Shown: in pieces, positions 1-47,160 of the stretch
Position numbering within the stretch: the stretch's first letter is position 1
How the letters are laid out: the number at the start of each line of letters is the position of its first letter
Source of the DNA: Patescibacteria group bacterium
GTDB lineage: Bacteria > Patescibacteriota > Minisyncoccia > 2-02-FULL-40-12 > GWA2-44-9
DNA: 47,160 bases
Reading direction: 5' to 3'
Assembly (NCBI GenBank): GCA_038065335.1
Contig: JBBTRD010000008.1
Span: forward strand, 1-47,160
Position numbers and translations under genes: made by a program
The notes under the pieces: generated by a model
Told to the model about the DNA's origin: nothing
Databases searched by the model: none
What the model saw: the letters and a program-made list of their open reading frames with translations, nothing else

Positions 1-49
1 AGTCGCCGAGCGAAGCGAGGCGAACCAAAACTCTTTGACTTTTCCTACG

Positions 50-124
50 TGGTGCCCCCGGTAAGAATCGAACTCACATCCACTCCTTAGAAGAGAGTCG
101 CTCTATCCATTGAGCTACGGGGGC
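50..124 (-). tRNA. tRNA-Arg (anticodon TCT), 3' CCA encoded
   Basis: The reverse complement folds as a 75-nt cloverleaf: acceptor GCCCCCG/CGGGGGC, D arm GCTC-AATGGATA-GAGC, anticodon arm ACTCT-CTTCTAA-GGAGT, T arm GTGAG-TTCGATT-CTTAC, discriminator A plus CCA. Confidence 0.9.
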
Positions 125-189
125 AATTATAAAATTTTACTATAAAATAGCGGTATTTACAATTACTCTGATTGGATTATACTAAAAAA

Positions 190-342
190 ATGAAACGTAT
201 CCTCACGATTATTGCAGTGGTTGTCATTATTGCTAGCGCCTGGTGGTTTTTAAGTACTCCGGTCCAAGCGCCAACTAATACACCTATACCAACAGTTTCT
301 TCAAGCGCTGGCCCGATACCAGAGAATACAAAGCCGAAATAG
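190..342 (+). CDS. small hypothetical membrane peptide (50 aa), possibly the 5' part of a disrupted ORF of about 71 aa
   Basis: Not in the ORF track (<60 aa). ATG 190 to TAG 340-342 encodes MKRILTIIAVVVIIASAWWFLSTPVQAPTNTPIPTVSSSAGPIPENTKPK with a hydrophobic N-terminal helix. TATACT at 178-183 lies 6 nt upstream of the ATG. Confidence 0.3.
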   Translation: MKRILTIIAVVVIIASAWWFLSTPVQAPTNTPIPTVSSSAGPIPENTKPK

Positions 343-538
343 AGAATACCTTAAAACAATTTTCCACCATCAAAAACGTCGTCATCTCCATCAACGGCCG
401 AACCGAAGATATTCTCCAGCCGTAGATTTATTCTCTTGATCCTGTTATAATAATTAGCGAATCTGATTAAAAGCTTGCTTTTAGTTCAGATGAGCGAAAT
501 TATTATACAACGTATAATACAAGAACTATTTTAATATT

Positions 539-611
539 GGGGGATATGGTGAAGCGGTTATCACAGCTCTCTGTGGCAGAGCGATCACGAGTTCGAATCT
601 CGTTATCCCCC
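539..611 (+). tRNA. tRNA-His (anticodon GTG) with genome-encoded G-1
   Basis: Cloverleaf: G-1 plus acceptor GGGGATA/TATCCCC, D arm GTGA-AGCGGTTA-TCAC, anticodon arm GCTCT-CTGTGGC-AGAGC, T arm ACGAG-TTCGAAT-CTCGT, discriminator C. CCA is not fully encoded. Confidence 0.9.
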
Positions 612-807
612 CAAGTGAGAATTTTACTAAAAATATCCAATAAAATGATATGCTTTGAGTTCAATTGGAAACATTGACAGAACCAACTAAATAATATAAG
701 ATATATTTACCGCGATAAAGATTTTGCGGTGAGCTATGAGATTTTCATAGCTATTCCTTGAGAAGGAGCCAGTTACGGGAAAAGTTACGACAGCTGAAGC
801 AAGACAT

Positions 808-1173
808 GTGCGAGCCGAGAGATGGTTGAGGGAACGGGGTTACTGTGTCACCTCTGACTCTAGTACGTATGATAATGAGTCAGAAAGCAAACCTGACGCC
901 TTTCGGAGCATCACTATCGATAAACTTCAACCCAGGAAGTTCTTGTGGTGGAGGTGGCAAGGGTGTCCCAAGTTCCGTCTTGTCACTCTGTGGATTCAGT
1001 ATCCCACCGTGGGTGCCCATGGCAAGAACTGGGTGCTTCATGTCTATGGCCGTCAGAACATGGATAAGTTCGTAGACGTTGCCAAAGAGTTAGCTGAAGA
1101 TCTTCGGGTTAACATCCATGTTCGTCTGGAGAAAGAAGATGAGGAGTGGATTCTCTACGCTCCTATGATGTAG
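808..1173 (+). CDS. hypothetical protein (121 aa), GTG start
   Basis: Longest ORF in the tRNA-His/obg gap. It is followed directly by a hairpin terminator, and I recognise no motif in it. Confidence 0.5.
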   Translation: MRAERWLRERGYCVTSDSSTYDNESESKPDAFRSITIDKLQPRKFLWWRWQGCPKFRLVTLWIQYPTVGAHGKNWVLHVYGRQNMDKFVDVAKELAEDLRVNIHVRLEKEDEEWILYAPMM

Positions 1174-1177
1174 TTTC

Positions 1178-1209
1178 ATGGCTCTGTGGGTTTCAACCCA
1201 CAGAGCCAT
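1178..1209 (+). terminator. hairpin terminator (13-bp perfect stem)
   Basis: ATGGCTCTGTGGG-tttcaa-CCCACAGAGCCAT followed by ATTTTAATAT, between convergent genes. Confidence 0.6.
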
Positions 1210-1308
1210 ATTTTAATATGTTTAAAGATTCTGACTTCCTCTACGACGGCCCCCAGAAAAACTTTCAATCATCGAAACCATTCTTCAGCATCTCGAAAAC
1301 CGTCAGTC

Positions 1309-2304
1309 CTAGATTATTTTTTGACTCGCGATAACGTTGAGGATTTTTTTGACTCGTTCCATGCTTTCGCTGTCGTGAATTGAGAGCGTTTCTATTTGGA
1401 GCTTTCCGCCGGAGGCGGATCCGCCTTTGGCGGATTGTTTCAATTTTGCAATAATCTTTTTCATTTCGACTGGTTCGATCATGTCGGACTTTGAGATGAA
1501 TAAATATTCTCTCTTTTTTAACAGGAGCGGATTATACGCGCCGAGTTCATTGCGAATAATGCCATAATCGGTGACAGGATCGGTTGATTCCGCGGACAAC
1601 AAATGGAAGAGAGTATTAGTGCGTTCAACGTGTCGGAGAAACTTCACGCCCAACCCTTTGCCACCGGACGCGCCCTCTATAATTCCCGGCACATCGGCCA
1701 AAATTAAATCATAGTACACGCCCAAATGCGGCTCAAGCGTGGTAAAAGCATAATTAGCGACTTTGCTTTTGGCTCGAGTGAGTTCGTTTAAAAGCGACGA
1801 CTTGCCGGCATTAGGCAGACCAATCAAGCCAACATCGGCGATAAGTTTTAGTTCTAATCGGACCGTGTATTTTTCTCCGGCTTCGCCTTTTTGAAATTCT
1901 TTTGGGCTAGTATTAGTTGATGAGCGAAAATGATAATTACCCTTTCCACCTCGGCCGCCTTGAGCGACCATCATTTTCTCGCCGATTTTGGTGATTTCGA
2001 CGTCGATTTTTGTGTCTAAATTGTGAACAACCGTTCCAATGGGGACTTGGATAATTAAATCGGCGCCGGTTTTGCCGTCGTTGTACTGCCGGCCGCCAAT
2101 CCCGCCATCTTCGGCTTTGAAAACTTTACTATGACGCAAGCGCAACAAAGCTCCGAGATCAGCCACCCCTTCAACATAAACCTGACCGCCATTTCCGCCC
2201 GTCGCGCCCGTCGGCCCAAGAGACATCATATTCTTATTAAAAGAAACCGTTCCATCTCCACCATTCCCCGCCACCACCCTGATTGTAATATCATCAATCA
2301 ACAT
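1309..2304 (-). CDS. obg: GTPase Obg/CgtA
   Basis: 331 aa. Obg-fold Gly-rich N-domain (GNGGDGTVSF, GGNGG, GGRGGKGN), G1 GLPNAGKSS, G3 DVPGIIEGA. Confidence 0.93.
   Translation of the reverse strand: MLIDDITIRVVAGNGGDGTVSFNKNMMSLGPTGATGGNGGQVYVEGVADLGALLRLRHSKVFKAEDGGIGGRQYNDGKTGADLIIQVPIGTVVHNLDTKIDVEITKIGEKMMVAQGGRGGKGNYHFRSSTNTSPKEFQKGEAGEKYTVRLELKLIADVGLIGLPNAGKSSLLNELTRAKSKVANYAFTTLEPHLGVYYDLILADVPGIIEGASGGKGLGVKFLRHVERTNTLFHLLSAESTDPVTDYGIIRNELGAYNPLLLKKREYLFISKSDMIEPVEMKKIIAKLKQSAKGGSASGGKLQIETLSIHDSESMERVKKILNVIASQKII
1405..1434. repeat. 30-nt GGATCC-centred palindromic element, in frame in obg
   Basis: TCCGCCGGAGGCGGATCCGCCTTTGGCGGA, identical to 5630-5659. It is translated as SAKGGSASGG in obg. 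Confidence 0.9.
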
Positions 2305-2446
2305 AGGCCCATGCTCTCATATTCTGAATATTTTTACTCCAGTTTCTTGGAAAGAGCAGTTAACGGACTGATTGCGGGGAATTTCCCTACTGCAAATTAT
2401 TACATATGGGTTCTATTTTGTAAAGGGTTAGGCTTTCTTTTTTAGG

Positions 2447-2455
2447 TGCTATACT
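2447..2455 (+). promoter_or_regulatory. extended -10 (TGcTATACT), 7 nt upstream of ATG 2463
   Basis: TG-n-TATACT with no Shine-Dalgarno motif before the ATG. The spacing fits a leaderless transcript. Confidence 0.5.
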
Positions 2456-2462
2456 TAATATA

Positions 2463-5384
2463 ATGACAGAATTTAATAAACTATACGGACAACTGAATAA
2501 AGCTCAAAAAGAAGCCGTCGATACGATTGAAGGGCCGGTGATGGTCGTGGCCGGGCCGGGGACGGGCAAGACCCAGATTTTGACGTTGCGAATCGCAAAT
2601 ATTTTATTAAAAACCGATACGCCACCGGGCGGGATTTTGGCGTTAACGTTTACTGAAGCTGGAGCAAAAGAAATGAAACGACGCCTCCGTGAAATTATTG
2701 GACCTCAAGCCAATGATGTTCGGATTCATACCTATCACGGATTCGCGAATTCGATTATTGTTGAATTTGACGACCACTTTCCGCATCTTGGGCGGATTAA
2801 ACAAATTACCGAGATTGAAGCCGAAATGCTGGTGCGGGATATTTTAAAGGAAAAACGATTTGCGAAATTGCGGCCGTTTGGTGAGCCGGATTTTTACGTG
2901 GATAAAATTATTGGCACGATTAGTGACGCCAAAAAAGAAGCTTGGACGCCAGAAATGGTGCGGGTGTTTGCCACTGATGAAATCAAACGAATAGAAAAAG
3001 ACGAAAAATCCATGTCTTCCCGCGGACCCACCAAGGGCAAACTCAGGGCCGAAGCTCTAAAACGAATTGAAAAATGCGAACGAACGATTCTGTTTGCCGA
3101 CGTATATAAAGCTTATGAACAATCAAAAAAAGACCAGCGGAAGATGGACTATGATGATTTAATCGTCGAACTTCTGCTGGTTTTTCGCACCGACGAACTT
3201 TTGCTGAAGATGATTCAGGAACGGTTTTTATATATTCTTGTGGATGAGCATCAAGACACCAATGATTCTCAAAATGTGTTAATTCGAATGATTGCCGATT
3301 TTTTTGAAACGCCGAATCTGTTCGTGGTGGGCGATGAGAAACAAGCTATCTATCGATTTCAGGGCGCGTCGGTTGAAAATTTTCTTCGATTTCAGAATAT
3401 CTGGAAGTCAATGCGGGTAATTCCGCTGGAGACAAATTATCGCTCTCATCAGAGTATTTTAGACGCAAGTTTTTCAATGATCGAGCATAATTACGCCATT
3501 GGTGAACATGATAATCTTCGAATTCCGCTTCATTCTGATACTGATGAAACACCGTGTCCGATAGATTTGATTATGGCCGGGAATATGGTGGCTGGCGATA
3601 CATATTTGGCAAACGAGATACGGACAATTTTAAATAAATATCCCACAAAAACAATCGCCATTATTACAAGAAGAAACCGTGAGATTGAGCATTTATTGAG
3701 ACTTTGTGAGCGATGCGATATTCCAGCGTCCGCCGAGCGTGGGATTGATATCTTTTCTCATCCCCTCGGGACACTTTTTTTTGCTCTCATTGAATTTTTG
3801 GCTGATCCTAGCGCAATTGAAGCGCTGGCTAAAACTATCGCCGGTGGACTGTGGAATCTTAATTTCGAAACCCAAATTCGACTAATTAGGGCTATCCGGG
3901 CCGGAACGGTTAGCGAAATTGATAAAGAAATTACCGCAATTGCGATATTAAAAAAAGAAGCAACCCAAATTGGCGCGATTGCATATCTTACGCTAGCCGG
4001 GGAATTAAGTGGAATCAATGCTCTTGCCTCCCGAGATCCACTCTCTGCCGAAGTGTGGCGAGCGATAATTTTACTTGCTTCAGAACTTGCCGGTCGAGGC
4101 AGTACTGATGATCCAATAAAACTAATCAACGATTTGTTGGCTTACCGCGCTTCGGCAGATAAGAAAAGCATTAAAATTAGTACCGGTGTGTCCAATGCTC
4201 AAGTTCGTATCATGACCGCCCACGGTTCAAAGGGATTGGAATTTGACTATGTCTTTGTGCCATACGCGACGGAAGAATCCTGGATTATCCATGGTCGAGG
4301 AGCATATTTTATTCTGCCAAGAGAAAAAGAAGAAGGAGACGAAATTCGGGATATTCGTCGTTTGTTTTATGTTGCTTTGACTCGCGCGCGTAGCCACGTT
4401 TGCATCATTTCTCCGTATGAAGAAAGCCCGGATCAACCATTAACGCCGTTACGTTTTTTGGACGAAATTCCCTCGCGGTATATTTCCAGAATTGATTTAC
4501 CCGCCCAAGCCCTAACGAGTGTTAAGGCGCAATCCATTGAAACCATCGGTTCGCATCGGGCAATGGAAATGATTGAGTATGCCAAACGTTCACTCCGGGA
4601 GCACGGTCTTTCGGTTACCGCCCTTAATCATTTTTGCGAATGTCCCAATAAGTTTTTATTTAAAAGTATTCTAAAACTTCCTGAACCGCCCTCGGCCAAC
4701 GCGGAAAGAGGGAATGCGATGCACGAAGCCATGGCCCGTGTTTGGCATTTGACGGACAAGAGTGAATCAACAATTACGGCTACCATCAAAAAAATCGTCC
4801 ATGAGTATTTTCGGGATTCATTATTGCCTATTTTTGAAAAAGAGCCGATTATTGAAGAACTTATTGTCGATGCGCCGATAGTGGCCGCCGCGCTGAAAAC
4901 CCACATTAGTCAGACCGGTACAATTGCCACTGAAATGTGGGTCGAACAATTGCTGGAGACGGCATACGGAAAAGAAGTCGTGTCGCTAAATCTCCACGGT
5001 AAACTTGACGCGGTCTTGGATACTAAGTCCGCGGTTTTTGTTTTTGATTATAAAACTCGTGAAGCTTTAAGTATCAATGCCATCAAAGGTGAAACAAAAA
5101 ATAGTAATCGCGATTACTTCCGCCAACTGGTATTTTACAAAATACTGCTTGAGAAAAATCAAAAATACAAAAACAAATCAATTGAACCTGCCCTTGTATT
5201 TATTAAACCAGATTCAAAAAATCGCTGCCCAATTATTTCTCTTCCCGTAGAGCCCGCGGACATTAAACAGGTTAAGCAAGAAATCAAGGATTTAATAGAA
5301 AGCGTTTGGTCCGGTAAATTTCTTACCACCACCTGCGACGACAAAGATTGTGAATACTGCGCTTTACGAAAGATGATGGAGTGA
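2463..5384 (+). CDS. UvrD/PcrA-family SF1 helicase fused to a C-terminal PD-(D/E)xK (RecB/Cas4-like) nuclease with a Cys cluster
   Basis: 973 aa. Helicase motifs AGPGTGKT, VDEHQDT, TNYRS, AHGSKGLEFD, YVALTRAR. The C-terminus has D..DYKT..Q..Y plus C...CDDKDCEYC. Confidence 0.88.
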   Translation: MTEFNKLYGQLNKAQKEAVDTIEGPVMVVAGPGTGKTQILTLRIANILLKTDTPPGGILALTFTEAGAKEMKRRLREIIGPQANDVRIHTYHGFANSIIVEFDDHFPHLGRIKQITEIEAEMLVRDILKEKRFAKLRPFGEPDFYVDKIIGTISDAKKEAWTPEMVRVFATDEIKRIEKDEKSMSSRGPTKGKLRAEALKRIEKCERTILFADVYKAYEQSKKDQRKMDYDDLIVELLLVFRTDELLLKMIQERFLYILVDEHQDTNDSQNVLIRMIADFFETPNLFVVGDEKQAIYRFQGASVENFLRFQNIWKSMRVIPLETNYRSHQSILDASFSMIEHNYAIGEHDNLRIPLHSDTDETPCPIDLIMAGNMVAGDTYLANEIRTILNKYPTKTIAIITRRNREIEHLLRLCERCDIPASAERGIDIFSHPLGTLFFALIEFLADPSAIEALAKTIAGGLWNLNFETQIRLIRAIRAGTVSEIDKEITAIAILKKEATQIGAIAYLTLAGELSGINALASRDPLSAEVWRAIILLASELAGRGSTDDPIKLINDLLAYRASADKKSIKISTGVSNAQVRIMTAHGSKGLEFDYVFVPYATEESWIIHGRGAYFILPREKEEGDEIRDIRRLFYVALTRARSHVCIISPYEESPDQPLTPLRFLDEIPSRYISRIDLPAQALTSVKAQSIETIGSHRAMEMIEYAKRSLREHGLSVTALNHFCECPNKFLFKSILKLPEPPSANAERGNAMHEAMARVWHLTDKSESTITATIKKIVHEYFRDSLLPIFEKEPIIEELIVDAPIVAAALKTHISQTGTIATEMWVEQLLETAYGKEVVSLNLHGKLDAVLDTKSAVFVFDYKTREALSINAIKGETKNSNRDYFRQLVFYKILLEKNQKYKNKSIEPALVFIKPDSKNRCPIISLPVEPADIKQVKQEIKDLIESVWSGKFLTTTCDDKDCEYCALRKMME

Positions 5385-5587
5385 GCAGAACTTGGTGTTT
5401 TTTCTCAGGCTTCCGCTTGAAGATAGTCGTAGTTTTTGGTATTATTTCAATGACCCAGTAATACAACTTCCAGTTGGCTTGGGTAATTCTTTTGTATACT
5501 GGTATAGATTTAGAAAATTGTTTATTAAAAGAATATTGTGTAATTAATTTAAACGCCAGAAAGAATTCTGGAAGTTGATATACTGGG

Positions 5588-7387
5588 ATGACTCATCAAG
5601 AAATACGAGAAAAATTTATTAAATTCTTCTCCGCCGGAGGCGGATCCGCCTTTGGCGGAGAAGTTCTTAAACACAAGACCGTGCCGTCTTTTTCGTTGTT
5701 GCCAACCGATTCGTCGGTGTTGTTTACGACCGCCGGAATGCAACAGTTTAAACCGTATTATACGGGTGATGGCGATGCCATGAAAGATTTTGGGTCGCTT
5801 AATACTGTTTCAATCCAAAAATCAATGCGCACTTCAGATATTGATTCCGTGGGGGATGAATCACACCTCACCTTTTTTGAGATGCTCGGCAACTTCTCCT
5901 TTGGCGGTTATTGGAAAAAAGAAGCCATTGAGTATGCTCACGAATTTATAACCAAAGAGATGGGCTTAAAAATAGATTATGTTTCTGTATTTGGTGGCGA
6001 ATCCTTCGACTCCGTTCAGGACAAATCCGGCAGTGTACCGCCAGATTTGGAATCAGAAAAAATATGGCAATCGCTTGATTCATCATTGGAAGTAAAGCGA
6101 GCGGGTCGAAACGATAATTTTTGGGGACCGACGGGCAGTGAGGGTCCTTGCGGTCCGACAACGGAGATTTACGTGAATGGTCTAGAAGTTTGGAATATTG
6201 TTTTTAATGAATATTACCAATCTGCCAATAAGCAATTGAACCCCCTTAAAATTAAAGGCATTGATACTGGTATGGGCCTTGAACGTTTAGCCATGGTCTC
6301 GCAGGGGAAAACAAATATTTTTGAAACCGATTTATTTGAACCCCTTATTCAAACGTTGCCGGATTCTTTAGATTTAAGAAAGAAAAGGATTATTAGTGAT
6401 CATTTGCGAGCCGCGGTTTTTTTGATTGCTGACGGTGTCACGCCATCCAACAAAGATCAAGGCTATATTTTGCGACGTCTTTTGCGCCGAGCGATGGTTT
6501 ATGAAAATCAAGCGAATTTATCACCCCAAGTATTTGAAAACGTTTTAAGAAAGGTAATCGAAATGTATGGCCGTGAATATCCGGAAATAAAATCAAAAAA
6601 AGACGAAATAGTAAACTCTTATTTCGCTGAATGGAATAAATTTAAGAAAGCCCTTTCATCTGGCATTAAGGAACTTGAAAAACTAGGAATCATTGATGCT
6701 CAATCAGCTTTTAAGCTCTATGAAAGTTATGGTTTGCCTTTTGAAGTGATAAAAGAAGTGGGCGGGGACAAAGCGTCGAATTTAACACGGAAAGACTTTG
6801 AAACGGAAAGGATCCACCATCAGGAAAAATCTCGAGCCGGCGCGGAAAAAAAATTCGGCGGACATGGCATGACTACTAGTGACCCTTCGACGGGCTCAGG
6901 GCTAGCTTCTGAAGAAGCTAGAAAGAAAACCAGACTTCACACAGCCACTCATATTGTGGTCGCGTCTCTAGAGAAAGTTTTAGGCGAATCATTAAAACAA
7001 GCTGGCGCTGATATCACCGCCGAACGCTTGCGTTTTGATTTTGCCTTTCCACGCAAAGTGACGCCGGAAGAATTGGCTGAAGCCGAGAAAATCGCCAATC
7101 AAGCCGTGGCCGATAATTTAGAAGTTTGGTTTGAGGAACTATCGCTGGAAGAAGCTTTTGCTTCCGGCGCTCATGGCGCTTTTGCCTATAAATATCCGCC
7201 CCGAGTCACCGTTTACACTGTTGGGGGCAAGAAAGGCCCCGACGCGAAGGTCGGGGTAGATTATTTCTCTCGTGAAATTTGCGGCGGCCCCCATGTCTCC
7301 CACACCGCTGAAATCGGTCATATTAAAATCACTAAAGAGGAATCCGTGAGCGGAGGAAATAGGCGAATTCGAGCCGTGATTGAATAG
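5588..7387 (+). CDS. alaS: alanine--tRNA ligase, compact form without a C-Ala domain
   Basis: 599 aa. Motifs FTTAGMQQFKPYY, FEMLGNFSFG, WGPTG..GPCGP, and editing-domain HTATH and CGGPHV. The ORF ends just after the editing domain. Confidence 0.92.
   Translation: MTHQEIREKFIKFFSAGGGSAFGGEVLKHKTVPSFSLLPTDSSVLFTTAGMQQFKPYYTGDGDAMKDFGSLNTVSIQKSMRTSDIDSVGDESHLTFFEMLGNFSFGGYWKKEAIEYAHEFITKEMGLKIDYVSVFGGESFDSVQDKSGSVPPDLESEKIWQSLDSSLEVKRAGRNDNFWGPTGSEGPCGPTTEIYVNGLEVWNIVFNEYYQSANKQLNPLKIKGIDTGMGLERLAMVSQGKTNIFETDLFEPLIQTLPDSLDLRKKRIISDHLRAAVFLIADGVTPSNKDQGYILRRLLRRAMVYENQANLSPQVFENVLRKVIEMYGREYPEIKSKKDEIVNSYFAEWNKFKKALSSGIKELEKLGIIDAQSAFKLYESYGLPFEVIKEVGGDKASNLTRKDFETERIHHQEKSRAGAEKKFGGHGMTTSDPSTGSGLASEEARKKTRLHTATHIVVASLEKVLGESLKQAGADITAERLRFDFAFPRKVTPEELAEAEKIANQAVADNLEVWFEELSLEEAFASGAHGAFAYKYPPRVTVYTVGGKKGPDAKVGVDYFSREICGGPHVSHTAEIGHIKITKEESVSGGNRRIRAVIE
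5630..5659. repeat. 30-nt GGATCC-centred palindromic element, in frame in alaS
   Basis: 30/30 identical to 1405-1434. It is translated as SAGGGSAFGG. Confidence 0.9.
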
Positions 7388-7390
7388 GAA

Positions 7391-8398
7391 ATGAAAGACA
7401 ATTTCTGGCAAAAACTAAAAGTCCTTCGACGGGTTCAGGATAAACCTTTTTTTGTGTTGGCGCCGATGGCGGATGTGACGGATATGGCTTTTCGGCAGAT
7501 TATAGTTGAATGTGGAAAACCGGATGTTTTATATACTGAATTTATATCGGCTTCAGGATTGTGTTCCGAAAAGGGTAAAGCAAAACTATTACCTCATTTA
7601 AAATTTAAAGAAAATGAGCGACCGATCGTGGCGCAATTGTTTGGTAGTGTCCCAAAACATTTTTATGAATGCGCAAAACTGATTGTGGAATTAGGGTTTG
7701 ATGGAATTGATATTAATATGGGTTGTCCGGCCGGCAAGATTATAAAACAAGATAGCGGTTCAGGATTAATTTTAAATTCGGAATTAGCGCAAGAAATTAT
7801 CCGAGAAACTAAGCGAGGAGTGTTACAGGCAAGACCTGTTAAACAGGTCTTGCCTGTAACGGTTAAGACTCGGATTGGTTATAACTCAATTATCACCGAA
7901 GAATGGATTTCAAAACTTATTGAAGCAAAGCCCGATGCGATTATTGTTCATGGTCGAACCATGAAGGAGGCTTCAAAAGTACCGGCCCACTGGGACGAAA
8001 TTGCCAAGGCGGGCAAACTTTGTCGCGAAGCGGGGATTCCGATTATTGGCAACGGTGATGTGATGAGTTATGCCGAAGGCGTGGAAAAAGCCAAACAGTA
8101 TAATTTAGATGGTATTATGGTCGGCCGCGGGGTTTTTCATAATCCCTGGTTTTTCGACCCGTCTATTAATCCAGCCGATAAAACGCCCCAAGACAGAATC
8201 GCTCTTCTAAAAAAACATGTTAATAACTTCATTGAACTTTGGAACCCGCCAGAGGCGGGCGCGCTTCAGGCGCGAAATTTTGCCGTTATGAAAAGATTCA
8301 TAAAGATATATATCAATGATTTTGAAGGCGCAAAAGAATTAAGAGAAAAATTAATGCAAATAAAAACTTCCACTGAAATACTAGCGCTCTTGAAATAA
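7391..8398 (+). CDS. dus: tRNA-dihydrouridine synthase
   Basis: 335 aa. Dus TIM-barrel motifs LAPMADVTD, DINMGCP, VKTRIG, HGRT. Confidence 0.9.
   Translation: MKDNFWQKLKVLRRVQDKPFFVLAPMADVTDMAFRQIIVECGKPDVLYTEFISASGLCSEKGKAKLLPHLKFKENERPIVAQLFGSVPKHFYECAKLIVELGFDGIDINMGCPAGKIIKQDSGSGLILNSELAQEIIRETKRGVLQARPVKQVLPVTVKTRIGYNSIITEEWISKLIEAKPDAIIVHGRTMKEASKVPAHWDEIAKAGKLCREAGIPIIGNGDVMSYAEGVEKAKQYNLDGIMVGRGVFHNPWFFDPSINPADKTPQDRIALLKKHVNNFIELWNPPEAGALQARNFAVMKRFIKIYINDFEGAKELREKLMQIKTSTEILALLK
8245..8274. repeat. tandem GC hairpins (CCCGCC-aga-GGCGGG plus CGCGC-ttcag-GCGCG), 30 nt, in frame in dus
   Basis: Seen directly in the sequence. It is translated as PPEAGALQAR. Confidence 0.8.
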
Positions 8399-8400
8399 GG

Positions 8401-8409
8401 TGCTATAAT
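8401..8409 (+). promoter_or_regulatory. extended -10 (TGcTATAAT), 8 nt upstream of ATG 8418
   Basis: Consensus TGnTATAAT with no SD. The spacing fits a leaderless start. Confidence 0.55.
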
Positions 8410-8417
8410 ATCTTCAT

Positions 8418-10130
8418 ATGTCTTCGACGAAGATTATAAATGTTCTCAAGGATGATTCGTTTCAGGAGATTATTGATATTTTTAAAGCCACGTCGGCCGA
8501 AGAGGTGATATTTGTGTTACCCAAAAGCGCGCGGGCTTTTAAAAAAGAAGAGCAATTTGCATCGCTTCGAGAAGAAGCCAAGACACTGGATAAATCGGTT
8601 TCTTTCTTGTGTTCCAGTCTAGAAATTAATGATCTAGCCAAAAAGTATAGATTTGAAGTTCTTTTGGCCCATTCGGCGAGCTTAGGGCAAGCTCGTTCGC
8701 CGGAAGTACGAAAAAAGTCTAATCCATCTCGCCTAACACCAACTGAAACGAGTTCGATTGATGTAGTGAATGAAATAGAAGATTTTTACGCCGAACCAGC
8801 GACGAGTGATGATTCAATCTCAATTTCACAGCCAATAAAAACAGAAGAAGTATTTACCGATGACCGGCGCCTTGACGATATCTTTGTACCCGAAGCAGAA
8901 GATCAGCATAATGTGAAAGTAGCTGGTGCCCGTGAGAAAGCGTTGTTTGTTCAAGTAAATCAAGACAATAAAGAACACAAAATTCGGCGCCCCACCCATC
9001 GAACAGTTTTGATTTTTTTGACTTGTGCGACGGTCGTCATTCTGGGAGCGGTCATTTTTATCACCGCCGGAAAAGCCCGGATTACTATCAAGCCGGTCAG
9101 CCAACCACTTGATCTTAGTCTGACTATATTTACTTCAGATGATGTTTCCTCCACTAGTTTGGCAAACATGGCCATTCCCGGTCAGCTGTTTAATATTCAA
9201 AAAACTGTTTCTCAAGATTTTACCGCGACTGGCCGTGTGGATGTTGCCCAAAAAGCGCGCGGGGCGATTACTGTCTATAATGAACTTTCGACGGATCAAC
9301 CATTGATAGCCACGACTCGATTTGAATCAGCCGATCGTCATATTTTTCATACCCTAACTTCAATCGTGGTGCCGGCCGGCAAAATTTCTAGCGGTAAATT
9401 TGTGCCCGGCAGTAAAGAGGTTCAGCTTATCGCTGATAAGGCCGGTTCCGAGTATAACGTTCCGGCAGGCCCGTTCACGATTCCGGCGTTTAAAGAACAA
9501 GGGGCTGCGGAAAAATATCAAAAGGTTTACGGTCGATCAACCGCTCCTATTCTTAACGGTACCAGCGGCCAATCAACAATCGTAACCGAAACTGATTTAA
9601 GCGCCGCCAGACAAACCCTCACCACTCAACTCACCGCTAATATTCAAGACGAATTGGAAACTCAAATTAATGGTCTAAAAATTATTAATGATCGTCAAAT
9701 TGTCGTGAGTAATCCTGTATCAACTAGTCCCGTTGACGCAAAGACGGCCACTTTTCAAGTTAATCTTTCTGGTTCACTCAAAACCGTTGGTTTTAAAGAA
9801 TCTGACCTTAACGCTCTCGTTGCTCAATACGTTGATACTCAAAAAAATATGACCACCTTGCCTGACAAACTCGTACTGACGTACGATAAAACTAAGTGGG
9901 ACGACACTAAAAACGGTCTCTCTTTCACAATTCACGTCACTGGCCCAAGTTACACCAAGATTGACCAACAAAAAATTATTACTGATTTATTAGGTAAGAA
10001 TGACGCGGAAATGAGAGCCTATCTGGGCGCAGTTACAGGTATTTCGTCAGCTCATGTCTCCTTGTCTCCATTCTGGGTCAAATCCATTCCCAGTAATAAG
10101 GATAAGGTACAAGTAGAACTTTCATATTAA
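8418..10130 (+). CDS. hypothetical membrane-anchored protein (570 aa)
   Basis: Long ORF with a cytoplasmic N-domain, a low-complexity linker, one TM helix (VLIFLTCATVVILGAVIFI) and a large beta-rich ectodomain. I cannot assign a family from sequence alone. Confidence 0.75.
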   Translation: MSSTKIINVLKDDSFQEIIDIFKATSAEEVIFVLPKSARAFKKEEQFASLREEAKTLDKSVSFLCSSLEINDLAKKYRFEVLLAHSASLGQARSPEVRKKSNPSRLTPTETSSIDVVNEIEDFYAEPATSDDSISISQPIKTEEVFTDDRRLDDIFVPEAEDQHNVKVAGAREKALFVQVNQDNKEHKIRRPTHRTVLIFLTCATVVILGAVIFITAGKARITIKPVSQPLDLSLTIFTSDDVSSTSLANMAIPGQLFNIQKTVSQDFTATGRVDVAQKARGAITVYNELSTDQPLIATTRFESADRHIFHTLTSIVVPAGKISSGKFVPGSKEVQLIADKAGSEYNVPAGPFTIPAFKEQGAAEKYQKVYGRSTAPILNGTSGQSTIVTETDLSAARQTLTTQLTANIQDELETQINGLKIINDRQIVVSNPVSTSPVDAKTATFQVNLSGSLKTVGFKESDLNALVAQYVDTQKNMTTLPDKLVLTYDKTKWDDTKNGLSFTIHVTGPSYTKIDQQKIITDLLGKNDAEMRAYLGAVTGISSAHVSLSPFWVKSIPSNKDKVQVELSY

Positions 10131-10142
10131 CCGCCTGTTGAT

Positions 10143-10211
10143 CCCGAACGAAGTCTGGCTCGCGCTCAGAGCGCGAGTCCGAAGGACCTTAGCTAGGCTA
10201 CTTCGTACGGG
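10143..10211. repeat. 69-nt structured palindromic element, intergenic copy (reverse orientation, about 78 percent identical to the copies at 22214 and 24305)
   Basis: Position-by-position comparison of its reverse complement with 22214-22282 gives 54/69 matches. TTGA direct repeats at 10138-10141 and 10213-10216. Confidence 0.85.
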
Positions 10212-10330
10212 ATTGACGTATCTTATTAGGTTTGATAGTATATAAACACTGAATTGACCACGATTACTAAGTGGCGTAGGAGCTTCTCCGATGCCCACTC
10301 TTGGTGGACGTCTTTTTTTCAGTACTATAT

Positions 10331-10543
10331 TTGACCACAGAGCCAAAAGAAAAATTAAATGCCCAGATTATAGAAGCCCTGCCCGATACCAAGTTTAAAG
10401 TTAAACTAGAAGACGGTCGAGAAGTTCTGGTGTATTTAGCGGGCAAGATGCGTCTCCATTACATCAAAGTTATGATTGGCGATCGCGTCGCGGTGGAACT
10501 TTCCCCGGATGGAACCCGAGGCCGGATTGTTTATCGATATTAA
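10331..10543 (+). CDS. infA: translation initiation factor IF-1
   Basis: S1-like core [58 protein letters not shown] chose the in-frame TTG at 10331 to give a typical 70-aa length. The track start at 10301 is also possible. Confidence 0.85.
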
Positions 10544-10719
10544 GCGTCCCGCTCCCGAAATTGACTGTGGCGTTGAGCCGCAGGGACGACGGAACAAAGG
10601 GACGACCAAAGGTCAGCAAAAGACAATATCGGCACTGGGACGGTCATTAGGTGTGAGGGTCACGAATTACTAACAACTCAACGGCGCAATCAAATTGCTT
10701 GTTTCGTTGAGTAATATCA

Positions 10720-10833
10720 GTGAAAGTACGAGCTTCCGTAAAAATCATGTGTAATAGTTGTAAACTGGTCCGACGCAAGAGTCGGCTCTATTGCATTTGC
10801 AAGAATCCAAAACATAAACAGAGACAAGGCTAG
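10720..10833 (+). CDS. rpmJ: 50S ribosomal protein L36
   Basis: Not in the ORF track (<60 aa). A GTG-start 37-aa [40 protein letters not shown], matches the L36 zinc-ribbon pattern and the KHKQRQG C-terminus. It sits in the canonical position between infA and rpsM. Confidence 0.9.
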
Positions 10834-10882
10834 TAAGAAAATAAAAATTAAAAACTAAAAAATAAAATCTGTCTGAAAAATA

Positions 10883-10911
10883 TTTTAGATTTTAGATGTA
10901 ATATTTAATAT
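10883..10911 (+). promoter_or_regulatory. shared AT-rich promoter module (TTTTAGATTTTAG...TAATAT) 7 nt upstream of the rpsM ATG
   Basis: A near-identical module occurs at 13697-13725, 15588-15618 and 33585-33616 (minus strand). Confidence 0.5.
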
Positions 10912-10918
10912 AATTACC

Positions 10919-11305
10919 ATGCCCCGCATCCTAGGTATCAACATTCCGGATAATAAGAAAATCGAGTATGCTTTGCCGTATTTATACGGCATTGGGCACA
11001 GTACCAGTATTTTGATTCTTCGTTCCGCCGGCATTGATTTAGATAAGCGGGCCAAAGATTTAACGGCTGATGAATTAAATAAAATTACAAAAGTTTTAGA
11101 AAAAAACCATCGAGTTGAAGGCGATCTACGCAAAGAAGTCAGTCAAAATATTAAACGTTTAAAAGAAATTGGGACGTGGCGTGGCAATCGACACGCTCGC
11201 CGACTTCCGATTCATGGTCGGACCAAAACTAACTCCCGAACATTGCGGGGCAATATTCGCAAAACAATGGGTTCCGGGCGCAAAACCAGCAACGAAAAAA
11301 CATAG
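10919..11305 (+). CDS. rpsM: 30S ribosomal protein S13
   Basis: 128 aa. MPRILGINIP... and KRLKEIGTWRGNRH, in conserved operon position. Confidence 0.95.
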   Translation: MPRILGINIPDNKKIEYALPYLYGIGHSTSILILRSAGIDLDKRAKDLTADELNKITKVLEKNHRVEGDLRKEVSQNIKRLKEIGTWRGNRHARRLPIHGRTKTNSRTLRGNIRKTMGSGRKTSNEKT

Positions 11306-11307
11306 AC

Positions 11308-11751
11308 ATGGCTAAAACCAAGGTTGTGACAATGGAAAGTGATATTGAAACTGCCCCAAAAGAAGCAGTTGTTGAAGCGCCGAAGAAGGCTTCTTCAAAG
11401 AAACAGGTCATCAATGGCGTGGCGACGGTAAATGTTTCATACAACAACACTATTATTTCGATTGCTGATTCTGTCGGTCAAGTCATCTCTTTTTCATCGT
11501 CCGGTTTGCTTGGCTTTAAAGGAAGCAAGAAATCCACCCCCTATGCCGCCAATATGGTTGCCAAAGATTGTTTTGAAAAAGCTAAAAAATTTAACCTCAC
11601 CAACATCAAGATTATTATTAAAGGAGTTGGCCCGGGCCGAGAATCGGCTATTCGTGGATTGGCCGGCACCGGTTTAAATATCCTTTCTATTATGGATGCG
11701 ACCCCAATGGCCCACAATGGTGTTCGTCGACCTAAGCCGAGGAGAGTGTAA
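11308..11751 (+). CDS. rpsK: 30S ribosomal protein S11 (with an N-terminal extension)
   Basis: 147 aa. S11 core VNVSYNNTIISIAD...GFKGSKKSTPYAA...GPGRESAIR. Confidence 0.95.
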   Translation: MAKTKVVTMESDIETAPKEAVVEAPKKASSKKQVINGVATVNVSYNNTIISIADSVGQVISFSSSGLLGFKGSKKSTPYAANMVAKDCFEKAKKFNLTNIKIIIKGVGPGRESAIRGLAGTGLNILSIMDATPMAHNGVRRPKPRRV

Positions 11752-11848
11752 AATGTAAATCTCAAAATGAAAAATGATAGATTAAAATTAAAAATACTCA
11801 GAAATTCCAAAATTTTACATTTTGATTTTTAAATTTTAAATTTATATC

Positions 11849-12484
11849 ATGGCTAGATATACCGGACCCAAAGAACGAATTGAACGACGCATTGGCGAAA
11901 AAATCGGCATCAAGGGTTTGCGTTCTCAACTCGGCAAAACGGCCATTACAAAGAAACCTTATCCGCCGGGGATTCATGGCCACAAACCAACGCGTAAGCT
12001 TTCTGAATTTGGCCAACAGTTGAAATCCAAACAAAAAATCCGCAACACCTATCGGATGCTTGAAAAGCAATTCAAGAGTTATATAAAAGATGCCGCGGCT
12101 TCACATAAAGACGCCTATTCCAAAATTATTAATTCTCTTGAACATCGTCTTGATAATACCACTTATCGCATGGGCCTAGCCCAATCTCGCGATCAAGCTC
12201 GCCAGCTTGTAAATCACGGCCACGTCTTAGTTAACGGTCGTAGAGTTTCAGTTGCTTCTTATCAGGTTCGCATCGGTGACATCATTTCCGTGCGCGAAGG
12301 AAGTAAGAAGAGCCCCTATTTTATGAATCTTGTTTCCCAATGGCTACCCAAATATGACGCGCCTGGCTGGCTTGAATTAAATAAAGAAACGATGACCGCA
12401 AAAATTAAAGGCATGGTTACCGTTGAGGAAAGCGGCATCGGCGCGGGAGACCTGCAAGCAATCATTGAGTATTACAGCAGATAA
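11849..12484 (+). CDS. rpsD: 30S ribosomal protein S4
   Basis: 211 aa. MARYTGPK N-terminus and an S4 RNA-binding domain (LDNTTYRMGLAQSRDQARQLVNHGHVLVNG). Confidence 0.95.
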   Translation: MARYTGPKERIERRIGEKIGIKGLRSQLGKTAITKKPYPPGIHGHKPTRKLSEFGQQLKSKQKIRNTYRMLEKQFKSYIKDAAASHKDAYSKIINSLEHRLDNTTYRMGLAQSRDQARQLVNHGHVLVNGRRVSVASYQVRIGDIISVREGSKKSPYFMNLVSQWLPKYDAPGWLELNKETMTAKIKGMVTVEESGIGAGDLQAIIEYYSR

Positions 12485-12553
12485 CTAACAACCAACAACC
12501 GACAACCAACAACAATTATTACGTTGTAGTAGGTAGTAGGTAGTAGGTAGTAG
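12485..12553. repeat. two heptanucleotide tandem tracts in the rpsD-rpoA spacer
   Basis: 4 x CNNACAA at 12485-12512 (ctaacaa ccaacaa ccgacaa ccaacaa) and 4 x GTAGTAG at 12526-12553. Confidence 0.85.
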
Positions 12554-12559
12554 GTCAAA

Positions 12560-13297
12560 ATGATACAGATACCCGAACAAATCAAAGTAATAGCCAGAGA
12601 AGGCAGTCGAGCGACTTTTGAAATTAGTCCGCTTATGCCGGGTTACGGCGCCACAATCGCCAACCCGCTTCGACGCGTTCTTCTGTCATCGCTTGAAGGC
12701 GCGGCTGTCACTTCGATTAAAATCAAAGGCATTGACCATGAATTTTCAAGTATCGCCGGCGTTCAAGAAGACGTTATTGAAATGATTATCAATATTAAAA
12801 AAATTAAATTTCGACTTCACACCGACGGTCCGGTTAAATTAACCCTTGAGGTTAAAGGAGAAAAAGAGGTCACTGCCGCGGATATTAAAACTAACGCTGA
12901 CGTTGAGATTATAAATCCGGAACAGCATATTGCCACTTTAACCGAGAAAAAGACAGATTTTGCGATGGAGCTTGATGTTGAAAAAGGGATTGGTTATGTT
13001 CCCGTCGAACAGCGCCAAAAAGAGAAACTGGCTATCGGCGTGATTGCTATCGACGCGGTTTTTTCACCGGTTCGTTTGGTTAATTTTAAAATCGAAGATG
13101 TTCGAGTTGGCCAGCGTATCGATTTTAATAAAATAACAATGGAAATTGAAACCGATGGTTCAATCGAGCCGGAAGTCGCCATAAAAAATGCTTCGGAAAT
13201 TTTGATCAATCACTTCGGCGTGATAAATGAGGTTCAGATTCCAGAAGCGCCAGCGAAAAAAGAACCAAAAACTAAAAGAAAAGTTGCCAAGTCCTAA
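12560..13297 (+). CDS. rpoA: DNA-directed RNA polymerase alpha subunit, N-terminal domain only
   Basis: 245 aa with a full alpha-NTD. The ORF ends in a Lys-rich tail (PEAPAKKEPKTKRKVAKS) and rplQ starts 10 nt later. Confidence 0.92.
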   Translation: MIQIPEQIKVIAREGSRATFEISPLMPGYGATIANPLRRVLLSSLEGAAVTSIKIKGIDHEFSSIAGVQEDVIEMIINIKKIKFRLHTDGPVKLTLEVKGEKEVTAADIKTNADVEIINPEQHIATLTEKKTDFAMELDVEKGIGYVPVEQRQKEKLAIGVIAIDAVFSPVRLVNFKIEDVRVGQRIDFNKITMEIETDGSIEPEVAIKNASEILINHFGVINEVQIPEAPAKKEPKTKRKVAKS

Positions 13298-13306
13298 TTA
13301 CTATTT

Positions 13307-13675
13307 ATGAAACGAGGTAATCAACGAAAATTCGGCCGAGACCGCAAAGTGCGTGCCGCGATGTACAAATCGTTAGCAACGGCTTTGATTAATCATGGCC
13401 AAATTAAGACGACCCAAGCTAGGGCCAAATCTTTAGCGCGGACCATCGAAAAATTGATTACCTTGGCAAAACGGGAAAATTTAAATGCCCGCCGAGAATT
13501 ACTTGGCTATGTCGGCGAGAAAGCCGTTAAAAAGCTTACGGGCGAAATGGTTAAAATCAACGCTGATCGCAAAGGCGGCTACACCCGTGTTATTCGTCTT
13601 GGACAACGTCAAAGTGATGGCGCCGAAATGGCTATCATTGAATTCACAGAACAAAATCTAAAAAATAAAATCTAA
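13307..13675 (+). CDS. rplQ: 50S ribosomal protein L17
   Basis: 122 aa. L17 core (RKFGRDRKVRAAMYKSLATALINHGQIKTT) downstream of rpoA. Confidence 0.95.
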   Translation: MKRGNQRKFGRDRKVRAAMYKSLATALINHGQIKTTQARAKSLARTIEKLITLAKRENLNARRELLGYVGEKAVKKLTGEMVKINADRKGGYTRVIRLGQRQSDGAEMAIIEFTEQNLKNKI

Positions 13676-13696
13676 AAAATAAAATCTTTCTGAATG

Positions 13697-13725
13697 TTTT
13701 AAATTTTAGATGTAACATTTAATAT
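13697..13725 (+). promoter_or_regulatory. shared AT-rich promoter module, TAATAT 8 nt upstream of the rplM ATG
   Basis: TTTTAAATTTTAGATGTAACATTTAATAT, a close copy of 10883-10911. Confidence 0.5.
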
Positions 13726-13733
13726 TTCCCCGC

Positions 13734-14078
13734 ATGACTACTTTTCAAATCGATGCCACAAATCAATCTCTTGGACGAATCGCCACTCAAATCGCGACCG
13801 CTTTGCGCGGTAAACATCTTCCATCGTACGCCCCGGAGAAATTAGCCAATACTGAAGTGGTCATTTCTAATTTAAAATCAGCCAAGTTTACGGGCAATAA
13901 ACTTGAGCAGAAAACCTATTTTCACTATTCCGGTTATCATGGCGGTATCCGGGCTCGCAATCTCGGCGAAGAATGGAAAAAAAATCCTCAAGAGGTGTTG
14001 CGCCAGATTGTTTATAGAATGTTGCCTAAAAATAAAACCAGAGATAAAATAATTCAGAATTTAAAATTTAAAATTTAA
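13734..14078 (+). CDS. rplM: 50S ribosomal protein L13 (short form)
   Basis: 114 aa. Motifs GRIATQIATALRGKH, HYSGYHGGI, MLPKN. Confidence 0.92.
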   Translation: MTTFQIDATNQSLGRIATQIATALRGKHLPSYAPEKLANTEVVISNLKSAKFTGNKLEQKTYFHYSGYHGGIRARNLGEEWKKNPQEVLRQIVYRMLPKNKTRDKIIQNLKFKI

Positions 14079-14088
14079 AATTTTTAAT

Positions 14089-14625
14089 ATGCCCATTAAG
14101 AAAGCGGTAAAAACAAAAAAACCAATAAAGAAAATCGTCACTCCAATTTCTAAAGAAGAGAAGGTTGCTGGCGCGCCAGCGGTTGAAATTATTGTGGACG
14201 AAAAAGGACCCGAGAAATATTATGAAACCGTCGGCCGACGCAAAGAATCAATTGCCCGCGTTCGTCTTTTCACCAAAAAATCCACCGATATTGCCGATGA
14301 AGAAAAAGCTATCGTGACGGTCAACCAAAAAAGTTATCTTGATTATTTTACCGACGTAAATCTTCAGCATATCGTTGAATCTCCGCTTCGTAAGCTTAAA
14401 TCTCTCAACCGTTTTAAAGCGACGGTCATGGTCAACGGCGGCGGCATCGCCGGTCAAGCCGGAGCCATTAAACACGGTATTTCTCGCGCTTTAGAACTTT
14501 TTGACGGTAACTTCCGAAAGAAACTCAAAAAGTCAGGTTTTCTTACTCGTGACTCACGGGCCAAGGAACGCCGCAAATACGGTCTTAAAAAAGCAAGAAA
14601 AGCTCCGCAGTGGAACAAGCGATAA
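14089..14625 (+). CDS. rpsI: 30S ribosomal protein S9 (with an N-terminal extension)
   Basis: 178 aa. S9 core GGGIAGQAGAIKHGISRAL and C-terminal RKAPQWNKR. Confidence 0.93.
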   Translation: MPIKKAVKTKKPIKKIVTPISKEEKVAGAPAVEIIVDEKGPEKYYETVGRRKESIARVRLFTKKSTDIADEEKAIVTVNQKSYLDYFTDVNLQHIVESPLRKLKSLNRFKATVMVNGGGIAGQAGAIKHGISRALELFDGNFRKKLKKSGFLTRDSRAKERRKYGLKKARKAPQWNKR

Positions 14626-14630
14626 GTTTA

Positions 14631-14660
14631 GTAGAAGCCCCGCCCTGGCGGGGCTTCTAC
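14631..14660. terminator. bidirectional GC hairpin between convergent rpsI and 14662..15519
   Basis: GTAGAAGCCCCGCC/GGCGGGGCTTCTAC perfect inverted repeat, 30 nt, with the CCCGCC..GGCGGG core. It lies 5 nt after the rpsI stop and 1 nt before the other gene's stop. Confidence 0.75.
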
Positions 14661-14661
14661 T

Positions 14662-15519
14662 TTAGAAATTAATAATATTTAAACCTGGCCGGGTGTCTAT
14701 TTCGATAATTTTATAACCAGAAGCGTCGAGGGCGATATGTTCGTTATCACGGAACCAGCGAACGGCCTTGATGGGATTAGTAAAGTGGGCGACCAGCGCG
14801 ATATCACCAGCGCGATGAACGGGTTGGTAGTTTGTGTCGGTAAACCAATAGACCCATAACTGACCATTACTGAACCAAGCCAGTTTTTGACCATCATCGG
14901 ACGGTATGGCAGTAACATTACCAGTGATTCGGACCGCGGAGCCATCGGCCACATTTATATAAAGCGCGCCCTCATCCATATAATACGGCTTGCTTCTATC
15001 GGGGGTCGGCAATGGTGTTGACGGTGGCGTGGGATTAGATTTAGTTTTTTTGGGAGTTGATGTTGGCGAGGGACTCCGTGAAGGTGACGGACTGACTGAC
15101 GACGAAGCTACCACCGGATATAATAAATCATGAATTTCTTGTCTGACATTTTCTTTATCTTGGCCAGTTTGGGGCAAGAGCATGACATGGCTAAAATCTT
15201 CGACAAAACCAGCCGTGATGGTAACTTTTTTTTGCCATGACGACCAACCTTCTTTTTGAACACTGACTGTGTACGTTGCCGGCAAAAGTCCGCCAATACT
15301 GGCGGAGTTTCCAAGAAGAGAGGTCGAAGTTTTGAGTTTATCGTCAATTAAAATAGACGCCGACGTGTTGACATTTATATACAAAGCTCCGCTTCGAATA
15401 AATTTTCCTTCCTTAAAGCTATATTGATAACCTTGAGCGTAAATTAAAACAATATAGCTCACGCCAATAAAAATAGCGATAGCACAATAAAAAAGAATCC
15501 TTCTGGCGGTTCTAGTCAT
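14662..15519 (-). CDS. membrane-anchored PEGA-like domain protein
   Basis: 285 aa. N-terminal TM helix, a PEGA-like segment (LPATYTVSVQKEGWSSWQKKVTI) and a Pro/Ser/Thr-rich linker. Confidence 0.7.
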   Translation of the reverse strand: MTRTARRILFYCAIAIFIGVSYIVLIYAQGYQYSFKEGKFIRSGALYINVNTSASILIDDKLKTSTSLLGNSASIGGLLPATYTVSVQKEGWSSWQKKVTITAGFVEDFSHVMLLPQTGQDKENVRQEIHDLLYPVVASSSVSPSPSRSPSPTSTPKKTKSNPTPPSTPLPTPDRSKPYYMDEGALYINVADGSAVRITGNVTAIPSDDGQKLAWFSNGQLWVYWFTDTNYQPVHRAGDIALVAHFTNPIKAVRWFRDNEHIALDASGYKIIEIDTRPGLNIINF

Positions 15520-15587
15520 GAGTTATGTTATAACACAATTTATAGTTGCTTTCCAGTACAAAACAAGCTATAGTAATCCAGACAATA

Positions 15588-15618
15588 TTTTTTAGATTTT
15601 AGTTTTTATTTTTAATAT
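15588..15618 (+). promoter_or_regulatory. shared AT-rich promoter module, TAATAT 6 nt upstream of the mreB ATG
   Basis: TTTTTTAGATTTTAGTTTTTATTTTTAATAT. Confidence 0.5.
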
Positions 15619-15624
15619 TCTGTC

Positions 15625-16626
15625 ATGAGAAGTATCGGAATTGATCTCGGGACGACTAATACAGTCGTTTTCCTCCCTCAAAAGGGGATTGTAATTAATG
15701 AACCGTCTGTGGTGGCGATTTCGGTTTTAGACAATAAAATTTTAGCCGTCGGTTCTGAAGCCAGAGAGATGATCGGGCGAACACCGGAAAGTATTGTTGT
15801 TTCTCGACCGCTAGTAGATGGCGCCATCGCCGACTATCGCGTCACGGGCGCGATGCTCCGCTATTTTATAAAAAAAGCGGGCGGGGTTTTGCGGTTCTTT
15901 AAACCGGAAGTGCTCATTTCGGTCCCCGCGGGTATTACTTCCACTGAACGCCGGGCGGTTATGGAAGCTGGTCTTCAAGCCGGCGCCAAAGAAGTTTATC
16001 TCGTGAAAGAACCGGTTCTTGCCGCCATCGGCGCTAAAATTTCCATCAACGACGCTTCGGGCAATATGATTTTAAACATTGGAGGCGGGACGACCGAGTT
16101 GGCGGTTATTTCATTGGGCGGTATCGTTAGTTCTGAATCAGTGCGTATCGGAGGCAATAAACTAGATCAAGCTATTGTTGAATACATTAAGAAAAAACAC
16201 GGCTTGGCTATCGGTGAACGCACGGCCGAACTTATTAAAATAAATATTGGTTGCGCCATTAAAACACCTGTTGAAGAAAAAATCAGTATCAAAGGCCGTG
16301 ATTTAACCACTGGTTATCCTAAAACAATCGAAGTGGCTTCAAACGAAATTACTGAAGCTTTATCCGAACAGCTCCGAGAAATTATTCAAATTATTAAAAC
16401 CGTTCTGGAAGTTACTCCGCCCGAACTTTGTTCCGACATTATGGACAAAGGGATTGTTATTTCCGGCGGCGGCGCTTTACTTAAACATATAGACACTCTT
16501 ATTACTAAAATAACGGGCGTGCCAGCCCGTATCGCCGATGATCCTCTTTTCTGTGTCGCTCGAGGCACGGGTATCGTTCTAGAAAATCTCAACACCTACA
16601 AAAAGAACGTGATGGCAAAAAGATAA
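15625..16626 (+). CDS. mreB: rod-shape-determining actin homologue MreB
   Basis: 333 aa. Motifs GIDLGTTNT, EPSVVA, NIGGGTTE, ISGGGALL. Confidence 0.95.
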   Translation: MRSIGIDLGTTNTVVFLPQKGIVINEPSVVAISVLDNKILAVGSEAREMIGRTPESIVVSRPLVDGAIADYRVTGAMLRYFIKKAGGVLRFFKPEVLISVPAGITSTERRAVMEAGLQAGAKEVYLVKEPVLAAIGAKISINDASGNMILNIGGGTTELAVISLGGIVSSESVRIGGNKLDQAIVEYIKKKHGLAIGERTAELIKINIGCAIKTPVEEKISIKGRDLTTGYPKTIEVASNEITEALSEQLREIIQIIKTVLEVTPPELCSDIMDKGIVISGGGALLKHIDTLITKITGVPARIADDPLFCVARGTGIVLENLNTYKKNVMAKR

Positions 16627-16657
16627 TTGAGGTCAAGCTTACAAAAAGTTAAAAGAA

Positions 16658-16666
16658 TGTTATAAA
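16658..16666 (+). promoter_or_regulatory. extended -10 (TGtTATAAA), 6 nt upstream of ATG 16673
   Basis: TGnTATAAA with no SD. Confidence 0.45.
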
Positions 16667-16672
16667 TGGCGG

Positions 16673-17887
16673 ATGAAATTAGCTATTGTCCATGATTGGC
16701 TGAAAAATATAAGCGGAGCGGAGAGAGTTTTGATTGAGTTGCACAAAATATTTCCCGAAGCGCCGATTTATACTCTTTTTTACAATAAACGATTTATCCA
16801 AAAATGGTTGCCCAACGCCGATATCCGCGCGAGTTTTCTCCAAAAGATTCCACTAATAGCTAGGGTCTATTCACTATTCGCTTTCTTGATGCCGACAGCG
16901 ATTGAATCTTTTGACCTTTCAGATTTTGACACGGTTTTATCTTCCTCGGTCATATTTTCTAAAGGCCTTATTTTAAAACCCTCGACTAAACATATTTGCT
17001 ATTGTTATAGCCCGACAAGATTTTTGTGGGACAGAAATTTTAGTGATCAGAGCCGACGCTTTGGTCGGCTCCCCGACTCTTTGACGTCGGGGTTTTCAAT
17101 TTTCAATTTTCAGTGGCCAAGAAAAATTTTTAAACACTTTTTGCGACTCTGGGATAGAGCTGCTGCCGATCGTGTTGACCAATTTGTCGCCATTTCAAAA
17201 ACCGTTCAAGATAGGATTAAAAAATATTATCGCCGCGAGTCAATAATAATCTATCCACCGGCTTCGTTTTTGACCCCCGACTCGACCGATAATCGGTCGG
17301 CTCCTGCGGCCGACCGTCATCTAGACTCTCGGCGGTTCACCAAGCGCCAAGCTGAACCGCCTGCGAGACTTCTCGCTGGGAGTCAAAAACTTCGCCTTAA
17401 CGATTATTATCTAATCGTGGCTCGGCTTCATAGTTATAAAAACATCGACATCGCGATTAAGGCGTTTAATAAATTAAATTATCCGTTGGTAATTATTGGT
17501 GACGGACCTGACAAGAAACGATTGGAACGCTTGGCCAATAAAAATATCACTTTTCTTGGCGAACAGGACGATTCTACGCTAATCGAGTACTATCGCGCTT
17601 GCCGGGCCTTTATAATGCCCCAAGAAGAAGATTTTGGACTGACTCCCATCGAAGCCATGTCTTTCGGTAAACCCGTTGTGGCGTTATGCAAGGGTGGCGC
17701 TTTAGAAACCATTGTTGAGAGCCAAACTGGCGAATTTTTTGATGACCCTATCCCGGAAGCTCTGGCCGATGCTATCCGTCGTCTAAACGAAAATTACACC
17801 GGCTATAATCCGAAAACCATTAAAGCTCGAGCCTCTATTTTTGATGTTGAAAAATTTAAAGAAGCGATTATTAAATTAGTCACATGA
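16673..17887 (+). CDS. GT4-family glycosyltransferase carrying two in-frame repeat insertions
   Basis: 404 aa. GT-B/GT4 C-domain signature (EDFGLTPIEAMSFGKPVVA..GGALETI). Confidence 0.88.
   Translation: MKLAIVHDWLKNISGAERVLIELHKIFPEAPIYTLFYNKRFIQKWLPNADIRASFLQKIPLIARVYSLFAFLMPTAIESFDLSDFDTVLSSSVIFSKGLILKPSTKHICYCYSPTRFLWDRNFSDQSRRFGRLPDSLTSGFSIFNFQWPRKIFKHFLRLWDRAAADRVDQFVAISKTVQDRIKKYYRRESIIIYPPASFLTPDSTDNRSAPAADRHLDSRRFTKRQAEPPARLLAGSQKLRLNDYYLIVARLHSYKNIDIAIKAFNKLNYPLVIIGDGPDKKRLERLANKNITFLGEQDDSTLIEYYRACRAFIMPQEEDFGLTPIEAMSFGKPVVALCKGGALETIVESQTGEFFDDPIPEALADAIRRLNENYTGYNPKTIKARASIFDVEKFKEAIIKLVT
17050..17113. repeat. two tandem CCGAC..GTCGG hairpins plus a (TTTTCAA)n tract, in frame in the GT4 gene
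   Basis: GAGCCGAC-gctttg-GTCGGCTC (17050-17071), CCCCGAC-tctttgac-GTCGGGG (17071-17092), ttttcaattttcaattttcag (17093-17113). Confidence 0.8.
17266..17390. repeat. TIR-bounded structured element of about 125 nt, in frame in the GT4 gene
   Basis: Terminal inverted repeats GTTTTTGACCCCC (17266-17278) and GGGAGTCAAAAAC (17378-17390). Internal hairpins GACCGAT-aa-TCGGTC and GGCGGTTCA-N13-TGAACCGCC. Confidence 0.75.
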
Positions 17888-18633
17888 AAATCTCCGTCAA
17901 ATCTAAAACGGTTCTGGTGGGAGTATTAAAAACCAGAAGGGATCAGAAAATTCTTCTAGAAAAGCATTGGTATCGCATTCCCGTTTTGCATCTTCCAAAA
18001 CGAAATTTTAAATATATTGCTTTTTATCAACCGCTAGGGTTTGGAAAACACGGTAAACGGATTGAATATTACGCTCAAGTTTCAAAGACTTCGATTTCAA
18101 AAAGAATCAATTTGTTGCCCGATGAGTCCAATCATCCTCGCGCCAGCGATGACTATAAACGGTTTGAGTTTAAAGAAATCCTAAAACTTGAGAAGCCCAT
18201 CAGAAATATCATTCCCCGCAGAATCGTGTTTGGTTTTACAACCTTGAAAGCTCTGCTCTCATCAAAAGATATTCTGCAACTCTATGGTGTGTTGCCGACC
18301 GAACAAATTGTTCAACGAGCACTGAAACGTTTTGGCATCCAACCTATAATCGAACATACCGTCTCTGCTCAAGGCCGCTGTTATCGTATTGACTTGGCTC
18401 TTATTATTGTGCGCCCGCCCGCCTCTGGCGGGAATGGGCGAATAGCCATAGAATGTGATAACCTTAAAGCCCATTCCACTAAAACCCAAATCCAAAAAGA
18501 TAAAACCAAGGATCGCTTCCTCAAATCTATCGGTTGGCACGTCATCCGTCTCACCGAAAAAGACATCGTCGAAAATCTCCATTTCTGTATCGCCCGTATA
18601 ATAAAAACCATCAAAGCCCTCGGTGGCCAATGA
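17884..18633 (+). CDS. DUF559/Vsr-like PD-(D/E)xK endonuclease-domain protein
   Basis: 249 aa. The C-terminal YRIDLA...IAIECDNLKAH...D..R...L...GW.V.RL pattern is typical of DUF559. The N-terminal domain is unassigned. Confidence 0.7.
   Translation: MKISVKSKTVLVGVLKTRRDQKILLEKHWYRIPVLHLPKRNFKYIAFYQPLGFGKHGKRIEYYAQVSKTSISKRINLLPDESNHPRASDDYKRFEFKEILKLEKPIRNIIPRRIVFGFTTLKALLSSKDILQLYGVLPTEQIVQRALKRFGIQPIIEHTVSAQGRCYRIDLALIIVRPPASGGNGRIAIECDNLKAHSTKTQIQKDKTKDRFLKSIGWHVIRLTEKDIVENLHFCIARIIKTIKALGGQ
18411..18440. repeat. 30-nt nested GC palindrome (CGCCC-GCCCGCC-tct-GGCGGG-aat-GGGCG) in frame in the DUF559 gene
   Basis: Seen directly in the sequence. It is translated as VRPPASGGNGR and shares CCCGCCTCTGGCGGG with fmt 39599-39613. 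Confidence 0.85.
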
Positions 18634-18637
18634 AGCA

Positions 18638-18669
18638 TATCGGCTCAATTCCCACCATTTGAGCCGATA
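18638..18669 (+). terminator. hairpin (11-bp stem) after the DUF559 gene
   Basis: TATCGGCTCAA-N10-TTGAGCCGATA, starting 5 nt after the TGA at 18631-18633. Confidence 0.55.
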
Positions 18670-18783
18670 CCGGCCTCTTTGAACCTTGCTGAACATCTTA
18701 AAATTTTAGCTTCGCGCGTCAAAATCAAGTCCGGCCGAGAGTCTCGCCAAAAAGTGATAGAAGTGGTATGATTCGGGCTTCCA

Positions 18784-19359
18784 ATGCCCACGATTACCTC
18801 GGCAAAATTTGTAAAAGGCGTGGTCGGAGATGATGAAGCCTTGGACGACGGCAAAGCCCATATCGCTCTGATTGGGCGTTCAAACGTGGGCAAGTCGAGC
18901 GTCATTAACTCTCTGACCAAACAAAAAGGTTTAGCTAAAACCAGTTCTTTTCCCGGCCGAACTCAAGAAGTTAATCTGTTTTTAATCAATAAGTCTTTTT
19001 ATCTGGTTGATTTGCCGGGCTACGGTTACGCCAAAGCCGATGAAGGCGGACGGGATAAACTTAAAAAGATAATTTTTTGGTACTTGTTTAATTCGCACTA
19101 CCAACAAAAATTAGTGCTTTTAATTATTGACGCCGAAGTCGGTTTGACGGCTAATGATAAAGAGATTCTCCGCGGTCTCGAAGAACGCAAAAAAAACATC
19201 TTGATTGTCGCCAATAAAGTCGATAAAATTAAAAACGCGGTTTATTTAAAAAAACTTCAAGAAATTCAGAAGATGGCCGGCGACCATAAAGTCATTCCAT
19301 ACTCCGCCGAAAAGAAAATAGGCATAACTGAACTAACGGAAGAATTATTCAAAAAATAA
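18784..19359 (+). CDS. engB: ribosome-biogenesis GTPase EngB/YsxC
   Basis: 191 aa. Motifs GRSNVGKSS, DLPGYGYA, NKVDK. Confidence 0.92.
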   Translation: MPTITSAKFVKGVVGDDEALDDGKAHIALIGRSNVGKSSVINSLTKQKGLAKTSSFPGRTQEVNLFLINKSFYLVDLPGYGYAKADEGGRDKLKKIIFWYLFNSHYQQKLVLLIIDAEVGLTANDKEILRGLEERKKNILIVANKVDKIKNAVYLKKLQEIQKMAGDHKVIPYSAEKKIGITELTEELFKK

Positions 19360-19363
19360 AGCC

Positions 19364-19978
19364 ATGTCGGCGTTTACTAAAAAAGAAATGGCGATGATGA
19401 AGCGGTTAAATACGCCTGCCAAAATGCAGGATTTTTTAAATCAAATTCCTATTAATTTTGAGAAAAATGGCGTCGATACTGTCAAATCGCCAATTATGGT
19501 CCTGCGAGCCCAAAGCGCGCATTGTATTGAAGCGGCGATACTTGGGGCGTATATTTTGTCGCTTCATGGTTATCAACCCCTCCTTGTTCATCTGGCGTCC
19601 ACTAAAATTGATAAAGACCATGTCATCGCGCCGTTCAGAATTAAAGGTTATTGGGGAGCGCTATCAAAAGGCAATCATGTCACTTTGCGTTATCGCGACC
19701 CAGTTTATAAAACCATTCGCGAACTGGCGATGTCATATTTTAATGAGTACTATCTGGAAAATGGCGCCAAAACGATGCGGAGTTATTCAAAACCGCTAAA
19801 TTTAAAAACTTTTAGTTCTGACTGGATAGTTCAAAAAGATGACCTGTGGGATATTGACAATAAATTGGATAAAATAAAACACTACGATATCGCCCCAAAA
19901 GATATTATTCGATCACTGCGTAAAGCCGATCTCATTGAACGTAAAGCCTTAGACCTTACTGAATATGACTCAAATTGA
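19364..19978 (+). CDS. hypothetical protein, possible papain/transglutaminase-fold thiol peptidase
   Basis: 204 aa. Cys-His arrangement (QSAHCIEAA ... DHVIAPF). This is weak, motif-level evidence only. Confidence 0.6.
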   Translation: MSAFTKKEMAMMKRLNTPAKMQDFLNQIPINFEKNGVDTVKSPIMVLRAQSAHCIEAAILGAYILSLHGYQPLLVHLASTKIDKDHVIAPFRIKGYWGALSKGNHVTLRYRDPVYKTIRELAMSYFNEYYLENGAKTMRSYSKPLNLKTFSSDWIVQKDDLWDIDNKLDKIKHYDIAPKDIIRSLRKADLIERKALDLTEYDSN

Positions 19979-21347
19979 AGCTCTTATAATTTTGAAAACC
20001 GGGGCCAACGTTTTTTTGACGGGAGAACCGGGTTCGGGTAAAAGCTACACTGTTAACGAGTACGTGCGATATTTGCGCGCCCATAATATTGAGCCGGCCA
20101 TTACGGCTTCGACGGGCATCGCCGCCACTCATATCGGCGGAATGACGATTCATTCGTGGAGCGGAATTGGAATTCACACCAGTTTAGATAAGCAGGATAT
20201 CCGCCGAATTGCTTCGAGCAAGCACGTCGGAAAGCGAATGCGCGAAACTAATGTTTTAATAATTGACGAATGTTCAATGCTTCCGCCTAAAACGCTCGAT
20301 ATGGTTGAGGCCGTCTGTCGGGAAGCGCGCAAAAGTTACGAACCTTTCGGCGGACTTCAAATTATTTTGGTAGGTGATTTTTTTCAACTCCCGCCGATTA
20401 TTAAACGAAAAACTGAAGACCTGCCTGCCGGACAGGCAGGCGATTCCAATCAGATTATCTTGCTTGATGAACCCGAAGTTCGTTTTGCTTATGATTCTTC
20501 GGCTTGGACGCGAGCTAAACCTATTACGTGTTATCTCACCGAACAACACCGTCAAGACGATAAAAATTATTTGGGCATTCTTTCCGCAATTCGAGATAAT
20601 ACTTTTAACATGAAGCATGTTGGCCATCTCGAAAGCCGACGCACGACTTATGACAAAATCTCCGATGAAGCGCCCAAACTTTTTTCTCACAACGTGGACG
20701 TAGATTTAGTTAATAAGAATATGCTTTCTCAATTGCCCGGCGAACTGATGGAATTTCCAATGCGATCTTACGGCGTACCGAAATTAATAGCGACCCTAAT
20801 AAAGGGCTGCCTGTCGCCGGAATTTTTGAATTTAAAAATCGGAGCCTCGGTAATGTTCACGAAAAATAATCCCCGCGCCGGATTTGTAAATGGCACGCTT
20901 GGTATTGTTGAAGATTTTCGTAAAGACGATAACTACCCCATGATACGAACTCGGGCCGGACGACTCGTGGTCGCCGAACCCATGAACTGGGGCATTAAGG
21001 AAGGGGGCATATCTAAAGCCACGATCACCCAGATGCCATTGCGCTTGGCTTGGGCCATTACGGTTCACAAAAGCCAAGGGATGAGTCTCGATGAAGCCGT
21101 AATGGATTTAAGCGAGGTTTTTGAATACGGCCAAGGTTATGTCGCCCTCTCGCGAGTCAGACGATTATCCGGCGTCCATTTGATTGGCTGGAATCAGCGC
21201 GCTTTTCAGGTTCATCCCGAAGTCATCGCTAAAGAAAAAGAGTTCCAAATCGCTTCCAGTCTGGCCGAAAAAGAATATCGGGAATTGTCTCCAAAAATTA
21301 TTACCCAAAGACACGAATTTTTTATTAAAATGTGTACTAAAAAATGA
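19965..21347 (+). CDS. Pif1/RecD-like SF1B helicase
   Basis: 460 aa. Motifs GEPGSGKS, TASTGIAA, LIIDECSM, VGDFFQLPP, HRQ, TVHKSQG, YVALSRV. Confidence 0.88.
   Translation: MTQIEALIILKTGANVFLTGEPGSGKSYTVNEYVRYLRAHNIEPAITASTGIAATHIGGMTIHSWSGIGIHTSLDKQDIRRIASSKHVGKRMRETNVLIIDECSMLPPKTLDMVEAVCREARKSYEPFGGLQIILVGDFFQLPPIIKRKTEDLPAGQAGDSNQIILLDEPEVRFAYDSSAWTRAKPITCYLTEQHRQDDKNYLGILSAIRDNTFNMKHVGHLESRRTTYDKISDEAPKLFSHNVDVDLVNKNMLSQLPGELMEFPMRSYGVPKLIATLIKGCLSPEFLNLKIGASVMFTKNNPRAGFVNGTLGIVEDFRKDDNYPMIRTRAGRLVVAEPMNWGIKEGGISKATITQMPLRLAWAITVHKSQGMSLDEAVMDLSEVFEYGQGYVALSRVRRLSGVHLIGWNQRAFQVHPEVIAKEKEFQIASSLAEKEYRELSPKIITQRHEFFIKMCTKK
20420..20440. repeat. CCTGCCTGCCGG-a-CAGGCAGG palindrome in frame in the helicase gene
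   Basis: Same core as 39298-39317 and 43881-43900. It is translated as LPAGQAG. Confidence 0.8.
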
Positions 21348-23470
21348 AAATTGCCCTCATTACCCTCAACTATAACGGTGCGGAAAGCACCATCAAACTT
21401 TTGGAATCTCTACAGAATCAGACCGACCCTGATTTTTCCCTTATTGTCGCCGACAATGGTTCTACGGACATCCAAAAACTCCGAGATTATTGTGAAAATA
21501 AACCTATTCATATCATTGAAAATGGGGCTAATTTAGGATTCGGCGGAGGTTGCAACATTGCCATAAAGAGGGCCCTCAAAAATGGGGCGAGTTGGCTTGT
21601 TTTGTTAAATAACGACACTTGGGTCGAATCTGACTTTATCAGCCATTTAAAAGCCATTCTAGAGCGTACAAACGGCCTTGTCGGGTTACCTATTGACGAG
21701 GGGGATGGAGAAATTGCCATGGGTGGCCGACTTGAGTGGTTGAGTCCGACATTGAGTCATAATCACAGTTTTCTCAACCATAAACAAAATGCGCGAAAAA
21801 ACGGAAAAAACGTTTGCTATGCCATTGGCGGTGGGATGGCTATTGATTCATCGGCCGTCGAAAAAATCGGTTATTTTGACGAAAATTATTTTCTTTATTT
21901 TGAAGATGCGGATTTATCAATGCGGGCCCATGAAGCAGGCGTTCCAATAGCTTTTCCGACGAAACCGATCATTCATCACACTGTTTCAACAACCACGAGA
22001 AAACTCGGCGCGCCGTTACTTTTGCGTTACCACTATCGTAATGCTCTTTATTTTAATTTTAAAAACGCGCCTTTGTTTTATAAAATTGGCGCGATTTTTT
22101 GGAGTGTCATCATTTTCGTCAAACAACTGGTTAAATTATTAAGCAACATTCATCCTGCCGAGTCGCGAGCCATTCTGGCCGGCATTATTGATTTTTATCA
22201 AGAAAGGATGGGTCCCGTTAGAAGTAGCCTCGCCGAGGTCCGAAGGACTCGCGCCAAAGGCGCGAGCGAGACTTCGTACGGGATGGGCCGCATCTCCAAA
22301 AAAATTAAAGTCGGCATTGAATGTGAGCAAATTGAGGGCGAAATCTGGGGCGTGGGAAAGATTATTACCAAACTTTTAGAAAATATCGCTTCTCGGCCGG
22401 AACTGGAAAAAGATTTTGAATTTCATCTTTATTTCAAATCAAAAATTCCAAAACTATTATTCCTAGACAATTCAATATTTCATAAAAAAGTTATTGAGCA
22501 GCCGTTCCGGCACAAATCGTTTGTATTTTATTACTATGTTTTGCTTCCGATTCAGCTTTGGTTTGAACGGCTCGATGTCATGTTTTTCCCAAATTATATG
22601 TTGCCCATTATTTTTTTCGGCAATTCTGTCGTCATGCTAACCGAGGATATATATTACGAGATGCGGTCAAAACAACAACGATTCCATCATCGTTTGGCTT
22701 ATCGGGTTTTTGCCACTTGGGCCACCTGGCGAGCCAATAAAATTATGGCCATTTCGCAAACTTCAAAGAAAGAACTGGTTCGATTGTTTAACATTGAACC
22801 AGCCCGCATCGTGGTAAATCTACTCGCGGTAGATTCGGCAAAAATAGATTCTTTTTCCAACATTGGAAATTGCCCGCCCGCCGAAGCTTTAGCGAAGGAG
22901 GGGAAATTGAAAAATGAAAATTATCTATTGTTCGTCGGCCAATCTTTTCCCCGTCGACATTTAGCGGAATCATTGCTCGCCTTTGAAAAAATAGCGTCGG
23001 AATTTCAAGATTTGAAATTTATTATTGTTGGCCCGGACAAATATAATCCGCCGAGGATCAGACAACTTCAACAAGATATCAATTCTCGACTCGGCGGTGA
23101 GAGAATAATTTGGCATGAACGCGTATCCCAAGAAGAATTATCGCAACTTTATGCTCACACTCTGGCAACGATTTATATTTCATCCCGCGAAGCCTTTGGT
23201 TTGCCTCCGTTGGAAGGCCTGGCTCAAGGAAGCGTGCCAATAATCGCCGAAAATGCTTTGGGCCATGAGTTGTTTGAAGAGTGCGCTGTTTTTATCGCTA
23301 ATCCCGATTCAGTAGATGATATCGCTTCAGCTTTGCGTGAGGCCATGACAAATTCAACACTCCGTGAGAAAATAAAAGCGCATGCGCCAGAAATAGTTGA
23401 TCGTTACACTTGGCGCGCTCACACCGATCGGTTTCTAGAAATAATCAAATCTATGACCCGGCATGCCTAA
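21344..23470 (+). CDS. bifunctional glycosyltransferase (N-terminal GT2, C-terminal GT4)
   Basis: 708 aa. GT2 motifs ITLNYNG, ADNGSTD, LLNNDT, FEDADL. GT4 motif EAFGLPPLEGLAQGSVPI. The ATGA overlaps the upstream stop. Confidence 0.88.
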   Translation: MKIALITLNYNGAESTIKLLESLQNQTDPDFSLIVADNGSTDIQKLRDYCENKPIHIIENGANLGFGGGCNIAIKRALKNGASWLVLLNNDTWVESDFISHLKAILERTNGLVGLPIDEGDGEIAMGGRLEWLSPTLSHNHSFLNHKQNARKNGKNVCYAIGGGMAIDSSAVEKIGYFDENYFLYFEDADLSMRAHEAGVPIAFPTKPIIHHTVSTTTRKLGAPLLLRYHYRNALYFNFKNAPLFYKIGAIFWSVIIFVKQLVKLLSNIHPAESRAILAGIIDFYQERMGPVRSSLAEVRRTRAKGASETSYGMGRISKKIKVGIECEQIEGEIWGVGKIITKLLENIASRPELEKDFEFHLYFKSKIPKLLFLDNSIFHKKVIEQPFRHKSFVFYYYVLLPIQLWFERLDVMFFPNYMLPIIFFGNSVVMLTEDIYYEMRSKQQRFHHRLAYRVFATWATWRANKIMAISQTSKKELVRLFNIEPARIVVNLLAVDSAKIDSFSNIGNCPPAEALAKEGKLKNENYLLFVGQSFPRRHLAESLLAFEKIASEFQDLKFIIVGPDKYNPPRIRQLQQDINSRLGGERIIWHERVSQEELSQLYAHTLATIYISSREAFGLPPLEGLAQGSVPIIAENALGHELFEECAVFIANPDSVDDIASALREAMTNSTLREKIKAHAPEIVDRYTWRAHTDRFLEIIKSMTRHA
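22214..22282. repeat. 69-nt structured palindromic element, in frame (frame 0) in the GT2/GT4 linker
   Basis: 68/69 identical to 24305-24373. It is translated as PVRSSLAEVRRTRAKGASETSYG and flanked by ATGGG at 22208-22212 and 22283-22287. Confidence 0.92.
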
Positions 23471-25103
23471 ATTATTAAATCCACTTTTTATATTTCATCT
23501 TATTTTTGTGGCGTTAGTTTTAATCGGCGAAATTCCGCGTGAACTTGTTATTTATGAAACCGGTCTATTGGTTTTATATTTCTTGTTTGCTTCCATTGAA
23601 GACGGGTTAATATTTTTTGTTCGTTCAATTCCGCTTTTTATCGCCATCCCGCTGACCGCGAATTACGACAACCTCAATCAATGGCGGATTCTGGCAATTA
23701 TTTTATTCGGCAAATGGCTGTTCACTCGGGAGACCTGGCATTACTTCGGAGCTTGGCTAGTTTTATTATTCCGAAAGCCTTGGATTGTCATCAAAGAGCA
23801 TCCTTGGGCGGCTTTGTTTAAGATTTTAGCAATCCTTAGCCTGTTGTCTTTGTGGCACGCTCCTGACCGGATTGAAGGTTTAAAACGGATTATTTATTTT
23901 ATCAACGCCGCTCTCGTCGCCGTTGTTATTGTTTATCCGCCTCGAAGCCATGAGTTTATCAAACGACTCATTAAAAATATTATCGCCCCGATCATTATTG
24001 TCGTTCTCGTTGGCGTCGTTCAAGTTGCCTCCACTTATTTTATAGACATTTATCAATTTATGAGAATTTGGGGCGAGGGAATTCAACTTAGAGAGTTTGG
24101 CGCGATGTGGTCGTATATCGCCGTCAATGTTGGTAATACCTGGTTTGCTTACTTCGGCGACCAACTCTCGCTCCGAGTGTTTTCCCTCTTTCCCGACTCC
24201 CATTCGTTTCCAATATTTTTACTGCTTGGCCTGCCCGCGTTTTTTGCTTGGACTCTTGTCAAGCCGCTCGGTCGAGCGACAAGAATGCGCGATATGCTTT
24301 TTACCCCGTTAGAAGTAGCCTCGCCGAGGTCCGAAGGACTCGCGCCAAAGGCGCGAGCGAGACTTCTTACGGGGTTTACCCGTGGCAAGCTAGCTGTGCT
24401 TTGGATTCCTTTAATATTCTTGATGATGATTCTTTCTGGCACTCGAGGCATCTGGATAGGCGGAGTCATAATGACGATTTGGATTCTCTTTGTCTTTTTG
24501 TATATGCGCCGCAATAGAGTCGCGGCCGAAAAAATCAATATCTTTCGATACATATCGTACTATATATTTATTTTTTTCTTATTGTTTGCCGTGGCTTATC
24601 CTATATTTTCTTCCCCTCAATTCTTGGTATCTAAAGGAGACGCTTTCCTGCTTCAGCAACGATTTAAGTCAATCTTTGATTTCGGCGAAACTTCGAATAG
24701 CCAACGGATTGAAATTTGGAAAAAAAGTTTGGTTTCTATTGAACATAATCCTGTGTTTGGAGTTGGTATTGGAAATTTCCCCGTCGTTCTCGGCCAAAAC
24801 ATTAAACTAACTAAGGCTGGTTCGTCGGCTCATAACATTTATCTGCAAGTCGCTTCGGAAATGGGGATTCCGGCGGCATTGTTTTTTTTATGGTTCATCT
24901 GGTTGGTTTTGAAACAAACCTACAAACGCTTCATAAAATCTACCGAGCCGGCGTATCAGGCCTATTTCGGCGGGCTCCTAATCACCCTGCCTTGGATTCT
25001 GGCTTATTTAATGACTGACGTGGCAATTTTTGACGAACGAGCTCTTCTTCTCTGTGTCGCCACCCTCGCGATTGTGGCCACGCCTTTGCACGCTCATGAA
25101 TAA
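23463..25103 (+). CDS. O-antigen ligase/polymerase (Wzy_C-like) family membrane protein
   Basis: 546 aa. Polytopic membrane protein with loop motifs SGTRGIWIG and SAHNIYLQVASEMGI. Confidence 0.8.
   Translation: MPKLLNPLFIFHLIFVALVLIGEIPRELVIYETGLLVLYFLFASIEDGLIFFVRSIPLFIAIPLTANYDNLNQWRILAIILFGKWLFTRETWHYFGAWLVLLFRKPWIVIKEHPWAALFKILAILSLLSLWHAPDRIEGLKRIIYFINAALVAVVIVYPPRSHEFIKRLIKNIIAPIIIVVLVGVVQVASTYFIDIYQFMRIWGEGIQLREFGAMWSYIAVNVGNTWFAYFGDQLSLRVFSLFPDSHSFPIFLLLGLPAFFAWTLVKPLGRATRMRDMLFTPLEVASPRSEGLAPKARARLLTGFTRGKLAVLWIPLIFLMMILSGTRGIWIGGVIMTIWILFVFLYMRRNRVAAEKINIFRYISYYIFIFFLLFAVAYPIFSSPQFLVSKGDAFLLQQRFKSIFDFGETSNSQRIEIWKKSLVSIEHNPVFGVGIGNFPVVLGQNIKLTKAGSSAHNIYLQVASEMGIPAALFFLWFIWLVLKQTYKRFIKSTEPAYQAYFGGLLITLPWILAYLMTDVAIFDERALLLCVATLAIVATPLHAHE
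24305..24373. repeat. 69-nt structured palindromic element, in frame (a different frame) in the Wzy-like gene
   Basis: It is translated as PLEVASPRSEGLAPKARARLLTG and flanked by TTTAC at 24300-24304 and 24375-24379. Confidence 0.92.
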
Positions 25104-26139
25104 CCCGATTGTCTCCATCAATATCGTCGTCCTTAATGGCGAAAAATATATCCGTCATTGTTTAGAATCGATTTTTGTTCAATCTTATTCTCACGAACTG
25201 ATAGAAATTAATATCCTCGACAACGGCTCAACAGATAATACGATTGATTTTATTGAAAATTGGAAATTGAAAAATGAAAATTTTAAAATTACTTTTATAA
25301 AAAGCAATTTTAATCATGGTATGTGGGGCGGTCAAGAAGAACTTTTAAAACAATCTTCCGGAAAATATATCGTTATTTTGTCAGTTGATGTTATTTTGGA
25401 AAAAGATTTTATTTCAAATGCCGTCCGCGCGTTAGACGCCAACCCCAAACTCGGCGCCCTCCAAGCAAAAATCTACCAATTTAATCTTCGGGAATTGGAA
25501 ATTGAAAATTGGAAATTGAAAATTGGAGGAACGATTGATTCCTGCGGATTTAAAATATTTCGCTCTCGTCGAATCGTTAATATCGGCCATGGTGAAACGG
25601 ACATAGGACAATATGATAAAGCACGCGAAATTTTTGGCGTGGAAGGCGCGGTGCCAGTGTTTAAAAAAGAAGCTCTTGAAAGTATCCGCATCTTGGGAGA
25701 AATCGCTGACCATGATTTATTCTGGTACGCCGAGGATTTAGATGTCGCTTGGCGCCTCCGAATGGCTGGCTGGGAACAACGCTACGAACCATCAGTAATG
25801 GCTTGGCACGATCGGCAAACCACTAAACAAACCCGCCGCGGATTACGCGATTTTATCGCTGTTCGCCGAGCGATTCCGCTCCGAAAACGCCAGCTCGAAT
25901 GGCGAAATATCCGCTGTACAATTATCAAAAATGATTATATAATAAACACCCTGAAAGACTTGCCCTATATTCTGTTACGAGAGATTACCATAACCGTTTA
26001 TCTTTTAATATTTGAGACTGCTGTTTTTGCCGAATTGCCGACGTTGCTAAAATTAATACCGCGCATGTTTCGTAAGCGCCGAGAAATTATGAAGCGCGCC
26101 AAAGCCAGTCCAACCGAAATCCACGCTTATTTTTTCTAA
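25096..26139 (+). CDS. GT2-family glycosyltransferase
   Basis: I chose the start at in-frame ATG 25096 (MNNPIVSINIVVLNGEKY...), which overlaps the upstream stop by 8 nt. Motifs DNGSTD and a DxD-type region. Confidence 0.85.
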   Translation: MNNPIVSINIVVLNGEKYIRHCLESIFVQSYSHELIEINILDNGSTDNTIDFIENWKLKNENFKITFIKSNFNHGMWGGQEELLKQSSGKYIVILSVDVILEKDFISNAVRALDANPKLGALQAKIYQFNLRELEIENWKLKIGGTIDSCGFKIFRSRRIVNIGHGETDIGQYDKAREIFGVEGAVPVFKKEALESIRILGEIADHDLFWYAEDLDVAWRLRMAGWEQRYEPSVMAWHDRQTTKQTRRGLRDFIAVRRAIPLRKRQLEWRNIRCTIIKNDYIINTLKDLPYILLREITITVYLLIFETAVFAELPTLLKLIPRMFRKRREIMKRAKASPTEIHAYFF

Positions 26140-27149
26140 TGGAACCCATTATTTATCAATCCTCGCCTCGACCCAGAAATCGTTTATATCGTTTTCGTTA
26201 TTTTATACTACTTATGATTATTGCCGCTGGCTTATTTTATTTAAACGCGACCGGTAATCAGATTGATATTTTTAATCCGTTCGCCACCCGTGATTCGGTT
26301 CAATCCTTACCGGTCATGACCCCGGATCCTGATTACGCAATGCCTGCCAAAGAATTAAATCGACTGGATGTTTTAATTCTTGGCGTCCGCGGAGCCAACG
26401 ATCCGGACGCCGTGGACAGCGGACCGTTATTGACGGATTCGATTCAAGTTTTCAGCTATGATAAGGCCGCGAAGAAGTCGTCTCTTATCTCTATTCCTCG
26501 CGATTTATTTGTGATTATTCACGATCAAAAAAAAGATAAGCTTAATTCGGCCTATGAATACGGACTAAGCCACAGTCCCGACAGTCTTCAATTTATTAAA
26601 GAAAAAATTTCGCAAATCACGGGCGTTTACATCGATCAAGTCGTCGTTTTTGATTTCTCATCGTTTAAAGGGATAGTGGACGCCCTCGGCGGTATTGATG
26701 TTACTCTGACGGTTCCATTCAGCGAAACCCAACAGTGGGGAGCTAGCTTCTCTTTGCCCGTCGGCGTAAATCATCTTGATGGCCAATCAGCGCTCTATTA
26801 CGCTCGTTCCCGCTATTCTTCGAGCGATTTTGACCGCTCCCGACGCCAGCAACAAATTATGTTCGCCATTGAGGACAAGCTTCTTCGGTTAAATTTATTG
26901 AGCGACCCCGTAAAAAGTTTCTCAATTTTGAATTTAATCAGAAGCGAAATTAAAACTGACATCGGCGTGTGGAATATCAGTGAATTTCTTAATCTGGCCA
27001 ATCAAGTTAAGTTCAACCAAATTAAACGCGGCGTCATTTCCACCGATAATCTTCTTGTTGAAAGCAAAGACAATGGCGTCTATATCCTACTTCCTAAAGA
27101 AGGGACTTTAGTCGGTATCAAGCAACTTTTTCAAGATAATCTGCGATAA
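26139..27149 (+). CDS. LytR-CpsA-Psr (LCP) family glycopolymer transferase
   Basis: 336 aa. N-terminal TM anchor, then LILGVRG...DSI, SIPRDL, NSAY, YARSRY. Confidence 0.88.
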   Translation: MEPIIYQSSPRPRNRLYRFRYFILLMIIAAGLFYLNATGNQIDIFNPFATRDSVQSLPVMTPDPDYAMPAKELNRLDVLILGVRGANDPDAVDSGPLLTDSIQVFSYDKAAKKSSLISIPRDLFVIIHDQKKDKLNSAYEYGLSHSPDSLQFIKEKISQITGVYIDQVVVFDFSSFKGIVDALGGIDVTLTVPFSETQQWGASFSLPVGVNHLDGQSALYYARSRYSSSDFDRSRRQQQIMFAIEDKLLRLNLLSDPVKSFSILNLIRSEIKTDIGVWNISEFLNLANQVKFNQIKRGVISTDNLLVESKDNGVYILLPKEGTLVGIKQLFQDNLR

Positions 27150-27171
27150 AAGTTACCAATCATCATTTTCC

Positions 27172-27224
27172 AGTTTTCAGTTATTGAGAACTGATCACTT
27201 ATTGGAAACTGATAACTGAAAACT
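27172..27224. repeat. 13-bp inverted repeat (AGTTTTCAGTTAT / ATAACTGAAAACT) in the LCP-GT2 spacer
   Basis: Seen directly in the sequence. It is AT-rich and a possible terminator or operator. Confidence 0.6.
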
Positions 27225-27232
27225 AAAATTTT

Positions 27233-28039
27233 ATGCTTTCCATCGTTATTGTTAATTATAAAAATGCTCCACTTTTACGCTTGTGCTTAAAATCGCTTCG
27301 GCGCGTTATTTCCGATTCTTTCGTTCATGAAATTATCGTCGTTGACGCTTCCGCTAATGCCGATACGGTTCATATCGCGACGGAAGAATTTCCCCACATC
27401 CGCTATTTGCCATTCAAGGAAAACATCGGCTACACCCGAGCCGTAAATCATGGACTTAAAACGGCGAAAGGGGATTTTATTTTTATTATCAACGCCGACA
27501 TTATTCCTCTCGAAGGCAGTCTCGAAAAAATGTATGCCTATATGAAATCCCATCCCGAAATCGGCCTGCTCGGCCCGCGGTTATTAAATTTTGACGGTTC
27601 AACCCAACAATCGTGTTTTCGATTTTATACACCCTTCACGATTATTTGTCGCCGAACATTTTTAGGAAAACTACCTTTCGTTAAAAATGTTTTAAATCGA
27701 TTTTTAATGAAAGATAAAGATTTAACTCAACCCTTGATGGCGGACTGGCTGATGGGATCAGCTCTAATGGTTTCTCGTCAAGCGTTGGAAACCGTGGGCT
27801 ATATGGATGAACAGTTTTATTTATATATGAGTGATGTTGACTGGCCCCGCCATTTTTGGGAGAATGGATATCAGGTGGTATTTTTTCCACTAGCGATGAT
27901 CTACCATTACCATCGCCAAGAATCGCATGGCGCGCTCGATGTTCTCGACGCTATTTTTAATCGTCGCACCCAACAACACATCACTGATGCCCTCCGCTAT
28001 TTCCGTAAAAACGGAGTCCATAAGATATCTTACGTTTAA
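27233..28039 (+). CDS. GT2-family glycosyltransferase (rhamnosyltransferase-like)
   Basis: 268 aa. LSIVIVNYKN..., INADI, and DVDW in place of the DxD region. Confidence 0.85.
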   Translation: MLSIVIVNYKNAPLLRLCLKSLRRVISDSFVHEIIVVDASANADTVHIATEEFPHIRYLPFKENIGYTRAVNHGLKTAKGDFIFIINADIIPLEGSLEKMYAYMKSHPEIGLLGPRLLNFDGSTQQSCFRFYTPFTIICRRTFLGKLPFVKNVLNRFLMKDKDLTQPLMADWLMGSALMVSRQALETVGYMDEQFYLYMSDVDWPRHFWENGYQVVFFPLAMIYHYHRQESHGALDVLDAIFNRRTQQHITDALRYFRKNGVHKISYV

Positions 28040-28045
28040 ACAATC

Positions 28046-29293
28046 ATGATTAAAAAAATATCATTACCCCTCGCGATTATCATCTGTCTCGTTCTTGGGT
28101 TTGGCGGCGGAATATTGTACACGAATAAAAATACGCCGACCATCCCGCCAATCCAACAATTAATAAATCAAGATGTCGGTAAAGTTCAGAATGTTGATTT
28201 TTCATTTTTTTGGAAAGTTTGGAGTGATCTTTCCGCTAAATACGTAGATAAATCGAAACTTGATACCCAAAAGATGGTCTACGGCGCCATCGGGGGAATG
28301 GTTGACGCGGTCGGTGATCCTTATACGGTCTTCTTTGAACCAACCCAAGCCAAACAGTTCGCCCAAGAAATTTCCGGCGCTTTTGGCGGAGTTGGCATGG
28401 AAATTGGCGTGAAAAATGACATTTTAACCATCATCGCGCCGTTACCCAATACCCCAGCGGCTAGAGCCGGAATTTTAGCGGGCAATAAAATTTTAAAAAT
28501 AAATGGCGCTTCGACCCAAGGTCTCTCGACTGAAGAAGCGGTCAGTACTATTCGAGGCAAAGTCGGCACCAAAATTACTATCACTATCTCCGGAAGCGAC
28601 GATAAGCCCCGCGATATCACCATGACCCGGGAAACCATCAAAGTCCCGACCGTTGTCTGGAAAATGCTAACTAACCCTTCAACAAGCTCAGGGCAAGCTA
28701 GTAAAAATATCGCTTATATTCAGGCTTATCAATTTAATGAGAATATCAACGGTCAGTTTAAAAAAGCCGTTGATGAAATAGAAAAATCAAACCCCAAAGC
28801 CGACGGTATCATTCTCGATTTACGCAATAATCCCGGCGGTCTTCTTGATTCCGCCATCAACCTTGCCGGTTATTTTGTCGCCAAAGGTCAGCCTGTGGTC
28901 AGTGAAGTCTTTGGCGACGGCACAATAAATAAATTCACTTCTGACGGAAATGCCGTTTTGGCTAAATATCATGTCGTCATTCTCGTGAACGGCGGTTCCG
29001 CCTCGGCTTCGGAAATTTTGGCCGGCGCCCTTCACGATAATTTGGGCTTGAAATTAATCGGCGAAAAAACATTCGGCAAGGGCGTCGTTCAAGAATTAGT
29101 AAATCTCGATGACGGCGCTTCGCTTAAAGTGACGGTCGCCCGCTGGTTCACCCCGGCCGGCACTAACATCTCCGAAAAGGGGATTGAACCCGACATCAAA
29201 GTCGAGCTCACCGACGACCAAAAGAAAAACATCATTTTCGGCGATTTGTCGGTTGACCCGCAATTACAAAAAGCATTGGAGTACGTCAGATAA
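28046..29293 (+). CDS. ctpA: S41 carboxy-terminal processing peptidase
   Basis: 415 aa. TM anchor, PDZ domain (AGILAGNKILKING) and catalytic GGSASASEILAG ... TFGKG. Confidence 0.9.
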   Translation: MIKKISLPLAIIICLVLGFGGGILYTNKNTPTIPPIQQLINQDVGKVQNVDFSFFWKVWSDLSAKYVDKSKLDTQKMVYGAIGGMVDAVGDPYTVFFEPTQAKQFAQEISGAFGGVGMEIGVKNDILTIIAPLPNTPAARAGILAGNKILKINGASTQGLSTEEAVSTIRGKVGTKITITISGSDDKPRDITMTRETIKVPTVVWKMLTNPSTSSGQASKNIAYIQAYQFNENINGQFKKAVDEIEKSNPKADGIILDLRNNPGGLLDSAINLAGYFVAKGQPVVSEVFGDGTINKFTSDGNAVLAKYHVVILVNGGSASASEILAGALHDNLGLKLIGEKTFGKGVVQELVNLDDGASLKVTVARWFTPAGTNISEKGIEPDIKVELTDDQKKNIIFGDLSVDPQLQKALEYVR

Positions 29294-29296
29294 ACT

Positions 29297-29415
29297 GAAA
29301 ACCTGCCACTTTGGCCCAGACCCGGGAAATGAAAGGCCCTGCCTAGACTTGCGTCTGGCAGGGCTGGCCGCGAAGAGCGGGGACACGGACAGGAGTCCGT
29401 GGGGGCTTTTCGCGG
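29297..29415. repeat. GC-rich structured intergenic element related to 39233-39359
   Basis: AACCTGCCaCTTTGgCCCAGACCCGGGAAA matches the reverse complement of 39322-39351. Internal stems GCCCTGCC/GGCAGGGC, CCGCGAA/TTCGCGG and CACGGAC/GTCCGTG. Confidence 0.75.
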
Positions 29416-29536
29416 AGAGGATTATTCGTAGACAACTTATTTGATTATAGCATTTTAATGGTAGAGAAGTCAAGGTTGTGAAAACGGGACGAAAATAGTA
29501 GACTTTGATTTAGTAATTAGATTAATTAGAAATTTT

Positions 29537-29998
29537 ATGCGCGTTATTCTTCTTCAAAACATTAAAGGATTTGGACAGATTGGGGAGGTAAAGAGCGTAT
29601 CGGATGGACATGCCCGAAATTTTCTATTTCCGAAAAAGCTGGCGAAAATCGCCACGGAAAACACGCTCAAAGAAGTGGCCGCCCTTTCTCTAAAACGAGA
29701 AGTGATGACACTCAAAAATCAGGAAGCTGTCCAGAAGGCGGTATTAGTATTGGCCACGATATCTTTAGAATTTAAAAAGAAAGCCAGCCCAACAGGAACC
29801 CTGTTTTCTTCAGTCACTAGACATGAGATTGCTCACGAACTAACAAAACTCTCGGGCCTGAAAGTTGAAACGGAGATGATTGATATCGGCGAGCATGGAG
29901 AACATATCAAACATCTCGGTGAACATGTTGTAACCGTTGAATTGGCTAATGGGCTCAAGACCGATGTTAAGGTGTCAATCAAAAACGAGCAAAACTAA
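29537..29998 (+). CDS. rplI: 50S ribosomal protein L9
   Basis: 153 aa. MRVILLQNIKGFGQIGEVKSVSDGHARNFLFPKKLA. Confidence 0.93.
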   Translation: MRVILLQNIKGFGQIGEVKSVSDGHARNFLFPKKLAKIATENTLKEVAALSLKREVMTLKNQEAVQKAVLVLATISLEFKKKASPTGTLFSSVTRHEIAHELTKLSGLKVETEMIDIGEHGEHIKHLGEHVVTVELANGLKTDVKVSIKNEQN

Positions 29999-30267
29999 AC
30001 CACACTGACCACTTTCACAATTCGACGATCGCCACTGAATCCGGTTTTGCGTTTGGTGGTGAACTTTACCTGACCGGGCGTCACGGCATAAATCGTGTAG
30101 TCCTTGCCCAGACGAACGCCAAGACCGGGAAGAAATTTAGTGCCGTGCTGACGAATAATAATATTACCGATTTTAGCGGCTTGGCCTTGAGAAAGCTTTA
30201 CGCCAAGATATTTAGGCTGTGAATCGCGACCATTAGCCGTAGTTCCTATCGCTTTTGTATGTGCCAT
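29995..30267 (-). CDS. rpmA: 50S ribosomal protein L27
   Basis: 90 aa. MAHTKAIGTTANGRDSQPKYLGVK... Confidence 0.95.
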   Translation of the reverse strand: MAHTKAIGTTANGRDSQPKYLGVKLSQGQAAKIGNIIIRQHGTKFLPGLGVRLGKDYTIYAVTPGQVKFTTKRKTGFSGDRRIVKVVSVV

Positions 30268-30450
30268 AGTTTCCGAAATTTTTGAGCTAGCCCAGCGAAA
30301 AAAATTTCGCTGAAACTATGCAGTCCCGCCTCATCTGGTTTCACAATGAGTGATACCAGTGAACAGAGACGAAGTCGTTTCACTGCTCTAAAACTTCCTG
30401 TTAAAATATATTCGACCCCAGATGGGGCGGGGCGCCATAGTCGTCTATTA

Positions 30451-30858
30451 ATGAATACAACTGTAATAGTATCAAAAATAAAAAAGTTATGCAAGAATCA
30501 TCAACACGGCCTATTTGTTGGACTTTGTTTGATTATTACCGCCGGGATTGGTTATAATATCGGTCGTATTATCGCTCTCCACGCTTCACCGGGTGCAAAT
30601 GGTCAATCAGCCAACATTTCTGATACAACAAAGGGCAATACTAACTTCACAAAAACTGCGCCTCAAATTAAAATTACCCTACCAAGCCCTATTCCTACCG
30701 ACCCCCGAGTGGTTGCTTCTAAAGCGGCCGGTTCCAAATTATATCATCATCCGTGGTGCTCTGGCGCCCAAAGAATTAAAGAAACAAACAAACTCTGGTT
30801 TCCAACTGAAGCAAATGCCATTTCGGCCGGCTATACTCTTGCGGGTAATTGTCAATAA
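30451..30858 (+). CDS. membrane-anchored hypothetical protein with a C-terminal Cys-containing motif
   Basis: I moved the start to in-frame ATG 30451 because the track start at 30346 would overlap the rpmA promoter region. One TM helix and a C-terminus of YHHPWCSGAQRI...AGYTLAGNC. Confidence 0.6.
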   Translation: MNTTVIVSKIKKLCKNHQHGLFVGLCLIITAGIGYNIGRIIALHASPGANGQSANISDTTKGNTNFTKTAPQIKITLPSPIPTDPRVVASKAAGSKLYHHPWCSGAQRIKETNKLWFPTEANAISAGYTLAGNCQ

Positions 30859-30873
30859 TGGTACTATAGGTGG

Positions 30874-30978
30874 GCGAGCGCATGGCACTCTACTTAAACA
30901 TTTGGTCAATCATCAGAAGATAGTTTAAGTAGAGGTGGCGCCACTGGGGTTCAAGTCCACCATGCTCGCACTTTTTTT
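30874..30978 (+). ncRNA. candidate small structured RNA (class unknown) with a tRNA-like T-loop motif
   Basis: Extended -10 TGgTACTAT at 30859-30867. A closing helix (30874-30885 with 30960-30969, 10 bp with a 2-nt bulge), a perfect 12-bp stem (30888-30899 / 30923-30934), GGGGTTCAAGTCC, then a 7-T run at 30972-30978. Confidence 0.45.
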
Positions 30979-31037
30979 ACTCTTAAATTCTACTAATTAA
31001 TAGAACGCCGCTGAATTGACGGTCAGCAAGTTATAAA

Positions 31038-32876
31038 ATGGAAATTAGAAATATCGCTATTATCGCGCACGTTGATCATGGCAAAACAACCCTGACTGAT
31101 ATGCTTATGAAACAAACCGGCATGGTCCCGGCTGATTTTACAATGGATACCAACGACCTTGAACAAGAACGCGGTATTACTATTTATGCCAAAAACGCCG
31201 CCCTCTACTATAAAGACACCAAAATTAATATCGTCGACACGCCGGGTCATGCCGATTTTGGTTCGGAAGTGGAGCGGGTTTTGCGTTCCATTGATTCGGT
31301 TTTATTGGTCGTTGACGCTCAAGAAGGTCCGATGCCCCAGACAAAATTTGTTCTTAAAAAAGCCCTCGAATTGGGCATCAAACCAATTGTAATTATTAAT
31401 AAAATAGACAAGCCGGCTTCTAATCCAGACGAAACCCATCACAAACTTTTGGAACTATTTATCGATCTAGGCGCCACCACCGAACAGTTAGATTTTCCCG
31501 TGGTTTATGCCATTGGCCGAGATGGCATGGCCAAGTTAGACATGAAAGACAAAGCCGTAAACCTTAATCCAATTTTAGATACAATCTTAAAATATGTTCC
31601 ACCAGCCAATGCCGACGCTTCGGCCCCGCTTCGTTTTCAACCTTTTAATCTAGCTTATGATAATTTTCTCGGCCGTTTAGGTATTGGCCGGGTGTATGAA
31701 GGCACTATTCATATGGGCGATACGGTCTATATCCGCACTCCGGCCAGTCTACTTGGTACCGGTAATGATGTTAAAACGCGAACCGGTAAAATTACGAAGC
31801 TTTATACTTTCAAAGGCATGGCTCGCGTGGAATCCGAGTCCGCCGAGGCGGGGGATATCGTTATGGTGGCCGGTATTCCTGATATTTATATCGGTGAAAC
31901 AATCTGCTCATCGCCCGAAACTCCCGCGTTACCAGCCATTCACGTTGACGAACCAACCATATCTTTAAATTTTCTCGTCAATGATTCACCCTTTGCCGGC
32001 CGAGAGGGCAAATTTGTGACCGGCCGACAAATCCGCGAACGATTGGAACACGAACTCGAGGTTAATATAGGTTTGAAAGTAGATTTTGGCGAAGGAGACT
32101 TGCTGGCTAAAACAGGATCGGCTGTCGTCGGAAAAGTTTATGGTCGTGGCGAACTTCATGTTTCAATTCTTTTGGAAAATATGCGTCGGGAAGGTTATGA
32201 ACTTCAAGTTTCTCAACCTCAAGTCATTACAAAAAGAGTTAATGGTGAGCTTGTCGAACCATTTAAAGAAGCGATTATAGATGTCCCGGAAGAGACCTCG
32301 GGGATTGTTATTCAAAAATTAAATAAACGCGCCGGTACAATGATGAACATGGAACAGCATCACGGCCAAATCCGCATGACTTTCAAGATTCCAACCCGCG
32401 GTCTGCTTGGTTTTCGTAACGAATTTATTATCAACACAAAAGGCGAAGGAATTCTCTCTAGTCGATTTATCAACTTTGAACCTTACGCCGGAGAAATCAG
32501 AAAACGGGCGGTTGGCTCGATGGTCTCCGGTGAAACGGGCAAGACTCTAGCTTATGCCCTCGATAATCTCCAACAGCGCGGCCGGCTCTATATTCCCGCT
32601 AACACCGAAGTCTATGCCGGCATGGTCATTGGCGATACTTCCAAAGGCGACGACATGACCGTTAATCCCATCAAGGGCAAGAAACTGACCAATATGCGCG
32701 CCGCCGGTTCGGACGATAATGTTATACTGGCTCCGCCCTATATTCTCACTCTTGAACGCGGTCTGGAAGTAATGGTCGAAGATGACTATTTAGAAATAAC
32801 TCCCCAAAGCGTCCGCTTAAGAAAGAGATACCTGACAGAGAATGACCGTATCAAAGCGAATCGCTCAGATTTGTAA
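31038..32876 (+). CDS. typA: translational GTPase TypA/BipA
   Basis: 612 aa. Motifs AHVDHGKTTL, DTPGHADF, NKID, and BipA-type C-terminal domains. Confidence 0.95.
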   Translation: MEIRNIAIIAHVDHGKTTLTDMLMKQTGMVPADFTMDTNDLEQERGITIYAKNAALYYKDTKINIVDTPGHADFGSEVERVLRSIDSVLLVVDAQEGPMPQTKFVLKKALELGIKPIVIINKIDKPASNPDETHHKLLELFIDLGATTEQLDFPVVYAIGRDGMAKLDMKDKAVNLNPILDTILKYVPPANADASAPLRFQPFNLAYDNFLGRLGIGRVYEGTIHMGDTVYIRTPASLLGTGNDVKTRTGKITKLYTFKGMARVESESAEAGDIVMVAGIPDIYIGETICSSPETPALPAIHVDEPTISLNFLVNDSPFAGREGKFVTGRQIRERLEHELEVNIGLKVDFGEGDLLAKTGSAVVGKVYGRGELHVSILLENMRREGYELQVSQPQVITKRVNGELVEPFKEAIIDVPEETSGIVIQKLNKRAGTMMNMEQHHGQIRMTFKIPTRGLLGFRNEFIINTKGEGILSSRFINFEPYAGEIRKRAVGSMVSGETGKTLAYALDNLQQRGRLYIPANTEVYAGMVIGDTSKGDDMTVNPIKGKKLTNMRAAGSDDNVILAPPYILTLERGLEVMVEDDYLEITPQSVRLRKRYLTENDRIKANRSDL

Positions 32877-32907
32877 GACTATAGAGGTTTAGCCTCTATA
32901 GTCTTAC
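32873..32907. terminator. bidirectional hairpin (15-bp stem) containing both convergent stop codons
   Basis: GTAAGACTATAGAGG-tttag-CCTCTATAGTCTTAC. The typA TAA (32874-32876) pairs with the TTA (32904-32906) that is the stop of the minus-strand gene. Confidence 0.75.
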
Positions 32908-33578
32908 TTACCTGACATGTATTTCTCCCAATATTCGTAAAGTTTCGCGGTGGAGACGATATCGCGAACGCAATAAAGAGCGATGTCTCGGCAACGGCCT
33001 TCTTTGAAGAGGTGAGCGACGTCATGACCCGTCACACCCTTGTCTTTGGGGCTCTCAATACCAAAAGCTTGGCACCAGAGATGCAGACTTCCCTTAAAAC
33101 GCATCGCGCCGTAGTTGGTCAATTTGTCGTAGATATCGATGTGTGGCCGATCATAGTATCGATTCTGAATTAAATTAACCGAGGGTTTTACTTTATTAAT
33201 CGCCGAACGAATCGCCAAAAATGGACAATCAAAACTATGACCGTTGAAAGTTATAAACTGATCGTAATGATTAGCTGATTCCCAAAATCGTTTTAAAATT
33301 TCTTTTTCATTCGCGCAGGGGACCGCGAGATTACCACCCACTTCTTCTTCGATTTCATCTTTTTGTTTTTGATAATAGACCGCGCCCTTGTTCGTTTCCG
33401 GATTTAAAATACCAATGGCCACCACTCGGCCGGTCAGAGGGGAAAGGCCCATGCCGTCGCGAACGAGCTGACGTTGAGCATCGGTTTCAACGTTGGCCAA
33501 TAATAGCTCCCTAGATTTTTCATCTAAACCATCGAAGTCCACGCCAACGGTTTCAATATCAAATACGAGTTTAGGCAT
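32904..33578 (-). CDS. DEDDy-type 3'-5' exonuclease (PolB-exonuclease-like, RNase H fold)
   Basis: 224 aa. Motifs FDIET, FNGHSFDCPFL, YCVRD. Confidence 0.8.
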   Translation of the reverse strand: MPKLVFDIETVGVDFDGLDEKSRELLLANVETDAQRQLVRDGMGLSPLTGRVVAIGILNPETNKGAVYYQKQKDEIEEEVGGNLAVPCANEKEILKRFWESANHYDQFITFNGHSFDCPFLAIRSAINKVKPSVNLIQNRYYDRPHIDIYDKLTNYGAMRFKGSLHLWCQAFGIESPKDKGVTGHDVAHLFKEGRCRDIALYCVRDIVSTAKLYEYWEKYMSGK

Positions 33579-33584
33579 GAGTAG

Positions 33585-33616
33585 AATCTAAAAGATTAAA
33601 ACTAAAATCTAAAAAA
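33585..33616 (-). promoter_or_regulatory. shared AT-rich promoter module upstream of the exonuclease gene
   Basis: The minus strand reads TTTTTTAGATTTTAGTTTTAATCTTTTAGATT followed by ctactc and ATG, parallel to the mreB module. Confidence 0.45.
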
Positions 33617-34058
33617 TACCAACAATTGAATTGTAACTTAAAATACATTTATTACAACCCCCTGTATAGGGCCACCCCCAAGATAAAAGAGGAGAGCTGG
33701 GGAAAAAATAATGGGAGAAGATAACTAATAAATTAATTAAATAAAAAAAATAATTTTAAACTCTAATTTATTAAAGGGGAGTACCGTTTTTATCTTTACG
33801 GTACGTCGCACAATGTAGGTTATGCGACGTATATGGTAATATAATCAACTGTATCGCGAAACAAATAATAAACCACTAATCTTACTTAATGGATCTTGAG
33901 ATTATCGTGTCCTACTACCCTTCCATTCGTCCCAGGGAATCCTGCAGAGATCTTTTGTAAGCCATGCCACCTACTTAATACCATTTTAAATCCTTGCAGG
34001 GGAGTCTCCCCTACTTGCTTATCATCTCTTATTCTCTTATTCTTTTATTCTTAATCAT

Positions 34059-35324
34059 TTACAGATAATCCAGCGGATTAACCGACCCTTCAAAATAATT
34101 AAAATAGAGCTGACCGCCTTTTTTATCACTAACATAAGTAAAGAAGTCTTTGTATACCGAAAGATGTAAATGCGACCCCGTGACGGTGCCGGTGTTCCCC
34201 TCGTAACCAATAATCTGTCCCACAACAACTTGTGTTCCAACTTGCAGGAACGAAAGCGCGCTCATATGGGTATAGACGCTCACGAGATTAAATTTAGTAG
34301 GATGCTTAATTGCCACCCAATTTCCCCAGCCATCGTTTTTGCCATTAGCAATTATTTCTCCGTCGGCGATAGTTTTAATCGGACTTCCATACCCCGCGGC
34401 CGTGTCTATTCCATTGTGAGGAGCTCCACCGTATGGCCCACGCGATTTTCCGCATTTCGCGTATGTCGTGCATCCATAACTTTGAGTAATACGATATCCG
34501 TTTTCGGGCCAAGAAAACAATCCTTTTTGTTTTTTGGGAAGATTACTATTGGCAGTTTCGTGAACTATGTAAAATCCACCTTGAATAACTTGAGTTTCAA
34601 GTTCTCGCAACTGATTAAAGAAAATGGATTCTTGTTGTTCAGTCGCGATAAGAAGTTTTTGATATTGGGCCTCTTGACCTTTAGTTATGGCCAGCAGTTG
34701 GTTTTTGTCCTGCTGAACACCGGCCAGCGATGTTTTTTGGGCAGTTTCCTGTTGTTTGAGAGTCTGGAGACCTTTTTTCTTGTCTTCAAGATCATTTTTT
34801 TGATTTATTAAATTTGCCTGATCTTGGTTTAACTCCTCGACGAGATGAAGAAGATTAGAGTTAACGGTTAGCGCGTATTGCTCCTGATTAAAATAATCGG
34901 AGAGGCTCGCGTTTTTCATTAATATGCCGACGAGTGTTTCATTGTCCCGCTTCGCGAGATATAATAACAACTGGCCAATAGTAGATTTTTGATAATCAAT
35001 TTTTTCTTTGGTTGTGACGATGTTTTCTTGAACGCCAGCAATTTCAACTTGAGTTTTATCAATTTTTTTACCTGTCAGTAGTATCTCCGTATTGATTGTG
35101 TTGATTTGATTCTGCAGATTCTGAATCTGAGCCTTAAGGGTATTGCCTTGTGCTTGAGTCTGCGCGATTGTGCCTCGTAATTGCTGGGCCTGCTCCTCCA
35201 GAGCCTGGATTTGCGCCTTTAGTTGATTCATCTTGTCCTGATTCGCATCAGCTGATACAAAATTAACCCCAAATATAAAAAACAAGACAAAACAACCAGT
35301 AAGAATTTTAGATTTGATTGGCAT
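34059..35324 (-). CDS. M23 (LytM-type) peptidase with an N-terminal coiled coil (EnvC-like architecture)
   Basis: 421 aa. Signal/TM segment, a Gln-rich coiled coil, and the M23 motifs HNGIDTAAGYGSPI and GSHLHLSVY. Confidence 0.88.
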   Translation of the reverse strand: MPIKSKILTGCFVLFFIFGVNFVSADANQDKMNQLKAQIQALEEQAQQLRGTIAQTQAQGNTLKAQIQNLQNQINTINTEILLTGKKIDKTQVEIAGVQENIVTTKEKIDYQKSTIGQLLLYLAKRDNETLVGILMKNASLSDYFNQEQYALTVNSNLLHLVEELNQDQANLINQKNDLEDKKKGLQTLKQQETAQKTSLAGVQQDKNQLLAITKGQEAQYQKLLIATEQQESIFFNQLRELETQVIQGGFYIVHETANSNLPKKQKGLFSWPENGYRITQSYGCTTYAKCGKSRGPYGGAPHNGIDTAAGYGSPIKTIADGEIIANGKNDGWGNWVAIKHPTKFNLVSVYTHMSALSFLQVGTQVVVGQIIGYEGNTGTVTGSHLHLSVYKDFFTYVSDKKGGQLYFNYFEGSVNPLDYL

Positions 35325-35353
35325 GGTCGGTAGATTTTTCTAAATCCTAAGTT

Positions 35354-36715
35354 CTAACTATTAAATTCTGTTTTTCCAATCGCTTTCTTTACCCGCTTCA
35401 CGACTTCGTTCTTGCCCAATACAACAACCAGTTGAACAGGGTCGGGTGATTTTTCTTTGCCCGATAAGGCTACTCGCAACGGCCAGTAAACCATCCCGCG
35501 ATTATCCCCCGCAACAACGTCAAGGCGGTGTTTTAAAATTTCCGAATCCTGAAAATCCCAATTCTCTATGACACCCAACGCCCGTTTTAACGATTCTTGG
35601 GTAATGTGCCATTCAGTGTCTTTCCAATTCAATAATTCTTTTTCATAAATCGGCTCGGACCACAAATATGAAAATTCTTGGGCATCACTCAATTTTTCGA
35701 GCCGTTCGGTAACTAACGGCACTGCCGAATTAGAAATATTTAAATTAGTTAAATTTTTAAACTCCGCTGGTGTTAATCGGCGGATGTACTGACAATTAAT
35801 CCAGTTCAATTTTTTTGTGTCAAATATCGCTCCTGATTTATGTATTTTTGATAATTCGAATTCTTGAATCATTTCTTCGCGAGAAAGAATATCTTTACTA
35901 AAAGTATAACCTAAGCCACCCAAAAAATTTACAACCGCTTCTGGCAAATAATTCTTTTTATAATCCACAACCGCCATCGCCCCGTGACGTTTTGAAAGTT
36001 TAGTGCGATCGGGCGCAAGAATCAGTGGCAAATGAGCAAAAAGGGGCGGTGTCTTACCTAGGGCCTCATAAACAAGAATCTGTTTGGGTGTGTTTGAAAT
36101 GTGATCTTCGCCCCGAATAACGTGGGAAATTTCCATCTCCGCGTCATCTACAACGGCCGCGAAATTATACAACGGGTCAGTCACCGTCCGGGCAACACTG
36201 AAATCCCCCAATAAGCCGGCTCTAAATTCAATGTGCCCCTTGATCTGGTCTTCAAAAGAAACAACCTGCTCTGAATTGCCGACATTTAATCGAATGATTC
36301 CCCCACCTTCTTTGCCGAGAGGCAAATCTTTGTGGTTGCATTCGTGCCGAGGCGGTTGTTTTTGAAATTCCTGACGCTGACGCTCGGCTTCTAATTCTTC
36401 TTGAGAATGATGACAATAAAAAGTCTTGCCTTCATTTAATAGTTTTTCCAGGGCCGTTCGATATAATTGCGTTCGTTCACTCTGTCGAATAACTTCGTCA
36501 TCCCAATCCAATCCCAACCAACGTAAAGCTTCCAAGATACTTTCTTCGTATTTCTTAGTGGAACGTTCTTGGTCGGTATCTTCAATTCGGAGATAAAACT
36601 GGCCGCCCACTTTTTTGGCAAATAACCAATTATAAAGTGCTGATTGCCCTGTTCCAATATGCAAAAAACCCGTTGGCGACGGCGCAATCCGAACCCTTAT
36701 TTGGCTTTTATTCAT
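35354..36715 (-). CDS. gltX: glutamate--tRNA ligase
   Basis: 453 aa. HIGH-type motif PTGFLHIGT and KMSKS-type motif KLSKR. Confidence 0.93.
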   Translation of the reverse strand: MNKSQIRVRIAPSPTGFLHIGTGQSALYNWLFAKKVGGQFYLRIEDTDQERSTKKYEESILEALRWLGLDWDDEVIRQSERTQLYRTALEKLLNEGKTFYCHHSQEELEAERQRQEFQKQPPRHECNHKDLPLGKEGGGIIRLNVGNSEQVVSFEDQIKGHIEFRAGLLGDFSVARTVTDPLYNFAAVVDDAEMEISHVIRGEDHISNTPKQILVYEALGKTPPLFAHLPLILAPDRTKLSKRHGAMAVVDYKKNYLPEAVVNFLGGLGYTFSKDILSREEMIQEFELSKIHKSGAIFDTKKLNWINCQYIRRLTPAEFKNLTNLNISNSAVPLVTERLEKLSDAQEFSYLWSEPIYEKELLNWKDTEWHITQESLKRALGVIENWDFQDSEILKHRLDVVAGDNRGMVYWPLRVALSGKEKSPDPVQLVVVLGKNEVVKRVKKAIGKTEFNS

Positions 36716-36722
36716 AGAATTT

Positions 36723-36728
36723 ATTATA
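36723..36728 (-). promoter_or_regulatory. -10 TATAAT, 7 nt upstream of the gltX ATG
   Basis: The minus strand reads ggTATAATaaattctATG with no SD. Confidence 0.45.
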
Positions 36729-36810
36729 CCTTTTATCTAGGTTGTCAGCAAAGCGTAAAATGCTAGTATTGTTTAGAAATTAGATATTAGTAATTAGAAA
36801 TTTTATCTCT

Positions 36811-38733
36811 ATGTACGTTCTCGAAGTTTTACCCCTCACAACACTTCCGCCCCAAATTCCCCAGATTTTGAGTTACTATCACGATTCGGACCTTCCTAAG
36901 GGCGCCATTGTTGAAATATCTCTCAATAATCGCCTCGTAACAGCGACGGTTATTGATTCATACAATCTTGACGAACAAAAAATCTTAATTAAAAAATCTC
37001 TTTTTCAACTCAAAAAAATAAGTAGAGTTTTAAGCGAAAAATCCATTATTACCGAATGGCAATTTAAAATCGCTTTGTGGTTAGCTAGCCATTATGTTGC
37101 TCCGCTCGGCCTCTGCCTGAAAACTGTCTTGCCACCGTTTTTTCTAAAAGCCCGCTACCTTATCGAACCAAAAAAATTATTTTCTAATCCATCGGCGAAT
37201 CTAATATCGGAATGGATTATTACCCACGCCCAAGATTCGGCCCGTCATATTAAACCATTCCTCAAGGATAAATTGGGCCAGACATTAATTGTTGTTCCGG
37301 ATGGTTCTTATATCCCCTATTTTCAAAAAGAATTCGTAGCGACAAAACCATTTATTTTGACTTCCGCCACTAGTAACAAAGATTATTATCGAATCTGGAA
37401 AGATGTCGCCACGCAAAATATTCGTATGATTATTGGCACTCGCCAAGCTCTTTTTCTGCCTTTCGTAAATCTAAAACACATTATTGTTATTGATCCGCTT
37501 CACGAATTTTATAAATCCGACATGAGTCCTAAATATTGGACGCCGGAATTAGCCGAAATGGTTGCCCTGAATCATGGCGCGCAATTTATTGCTTTGTCTC
37601 CCCTTCTCGGTGTTGACGCTTATGAAAAATCTCTCCAAGACAAAATTCAAGTTCGGGATACTTCAAAATCATGGCCGGCAAAAATTTCGGTGATTGACCT
37701 CACCTCCGAATTCAAACAAGGTTACTTTGTTAGTACTCTCACTCCGAACGCGCGGGATATCATACGCGAAACACTTGCTCGCAAAGAAAAAGTTCTGATC
37801 GTTTCCGCCCGACGCGGATACAGTGGAATCCTTCTTTGCCAGCGCTGCGGATTTTCGTTTAAATGCCCGAATTGCGATTTACCCATGCGCGTCCACCAAG
37901 GTGTCACTCTTTTATTGATTTGTCATCATTGTAATCACTCTCTATCATATCCTTACGCCTGTCCGAATTGTCATAGCTCCCAAATAAAAGCGACTGGACC
38001 GGCCGGCGGGCAAAAAATATTTGAAGAACTCCAAAAAATGATTGTGTTCGGCCAACTTGAGAAAGTGCCGATTTTACTTATGGATGCCGACACTACCCAA
38101 AACCAAACCGAAGAAAATGAAATTCTAGAAACAATCCACAAGGTCGGACCTTGTATTCTCATTGCTACCCAAAAAATATTCAGCTATAGCTACGATTTAA
38201 AATTTAATACTGTCATTATTCCCCGGCTTGACGCTCTTGCCGTCGGTTCTGATTTCCAAACCACCGAACGGCTTTGGTACCATCTTGAAAAACTGGCTGA
38301 CTTCCTGCCTGCCGGCAGACACGGTGAACCAAGCCAAATTGTCGCCCAAACATTCAATCAAAAAGAACTTCTTCCAAAACTTGCTCGCCATGATTACAAG
38401 CTGTTATACGAACTAGAATTGTCCGCCCGCAAAGCTTTCTGGTATCCGCCGTTCTGCCGAATCGTCAAACTTACTTATACTCATGCCGATTACCGTAAAG
38501 TCATCGCTTCCGCCCGCGCGGCGGTGGAAAAATTAAAAATGGCCTCAATCCATATCAAAGCCCAAGATAAAATCAAAATCACCGAAACCTCCCAGCTTTT
38601 CCTAAAAAAAGAGAAGGGCCGTTTCACTTATGCCATCATCGTCAAAATCCCGCTCGACTTCCCTCCCCGTGATCTCCTTCGCTACGTCCCCACCCAATGG
38701 CTGATAGATTTAGATCCGCGGACAACAATATAG
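36811..38733 (+). CDS. priA: PriA-like primosomal protein N' with degenerate ATPase motifs
   Basis: 640 aa. PriA architecture including the Cys-rich zinc region (CQRCG..CPNCD...CHHCN...CPNCH). There is no GxGK[ST] Walker A, and DPLH stands where DExH is expected. Confidence 0.8.
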   Translation: MYVLEVLPLTTLPPQIPQILSYYHDSDLPKGAIVEISLNNRLVTATVIDSYNLDEQKILIKKSLFQLKKISRVLSEKSIITEWQFKIALWLASHYVAPLGLCLKTVLPPFFLKARYLIEPKKLFSNPSANLISEWIITHAQDSARHIKPFLKDKLGQTLIVVPDGSYIPYFQKEFVATKPFILTSATSNKDYYRIWKDVATQNIRMIIGTRQALFLPFVNLKHIIVIDPLHEFYKSDMSPKYWTPELAEMVALNHGAQFIALSPLLGVDAYEKSLQDKIQVRDTSKSWPAKISVIDLTSEFKQGYFVSTLTPNARDIIRETLARKEKVLIVSARRGYSGILLCQRCGFSFKCPNCDLPMRVHQGVTLLLICHHCNHSLSYPYACPNCHSSQIKATGPAGGQKIFEELQKMIVFGQLEKVPILLMDADTTQNQTEENEILETIHKVGPCILIATQKIFSYSYDLKFNTVIIPRLDALAVGSDFQTTERLWYHLEKLADFLPAGRHGEPSQIVAQTFNQKELLPKLARHDYKLLYELELSARKAFWYPPFCRIVKLTYTHADYRKVIASARAAVEKLKMASIHIKAQDKIKITETSQLFLKKEKGRFTYAIIVKIPLDFPPRDLLRYVPTQWLIDLDPRTTI

Positions 38734-38760
38734 GATATAGACAAGAAGTTGTTATTTCAG

Positions 38761-38766
38761 TAGTAT
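38761..38766 (+). promoter_or_regulatory. -10 TAGTAT, 7 nt upstream of the def ATG
   Basis: TAGTATttgactaATG with no SD. Confidence 0.4.
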
Positions 38767-38773
38767 TTGACTA

Positions 38774-39232
38774 ATGGAAATTACGAAGACACCGCATGAA
38801 GTATTGGCCAACCGGACTAAGCTGGTACCGGCCGAAGAAATAAAAGCGGGCAAATATGGCCAGCTGGTTTTGGATATGAAAAAAGCGATGGTGGAGAATA
38901 TGGGTGTTGGTTTGGCCGCTAATCAAGTCGGACAAGATTTAAGCATTTTTGTTATTGATGCCAAAACCGCAAACGCTTACAAAGTGCCGGAAGCGTATTT
39001 CAATCCCGAAATTACCGAGTATTCGACGGAAACCGATGATGTCGAAGAGGGCTGTCTCTCTATCCCCGGCTTTTACGTTGGAATCCCCCGCTCCAAGAAA
39101 ATCATGTTCAAAGCCCTAGACGAAACTGGCAAGAAAATAAAATTCAAAGCCCGCGGCTTCCTGGCTCGCGTTCTCCAACACGAAACTGACCATCTTAACG
39201 GATTAGCCATTAAAGACAGGGCAAAAATATAA
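38774..39232 (+). CDS. def: peptide deformylase
   Basis: 152 aa. Motifs GVGLAANQVG, EGCLSIPG, HETDHLNG. Confidence 0.95.
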   Translation: MEITKTPHEVLANRTKLVPAEEIKAGKYGQLVLDMKKAMVENMGVGLAANQVGQDLSIFVIDAKTANAYKVPEAYFNPEITEYSTETDDVEEGCLSIPGFYVGIPRSKKIMFKALDETGKKIKFKARGFLARVLQHETDHLNGLAIKDRAKI

Positions 39233-39359
39233 GGTTAAGAACCTGCCTTTTGACCCAGTAGCGGAAGGGGTCCCAGCGAAGCTGGGGAAACCGACGGCCT
39301 GCCTGCCGGCAGGCAGGGACTGGTTTCCCGGGTCTGGGGCAAAAGGCAGGTTCTTAACC
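39233..39359. repeat. 127-nt MITE-like element with 20-bp perfect terminal inverted repeats, filling the def-fmt spacer
   Basis: GGTTAAGAACCTGCCTTTTG (39233-39252) and CAAAAGGCAGGTTCTTAACC (39340-39359). Central 20-nt palindrome CCTGCCTGCCGGCAGGCAGG (39298-39317). Confidence 0.85.
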
Positions 39360-39364
39360 GCAAT

Positions 39365-40267
39365 ATGAAAATAATTTTCTTTGGGACATCTGAATTTGCG
39401 GTACCGGCGCTAGAGACACTCCATGGTGCTGGTTTTGATGTTACGGTCATCACTATGCTCGATCAACCGGTCGGCCGAAAAAAGATTCTCACACCGACGC
39501 CAGTTAAGGTCGCGGCGGAAAAACTTGGTCTCAAAGTTCTCCAGCCACTGAAACTAAAGGATGATGTATTTTTTGAAGAATTTTTAGCCCTGGGCGAACC
39601 CGCCTCTGGCGGGCAGTTCCAACCTCCCGATTTTTGTGTTATCGCCGCCTACGGCAAAATTATCGCCGAACGATATATAAATACCCCTAAATATGGGTTT
39701 TTAAATATTCATCCTTCTCTTCTTCCGAAGTATCGAGGACCAACACCCATTCAGACTGCAATTCTCAATGGTGAAGATACAATTGGTGTCTCCATCATAC
39801 AAATTGATAAAGACGTGGACCATGGCGGAATTTTTTCGAAGCAAGAATTACGAATTACGAATTACGAAAACTACAAAAAAATTTATGATAAGCTCGCTGA
39901 ACTTGGGGCAAAATTATTGGTTGAAACAATCCCTAAAATTATTTCCGGAGAAATCAAGCCGAAGGAGCAAGACCACAGCCAGGCGATATTCACGAAAATA
40001 TTTACTCGAGAAGATGCCCGCATTGATTGGTCTCGTCCGCCTCAAGAAATTTATAACCAAATCCGCGCCCTCAACCCCGAACCCGGCACTTGGACAACAT
40101 GGAACGACAAAGTAGTGAACATCAAAGCCGCCTCCTTCGCTAAAACTACGGAAGGCCACAACAAGCAACTAAAATTGCTCATTGTACAACTTGAAGGGAA
40201 AAAAGAAACATCCATGTCTGATTTTCTCTCTGGCCATCCCGATTTCGATGTCTCTCAATTAAAATAA
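39365..40267 (+). CDS. fmt: methionyl-tRNA formyltransferase
   Basis: 300 aa. MKIIFFGTSEFAVP..., NIHPSLLPKYRG, downstream of def. Confidence 0.94.
   Translation: MKIIFFGTSEFAVPALETLHGAGFDVTVITMLDQPVGRKKILTPTPVKVAAEKLGLKVLQPLKLKDDVFFEEFLALGEPASGGQFQPPDFCVIAAYGKIIAERYINTPKYGFLNIHPSLLPKYRGPTPIQTAILNGEDTIGVSIIQIDKDVDHGGIFSKQELRITNYENYKKIYDKLAELGAKLLVETIPKIISGEIKPKEQDHSQAIFTKIFTREDARIDWSRPPQEIYNQIRALNPEPGTWTTWNDKVVNIKAASFAKTTEGHNKQLKLLIVQLEGKKETSMSDFLSGHPDFDVSQLK
39599..39613. repeat. CCCGCC-tct-GGCGGG hairpin in frame in fmt
   Basis: Identical 15-mer to the one within 18411-18440. It is translated as PASGG in both genes. Confidence 0.8.
39845..39865 (+). repeat. (GAATTAC)x3 heptanucleotide tandem repeat inside fmt
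   Basis: Three perfect units, 21 nt, in frame (ELRITNY). Confidence 0.9.
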
Positions 40268-40272
40268 TTAAA

Positions 40273-40301
40273 GGCCCCGCGCAGGCCGCATACGCGGGGC
40301 C
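40273..40301 (-). terminator. GC hairpin (9-bp stem), T-rich tail on the minus strand
   Basis: GGCCCCGCG-N11-CGCGGGGCC. The minus-strand continuation is TTTAATTATTTT. Confidence 0.6.
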
Positions 40302-40329
40302 CTGGCGGGGCGGGAACTGACCTGACGAT

Positions 40330-40743
40330 TCACTTTCGCGAGATGACAGTCGGCGTTGTCCGCTGCACTTCGAGAACTGCTGCGTTCCAGCGCCACTCGA
40401 TGTAATTGTACGCCGGTTGAACCGTCCCCTCTCTCACCTTCTCCGGCACATACACGTGCTGCTTGACCACGGTGCTGGGCGGCAGTTTGGGATCGAACAC
40501 AACGGTTCTGATCCCACCGTGCTTGGTCAACACGGTGATTGACCCTTTGGCGACGTTCCTGTCCTTGAAATCGAACTGGCGGGCTGCCCCGTCATCGACT
40601 TCATAGGTCGCGTTGATGACGTACACCTTGTTGTCGGTGATGCCGTCGCCGTCGGCGGTCGTGAGAGCCACGCCAATGATGATGATGAGCCCTGCCAGGA
40701 GAAAGCCGACGAGCATGCTCAGCACAAACTTCCTGTTTGTCAT
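40330..40743 (-). CDS. hypothetical membrane-anchored protein (137 aa) in a high-GC islet
   Basis: ORF with one N-terminal TM helix. G/C-ending codons dominate, unlike neighbouring genes. Confidence 0.7.
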   Translation of the reverse strand: MTNRKFVLSMLVGFLLAGLIIIIGVALTTADGDGITDNKVYVINATYEVDDGAARQFDFKDRNVAKGSITVLTKHGGIRTVVFDPKLPPSTVVKQHVYVPEKVREGTVQPAYNYIEWRWNAAVLEVQRTTPTVISRK

Positions 40744-40795
40744 GGTACTGCCTTACCTTTCTGCCCCAAAGGGCCTAATCTGAACTGATACCTCC

Positions 40796-40804
40796 ATTAT
40801 AGCA
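40796..40804 (-). promoter_or_regulatory. extended -10 (TGCTATAAT) for 40330..40743
   Basis: The minus strand reads TGCTATAAT. A leader of about 46 nt carries a GAAAGGTAAGG SD-like motif before ATG 40743. Confidence 0.55.
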
Positions 40805-40814
40805 TATCTGCATT

Positions 40815-40852
40815 ATATGTCAAATCCCGCCAACTGGCGGGATTTGACATAT
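40815..40852. terminator. perfect 17-bp hairpin with a CCCGCC..GGCGGG core
   Basis: ATATGTCAAATCCCGCC-aact-GGCGGGATTTGACATAT. Confidence 0.7.
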
Positions 40853-40874
40853 AAATTAGTGTGGCAACTTAACT

Positions 40875-40924
40875 AACTTACACTTTAGAAATAGCTCGTA
40901 CGAGCTATTTCTAAAGTGTAAGTT
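40875..40924. terminator. 50-nt perfect palindrome centred on GCTCGTACGAGC
   Basis: AACTTACACTTTAGAAATAGCTCGT|ACGAGCTATTTCTAAAGTGTAAGTT, 4 nt downstream of the 40929..41768 stop. Confidence 0.75.
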
Positions 40925-40928
40925 TTAT

Positions 40929-41768
40929 TTAGTCGATCAGCGGAGCAAGAGTTTTGTACGAATCAAGTTCGGATTTGGAGACGGGAGCGACTTGATCGAC
41001 GCCAATACCCAAACGGGCAACGGCCATCGGCGTGAGGTAGCGTTTGCCGGAACCGCTGATTTGGAAGACATCGCGGTTAAGCGGTGAAAACTGATAGACG
41101 TACTGGTTCGTCGGATAAAAATTAAATTCTTTGCGACTAATAGTGATGATGTCTTCGGCCCGGTCGCCATAGAATTCAAAAATCTTTTTTGGGTTAACGA
41201 TAGGACGAACTAGACCGCCTTCGGTCAGATAATACACGGCCGAACTGCCTTGCACTTTAACCAAGCTTGCGCGCGGATATTTATCGAGTTGAGCTTGGTT
41301 TATTGGTTGAATCATGTCAAACGTATAACCATAATCGTAGAAGATGGCGAGCGAAGGAAAGACATGTTTTTGACCATTTACTAGAGCATAAACTTCTCCA
41401 GAATTTGGAACAGAAACTAAGTTAATCTTCTGGCCAGATAAATCTTTCGGAGCGACGGCATTATTGATAGTCGCGGTGAGTTTAGAATTATCGGTCGAAG
41501 TCGAAGTGCCAGAACTGGCCACTGGAGTGTTGCTAAAAATATCAAAATTTAAACGGATCAGTTTTGGTTGATAAGTACCAGCCACATATGGTGCGGGTGC
41601 TGTTTGAGAATCACAACCAAGACCGGACATGGCTAAACCACGACAAACCATAGCTTGAGGATCTAGGGCAAGAGAAGAGCCCTGACTGGCTAAAATAGGG
41701 TATAAAGGCATGGCGATTAAGGCCAAAACTGTCGGTAATACAAGGGATAATTTAAGAATTTTTGTCAT
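40929..41768 (-). CDS. secreted hypothetical protein with three internal repeats of about 50 aa
   Basis: 279 aa. Signal-like N-terminus and a repeated pattern (VY.L..G.K..FPS/..IF..YG....I..I....L..YP). Confidence 0.7.
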   Translation of the reverse strand: MTKILKLSLVLPTVLALIAMPLYPILASQGSSLALDPQAMVCRGLAMSGLGCDSQTAPAPYVAGTYQPKLIRLNFDIFSNTPVASSGTSTSTDNSKLTATINNAVAPKDLSGQKINLVSVPNSGEVYALVNGQKHVFPSLAIFYDYGYTFDMIQPINQAQLDKYPRASLVKVQGSSAVYYLTEGGLVRPIVNPKKIFEFYGDRAEDIITISRKEFNFYPTNQYVYQFSPLNRDVFQISGSGKRYLTPMAVARLGIGVDQVAPVSKSELDSYKTLAPLID

Positions 41769-41842
41769 GGATATATAGTATCATGGTTAGCGAGTTGTGT
41801 CAAATCGAGACTAGAATTCATAAATTATGATACAATAATTTT

Positions 41843-42559
41843 ATGGAATCAGATTCGCTAATATTAAAAGTCGACAATCTCGCCGTTCATTTGGATGGTC
41901 AGAAAATCCTACATGATGTTTCGTTTGATTTAAATCGCGGCGACACGGTTGCGATTGTCGGACCAAACGGCGCCGGTAAATCGGTGCTCTTTCGGGCTTT
42001 ACTTAGCCTCGTCCCCTACACCGGCACTGTAACTTGGACCAAAGGTATTAAAATAAATTACATCCCCCAACGTTTTACCATCGACCGTGATTTTCCCTTG
42101 ACCGTTCGAGAATTTCTTCAGTTCAAAACTAAAAACCATCACGCCATCCTTGATGCTCTTCGTTCCGTCGGTATTACCGACGAACATCATATTAATCACT
42201 ACCTCCTCAATCAACGTTTGGGCTGGCTCTCGGGCGGTCAAATTCAACGGGTTTTAATTGCTTGGGCGATTGTTGATGAACCTGATGTAATTCTTTTTGA
42301 TGAACCGACGGCGGGCATTGATGTTGGCGGTGAAGAAACAATCTATCATCTCATTAAAAAATTAAAGAACGAAAAAGATTTAACTATTCTCATCATCTCG
42401 CACGACTTGAATGTTGTCTATAAATATGCCACGTCAGTCTTGTGTTTGAATAAAGACATGATTTGCTACGGCACGCCCGCCGAGGCTCTTGATCCATCAT
42501 CGCTCAAGGCCCTTTACGGCGAAGCGACTTTCTTCACCCATCACCACCACCAGAAATAA
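41843..42559 (+). CDS. metal (Zn/Mn-type) ABC transporter ATP-binding protein
   Basis: 238 aa. Motifs GPNGAGKS, LSGGQIQR, ILFDEPTAGID. His-rich C-terminus (THHHHQK). Confidence 0.88.
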   Translation: MESDSLILKVDNLAVHLDGQKILHDVSFDLNRGDTVAIVGPNGAGKSVLFRALLSLVPYTGTVTWTKGIKINYIPQRFTIDRDFPLTVREFLQFKTKNHHAILDALRSVGITDEHHINHYLLNQRLGWLSGGQIQRVLIAWAIVDEPDVILFDEPTAGIDVGGEETIYHLIKKLKNEKDLTILIISHDLNVVYKYATSVLCLNKDMICYGTPAEALDPSSLKALYGEATFFTHHHHQK

Positions 42560-42656
42560 AACCTAAAGCACAAAATCCTAGATCCTAAACAAATCCCGAA
42601 AACATGAAATTCCAAATCCAAAACAAAAATTCAGAAGGTTTAATTATTAGAATTTT

Positions 42657-43424
42657 GTGAATATATTCACTTTACAATTAATAATCGGCGCGTTAATCGG
42701 TATTGGCGCCGGATATATTGGCGCGTTTATGATTCTCCGACGCATGGCTCTGGTTGGCGATGCCCTCTCCCACGTGGCTTTGCCGGGACTGGCGGTAGCA
42801 TTATTATTTGGATTCAATTCTTTTCTCGGCGCTTTCACGGCCCTCTTTATCGCCATTGTCGGTATCTGGATACTGGAACGTAAAACGAATCTGCCCTCTG
42901 AAACACTGGTCGGGATATTTTTCACCACTGCCTTGGCCTTAGGTATTCTTTTAACTCCTCAACCGGAGTTATTGGAAGCTCTGTTTGGCGATATCGGCAA
43001 TGTCGCCCATATGGATTTATACATTACCCTGCCGATTGTAGCTCTGGTGATTATTATTCTGAAGCTTATTTCCAAGCCCTTAACCTTGAGCACAATTTCC
43101 AAAGAACTGACCCAGTCAATGTCAATGAAAATTCCTGTGAATGCCATTAATTTTATCTTTCTGGCGTTAATCGCCGTTATTGTCGCTCTCGGTATCAAAG
43201 TTACGGGCACACTCCTCATGGGCGCGTTAGTTATTATCCCCGCCGCCGCCGCTCGCAATATTTCCCGTACTTTTTCTCATTACGCGTTTATGTCTGCTGT
43301 TTTAGGTGGTATCACCGCCATCGCCGGCATCGCTATCGCCTATCATTACAATTTCGCTCCCGGCCCTCTCGTTGTCCTCTCCGGCGGCGTCCTTTTCTTA
43401 ATTTCCCTTTTATTCAAGCAATAA
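42657..43424 (+). CDS. metal ABC transporter permease (ABC-3/ZnuB-like)
   Basis: 255 aa with a GTG start. Polytopic, with a GDALSHVALPG motif typical of the ABC-3 family. Confidence 0.85.
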   Translation: MNIFTLQLIIGALIGIGAGYIGAFMILRRMALVGDALSHVALPGLAVALLFGFNSFLGAFTALFIAIVGIWILERKTNLPSETLVGIFFTTALALGILLTPQPELLEALFGDIGNVAHMDLYITLPIVALVIIILKLISKPLTLSTISKELTQSMSMKIPVNAINFIFLALIAVIVALGIKVTGTLLMGALVIIPAAAARNISRTFSHYAFMSAVLGGITAIAGIAIAYHYNFAPGPLVVLSGGVLFLISLLFKQ

Positions 43425-43456
43425 TTGTAAAAAACGGTAAAATATAGTAACATCTT

Positions 43457-43609
43457 GGAGTTGTTGCCGAGCACTTTCGTAACGAAATTTTCAGATTGCG
43501 AGCGAGACAAGGAGAAATTTGGAGCCATACTGATGTATGGTGAGAAATTTCGACGCAGTCGCAGCCACAATGTGAAAATTGCAGTAGAAAAGGTTTCGGC
43601 AACGACTCC
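43457..43609. repeat. inverted-repeat-bounded element upstream of efp containing four 30-nt-phased GAAA(T/A)TT repeats
   Basis: Stem GGAGTTGTTGCCGA (43457-43470) / TCGGCAACGACTCC (43596-43609). GAAATTT or GAAAATT starts at 43484, 43514, 43544 and 43574. Confidence 0.7.
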
Positions 43610-43616
43610 AACTACT

Positions 43617-44240
43617 ATGGCTATCCCCGTAAACGATTTAAAACCCAAAACATATTTTATTTATGAGGGCCAACCCTACGTGGTTTTGGAAACTCATCAT
43701 TTAAAGATGCAACAGCGTCGACCGACGGTGCAGGTTCGGATGCGCAATCTCATCAATGGTAAAATGCTCGAACGCAATTTCGCCCAGTCGGATATTTTTG
43801 AACCCGCCGACGTCGAGCACCAAAAAGTTAAATATCTTTACGCTCATCGCGATCAGTATTGGTTTTCATACGAAAAAGATCTGCCTGACCGGCAGGCAGG
43901 ACCGGCCAAGCGTTTTGAATTAAAATCCGAAATTATCGGTGATTCTGCTAAATTTCTTAAGCCCAATACCTTAATTGATGCCATTGCTTTTTCCGCCGAA
44001 GGCGGATCCGCCTCCGGCGGAGAGTCTCAAATCATCAGCATTGAATTGCCCATCAAAATGGAGTTCAAAGTTACTGAAGCTCCGCCAGCCATCCGGGGCG
44101 ACACCGCTCAAGGGGGGGTCAAACAAGCGACGATTGAAACCGGCGCCTCAATCAACGTTCCTCTCTTTATTAACCAAGGCGATACTATCTTGATCAACAC
44201 CGAAACCGGTGATTATGTAGAACGAGTCAATAAAGGTTAA
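43617..44240 (+). CDS. efp: elongation factor P (with two in-frame repeat insertions)
   Basis: I chose the start at in-frame ATG 43617 (MAIPVNDLKPKTYFIYEGQPYVVLE...). The C-terminal motif is GDTAQGG.K.ATIETGA...VPLFI..GD.I.I.T..G.Y..R. Confidence 0.9.
   Translation: MAIPVNDLKPKTYFIYEGQPYVVLETHHLKMQQRRPTVQVRMRNLINGKMLERNFAQSDIFEPADVEHQKVKYLYAHRDQYWFSYEKDLPDRQAGPAKRFELKSEIIGDSAKFLKPNTLIDAIAFSAEGGSASGGESQIISIELPIKMEFKVTEAPPAIRGDTAQGGVKQATIETGASINVPLFINQGDTILINTETGDYVERVNKG
43881..43900. repeat. CTGCCTG-accgg-CAGGCAG palindrome in frame in efp
   Basis: Same core family as 20420-20440 and 39298-39317. It is translated as LPDRQAG. Confidence 0.8.
43992..44021. repeat. 30-nt GGATCC-centred palindromic element, in frame in efp
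   Basis: TCCGCCGAAGGCGGATCCGCCTCCGGCGGA, with 29/30 matches to the reverse complement of 1405-1434. It is translated as SAEGGSASGG. Confidence 0.9.
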
Positions 44241-44261
44241 TTAAACTCACAAAAAAATGAT

Positions 44262-44297
44262 ATTTTATAAATGGCTCGTACGAGTCATTTATAAAAT
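44262..44297. terminator. 36-nt near-perfect palindrome centred on GCTCGTACGAG, between convergent efp and 44303..44944
   Basis: ATTTTATAAATGGCTCGT|ACGAGTCATTTATAAAAT, with one G-T position. It shares its core with 40875-40924. Confidence 0.7.
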
Positions 44298-44302
44298 AAT
44301 TA

Positions 44303-44944
44303 CTAGTTGTAATGTTTTTGAAAAACAAGGAGCAAGATTGGAACAAGCGCCCAATAAAAAAGGGCGTGTTGATTGCCGATATAGGGCAAGGCGCCCGCCG
44401 GTAAACGCTGGCTGATATTATAAAAACTGGGGGCGAGGTTGAGAATTATAGAAATAATAAATCCCAGTTGGGCCAAGCCCATCGTCACCACGGCCGTAAA
44501 AGACGACTCGCTTAAATTAAATCTAGTCTTTAGAATTGACCGATTTAGCAACCCAAATACAATCGCGTATAGAACGAAAAATACAAACACACGAAGAGTC
44601 GGTAAGTCGTTGGTGAAAGATTGATTATTTAGTAACCAACCAAAGAAAGGAAACATGGCCTGAAGCGTAAAGGCAACATAAATCGCCAATACCGAGATGA
44701 GCGTCCGTGTCCGACCGAGAGTTAAAGCCATGAGCAAAACGCCGACCACGACCAGAATTCCGAACAACTCGCCCGAAGTCAGTGATGGCGCGGATAAGGT
44801 TCCCAAGCCCGGCATCGTAATCTGGCCCGCCTTTTCGGTTACGGTTTTTATCGCCGCCTGTCCGACCGCTTGCGACGCCGATGCCGTCACCTCCCCAAAA
44901 GTCGGAATATGAAATATCTTCAAAAAATTTGAGATAGTATCCAT
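44303..44944 (-). CDS. hypothetical polytopic membrane protein
   Basis: 213 aa with several hydrophobic helices. Confidence 0.7.
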   Translation of the reverse strand: MDTISNFLKIFHIPTFGEVTASASQAVGQAAIKTVTEKAGQITMPGLGTLSAPSLTSGELFGILVVVGVLLMALTLGRTRTLISVLAIYVAFTLQAMFPFFGWLLNNQSFTNDLPTLRVFVFFVLYAIVFGLLNRSILKTRFNLSESSFTAVVTMGLAQLGFIISIILNLAPSFYNISQRLPAGALPYIGNQHALFYWALVPILLLVFQKHYN

Positions 44945-44952
44945 TGAGTTTA

Positions 44953-44961
44953 ATTATAACA
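44953..44961 (-). promoter_or_regulatory. extended -10 (TGTTATAAT), 8 nt upstream of ATG 44944
   Basis: The minus strand reads TGTTATAATtaaactcaATG with no SD. Confidence 0.5.
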
Positions 44962-44991
44962 TAAAAACGGGCGTAAACCCGTTTTTATGTT
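44958..44991 (-). terminator. hairpin after dnaJ (14-bp stem)
   Basis: AACATAAAAACGGG-cgtaaa-CCCGTTTTTATGTT. It overlaps the dnaJ stop codon at 44990-44992. Confidence 0.65.
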
Positions 44992-45802
44992 AGCGAACTT
45001 TGATATTGACGACTAAATCGCCGGGAGGTTGACCGCCTTTGCCGGCGTTGCCAGCTTGAGGAACGACGATATTGTAGGAACGGGGAAGATTCAATGGAAG
45101 ACGAATTTCAATGGTCTGGCGGAATTTGGATCGTCCCCCGCCTTTGCAAGTGGGACATTCTTTTTCAGGCATTCGGCCCCGGCCCCGACAAGTCGGACAA
45201 ACCATGATAGTGGAAAAAACTCCAAATCCACTCCGGGCTTGCCGGCGAACTTGACCCGCGCCTTTGCAGGTTTGGCAAGTGGTTATTTTGTAACCCCTGG
45301 CGACGCCTTCGCCTTTGCATTCCGAACAGGCATCCTGAATATTATATTCCAGTACCCGAGTGGTACCGAGGTCTTTTCTGTTAACCGTCACTTCGATAAA
45401 TAAATCTTCACCCTTGCGTTCTGGCTCCTGTTGGGGCTGGCGATAACCGCCAAACATTTCCGAAAACATTTCAAAAATATCATCTGAATTTCCTCGCCGT
45501 TCGCCCCGGCCCCCGCCGCCAAACATGCTCCAGATATCTTCTTGATTGAAATTATAGCCGCCCTGCTGACCGTTGCCGAAACCGCCGTCGTTATAGGCGT
45601 AGCCGAGCGTGTCATAGTTAGAACGCTTCTGCGGATCCGAAAGCACTTGATAAGCCTCGTTCACTTCTTTGAACTTAGCTTCATTCCCCGTCTTTTTGTC
45701 AGGATGATGTTCGTGGGCCAATTTGCGGTACGCCTTTTTAACCTCATCAGCTGATGCGGTCCGCGGTATCCCTAAAATTGTGTAGTAATCTTTGGAAGCC
45801 AT
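44990..45802 (-). CDS. dnaJ: DnaJ-like co-chaperone, C-terminally short
   Basis: 270 aa. J domain (YYTILGI...HPDK), G/F region and 4 x CxxCxG zinc-finger repeats. The ORF ends shortly after GDLVVNIKV. Confidence 0.88.
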
Positions 45803-45829
45803 ATTAGTTCTATATTATTCTACCACGAC

Positions 45830-45859
45830 TTGACTGTTTATATCAAGGCGTGTTATACT
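45830..45859 (+). promoter_or_regulatory. sigma70-type promoter TTGACT-N18-TATACT with TG extension
   Basis: TTGACT at 45830-45835, TGtTATACT at 45851-45859. It is back-to-back with the dnaJ promoter (TTGATA-N18-TGgTAGAAT) on the minus strand. Confidence 0.6.
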
Positions 45860-45865
45860 GCTTTT

Positions 45866-46077
45866 GTCAGTTCTTTTTCCAATTCGATAGAAACGTGAAT
45901 GGCGCTCTGCGCCTGTGCTTAGCACCACTTTCTATCGAATAGCTGGCCCGGACCTACATCGCCCTGCGCCGGTTGATGGCAGGTGATCCGGTTTGAGTCC
46001 GTTTCTTAGGAGGAACTGTAGCCAGGACAGTTCCCTCCGCGTCTTCCCCCGACTTCGGTCGGGGGTTTCTCTTTTTT
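45866..46077 (+). ncRNA. candidate structured ncRNA of about 210 nt (class unknown)
   Basis: Bounded by the promoter above and an intrinsic terminator, with no ORF longer than 8 codons. Perfect 12-bp stem 45882-45893/45929-45940 enclosing two mini-hairpins, plus a hairpin GGAGGAACTGT..ACAGTTCCCTCC. Confidence 0.5.
46046..46077 (+). terminator. intrinsic terminator CCCCCGAC-ttcg-GTCGGGGG plus TTTCTCTTTTTT
   Basis: 8-bp GC stem with a UUCG loop and a T-rich tail. The tail overlaps the stop of the convergent gene 46076..46867. Confidence 0.8.
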
Positions 46078-46867
46078 AAACAATCAGCACTTCGGCCTTT
46101 GTATCTCGCTCCTCAACCTTGACCATTTTGGTCTTTTTTAATATCCAAAATAAAATTAATCCCATAGCCATAGCTAACCATGCAAATATCCAGCTAAGTC
46201 CGATTAAAATTAAGAACAGCGTAAAAGATAGAATCGGTGGAGTATATTTAAAGTAGGGTTGGAAAAAATTATTAATTTCCGTATAAATGTCATTGGCGAC
46301 CTGATTTAATATTGCTTGTTTTTGTTTGGGACTGCTTTCAATATTTGAACCAAACATTTGATCAGCAACCTGTTGAACAAGGGTCTGAATTTGTGATGGT
46401 AAACGCTCTGTTCTTTCAATATCTTTCATCACTTGGCTTTGATAAGCCGCGAATGAAATCATTAAAAAGAATCCAATAATAATAGGGTACAGACCGGACA
46501 TCAGCGCAATCCGTGGATTAAGTTTGGTCCGTCCCGTCATTTCGTTTCTTACATTTGACACGGAGTAAAAATTAAAAAGCCAGAAGCCAAACACGGCAAG
46601 AAGATTTAGCCACGTAAATCCAAAAAGAGCTATAAACAACAGACCGACAATCGCGCTGATTGATACAGCCCATCGTCGAGCTGGAAATAGTATATACTCC
46701 AAAGCAATAAGACCCACAAGAAGTACAAACGCTAATCCCGCCGACAAACTAAAATTTAATCCAGTCACCGCATTAAACGAAACCGAACGCCCATAACTCC
46801 ATACCCACCACGCCAAAACCGCCACCATCCCATGCCATACAATCAGTTTTAAAGTTAGCTTGTTCAT
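46076..46867 (-). CDS. hypothetical polytopic membrane protein
   Basis: 263 aa with multiple TM helices. Confidence 0.7.
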   Translation of the reverse strand: MNKLTLKLIVWHGMVAVLAWWVWSYGRSVSFNAVTGLNFSLSAGLAFVLLVGLIALEYILFPARRWAVSISAIVGLLFIALFGFTWLNLLAVFGFWLFNFYSVSNVRNEMTGRTKLNPRIALMSGLYPIIIGFFLMISFAAYQSQVMKDIERTERLPSQIQTLVQQVADQMFGSNIESSPKQKQAILNQVANDIYTEINNFFQPYFKYTPPILSFTLFLILIGLSWIFAWLAMAMGLILFWILKKTKMVKVEERDTKAEVLIV

Positions 46868-46874
46868 TTAGTAC

Positions 46875-47160
46875 TTAGTATTGCCCTTTTTCATAATCCG
46901 GCTTTAATTCTAGCCAATCATGATAAACTTTTCTACGAATTGCATCATCTCGCTTTTCAAAATTTCTGGTTGTTGGATCAATTTCAATCCAAGAATCAGA
47001 AGTCGGATTATATATTTCTAGCCAAGCATGCCGATGGGTGCCTTCGTGATCCTGCCCTGACAATATTCCATGAATAAACCTAACCGCAATTCCATATTTC
47101 CTAAGCACGACACCAAATATATTTGACATAGCGCCACAAGATACCATCCCGCGCTCTATC
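46875..47160 (-). CDS. transglutaminase-like superfamily protein, C-terminal part (the ORF runs off the window edge)
   Basis: Cys...His...Asp triad context (G.VSCGAMS ... HRHAWLEIY ... IEIDPT). The frame stays open upstream of the track's Met as far as position 47160. Confidence 0.65.
   Translation of the reverse strand, partial: IERGMVSCGAMSNIFGVVLRKYGIAVRFIHGILSGQDHEGTHRHAWLEIYNPTSDSWIEIDPTTRNFEKRDDAIRRKVYHDWLELKPDYEKGQY

Follow-up and report, generated by a model that had tools for sequence, protein, structure and literature searches.

A 30-nt palindromic doublet read in frame in bacterial housekeeping genes: a probable selfish, REP-like mobile element, among the smallest known

A 30-nt GC-rich palindromic sequence, TCCGCCGGAGGCGGATCCGCCTTTGGCGGA, is inserted in frame in three unrelated, essential housekeeping genes of the window (the whole 47,160-nt stretch of Patescibacteria DNA, from an uncultured groundwater bacterium, analysed in this work), and appears to be a selfish, REP-like mobile element, among the smallest known. 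With moderate confidence, we hold it to be a non-autonomous selfish mini-element, palindromic and of the same kind as REP doublets (REPINs) and RPEs, plausibly served by a hairpin-processing enzyme and devoid of host function. The element is real and orphan; its mobilising enzyme is unproven, and its transposition we infer from comparative data. The copies found in the window, and the genes hosting them, are the following.

1309..2304, minus strand: host gene obg, encoding the GTPase Obg (331 aa); Pfam GTP1_OBG and MMR_HSR1; matches to Obg proteins in PDB.
1405..1434: copy 1, TCCGCC-GGA-GGCGGA followed by TCCGCC-TTT-GGCGGA on the plus strand; within obg, read on the minus strand as SAKGGSASGG.
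5588..7387, plus strand: host gene alaS, encoding a short AlaRS (599 aa); Pfam tRNA-synt_2c and tRNA_SAD; matches to AlaRS in PDB.
5630..5659: copy 2, identical (30/30) to copy 1; within alaS, after the conserved FF motif, read as SAGGGSAFGG.
43617..44240, plus strand: host gene efp, encoding EF-P (207 aa from the ATG at 43617); Pfam EFP_N and Elong-fact-P_C.
43992..44021: copy 3, TCCGCC-GAA-GGCGGA followed by TCCGCC-TCC-GGCGGA; within domain II of efp, read as SAEGGSASGG.

A preliminary description had reported two identical copies and a third in reverse complement, and exact matching agrees: TCCGCCGGAGGCGGATCCGCCTTTGGCGGA is matched at 30 of 30 positions at both 1405-1434 and 5630-5659, and on the minus strand, with 1 mismatch, at 43992-44021. 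No chance match was obtained in 100 dinucleotide-preserving shuffles. The host gene assignments are borne out by Pfam, and the true start of EF-P is at 43617, homologues starting at MAIPVNDLK. Translations bear out that each copy spans ten codons in the Gly/Ser/Ala frame, and all three read S-A-x-G-G-S-A-x-G-G; an example of sequence spanning the insert junctions is ...AIAFSAEGGSASGGESQ.... EF-P and Obg homologues point to a Parcubacteria/Yanofskybacteria-like host.

The sequence had been described as a nested palindrome. It is palindromic, and is better described as two 15-nt hairpins, arranged in tandem, abutting and inverted relative to each other. The units, TCCGCC-RRA-GGCGGA and TCCGCC-TYY-GGCGGA, each have a 6-bp stem and a 3-nt loop, the loops being inverted copies; there is zero spacer between units, and a GGATCC (BamHI) site marks the centre. 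Doublets are the rule. Among the matches listed, 256 of 272 15-mers sit in perfect doublets, and most of the other 16 abut a variant hairpin. True solo hairpins of the TCCGCC type are rare, and none were found as paired ends around a gene, as in an autonomous element. Thermodynamics prefers folding into a single long hairpin, but covariation speaks against it: 20 of 40 mutated stem positions, in variants picked by sequence distance alone, are compensated in the two-hairpin model, versus 0 in the single long hairpin. Sequence comparison thus indicates that pairing is preserved within each of the two hairpins. The host genes are saturated at four-fold degenerate sites (identity 0.33-0.53), but of the 9 such sites in the insert no more than 0-2 differ; upkeep or renewal of the hairpins thus takes place at the level of nucleic acid.

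The near-invariance of these sites and the covariation of the stems as two hairpins, along with the identity of the stem sequence across very different hosts and the recurrence of inserts at the same EF-P and Obg loops, would also suit a nucleic-acid signal maintained by the host, in-frame coding being mere accommodation. The hairpins may be a binding site for a conserved dimeric protein, an mRNA structure affecting stability, processing or ribosome pausing, or a tag for DNA uptake or self-recognition. We consider this quite unlikely. The closest relatives manage without the insert, decayed and truncated copies exist, the host genes are unrelated, and copies are found between genes too. Three copies per 47 kb, the density in the window, is low with respect to uptake sequences. 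At loop positions the sense strand features no excess of G.U over A.C (22 versus 36), hence no sign of selection for mRNA pairing of the loops. Nor does the element correspond to an Rfam family: at gathering threshold the whole window yields two tRNAs only, and E-value searches around two copies return only generic miRNA-like hairpin matches, far below threshold. Conservation may in turn be explained by the joint constraints of pairing and coding, or by turnover.

Filled and empty sites can be compared among relatives. Alignment to close orthologues reveals clean 10-residue gaps at the inserts, the insertion being an exact 30-nt block. The empty sites are TTT|GAT and TTT|GAG in efp (DNA context GCT TTT|GAT GAC), and TTT|AAA in alaS (TAT TTT|AAA TCG in the relative L217). 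A clean gap of ten amino acids, for which the preliminary description suggested looking in all three proteins, holds for AlaRS and EF-P, both of which feature a 10-residue gap at the insert also against solved structures. In Obg the net length difference to orthologues lacking the insert is 8-9 residues, rather than 10, because adjoining loop residues differ too. No target-site duplication was found in the filled/empty site comparison of efp and alaS, as initially noted. In an AlphaFold model of EF-P the fold is kept, the insert forms a low-confidence loop between two beta strands, and pLDDT values <50 are found only at the two inserts. The model and the alignments indicate that the inserts occupy what appear to be permissive surface loops.

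EF-P relatives at 91-95% identity lack the insert. In Obg, the insert is shared by the two closest relatives, and every relative at ≤84% identity is without it. Gain or loss is recurrent: at a single loop, the 120 EF-P relatives compared require at least 5 changes of state, and the 121 Obg relatives at least 3; the element thus recurs at the same EF-P and Obg loops in separate lineages. Decayed and shortened copies were also found (P0034, P0047, P0053 and P0057). The boundaries are less simple than a clean gap would suggest. The 2-4 codons directly downstream of each insert are also unlike those of close relatives; in EF-P, E-x-Q comes after each of the three full inserts, and is seen in no allele without the insert. 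A pure 30-nt cut-and-paste event leaves these changes unexplained. An extended recombination tract was not found around the efp insert, where only 2-3 insert-adjacent codons resemble insert-bearing alleles.

The element recurs well beyond the window, in at least 119 stretches of MAG contigs. Carriers are mostly Patescibacteria, others being labelled, by the titles of the MAG records, as Omnitrophota, PVC, Ignavibacteria and Chloroflexota. Carrier loci range from 30 to 70% GC, and include contigs of 0.7-1.65 Mb. Sequence comparison indicates that the element multiplies within genomes: loops are identical in 43% of same-genome pairs, versus 5% of pairs between genomes. That all carriers are MAGs, that a BamHI site lies at the centre, and that cultured phages carry no copy and plasmids no convincing one might evoke adapter or linker contamination, chimeric reads or an assembly error. 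The chance of such an artefact is next to nil. An identical insert-bearing Obg protein is encoded by at least 14 contigs from independent assemblies of several groundwater samples, and the efp region with its insert was likewise found in independent assemblies. Copies in long contigs, insertions exactly in frame, and orthologous copies showing point mutations, decay and compensatory changes complete the refutation.

The flanks of the element are not random. Among the matches listed, the consensus is T-T-Y | R-A-A, with T at -2 in 109 of 126 copies (87%), and A at +2 in 97 of 126 (77%). Both flanks are constrained, and the palindromic nature of the element conceals strand information. Direct-repeat flanks of ≥2 nt were seen in only 2 of the 126 copies among the matches listed, in keeping with the lack of target duplication. 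At +7 to +9 no conserved downstream flank, as expected for part of a longer mobile unit, was detected. Every one of the 3 copies in the window, and at least 79 of the 125 found elsewhere, lie in open frames of ≥450 nt; some copies lie between genes. The frame bias noticed in the window is general: among the matches listed, 71 of the 82 copies (87%) residing in open frames of ≥450 nt use the Ser/Ala/Gly frame 0, whereas only 47% of TTYRAA sites in the coding sequences of the window are in phase 0 (P ~1e-13). Some copies are read in other frames. As judged from these comparisons, the element survives in genes almost only in the S-A-x-G-G-S-A-x-G-G frame. The 30-nt length and the single-frame bias indicate that the insert is translated, and argue against an intron-like intervening sequence; an intein is rejected, 10 codons being far too short.

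The peptide is plausible as a flexible linker, inserts reside in surface loops, and K/E...S-peptide orientations are commoner than ...F... orientations. One might thus suppose that ordinary protein-level features, such as convergent Gly/Ser/Ala linkers or low-complexity loops, are at stake, the nucleotide identity being incidental. This is extremely improbable, and effectively refuted by evidence at the nucleotide level. Nucleotide identity (30/30) between unrelated genes had already been taken to exclude protein-level homology, and the same conclusion is strengthened by the palindromy with its compensatory stem changes, the conservation of four-fold sites, the occurrence of copies in non-coding DNA and in other frames, and the defined DNA insertion site TTY|RAA.

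Counting the 30-mer, the window contains at least five families of in-frame inserts that are palindromic and GC-rich. Additional inserts are listed below.

7824..7858: two inverted units of another REP, TACAGG-CAAGA-CCTGTT and AACAGG-TCTTG-CCTGTA, with one A between them; inside the reading frame of dus.
8245..8274: CCCGCC-AGA-GGCGGG, a related hairpin, directly adjoining CGCGC-TTCAG-GCGCG; also in dus, where the Pro-rich frame is used (NPPEAGALQAR).
18418..18432: CCCGCC-TCT-GGCGGG, a related hairpin occurring singly; within a DUF559/REase-like gene, where it encodes PASGG.
39584..39613: diverged heterodimer of matching architecture, TTAGCC-CTG-GGCGAA followed by CCCGCC-TCT-GGCGGG; in frame in fmt, read as LALGEPASGG.

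The fmt heterodimer is a 10-residue insertion with respect to the Fmt protein of the relative L132, and the dus doublet at 7824-7858 corresponds to an 8-residue gap versus the solved Dus structure 1vhn. The other palindrome families in the window were not seen to carry TT/AA flanks. A RAYT-like Y1_Tnp gene lies 4 kb past the window end, and is flanked by inverted AACAGG-NNNNN-CCTGTT REPs, the same REP as in the dus doublet. The dus doublet is a genuine REPIN situated inside coding sequence, and provides an in-genome precedent for the 30-mer. The doublet organization, the T-T-Y|R-A-A preference, the multi-phylum spread, the number of insert families, and the RAYT having its REP doublet in dus all go beyond the preliminary description, which had likened the 30-mer to a shorter version of the in-frame Rickettsia palindromic elements; clean orthologue gaps, the number of carrier stretches, the general frame bias and the lack of target duplication support that likeness, and neither result named there as a refutation (gapless orthologues, or a 30-mer confined to these copies) was obtained.

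The search for an enzyme dedicated to the 30-mer was negative. Pfam detected no transposase among all ORFs of the window, and no gene flanked by TCCGCC hairpins was found. In the ~57 kb of this genome examined, one RAYT was seen, and no TCCGCC hairpins surround it. A tblastn search with a RAYT against the 119 listed loci hit only L036, where the RAYT is not adjacent to the copy; the RAYTs of L036 and L130 carry other REPs, not of the TCCGCC type. Among 80 related RAYT loci from groundwater metagenomes, nearly all are flanked by REP hairpins, several of which are zero-spacer inverted doublets, and none by TCCGCC hairpins.

In the model proposed for the selfish element, a trans-acting HUH/Y1 transposase of the RAYT type, or a comparable hairpin-binding enzyme, would recognize the hairpins as single-stranded DNA, and make its cuts at TTY|RAA and at the doublet's outer feet. 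The 30-nt block is added exactly between T-T-Y and R-A-A, with no target duplication. Purifying selection would then purge copies in the Pro-rich and Arg-rich frames, and copies in structured protein regions. The insert would have no function for the host proteins, a flexible Ser/Ala/Gly loop being plausibly tolerated as harmless. In the Ser/Ala/Gly frame, each four-fold third codon position would pair with a first codon position; stem pairing and the coding of small residues would therefore lock the sequence, which may help explain its near identity across very distant hosts. Several considerations weigh against the model. REP/RAYT systems are normally lineage-specific and extragenic, whereas TCCGCC stems are constant across labelled phyla and mostly intragenic. 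IS200/IS605-type chemistry is expected to constrain one flank, and here both are constrained. Neither an excision product nor a population with both filled and empty sites was observed. Lastly, conservation of the stems could instead reflect a host-level function. A bolder view is possible, though doubtful, and has two forms: either an active 30-nt element crosses bacterial phyla by means of a hairpin-specific enzyme, inserting blunt at TTY|RAA with its sequence locked by the pairing of each synonymous position with a non-synonymous one in the sole tolerated frame, or the conserved hairpins serve as a functional signal common to ultra-small bacteria, which may be episymbiotic, and the organisms around them.

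Spread may also have occurred with no transposase at all. According to this hypothesis, a GC-rich palindrome stalling replication is copied by microhomology-mediated template switching via the border TT...AA, or alleles are transferred between related lineages by homologous recombination after DNA uptake, and T-T-Y|R-A-A is inherited microhomology. The missing cognate transposase, the symmetric constraint on flanks lacking a target duplication, the altered codons next to the inserts (E-x-Q included), and the colonization of coding regions in this genome by several unrelated palindrome families are all in line with it. Yet the shared flank, just 2-3 nt, is very little homology, the other palindrome families of the window lack TT/AA flanks, and no extended recombination tract marks the efp insert. 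Moreover, the same 24 stem bases across labelled phyla need horizontal transfer of the template, which homologous recombination cannot supply between distant genomes. We regard spread of this sort as unlikely.

Among known systems, the selfish element most invites comparison with REPINs and RAYTs. In both cases the unit is a short GC-rich hairpin, two inverted units make up the repeated element, homo- and heterodimers occur, and amplification takes place within genomes; in some cases copies sit in the centre of other palindromes. In this very genome, inverted REPs stand on either side of a RAYT gene, and the doublet of that REP lies inside a gene. Differences are manifest as well. With 15-nt units, 6-bp stems, no spacer and an overall length of 30 nt, the 30-mer is far smaller; it is mostly intragenic, has the same stems across many labelled phyla rather than being species-specific, and no RAYT flanked by its hairpin was found in the ~57 kb of this genome or at the 80 RAYT loci. 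Intragenic REP dimers are documented, and RPE-4 and RPE-6 are REP-like Rickettsia palindromic elements (PMC3733652). The defining mark of the GTAG and CGTC superfamilies of REPs is a conserved tetranucleotide, GTAG or CGTC respectively, at one hairpin end (Di Nocera 2013; PMC3733652). The 30-mer carries neither tag; its ends are TCCGCC and GGCGGA, its flanks T-T-Y and R-A-A. Full-text literature searches found no account of the 30-mer, nor of REPINs in Patescibacteria.

The Rickettsia palindromic elements, reportedly described by Ogata et al. in 2000, are said to lie in frame in housekeeping ORFs, those of tRNA synthetases included, and to have been read as selfish DNA. RPE-1 measures ~100-150 bp, and is known only from Rickettsia. 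The 30-mer is likewise a palindromic repeat, in frame in housekeeping ORFs, encoding a peptide segment tolerated on the protein surface. By comparison of descriptions, it differs in its 30-nt size, its occurrence in many uncultured phyla according to MAG labels, the extreme single-frame bias, and the TTY|RAA site. GC clusters and double-hairpin elements reside in the mitochondria of yeast, Allomyces and other fungi, placozoans and green algae. They are also very short GC-rich two-hairpin elements set in AT-richer genomes, at coding, rRNA and intergenic sites, and recur at the same sites in related genomes; however, hosts are organelles, and sequences are unrelated. We know of no enzyme encoded by these elements, and of no dominant reading frame or crossing of bacterial phyla in GC clusters.

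Similarly to MITEs, the 30-mer is non-autonomous and has ends that are inverted copies of each other, but MITEs span 70-300 bp and have target-site duplications, which the 30-mer lacks. Elements of the IS200/IS605 type likewise depend on DNA hairpins and insert with no target duplication, next to a specific sequence of a few nucleotides; they recognize the target on one side only and have longer ends, whereas the 30-mer has both flanks constrained and consists of nothing but two hairpins. PARCELs (palindromic amphipathic repeat coding elements) are longer, occur as tandem repeats within genes, and give surface proteins their amphipathic modules (PMC2996958). In both PARCELs and the 30-mer, DNA palindromy yields the same kind of peptide from either strand, and horizontal distribution among distant microbes has been proposed; the 30-mer makes single 10-codon inserts in housekeeping enzymes.

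If the selfish reading is true, highly conserved essential proteins of CPR bacteria (EF-P, Obg, AlaRS, ribosomal proteins, DnaK) would be routinely remodelled by tiny selfish palindromes, which would be the source of many of the indels that separate close relatives, and explain odd Gly/Ser/Ala, 'RRIRLWR' and similar peptides in metagenomic protein databases. Inserts would provide a natural map of insertion-tolerant loops, a compact example of sequence under coding and base-pairing constraint at once, a test case for the spread of 30-nt DNA across distant hosts, and an entry to the REP/RAYT biology of uncultured lineages, as well as a practical warning for MAG annotation, alignment and phylogenomics. 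If active and moving horizontally, the 30-mer would rank among the smallest mobile DNAs known.

A phage vector was considered and rejected. GenBank phages returned no copy, and PLSDB plasmids a single weak partial match (E 0.1, 72% of the query). Only two viral contigs carry the element, one copy lying at the C-terminal end of an ORF for a group II intron RT.

The best-supported view of the 30-mer TCCGCCGGAGGCGGATCCGCCTTTGGCGGA is that of a selfish, non-autonomous mini-element resembling a REP doublet. A search of the window retrieved the exact sequence at both 1405-1434 and 5630-5659, and the copy at 43992-44021 is its reverse complement with one mismatch, as reported in the preliminary description; 100 dinucleotide-preserving shuffles of the window gave no match. 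The host genes, identified by Pfam, are the following.

1309-2304, minus strand, Obg gene
5588-7387, short AlaRS gene
true start at the ATG at 43617, EF-P gene

Translation bears out the in-frame Gly/Ser/Ala reading claimed for the three copies, which encode SAKGGSASGG, SAGGGSAFGG and SAEGGSASGG. The window has a GC content of about 43% and is 87% coding; judged by its EF-P and Obg homologues, it comes from a Parcubacteria/Yanofskybacteria-like member of Patescibacteria. AlaRS is only 599 aa long (644 aa in a relative), and includes the catalytic and tRNA_SAD domains without the long C-terminal domain. At least 14 contigs, independently assembled from several groundwater samples of Hainich, encode an identical Obg protein, insert included, which excludes an assembly artefact. 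The nucleotide evidence excludes technical artefacts and also protein-level convergence.

In alignments to solved AlaRS and EF-P structures the inserts correspond to clean, precisely placed 10-residue gaps, and EF-P relatives at 91-95% identity lack the insert. At the DNA level, empty efp sites read GCT TTT^GAT GAC and GCC TTT^GAG GAC (^ marks the junction), filled sites TTT^30 nt^GAG/GAA. What was inserted is thus precisely TCCGCC...GGCGGA; the borders are unambiguous, and the target was not duplicated. No direct repeat was found in the flanks of 126 copies either, and the claim that duplications are lacking holds. The empty alaS site of one relative reads TAT TTT^AAA TCG. The Obg insert is present in the window and in the two closest relatives (90% and 86% identity), and absent from all relatives at 84% identity or less. 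In all three genes the 2-4 codons directly downstream in the sense direction (43989-44030, 5660-5671 and 1390-1404) deviate from otherwise very similar orthologues, with ESQ in place of DDA in efp, EVLK in place of KSKG in alaS and KLQ in place of NNNPT in obg. E-x-Q follows the insert in 3 of 3 full EF-P inserts, and is found in no insert-less EF-P allele. Such changes may represent post-insertion adjustments, or a slightly messier insertion event. The AlphaFold model of the window EF-P retains the three-domain fold, and its confidence drops under 50 solely for residues 92-95 and 129-135, which correspond to a second palindromic insert (LPDRQAGP) and to the 30-mer, respectively. Both are predicted loops between beta strands.

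The flanks conform to the consensus T-T-Y^element^R-A-A (T at -2 in 109/126 copies, A at +2 in 97/126). This is a target preference, because empty sites already have these bases. A minority of copies (9, against about 2 expected) are centred in other palindromes with a flanking stem of at least 6 bp. Considering copies within open frames of at least 450 nt, the S-A-x-G-G-S-A-x-G-G frame is found in 68 of 79 copies elsewhere and in 3 of 3 in the window. Stop codons are absent from all three frames of the 30-mer, and only 47% of the TTYRAA sites in window coding sequences are in the corresponding phase; the bias (P ~1e-13) is thus best read as selection against Pro-rich and Arg-rich frames. Among in-frame copies, orientations giving K/E...S are commoner than those giving ...F..., and the sense strand shows no excess of G.U over A.C (22 vs 36), which argues for filtering at the protein level, not for mRNA-structure filtering at loop positions. 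The element would enter at TTY^RAA, and selection would then filter the copies down to one harmless reading frame.

Two adjoining 15-nt hairpins, with stems of 6 bp and loops of 3 nt, make up the 30-mer. In 128 copies the loop of the first hairpin conforms to RRA (AGA, AAA, GGA, GAA and others) and that of the second to TYY (TTT, TTC, TCC, TCT and others). The two hairpins are thus inverted copies of each other, arranged as in a REP doublet. Energy minimisation favours a single 13-bp hairpin, but evolutionary changes do not support it. In variants chosen solely by sequence distance from the consensus, 20 of 40 mutated stem positions have a compensating change in the 15-nt hairpin to which they belong, and 0 have one in the pairing of the long hairpin. 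In an alignment of 19 sequences, 4 of which had been picked for perfect two-hairpin pairing, both-sided changes occur in 8/12 pairs of the two-hairpin structure, a value equalled by 0/500 shuffles, and in 3/13 pairs of the long hairpin, no different from shuffles. Both homodimers and heterodimers occur, such as TCCGCC+TCCTCC, CATGCC+TCCGCC and CCCTCC+TCCGCC. Related units in the window are:

39584-39613, diverged heterodimer in fmt, a 10-residue insertion relative to a related genome
8245 and 18418, CCCGCC-type hairpins

Identical loops are found in 43% of same-genome copy pairs and in 5% of between-genome pairs, suggesting that copies propagate within lineages. Distant EF-P relatives (80% and 78% identity) have the insert at the same loop, and it is missing from nearer ones; still others show truncated or mutated forms there (SAKGGPASGG, SAKGRPTSGG, SASGG), or another insert. 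By Fitch parsimony, the full insert changed state at least 5 times in EF-P and at least 3 times in Obg; the NJ trees used are rough, the proteins being short. That the hairpins serve a host-level function is a weaker alternative to a selfish origin, given the absence of the insert from close relatives and the occurrence of decayed copies. In orthologous filled allele pairs, four-fold degenerate sites of the host genes are saturated (identity 0.33-0.53), whereas only 0-2 of 9 differ per pair within the insert (P 0.0002 to 0.03), so that it is at the nucleic-acid level that the palindrome is maintained or renewed. In the tolerated frame (TCC GCC nnn GGC GGA) every four-fold third position pairs with a first codon position, and pairing together with the need for small residues thus fixes the entire 30-mer. 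This joint constraint would be a simple explanation of the unusual conservation across hosts. The stems may be kept paired by selection, by self-templated repair inside the hairpin, by conversion from other copies or by re-insertion.

The recurrence of the 30-mer outside the window is confirmed by a scan of one genome per GTDB species, in which the pattern TCCGCCNNNGGCGGATCCGCCNNNGGCGGA was found in at least 119 stretches. Among the matches listed, carriers are all MAGs and, according to record titles, mostly Patescibacteria of many classes; other labels include Omnitrophota, Kiritimatiellae, Lentisphaerae, Verrucomicrobiota, Planctomycetes, Ignavibacteria, Chloroflexota/Dehalococcoidia, Margulisbacteria, Firestonebacteria, Desulfotomaculaceae and 'Gammaproteobacteria'. 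Carrier loci span GC 0.30-0.70 and some contigs reach 0.7-1.65 Mb, and hence the element is not confined to one lineage or technology. GenBank phages contain no copy, PLSDB plasmids a single weak partial match, and IMG/VR only two copies, one of which (L127, a viral contig, 390-419) encodes the C-terminal end (…SALGGSASGGK*) of a reverse transcriptase ORF of the group II intron type. In a Patescibacteria ribosomal protein operon (L022), the 30-mer and decayed forms lie at protein N- or C-termini (MDKGINKFSARGGSAFGGKRG..., ...FSAEGGSARGGEGH, ...ISAKGGPASGGK), and termini may be a favoured tolerated site. In larger genomes (L002, L005, L119 and L050, a Kiritimatiellae MAG) the 30-mer resides inside longer composite repeats with identical flanks at several sites, which give typical junk ORFs ('RRRIRLWR', 'HPERSEEPALSEVEGISRGEIP').

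The window encodes no transposase. About 4.1 kb past its right end, in the contig extension (L218:4964-5635), a RAYT-like Y1_Tnp gene lies between Nramp and hrcA, and a related genome has one in the same position (L130:10028-10678). The former is flanked by the inverted REPs AACAGG-TCTTG-CCTGTT and AACAGG-CAAGA-CCTGTT; in the two genomes the stems are the same and the loops differ, consistent with vertical inheritance of the RAYT-REP pair in Patescibacteria. The REP of the L218 gene recurs in dus (7824-7858), where two inverted copies are separated by 1 nt and the encoded protein has residues that a solved Dus structure lacks; a bona fide RAYT-linked REPIN thus resides within a housekeeping reading frame of the same genome. 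Of 80 related RAYT loci (L135-L214), which come from groundwater metagenomes and in several cases from the same aquifer, nearly all have their own REP hairpins on both sides, and several of these REPs form perfect inverted doublets of 38-46 nt with zero spacer (L195, L196, L154). A further hairpin copy is often found inside the RAYT gene, about 150-300 nt from its start. TCCGCC hairpins flank neither the L218 and L130 genes nor any of the 80 loci. By analogy, the proposed mini-element might be mobilised by a hairpin-recognising HUH/RAYT-type enzyme; template switching or allele transfer, requiring no dedicated enzyme, is a serious rival.

Documented intragenic REPs and REP dimers include the REP-like RPE-4 and RPE-6 of Rickettsia, as well as insertions into genes for tRNA synthetases (PMC3733652). 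The 30-mer differs from these in size (30 nt, zero spacer), in lacking GTAG/CGTC tags and, at the loci surveyed, a cognate RAYT, and in its mainly intragenic location, strict frame, defined blunt target and occurrence across phyla by record-title labels. Full-text literature searches turned up no published description of it.

GC-rich hairpins are about four times as numerous in the window as in shuffled sequence, and at least five families of palindromic inserts occur in coding regions. Indels of at least 7 residues between the window genome and one syntenic relative are mostly such palindromes.

Family 1, TCCGCC doublet
Family 2, CCCGCC hairpins
Family 3, CCTGCC...GGCAGG ('LPAGQAG', 'LPDRQAGP')
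Family 4, CTCAGGGCAAGC ('PSTSSGQAS')
Family 5, 69-nt composite element, read in different frames in two adjacent genes
22214-22282 and 24305-24373 (plus), 10141-10212 (inverted), 69-nt composite GC-rich palindromic element
43881-43904 (efp), 20410-20441 (Pif1-like helicase), 38294-38325 (priA), 39272-39317 (intergenic), CCTGCC(TGCC)GGCAGG family
6883-6910 (alaS), 8669-8696, 28675-28702 (S41 peptidase), CCCTTCGACGGGCTCAGGGC... family

Two 69-nt copies, 99% identical, occupy neighbouring genes for a glycosyltransferase and an O-antigen ligase, each in another reading frame (PVRSSLAEVRRTRAKGASETSYG vs PLEVASPRSEGLAPKARARLLTG); the inner hairpin CTCGCGCC-AAA-GGCGCGAG has the CGCC-AAA-GGCG apex in common with the 30-mer. 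CCTGCC(TGCC)GGCAGG repeats encode LPDRQAGP, LPAGQAG and LPAGR, and the efp copy corresponds to an 8-residue gap relative to solved structures and close relatives, in a low-confidence AlphaFold loop. The peptides of the CCCTTCGACGGGCTCAGGGC... family (PSTGSGLAS, HSASLGQAR, PSTSSGQAS) resemble the 'SGQA'-type motifs of many metagenomic hypothetical proteins. Between def and fmt, a 26-nt inverted repeat (96% complementary) encloses 75 nt of stacked GC-rich hairpins (39233-39359), and looks like a composite, MITE-like intergenic element. A perfect intergenic 50-nt palindrome with 25-nt arms and no loop (40875-40924) and a related 43-nt sequence 3.3 kb away (44253-44295) are AT-rich, unlike the GC-rich families.

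Follow-up and report, generated by a model that had tools for sequence, protein, structure and literature searches.

Rickettsia palindromic elements (RPEs) insert in frame into unrelated protein genes and are translated as an extra peptide that is compatible with the fold of the host protein (PMC10969869). The PATEs derived from IS200/IS605 integrate on the 3' side of a fixed tetra- or pentanucleotide, which is not duplicated, and subterminal hairpins replace terminal inverted repeats in these elements. In the AT-rich yeast mitochondrial genome, the mobile GC clusters or 'byps' are small GC-rich, hairpin-forming inserts within coding sequence that the ribosome skips. The genomes of Patescibacteria (CPR) are tiny and streamlined, and the proteins of these bacteria carry many unexplained lineage-specific inserts. 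Here we describe a repeat found in a 47,160-nt stretch of DNA (the window) from a Patescibacteria group bacterium (assembly GCA_038065335.1, contig JBBTRD010000008.1). With a probability of roughly 0.85, judged from sequence data, this repeat is a miniature, non-autonomous, MITE-like DNA transposable element of groundwater Patescibacteria, and the family to which it belongs is widespread and apparently undescribed.

The repeat unit and its copies in the window

The original prediction was of a 69-nt repeat in two adjacent genes, read in two different frames. The 69-mer at 22214-22282 does reappear at 24305-24373 with 68 of 69 positions identical, and none of 100 shuffles yielded any match. The one mismatch, G to T, is a strain SNP: copy 2 has G in an independent assembly. 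Four of the six frames of the 69-mer (+1, +2, -1 and -2) are open, also as predicted, and +3 and -3 contain stops. The true unit is nevertheless slightly longer than had been proposed: the full repeat is 71 nt (Y-CCCG…CGGG-R), which together with a 4-bp target-site duplication (TSD) makes 75 nt, or 25 codons, and a third, minus-strand copy in the window had been missed (Table 1). The ends are 13-bp terminal inverted repeats, Y-CCCGT[TA/AC]GAAGT … ACTTC..ACGGG-R, and direct repeats at an offset of exactly 75 nt flank all three window copies. A 5-bp duplication around a 70-nt element was rejected, as base -1 is complementary to base +1 in 106 of the 107 family copies described below; base -1 is also often unlike the base that follows the second copy of the duplication.

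Table 1. Coordinates of the three element copies, their duplications, the helices of copy 1 and the host genes
Feature	Position	Strand	Remarks
Copy 1, 71-nt element (T-CCCG…CGGG-A)	22213..22283	+	covariance model 88.7 bits, E = 9e-19
Left TSD of copy 1, TGGG	22209..22212	+	direct repeat, 75-nt offset
Right TSD of copy 1, TGGG	22284..22287	+	direct repeat, 75-nt offset
Copy 1 helix P1	22213-22225/22271-22283		
Copy 1 helix P2	22229-22233/22266-22270		
Copy 1 helix P3	22238-22241/22245-22248		loop GAA
Copy 1 helix P4	22249-22255/22259-22265		loop AAA
Copy 2, 71-nt element (C-CCCG…CGGG-G)	24304..24374	+	covariance model 92 bits, E = 1.5e-19
Left TSD of copy 2, TTTA	24300..24303	+	direct repeat, 75-nt offset
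Right TSD of copy 2, TTTA	24375..24378	+	direct repeat, 75-nt offset
Copy 3, diverged, intergenic	10142..10212	-	covariance model 86.1 bits, E = 3.6e-18
Flanks of copy 3, TCAA	10213-10216 and 10138-10141		
Host gene 1, GT2 + GT1/GT4 fusion glycosyltransferase	21344..23470	+	708 aa, intact
Host gene 2, Wzy_C / O-antigen-ligase family membrane protein	23463..25103	+	546 aa, intact

Copy 1 is sense to the fusion glycosyltransferase gene, whose Pfam domains are GT2 (residues 6-175) and GT1/GT4 (residues 517-682). Read in frame +1 from the first base of the 69-mer it gives PVRSSLAEVRRTRAKGASETSYG, at protein residues 290-315, and its last A together with the right TGGG restores ATGGG (Met-Gly) where orthologues carry a single MG. 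Copy 2 is sense to the Wzy_C gene (Wzy_C domain at residues 317-476), in which the 69-mer is read in phase 2 (frame +2) as PLEVASPRSEGLAPKARARLLTG, at residues 281-306, and the TTTA duplication results in a doubled Phe-Thr where orthologues carry a single FT. The junction peptides predicted for the translated copies include ERMGPVR…, …SYGMGR and …MLFTPLEVASPR. In the AF2 model of the glycosyltransferase fusion a stretch with pLDDT<50, residues 289-315, coincides with the insert and lies between the two folded domains; in that of the Wzy protein, which is poor overall (mean pLDDT 65), the insert falls within a low-confidence inter-helix stretch. Copy 3 is located 11 nt past the stop of ORF 8418-10130, upstream of infA. 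It is 54/69 identical over the core, and its changes relative to copies 1 and 2 are in loops or are compensatory.

Secondary structure and covariation

A rod-like fold with a 12-bp outer stem had been proposed. The element instead folds as a branched three-way junction with helices P1 (13 bp), P2 (5 bp), P3 (4 bp) and P4 (7 bp), its folding stability corresponds to z = -3.9 to -4.3, and both strands fold equally well as DNA. Over 84 copies, 97.9% of the cells in the P1 arms were paired, and paired cells overall amounted to 96.8%, compared with 23-42% in slid registers. Double-sided changes numbered 129, against 38.6 in shuffles (0/500), and the two variants of the ends, TTAG/CTAA and TACG/CGTA, covary. 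Pair 18:57 of P2 is a C·A mismatch in 36 of the 84 copies, which in effect shortens this helix to 3-4 bp in many copies. For copies with a TTC loop a different P3 pairing, CCGAG/UUCGG, had been predicted; it was discarded because position 23 varies between G and A with no compensation. A search of Rfam gave no match at the gathering score, the best permissive hit having E = 0.24 and 14.7 bits against a threshold of 40. Covariation of the interior is not needed by an element that is recognised purely at its ends. The GC-rich interior may stay paired through selection or through palindrome-driven template switching, the latter of which would also flip the hairpin loops.

Empty sites and the dispersed family

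A clean 25-aa gap had been anticipated in orthologues of the host proteins, and exactly 25 aa are missing at the insert site in 18/19 orthologues of the glycosyltransferase fusion and, likewise, in 18/19 of the Wzy_C protein. Empty sites in related genomes hold one copy of the duplicated bases. At both window gene sites the occupied lineages are non-sisters, and the glycosyltransferase site is filled in opposite orientations in different lineages.

The repeat was also expected to be dispersed in related metagenomes, and one metagenome scan returned at least 118 matches, with 107 distinct copies. A perfect 4-bp duplication is present in 73 of the 107 in one register only, shifted registers giving at most 1. 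The target is T-N-N-A, mostly TTCA on the element's canonical strand; the outer positions of the duplication are T in 96% and A in 96%, and this holds in copies away from start codons too. The canonical-strand duplication reads TTCA in 35 cases and TGAA in 2, which means that orientation is fixed to the asymmetric target. An element whose terminal repeats are identical would not usually show such a fixed orientation. The same ends and TNNA duplications also enclose unrelated interiors, in elements of 59-218 nt; some of these are AT-rich, and they occupy the same types of site as the 71-nt family. One insertion is nested within another element and is flanked by a separate duplication, CTCG, and in pilin genes three elements are arrayed in tandem. 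The 69-nt core is absent from 23 of the 107 family copies (21%).

From these comparative data we infer that the element is mobile, and mobility can be regarded as established because terminal inverted repeats, duplications, empty sites, nesting and tandem re-insertion are all seen. A trans-acting enzyme would recognise the ends, cut with a 4-nt stagger and integrate the element. Tandem arrays are built by re-insertion into the regenerated target. The window, approximately 1 Mb of retrieved loci and viral contigs were searched for an autonomous relative or a transposase, and none was found. Intervals of 587, 2554 and 3293 nt bounded by terminal inverted repeats proved to be chance pairs of separate elements flanking housekeeping genes, not autonomous elements, and the 41 matches from a viral-contig scan with the terminal 16-mer were all chance matches by the covariance model. 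The pattern searched for first, GAAGT-N13-GGTCC-NNN-GGACTCGCGC, proved overly stringent, giving a single chance match in a GC-rich deltaproteobacterial MAG and none in metagenomes. The four open-frame peptides were also concatenated into one query for a protein search, which was of low sensitivity and recovered one antisense ORF and one new copy only.

Insertions within genes

When in-gene insertions were excised in an unbiased test, 16 of the 17 proved to be in frame and stop-free, and all 17 have the 69-nt core and add a multiple of 3. They are found at an inter-domain linker, a membrane-protein loop and a prepilin leader, and the functions of the genes hosting insertions are unrelated to one another. 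As the frame and stop statistics indicate, in-gene copies are predicted to be translated with the host protein. An insertion in a gene would simply be translated, because 75 nt equals 25 codons and four of six frames are without stops, and the product would be a 25-residue loop, probably disordered; selection would then retain only the in-frame, stop-free copies at tolerant places. The proposals that a mobile element enters coding sequence without breaking it, and that the nucleic acid rather than the peptide is conserved, both stood up, the latter on the use of four reading frames across the family and on the covarying base pairs. The picture of a miniature palindromic mobile element also holds, but coding sequence is not its main residence: most family members lie outside genes, on start codons or in intergenic DNA.

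Copies on start codons

Approximately 40% of the copies (44/107) lie exactly on start codons, as A|TGAA|T with the ATG duplicated. This sequence at a gene start is the commonest landing place because TTCA complements TGAA. Occupancy of ATGAAT is higher at start-like sites than at intergenic ones (odds ratio 6.4, p = 0.001); the excess at start sites is not fully explained by sequence preference alone. Insertion at a start site duplicates the ATG, and the element would then either extend the protein by 25 aa at its N terminus or form a structured leader directly next to the ATG in use. Read-through from the upstream ATG is possible in 24 of 52 start-site copies, the others having stops, frameshifts or a mutated ATG. 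The polarity of the P3 loop follows gene direction, being purine-rich in 8/8 sense copies as against 1/41 antisense copies (p = 2e-8), with L034 and L032 as exceptions to the rule.

A bolder reading, which we put forward tentatively and consider rather improbable, is that this is a family defined by its ends and moved by unrecognised machinery with a fixed orientation at TTCA, a 4-nt stagger and a true preference for translation starts, in other words a mobile, modular 'start-codon cassette' of Patescibacteria. If so, it would be a general engine for the evolution of protein inserts and 5' leaders in reduced genomes, and the polarity of the P3 loop on the mRNA strand would reflect selection at the level of RNA or peptide.

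Alternative explanations

A domesticated functional module, compatible with a mobile origin, would account for part of the data: the RNA three-way junction could regulate translation initiation at gene starts, or the 25-aa peptide (MNPVRSLARAKGASPEDLGGATSNG) could serve as a tag. The placement of copies on start codons and the enrichment there, the strong covariation across three helices and the tracking of gene direction by the P3 loop are all in keeping with such a role. However, the same ends occur with unrelated, even AT-rich interiors at the same types of site, fewer than half of the start-site copies are readable from the upstream ATG, the host genes have unrelated functions, the P3 rule has its exceptions and no Rfam family matches. 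The orientation bias at start codons was itself rejected as a sign of RNA function, since orientation is set by the TTCA target, which is on the canonical strand even for copies that run sense to pilin genes. We consider domestication unlikely. An untranslated insert, which the ribosome skips in the manner of T4 gene 60 and the mitochondrial byps, or which is removed from the mRNA like a mini-intron, would suit a very stable structure within coding sequence and the likeness to mobile GC-rich clusters. Length and stops would then be irrelevant, yet in-gene copies are stop-free in the host frame with one exception, and all of them add a multiple of 3 though 21% of the family does not; there is also no ribozyme or intron match in Rfam. 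This makes skipping or removal highly improbable.

The mode of movement could also differ from that of a MITE. Single-strand hairpin elements of the REP/REPIN-RAYT or IS200/IS605 (PATE) type depend on a Y1 HUH transposase for their movement: the enzyme recognises the folded hairpin, and insertion takes place beside a specific tetranucleotide. The present element resembles these elements in its GC-rich, hairpin-forming interior with a GTAG motif just 5' (GAAGTAGCC), in its orientation-specific insertion beside TTCA-like 4-mers and in the equal folding of both DNA strands. Such families are without target-site duplication or terminal inverted repeats, whereas those of this element are perfect over 13 bp; the 4-mer here is duplicated and variable (TGGG, TTTA, TCAA and others), empty sites hold one copy of it, and no Y1 transposase gene was found near any copy examined. 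A Y1 origin is accordingly very unlikely, though less so than an untranslated insert. Two nearly identical copies only 2 kb apart might further suggest that the repeat does not move at all and that the pair came from local duplication, from gene conversion between the two adjacent genes or from a chimeric assembly. That reading is already refuted: the element is at more than 100 unlinked sites across many metagenome projects, and the duplicated target bases vary by site. Mis-assembly, which the original prediction had named as its possible undoing, is excluded by the presence of the 708-aa protein with its insert in at least 8 assemblies and of both copies in a separate low-coverage assembly.

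Significance and comparison with known systems

As a MITE-like element, the repeat would represent a concrete, datable mechanism for some of the lineage-specific protein inserts in Patescibacteria. Strains of uncultured groundwater bacteria could be typed with the family as a source of natural markers, and its copies point to sites in glycosyltransferases, a membrane ligase and prepilin leaders where an insertion is tolerated. The family also creates annotation pitfalls: N termini that are falsely extended, start codons that are called wrongly and spurious antisense ORFs (P0001). A literature search found no paper linking MITEs to Patescibacteria.

The element shares with REP/REPIN (RAYT) sequences a high copy number, GTAG beside a hairpin and the form of a GC-rich imperfect palindrome in an AT-richer genome. 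REPs, however, are extragenic and lack terminal inverted repeats and duplications, whereas this element has both and enters genes; this, with the lack of a Y1 gene near the copies examined, places it outside that group. Its variable, duplicated flanking 4-mer likewise separates it from the IS200/IS605-derived PATEs. It is like the byps in being a small, GC-rich, hairpin-forming mobile insert within coding sequence, but byps are skipped by the ribosome, while the bias of in-gene copies to stop-free multiples of three indicates read-through and sets the element apart from translational bypass of the byp or gene 60 kind.

The bacterial MITEs (Correia/NEMIS of Neisseria, RUP, Nezha and QMITEs) are closer. 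Like them, the element is short and non-coding (71 nt, with relatives of 59-218 nt), it ends in terminal inverted repeats, its target-site duplication has a constant length (4 bp), and its many dispersed copies show presence/absence polymorphism and occasional in-frame fusions with host ORFs. It differs in being unusually small, in having four open frames and a length that, once the duplication is added, is exactly divisible by three, in its covarying three-way junction interior and in its orientation-specific insertion at TTCA; we know of no parent insertion sequence. In behaviour it also resembles the RPEs, which are short palindromic repeats dispersed both in frame in unrelated genes and in non-coding DNA of hosts with reduced genomes, and the predicted translation reads through 16 of the 17 in-gene copies. 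RPEs, however, are a Rickettsia sequence family of approximately 100-150 bp from the Alphaproteobacteria, whereas this element is 71 nt long, comes from a Patescibacteria MAG, has 13-bp terminal inverted repeats and a 4-bp T-N-N-A duplication, and is found mostly on start codons. Functionally it is RPE-like, yet it does not belong to the RPEs, the likeness being one of behaviour, with sequence kinship not expected.

Copies in the window and their host genes

The original prediction held that a 69-nt sequence at 22214-22282 recurs at 24305-24373 with a single mismatch, is translated in two different reading frames, and is free of stops in four of its six frames. Each of these observations was reproduced: shuffles of the window yield no match, and both predicted peptides are identical to those encoded in the two host genes (see the table). 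The window sequence matches contig "Hain_H41_01um…" of ENA assembly ERZ1292624, and its 708-aa glycosyltransferase is identical to NCBI MEK7645601.1 ("MAG: Patescibacteria group bacterium"), found in at least 8 assemblies. Copies 1 and 2 are also both present in a separate low-coverage assembly, ERZ2470813, where copy 2 carries G; the mismatch is thus a strain SNP. At position 24367 (T in the window, G in metagenome locus L004 and in copy 1), it converts an outer-stem A·G mismatch (pair 8:64) to A-T, a shift toward the family consensus CTAA.

A 134-aa antisense ORF lies over copy 2 (24149-24553, minus strand), and one public assembly annotates it as a gene (P0001). Because the antisense frames of the element are open, it gives rise to spurious ORF predictions.

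Coordinates of the element copies, their relatives and other small inserts in the window and in fetched metagenome loci (L-numbers)
Feature	Position	Remarks
Copy 1	window 22213-22283 (+)	
Copy 2	window 24304-24374 (+)	
Copy 3	window 10142-10212 (-)	inverted, diverged; intergenic between a 570-aa ORF and infA; repeat search and later-built covariance model
Host gene 1 (GT2/GT4 fusion)	window 21344-23470	708 aa; Pfam GT2 at 6-175, GT1/GT4 at 517-682; element in frame +1
Host gene 2 (Wzy-like)	window 23463-25103	546 aa; Wzy_C at 317-476; element in frame +2
P3 loops GAA	window 22242-22244 and 24333-24335	
AT-rich ~110-nt elements	L015 5418-5526; L016 9136-9245; L018 9026-9138, 12281-12391; L032 9912-10015; L033 305-414; L036 3238-3352; L039 11384-11494; L063 3878-3989; L119 4907-5020; L124 7124-7230	
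Type IV pilin-like genes	L034 652-2328 (minus strand); also 5481-5815, 6461-6531	in-frame tandem and nested elements at the G/FT motif; GFT x4
30-nt GC-rich double hairpin	window 1403-1434, 5630-5659, 43992-44023; diverged 39582-39622	TCCGCC-GGA-GGCGGA + TCCGCC-TTT-GGCGGA, 10 codons
Further small GC-rich hairpins inside ORFs	window 20419-20441 and 39296-39318; 8245-8279; 18410-18440; 22876-22910	

Evidence for insertion

At 546 aa, the Wzy-like protein of the window is longer than its close orthologues (521-522 aa). In an alignment of 20 sequences, exactly 25 residues are missing from 18 of the 19 orthologues, which read …RDML-FTRGK… and have a single FT in place of the FT…FT of the window. 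The glycosyltransferase gives the same picture: exactly 25 residues are absent from 18 of 19 orthologues, whose sequence at this point is …DFYQER-MG…, with a single MG. The clean 25-aa gap anticipated for both host proteins was therefore found, and at the DNA level a short direct repeat, offset by exactly 75 nt, flanks all three window copies. At both window sites the occupied lineages are non-sister on the host-protein trees, and the second occupied lineage at the glycosyltransferase site (orthologue P0127, loci L005-L008) has the element in the opposite orientation. The tree pattern thus means either that one nucleotide position was targeted more than once or that precise loss of the element occurred several times.

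Family, ends and target duplication

Public metagenomes were scanned with a search pattern fitted to seven copies. At least 118 stretches match, mostly in groundwater projects, other Hainich wells among them; the family counts rest on 107 copies among the matches listed, after removal of duplicates. Of these, 84 have a CCCG…CGGG core of 69 nt; in the other 23, which have a longer P4 hairpin, it is 70-74 nt. Since the base preceding the core is complementary to the base following it in 106/107 copies (T…A in 89, C…G in 17), the element is 71 nt. In 73/107 copies the four bases outside the element are the same on both sides; this holds for a single register, with no more than 1 copy in shifted ones. 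These duplicated 4-mers have the form T-N-N-A (TTCA 35, TTTA 6, TCAA 6, TCCA 5, TTGA 5, and others), and the outer T and A remain at 93% or more even among copies not at gene starts.

Elements of 59-218 nt with unrelated interiors are bounded by these same 13-bp ends and by a duplication of the same kind. They include an AT-rich family of about 110 nt, which has the 13-bp terminal repeats, shows TNNA duplications and frequently occupies ATGAAT sites, and further cargo types of 59-72 nt in L013, L027, L110, L112 and L124. The shared ends thus define a superfamily, of which the GC-rich 71-mer is one cargo type. Within locus L034, a 71-nt copy contains a nested 68-nt relative flanked by a separate duplication, CTCG, and three elements form a tandem array, each in a TGAA regenerated by the preceding one. 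Nesting and tandem re-insertion are hallmarks of transposition.

Structure of the element

A three-way junction holds over 84 distinct 71-mers: P1 of 13 bp, P2 of 5 bp, P3 of 4 bp and P4 of 7 bp, the last two with 3-nt loops. Over these copies 96.8% of cells in the proposed pairs are paired, as opposed to 23-42% when partners are slid, and double-sided changes number 129 cells against 38.6 ± 4.3 in shuffles (0/500 reach the observed value). Compensatory changes occur at nine pairs, in P1, P2 and P4. At P2 pair 18:57, 36 copies have a C·A mismatch. RNAalifold independently recovers the same junction, and Rfam contains no family matching the element. Folding is equally good for the two strands, whether as RNA or as DNA, and so does not distinguish the level at which pairing matters. 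The hairpin loops are often reverse-complemented between otherwise near-identical copies (GAA/TTC, AAA/TTT), the two hairpins flipping independently, which we infer to reflect palindrome-mediated template switching.

Among copies ascertained with the search pattern, 8/8 sense copies, which represent 6 independent sites and include both window copies, have a purine-rich P3 loop on the canonical strand; the corresponding figures are just 1/41 for antisense copies and 1/25 for intergenic ones (p = 2e-8). Read on the mRNA strand, the P3 loop is therefore nearly always GAA-like, with purine-rich loops in 8/8 sense copies and 40/41 antisense ones; outside this set, the pilin copies of L034 and a single copy in L032 are exceptions. 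This polarity could reflect selection for hydrophilic codons (E/K/R, not F/L) or selection on RNA.

Insertions within genes

For in-gene sites, each element and one copy of the duplication were excised, and a spanning ORF of at least 100 codons on each side of the restored site was required. Of 17 such sites, 16 are in-frame and stop-free and one is disrupted. The 69-nt core is present at every one of the 17, while 21% of the family (23/107) have another core length. This is as predicted by purifying selection on a translated insert, and the same pattern argues against ribosomal bypass or splicing of the element. In the AlphaFold model of the window glycosyltransferase (mean pLDDT 78), pLDDT falls below 50 at residues 289-315, exactly the insert; this stretch links a confidently modelled helix at the end of the GT2 half to the strand that opens the GT4 half. 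The model of the Wzy-like protein is too weak to inform.

Insertion at start codons

On the opposite strand, 52 of the 107 listed copies adjoin an ATG opening an ORF of at least 60 codons. In 48/52 of these the reading frame is closed no more than 30 codons before the duplicated ATG (median 5.5), compared with 49% of control ATGAA sites, indicating true gene starts at which the target is A/TGAA/T. Read-through from the upstream ATG is possible in just 24/52, as MNPVRSLARAKGASPEDLGGATSNG-M…; in the remainder it is prevented by stops, by a length not divisible by 3 or by mutation of the upstream ATG, and in these the element is a leader adjoining the working ATG. Reclassification for read-through gave approximately 44 antisense start-site, 2 sense start-site, 15 robust in-gene, and 34 intergenic or ambiguous copies, the 2 being exact. 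In computationally emptied loci, occupied ATGAAT hexamers number 18 at starts, 3 intergenic and 3 in CDS, and free ones 81, 87 and 569, respectively; with crude gene classes, the odds ratio for start versus intergenic occupancy is 6.4 (p = 0.001). Host genes at start sites are diverse (DNA methylase, HtrA-like protease, cupredoxin, TrmD, sugar transferase).

The orientation bias at starts is set by the target and not by the gene, as two pilin-like genes of L034 carry the element in sense and the duplication on the canonical strand is still TTCA (GGA/TTCA/CC, the G/FT prepilin motif). The leader of these genes holds 297 nt (99 codons) of in-frame elements, and the prepilin cleavage motif is regenerated; cleavage of the leader, if it occurs, would discard the inserts as well. 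The preference for start codons is worth following up.

Other small inserts and hairpins

The genes for Obg, AlaRS and EF-P, and also Fmt, contain the 30-nt double hairpins, which look like another family of in-frame mini-inserts, distinct from the 71-nt element. A small GC-rich hairpin, CCTGCCTGCCGG…CAGGCAGG, is located within the PIF1 helicase gene, with others in Dus and a 249-aa ORF. An 11-aa insert in the window glycosyltransferase, CPPAEALAKEG, coincides with the AF2 low-confidence stretch 501-524. Other lineage-specific small inserts are seen in orthologues P0006, P0020, P0127-P0129, P0131, P0133 and P0138 (alignments A3/A4), with peptides rich in G+C-type codons (e.g. N-terminal NRNQSSRGGSALSG, PSAHSTGSVQASSGQA, STRSPQA). 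This suggests that mini-inserts of this kind are common in the clade.

The window also contains a perfect 25+25-nt AT-rich palindrome (40875-40924) and a related imperfect one 3.3 kb away (44253-44295; also 40813-40854), which are unrelated to the element. The ribosomal protein S9 gene is directly followed by a terminator-like hairpin, GTAGAAGCCCCGCC-CTG-GCGGGGCTTCTAC, with T-rich sequence after it (14634-14661).

Comparison with known systems

The whole window encodes housekeeping functions alone, approximately 1 Mb of fetched loci contains no long element with these ends, and matches in viral contigs are at chance level; the missing enzyme merits follow-up. The element has every defining feature of a MITE save a known autonomous parent. 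Identity with REP/REPIN or IS200/IS605-type elements failed because of its terminal repeats and duplication. A full-text literature search gave no paper connecting MITEs or palindromic coding-sequence inserts with Patescibacteria/CPR. The initial reading of a miniature mobile palindromic element that colonises coding sequence was essentially right, and the element is a new, widespread MITE-like family with RPE-like behaviour in an under-studied phylum. Rickettsia palindromic elements (RPE) insert in-frame into many unrelated genes (PMC10969869); the element is likewise found in-frame in unrelated genes, yet is not a member of that group.

Follow-up and report, generated by a model that had tools for sequence, protein, structure and literature searches.

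A 71-nt inverted-repeat element in Patescibacteria genes, very probably a miniature transposon with a 4-bp target-site duplication

Three copies of the repeat and their host genes

The window, the whole 47,160-nt stretch of DNA analysed here from a groundwater Patescibacteria group bacterium, carries three copies of a short hairpin-forming repeat, two inside genes and one between genes. Copy A (22213..22283, + strand) lies in a fused glycosyltransferase gene (21344..23470, +) that encodes a GT2 domain at residues 6-219 and a GT1 domain at residues 517-682. Its translation in that frame is GPVRSSLAEVRRTRAKGASETSYG, which occupies residues about 290-314, between the two domains, where the AlphaFold pLDDT is below 50 (residues 289-317). 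Copy B (24304..24374, + strand) lies in the gene of an O-antigen-ligase-like membrane protein (23463..25103, +) with a Wzy_C domain at residues 317-476. It is read in a different phase from copy A and translates as TPLEVASPRSEGLAPKARARLLTG, a hydrophilic, positively charged stretch at residues about 283-307 between hydrophobic segments. Copy C (10142..10212) is intergenic and in the reverse orientation (- strand). It begins 12 nt past the stop codon of an ORF at 8418-10130, upstream of infA.

The sequence-only reading had described a 69-nt element flanked by short direct repeats that start exactly 75 nt apart, and both the three copies and the spacing were found where it placed them: ATGGG at 22208 and 22283, TTTAC at 24300 and 24375, and TTGA at 10138 and 10213. 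The 69-nt core of copy B (24305-24373) has a single mismatch to that of copy A (22214-22282), while the core of copy C (10143-10211), best aligned in the reverse orientation, is more diverged than this pair, with 77-79% identity to A and B. The mobile unit, however, is the core plus one base at each end, Y + 69-nt core + R, or 71 nt. These extra terminal bases are complementary, T..A in copy A and C..G in copy B. Terminal inverted repeats of 12-13 bp, YCCCGTTAGAAGT...ACTTCTAACGGGR, run symmetrically to the very ends of the element and flank a GC-rich interior of two hairpins; copy A is predicted to fold into a Y shape at -37.4 kcal/mol (z = -4.3). The 71-nt family has no coding capacity of its own. 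At the Rfam gathering threshold the window gave two tRNAs only and no match for the element.

Copy C appears to be fixed in the source population, because the distance from the end of ORF 8418-10130 to the infA start is constant, at 174 nt on the four population contigs shown, of six read. Apparent differences in presence and absence among the population contigs (L001-L010) were traced to 100-nt unalignable blocks, probably scaffold gaps, and were set aside.

A 4-bp target-site duplication and single-copy empty sites

Each window copy is directly abutted by a 4-bp repeat: TGGG for copy A (22209..22212 and 22284..22287), TTTA for copy B (24300..24303 and 24375..24378) and TTGA for copy C (10138..10141 and 10213..10216). 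Longer repeats seen earlier resolve into element sequence. In ATGGG the base beyond four is the terminal A of the element itself; in the upstream TTTAC it is the element's first C, which by chance equals the C that follows the downstream TTTA in the host. GGATGGG and TTTACC, the longer extensions, likewise overlap the element ends. A unit of 71 nt with 4 duplicated bases comes to 75 nt, or 25 codons per insertion.

To define the repeat beyond the window we compared 36 copies of the 71-nt family (the three here and 33 from other genomes), with permuted flank pairs as the control. Positions -5 to -2 match their +75 partners in 29-31 of the 36 copies, and at positions -6 and -1 matching is not above the control. 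A perfect 4/4 repeat is found in 24/36 copies, compared with 7.5% of permuted pairs. The wider superfamily described below gave a similar picture (85/131 perfect abutting repeats against a 10% control), and the pooled set of 167 copies from the window and from other Patescibacteria genomes and metagenomes has 109 (65%) against 8.7% of permuted flank pairs. At the control rate, the chance that all three window copies would carry the repeat is about 5e-4. In the 109 perfect duplications the consensus is T (94%), then T45/G24/A17/C15, then A46/C22/T20/G12, then A (93%), with no information in the sequence flanking this T-N-N-A target; exact TTAA occurs in about 3/109. About 35% of the copies are without a perfect duplication. 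Of these 58, 27 still match at three of the four positions, as would fit mutational decay; nested copies make up some of the 58. Two of the 36 copies in the 71-nt family have a 5-bp repeat with 76-nt spacing.

Orthologous sites without the element show the expected single copy. A syntenic glycosyltransferase orthologue (L056/L057) reads ...GAAAGA-A-TGGG-ACAC..., exactly 25 codons shorter and with one TGGG, and an O-antigen-ligase orthologue (L058) reads ...ATGCTC-TTTA-CGCGCGG..., with one TTTA. Filled and empty alleles thus differ by exactly 75 nt, as proposed when element plus duplication was counted as 25 codons. Protein alignment places a clean 25-residue gap at the copy A site in 62/64 homologues, and the copy B site is empty in about 113 of about 115. 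The prediction of a target-site duplication is therefore borne out by the empty sites and by the additional copies, which keep both repeat and spacing. Its length, given earlier as 4-6 bp around a 69-nt element, is narrowed to 4 bp around 71 nt: a 6-bp duplication was rejected since positions -6 and -1 are at control level and the empty sites assign Y and R to the element.

Distribution, structure and reading frame

The 71-nt family comprises 41 copies across the window and 34 genome loci, the latter from Yanofskybacteria, Niyogibacteria, Liptonbacteria and other Patescibacteria. Both orientations are represented, within and outside genes, and the sites, genic and intergenic, are unrelated and number in the dozens. 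At least 120 further metagenome loci have the same 10-bp terminus with many different interiors and lengths. Together these form a large superfamily of miniature inverted-repeat elements of about 30-136 nt with the common terminus YCCCGTTAGAA. Only the termini are held in common, the interiors being unrelated, and forms reduced to the terminal repeats (about 30-34 nt) are still flanked by a duplication. Shared termini with varied interiors, and the repeat-only forms, fit recognition of the terminus by a protein. In viral contigs the superfamily pattern gave few matches, mostly without a duplication, and the 11 matches to a generic terminal-repeat pattern were discarded as chance, none fitting the element profile. 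Our literature search found the terminus sequence in no relevant context and no such elements described for the Candidate Phyla Radiation/Patescibacteria, and the superfamily is apparently undescribed.

The 71-nt repeat thus combines the features that define the MITE class (miniature inverted-repeat transposable elements): a size below about 300-500 bp, terminal inverted repeats to the ends, a fixed abutting duplication, single-copy empty sites and dispersed copies. We consider it very likely that it is a non-autonomous DNA transposon of this kind, mobilised in trans, duplicating 4 bp of its target and tolerated within genes. A DDE-type transposase supplied in trans would bind the shared termini and make 4-bp staggered cuts in the target, giving rise to the T-N-N-A duplication. 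Because 71 and 4 nt add up to 75, each insertion would add 25 codons with no frameshift, and the GC-rich interior would keep four of the six frames without stops. With the frame kept and free of stops, an insertion into a stretch that encodes a permissive loop or linker could be tolerated, essential genes included, translated and retained in gene-dense genomes.

The fold of the element invites a different mechanism, in which an HUH/Y1 transposase mobilises it as single-stranded DNA and recognises the hairpin rather than a terminal protein site, as with IS200/IS605-derived palindromes and REP/RAYT systems. The Y-shaped fold is very stable, the searches turned up no DDE transposase close to any copy, and compensatory covariation is significant in both the arms and the internal stems. 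Among 31 distinct copies of the 71-nt family, 97.8% of cells in the 13-bp arms are paired; at nine pairs both partners have changed, and no mismatch is seen in the terminal pair, which 17 copies have as U-A and 14 as C-G. If the arms were simply a fixed sequence bound by a protein, such covariation would not be predicted; it suggests that the hairpin itself may be constrained, through a single-stranded intermediate or correction between the arms. The element also resembles the IS200/IS605-derived and REP/RAYT repeats in being small, dominated by hairpins, and abundant in compact genomes with no transposase nearby. However, IS200/IS605-type elements duplicate no target sequence and insert beside a motif of four or five fixed nucleotides, whereas the 4-mer here varies among copies, with one occurrence at empty sites and two at filled ones. 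The symmetry of the inverted repeats to the very ends is also that of DDE elements. We therefore regard mobilisation by an HUH/Y1 enzyme as improbable.

Of the six frames in which the 71-nt element can be read, four lack stops; one phase per orientation contains a stop codon (TAG from GAAGTAGCC, and from TTCTAACGGG usually TAA). Of 39 copies in the 71-nt family, 16 are situated well inside long open frames, and all of these are read in one of the four frames without stops. The earlier proposal that insertion never shifts the host frame, whatever the phase, thus holds as far as the 75-nt length is concerned but not for every phase, given the stop-containing phases that these copies avoid. In the superfamily, copies in open frames are frame-neutral in 32/39 cases (p = 5e-10), compared with 34/92 outside genes (p = 0.26), and intragenic copies have 3.1 stop-free frames each compared with 0.9 for those outside genes. 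We considered whether frame neutrality is inherent in the whole superfamily and rejected this, as copies outside genes split 34/29/29 over the three length classes with no bias towards 3n. Frame neutrality is a property of the 71-nt and a few other length classes together with selection, not of insertion chemistry.

The repeat could instead be a functional module kept by selection for its effect at each site, either a signal in the form of structured RNA or DNA or a peptide insert of 25 residues, with mobility secondary. Such a role could account for the conservation of the 71-nt family (mean column identity of 90%, against 40-80% for the host proteins) and for its structural covariation. A copy is also often located right where a gene starts or ends; some start codons are made up of the element's terminal A and the TG of a TGAA duplication. 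But the intragenic copies use both orientations and four frames that encode unrelated peptides, nearly all orthologues of each host gene are without the element, and the superfamily shares termini and not interiors. The low-confidence model of the insert between the glycosyltransferase domains and the lack of an Rfam match at the gathering threshold also point away from a selected module, which we think has very little chance of being the primary explanation.

Both intragenic window sites are occupied by an element at the identical position in a second, non-sister lineage while closer relatives are empty; for copy B, a filled orthologous site is seen in L013/P0092. On the transposon reading, such same-site filling would call for repeated insertion at a small number of permissive sites or for seamless excision that is frequent. 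Exchange of alleles could produce the pattern as well, with the flanking repeats as microhomologies and related genomes passing on the element through recombination, gene conversion or repair-templated insertion. At site A, however, the two filled alleles hold the element in opposite orientations, which transfer of an allele leaves unexplained, and neither the scatter over dozens of unrelated genes and intergenic sites nor a duplication of fixed length with a T-N-N-A consensus is expected of microhomologies, so that we rate recombination as quite unlikely. That the copies are artefacts of assembly or binning has a negligible probability: all data are metagenomic and one copy is terminal on a contig (L014) that has 66% GC and was binned to Planctomycetales, but identical junctions were assembled independently in at least 10 samples with different assemblers, reading frames are intact and filled and empty alleles keep their exact difference in length.

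Mobilisation and relation to known elements

The window encodes no transposase that we could find, in agreement with the sequence-only reading, and a wider search for one was negative too: about 1.1-1.4 Mb of related loci, scanned for terminal repeats paired at 130-6000 bp, yielded neither an autonomous element nor a transposase. Candidates with paired termini and a matching duplication all proved to be two separate small elements with housekeeping genes (MurG, FtsW, RF1, L31 and a P-type ATPase) in between, and unpaired termini were mostly chance matches. A Mu-like phage on one viral contig was not taken as the partner, because Mu-type transposases give 5-bp repeats and TG ends. Since no transposase was found, mobilisation by a DDE enzyme in trans is what we infer from the termini and the duplication, and we know of no cognate insertion sequence for the 71-nt element.

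By analogy, the leading candidate for this enzyme would be a piggyBac/IS1380-like transposase, a lead that follows from the 4-bp T-N-N-A duplication and the CCC-type termini. The piggyBac terminus is CCCTAGAAAGATA, which the terminus of the element resembles, though this could be chance. IS1380 members have 4-5-bp repeats and CC ends. In piggyBac the target is TTAA, with variants such as TAAA and TCAA, the termini begin with CCC, and IS1380 serves as the prokaryotic outgroup (PMC10813416). The element shares with both a 4-bp duplication at a palindromic T..A target, and its two copies with 5-bp repeats are a further likeness to IS1380. Unlike piggyBac, it has a relaxed target that resembles TTAA, with exact TTAA rare, and unlike both it has the extra, element-borne base Y between the duplication and the CCC, which is itself invariant. 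Were excision seamless, as it is in piggyBac, this would account for sister lineages having clean empty sites. One could extend this to a fuller scenario, which we put forward as speculative and rather doubtful: a prokaryotic piggyBac/IS1380-like transposase with seamless excision would make reversible 25-codon insertions in essential Patescibacteria genes at a few permissive T-N-N-A sites, the frame-neutral length and the stop-free GC-rich interior would be adaptations to residence in coding sequence where genomes leave hardly any room between genes, and the terminal covariation would reflect a hairpin intermediate.

The 71-nt element is a new family of a known kind, and its action is like that of the Rickettsia palindromic elements (RPEs). 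RPEs are in-frame, translated insertions in protein genes that also occur between genes (Ogata et al. 2000, as summarised in PMC10969869), and some classical bacterial MITEs likewise sit in genes as in-frame fusions (PMC10969869). Like RPEs, the element is a short palindrome found in frame within genes, unrelated housekeeping genes among them, and also between genes, at positions compatible with the protein fold, and in small, reduced genomes. Unlike it, RPEs are about 100-150 bp long, belong to alphaproteobacterial endosymbionts and have unrelated sequences. With host phylum and length both different, we treat the element as a functional analogue of RPEs only, not as a member of their families. 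To our knowledge, no clean signature of terminal repeats and duplication, and no insertion mechanism, has been established for RPEs; for the 71-nt element the termini, the 4-bp duplication and the empty sites are explicit. It could thus serve, together with its target consensus, as a tractable analogue for how RPEs enter genes.

Among classical MITEs, Correia (Neisseria), RUP (pneumococcus), Nezha (cyanobacteria), ERIC and QMITE1 (Coxiella) are comparable in being small, non-coding, hairpin-forming and dispersed, with terminal inverted repeats and a duplication. The element differs from them in its YCCCGTTAGAA terminus, its 4-bp T-N-N-A duplication (Correia and IS630-derived elements duplicate TA), its host phylum and its unusually short length, 71 nt here and down to about 30 nt in the superfamily.

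Patescibacteria are ultra-small bacteria with gene-dense genomes, and short insertions of unexplained origin are common in their proteins. At least some of these would be transposons, tolerated because element and duplication together are 3n long and stop-free. With the shared 10-12-bp terminus as a handle, such inserts can be masked when Patescibacteria proteins are annotated, aligned or placed in phylogenies; the terminus is also a marker of polymorphism at strain level and provides a route to the transposase. Judging from their open frames, the intragenic copies are probably translated. Predicted junction-spanning peptides of the inserts include DFYQERMGPVRSSLAEVR and DMLFTPLEVASPR.

Element boundaries and the 4-bp duplication

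A GC-rich palindromic core of 69 nt (CCCGT...ACGGG) occurs three times in the window. Copy A (22214-22282) and copy B (24305-24373, one mismatch) lie on the plus strand, and copy C (10143-10211) aligns best in reverse orientation, with 77-79% identity. One additional base at each end, complementary in every copy (T..A, C..G and T..A), completes a 71-nt unit. In this single consistent register, an identical 4 bases adjoin the unit on either side in all three copies: TGGG for A (22209-22212 and 22284-22287), TTTA for B (24300-24303 and 24375-24378), and TTGA for C (10138-10141 and 10213-10216). A sequence-only reading had described a 69-nt element between 4-6-bp repeats starting 75 nt apart. The repeats are present at exactly that spacing and the target-site duplication stands, but its size is 4 bp and the element is 71 nt. 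The fifth base of the proposed repeat ATGGG is the terminal A of the element itself; that of the upstream TTTAC is the element's first C, which by chance equals the host C that follows TTTA downstream. The extensions GGATGGG and TTTACC likewise overlap the element ends. Each strand forms a stable Y-shaped fold (approximately -35 to -39 kcal/mol; z of about -4 against shuffles), and an Rfam search of the window returned two tRNAs only.

The source is a Patescibacteria (Candidate Phyla Radiation) population from Hainich groundwater, with Candidatus Yanofskybacteria as nearest named relatives; the region is found in independent assemblies from at least 10 samples and in GCA_964362695.1. At 30118-30433 and 32919-33177, contigs of the same population (L001, L002, L005, L007 and L008) have non-aligning 100-nt blocks instead. 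The blocks probably represent gaps in the scaffolds and suggest that repeats broke the assembly in both stretches.

The duplication length was determined from additional copies. A single search of species-representative genomes for the internal double hairpin gave 34 loci in Yanofskybacteria, Niyogibacteria, Liptonbacteria and other Patescibacteria. With a profile, 41 copies were identified across these loci and the window. Among the 36 copies with both flanks present, the 4-bp repeat was retained: the 4 bases abutting the 71-nt unit are the same on both sides in 24, versus 7.5% for permuted upstream and downstream flank pairs, a control that accounts for target preference. Positions -5 to -2 each match their partner in 29-31 of the 36, and positions -6 and -1 match no better than the control. 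Since the signal is confined to -5 to -2, the duplicated stretch measures exactly 4 bp and the element spans 71 nt. The repeats of two copies, at loci L016 and L042, are 5 bp long.

Empty and filled insertion sites

Copy A interrupts a fused GT2-GT1 glycosyltransferase (21344-23470) between its two Pfam domains, and copy B interrupts a Wzy_C O-antigen-ligase-like membrane protein (23463-25103) just ahead of the Wzy_C domain. Copy C lies between genes and begins 12 nt past the stop of the ORF at 8418-10130. The reading phase differs between copies A and B, which encode unrelated peptides, PVRSSLAEVRRTRAKGASETSYG and PLEVASPRSEGLAPKARARLLTG, respectively. In the AlphaFold model of the glycosyltransferase, residues 289-317 have pLDDT below 50 and are flanked by well-modelled domains. 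A tolerated loop would fit this prediction, but low pLDDT is also expected where a segment is absent from most of the alignment.

Orthologous genes provide the empty alleles. At site A, 62 of 64 full-length glycosyltransferase homologues show a clean 25-residue gap precisely at the insertion point, between DFYQER and MG, and at site B approximately 113 of approximately 115 ligase homologues do not contain the 25 residues, in agreement with the proposal that element plus duplication amounts to 25 codons. The predicted single repeat copy was also found. The closest syntenic orthologue at site A, L056/L057 (78% identity by BLASTP, 83% in the gap-masked alignment), reads GAAAGA-A-TGGG-ACAC, with TGGG once; at site B the syntenic orthologue in contig L058 reads ATGCTC-TTTA-CGCGCGG, with TTTA once. 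What separates a filled from an empty allele is thus precisely the element and one copy of the 4-mer, the signature of target-site duplication.

Each site is also filled at the identical nucleotide position in a second, non-sister lineage, and in each case closer relatives lack the element. Besides the window, L058/L059 (protein homologue P0005) has site A occupied, the respective empty sisters being 83% and 92% identical; the L058/L059 element (3888-3958) lies opposite in orientation to that of the window, with the same TGGG duplication and a diverged interior. For site B the second occupied allele is that of L013 (P0092), and the empty sisters are 83% and 90% identical. This recurrence is most parsimoniously explained by independent insertions at a few permissive sites, with frequent seamless excision as the alternative.

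The glycosyltransferase has a second lineage-specific insertion at approximately residues 505-525 (NIGNCPPAEALAKEGK, pLDDT below 50), which its orthologues do not have. Its DNA (22872-22910) is GC-rich, with an inverted copy inside the formyltransferase gene (40122-40156). Homologues P0005-P0007, P0009, P0016 and P0027 contain their own G/S/P/A-rich inserts of 8-40 residues elsewhere, and short in-frame insertions seem to be frequent in this family.

A superfamily of elements and its reading frames

A metagenome scan using only the 10-bp terminus (CCCGTTAGAA ... TTCTAACGGG, spacing 36-96 nt) found at least 120 loci. Among the matches listed, the interiors are many, unrelated and mostly AT-rich, with lengths of 58-136 nt, and the 4-bp duplication is perfect in 85 of 131 copies versus 10% in the control; TAAA, TTTA, TGAA, TTCA, TCAA and TTGA are the most frequent 4-mers. 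Pooling these matches with the 71-nt family gives a perfect 4-mer in 109 of 167 copies (65%; control 8.7%), and a further 27 match at three of four positions (control 25%). The target reconstructed from the 109 is T (94%)-N-N-A (93%), with T and A preferred mid-site and no signal in the flanks beyond the 4 bp. The terminus is the feature common to all copies and is the part a transposase would recognise. The literature searched yielded no paper on this terminus in a relevant context or on such elements in these bacteria. The 71-nt element is a new family, of a known kind of element, within a superfamily that is apparently undescribed, and no elements of this kind seem to have been reported before in the Patescibacteria phylum.

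Among the superfamily matches listed, length plus 4 is divisible by three in 66 of 131 copies (p = 4e-5), an excess due solely to copies in open frames. Those deep in open frames (at least 40 codons each side) are frame-neutral in 14 of 16 cases, with a mean of 3.1 stop-free frames and interior GC of 0.54; those closer to an end of the ORF, whose shorter side has 15-39 codons, are so in 18 of 23 (2.4 and 0.45), or 32 of 39 for both classes together (p = 5e-10). Outside genes the count is 34 of 92 (p = 0.26; 0.9 and 0.39). In the 71-nt family, four of six frames are stop-free, and frame 0 is interrupted in both orientations, by TAG in one and usually by TAA in the other. The 16 of its copies flanked by 40 or more open codons per side use only the four stop-free frames (4, 4, 7 and 1), and this deeply intragenic share is approximately 40% (16/39), versus 12% (16/131) for the superfamily matches listed. 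The ribosome would appear to read the inserted 75 nt, because length and stop codons would otherwise be irrelevant. Frame neutrality is therefore not part of the insertion chemistry, but a feature of length classes (71, 68, 62, 101 nt and others) that permits survival under selection in genes. The earlier idea that insertion never shifts the frame in any phase holds as arithmetic (71 + 4 = 75 nt), but only four of six phases are tolerated and the neutrality comes from selection on length class.

Several variant forms were observed. 'Terminus-only' hairpins of approximately 30-34 nt, two terminal repeats and a short loop, retain their flanking duplication (TTTA, TTGA and CTCA) in contigs L099 (9738-9769), L113 (about 10107-10142) and L180 (5697-5725). 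Composites, back to back or nested, in L077 (616-799), L071 (1946-2127) and L069 (102-286) have a matching 4-bp duplication on the outer pair and reverse-complement flanks at inner junctions. Other copies lie exactly at the start codons of glycosyltransferase, L31 and PrmC genes (L058, 2926-3001; L105, about 1198-1333 and 2928): the target is the TGAA of an ATGAA, and at the downstream junction a new ATG forms from the last base of the element, an A, and the TG of the duplicated TGAA. With TAAA and TGAA targets, some copies fall directly at stop codons. A partial 71-nt element ends a 1.5-kb contig of 66% GC binned as Planctomycetales (L014, 1509-1565). This copy may reflect mis-binning or a chimeric join at the repeat, or else an occurrence outside Patescibacteria.

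Mobilisation and other repeats

The duplication, target consensus, empty sites and dispersal are direct observations. The best-supported reading is a MITE, a non-autonomous DNA transposon mobilised in trans by a DDE-type transposase; this enzyme, which we infer, would cut the T-N-N-A target with a 4-bp stagger. As had been noted, the window encodes no transposase, its remaining sizeable ORFs all being housekeeping genes. An autonomous copy was not found when all pairs of termini separated by 130-6000 bp were inspected in approximately 1.1-1.4 Mb of related DNA; these pairs enclose only housekeeping genes between separate small elements. Mobilisation of the IS200/IS605 or REP type is disfavoured, because such systems generate no duplication.

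Across 31 distinct copies, nine pairs are altered on both sides, and the observed covariation score is attained by 0 of 500 shuffles; the terminal pair is U-A in 17 and C-G in 14, with zero mismatches. The helices fixed by the search pattern are uninformative here, and the covariation is located in the terminal arms and one internal stem. It fits symmetric ends recognised by one enzyme plus subfamily descent, and could reflect a hairpin intermediate.

The 4-bp T..A duplication, CCC-containing termini and occasional 5-bp repeats are reminiscent of the piggyBac superfamily and of IS1380, its relative in prokaryotes, a lead to kinship rather than a claim of membership. IS1380 members generate 4-5-bp repeats and end in CC. 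PiggyBac has a 4-bp T..A duplication and CCC termini (PMC10813416). The closest functional analogue is the Rickettsia palindromic element, which forms in-frame, translated inserts in housekeeping genes of reduced genomes (PMC10969869). The two are unrelated in sequence, size and host, and the 71-nt element has an explicit insertion signature.

One IMG/VR contig (L188, 3246-3323 and 3963-3989; L189, 4676-4756) has superfamily copies, mostly without an intact duplication. It is a Mu-like transposable phage with a MuA-type transposase, MuB-like ATPase, GemA and Gam, and phages may be vehicles spreading these elements.

The window contains further repeats. A second GC-rich insert family, the 30-nt double hairpin TCCGCCGGAGGCGGATCCGCCTTTGGCGGA, 10 codons long and made of two 15-nt hairpins in tandem, lies within four housekeeping ORFs, Obg, alanyl-tRNA synthetase, formyltransferase and EF-P (1403-1443, 5628-5668, 39582-39622 and 43990-44030); its four window copies have neither the CCCGTTAGAA terminus nor an obvious duplication. 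The 20-nt perfect palindrome CCTGCCTGCCGGCAGGCAGG or close variants (20413-20445, 38295-38327, 39295-39343 and 43877-43919) occur within the PIF1-like helicase, PriA and EF-P ORFs and in an intergenic palindrome, and may be another small in-frame insert family. A 127-nt palindromic element (39233-39359; 26-nt arms, 96% complementary, GGTTAAGAACCTGCCTTTTGACCCAG...) occupies the space separating the genes for peptide deformylase and formyltransferase, with termini unlike those of the 71-nt element. Lastly, a perfect 25 + 25-nt palindrome, AACTTACACTTTAGAAATAGCTCGT / ACGAGCTATTTCTAAAGTGTAAGTT, is intergenic at 40875-40924, with a related imperfect copy at 44253-44295.
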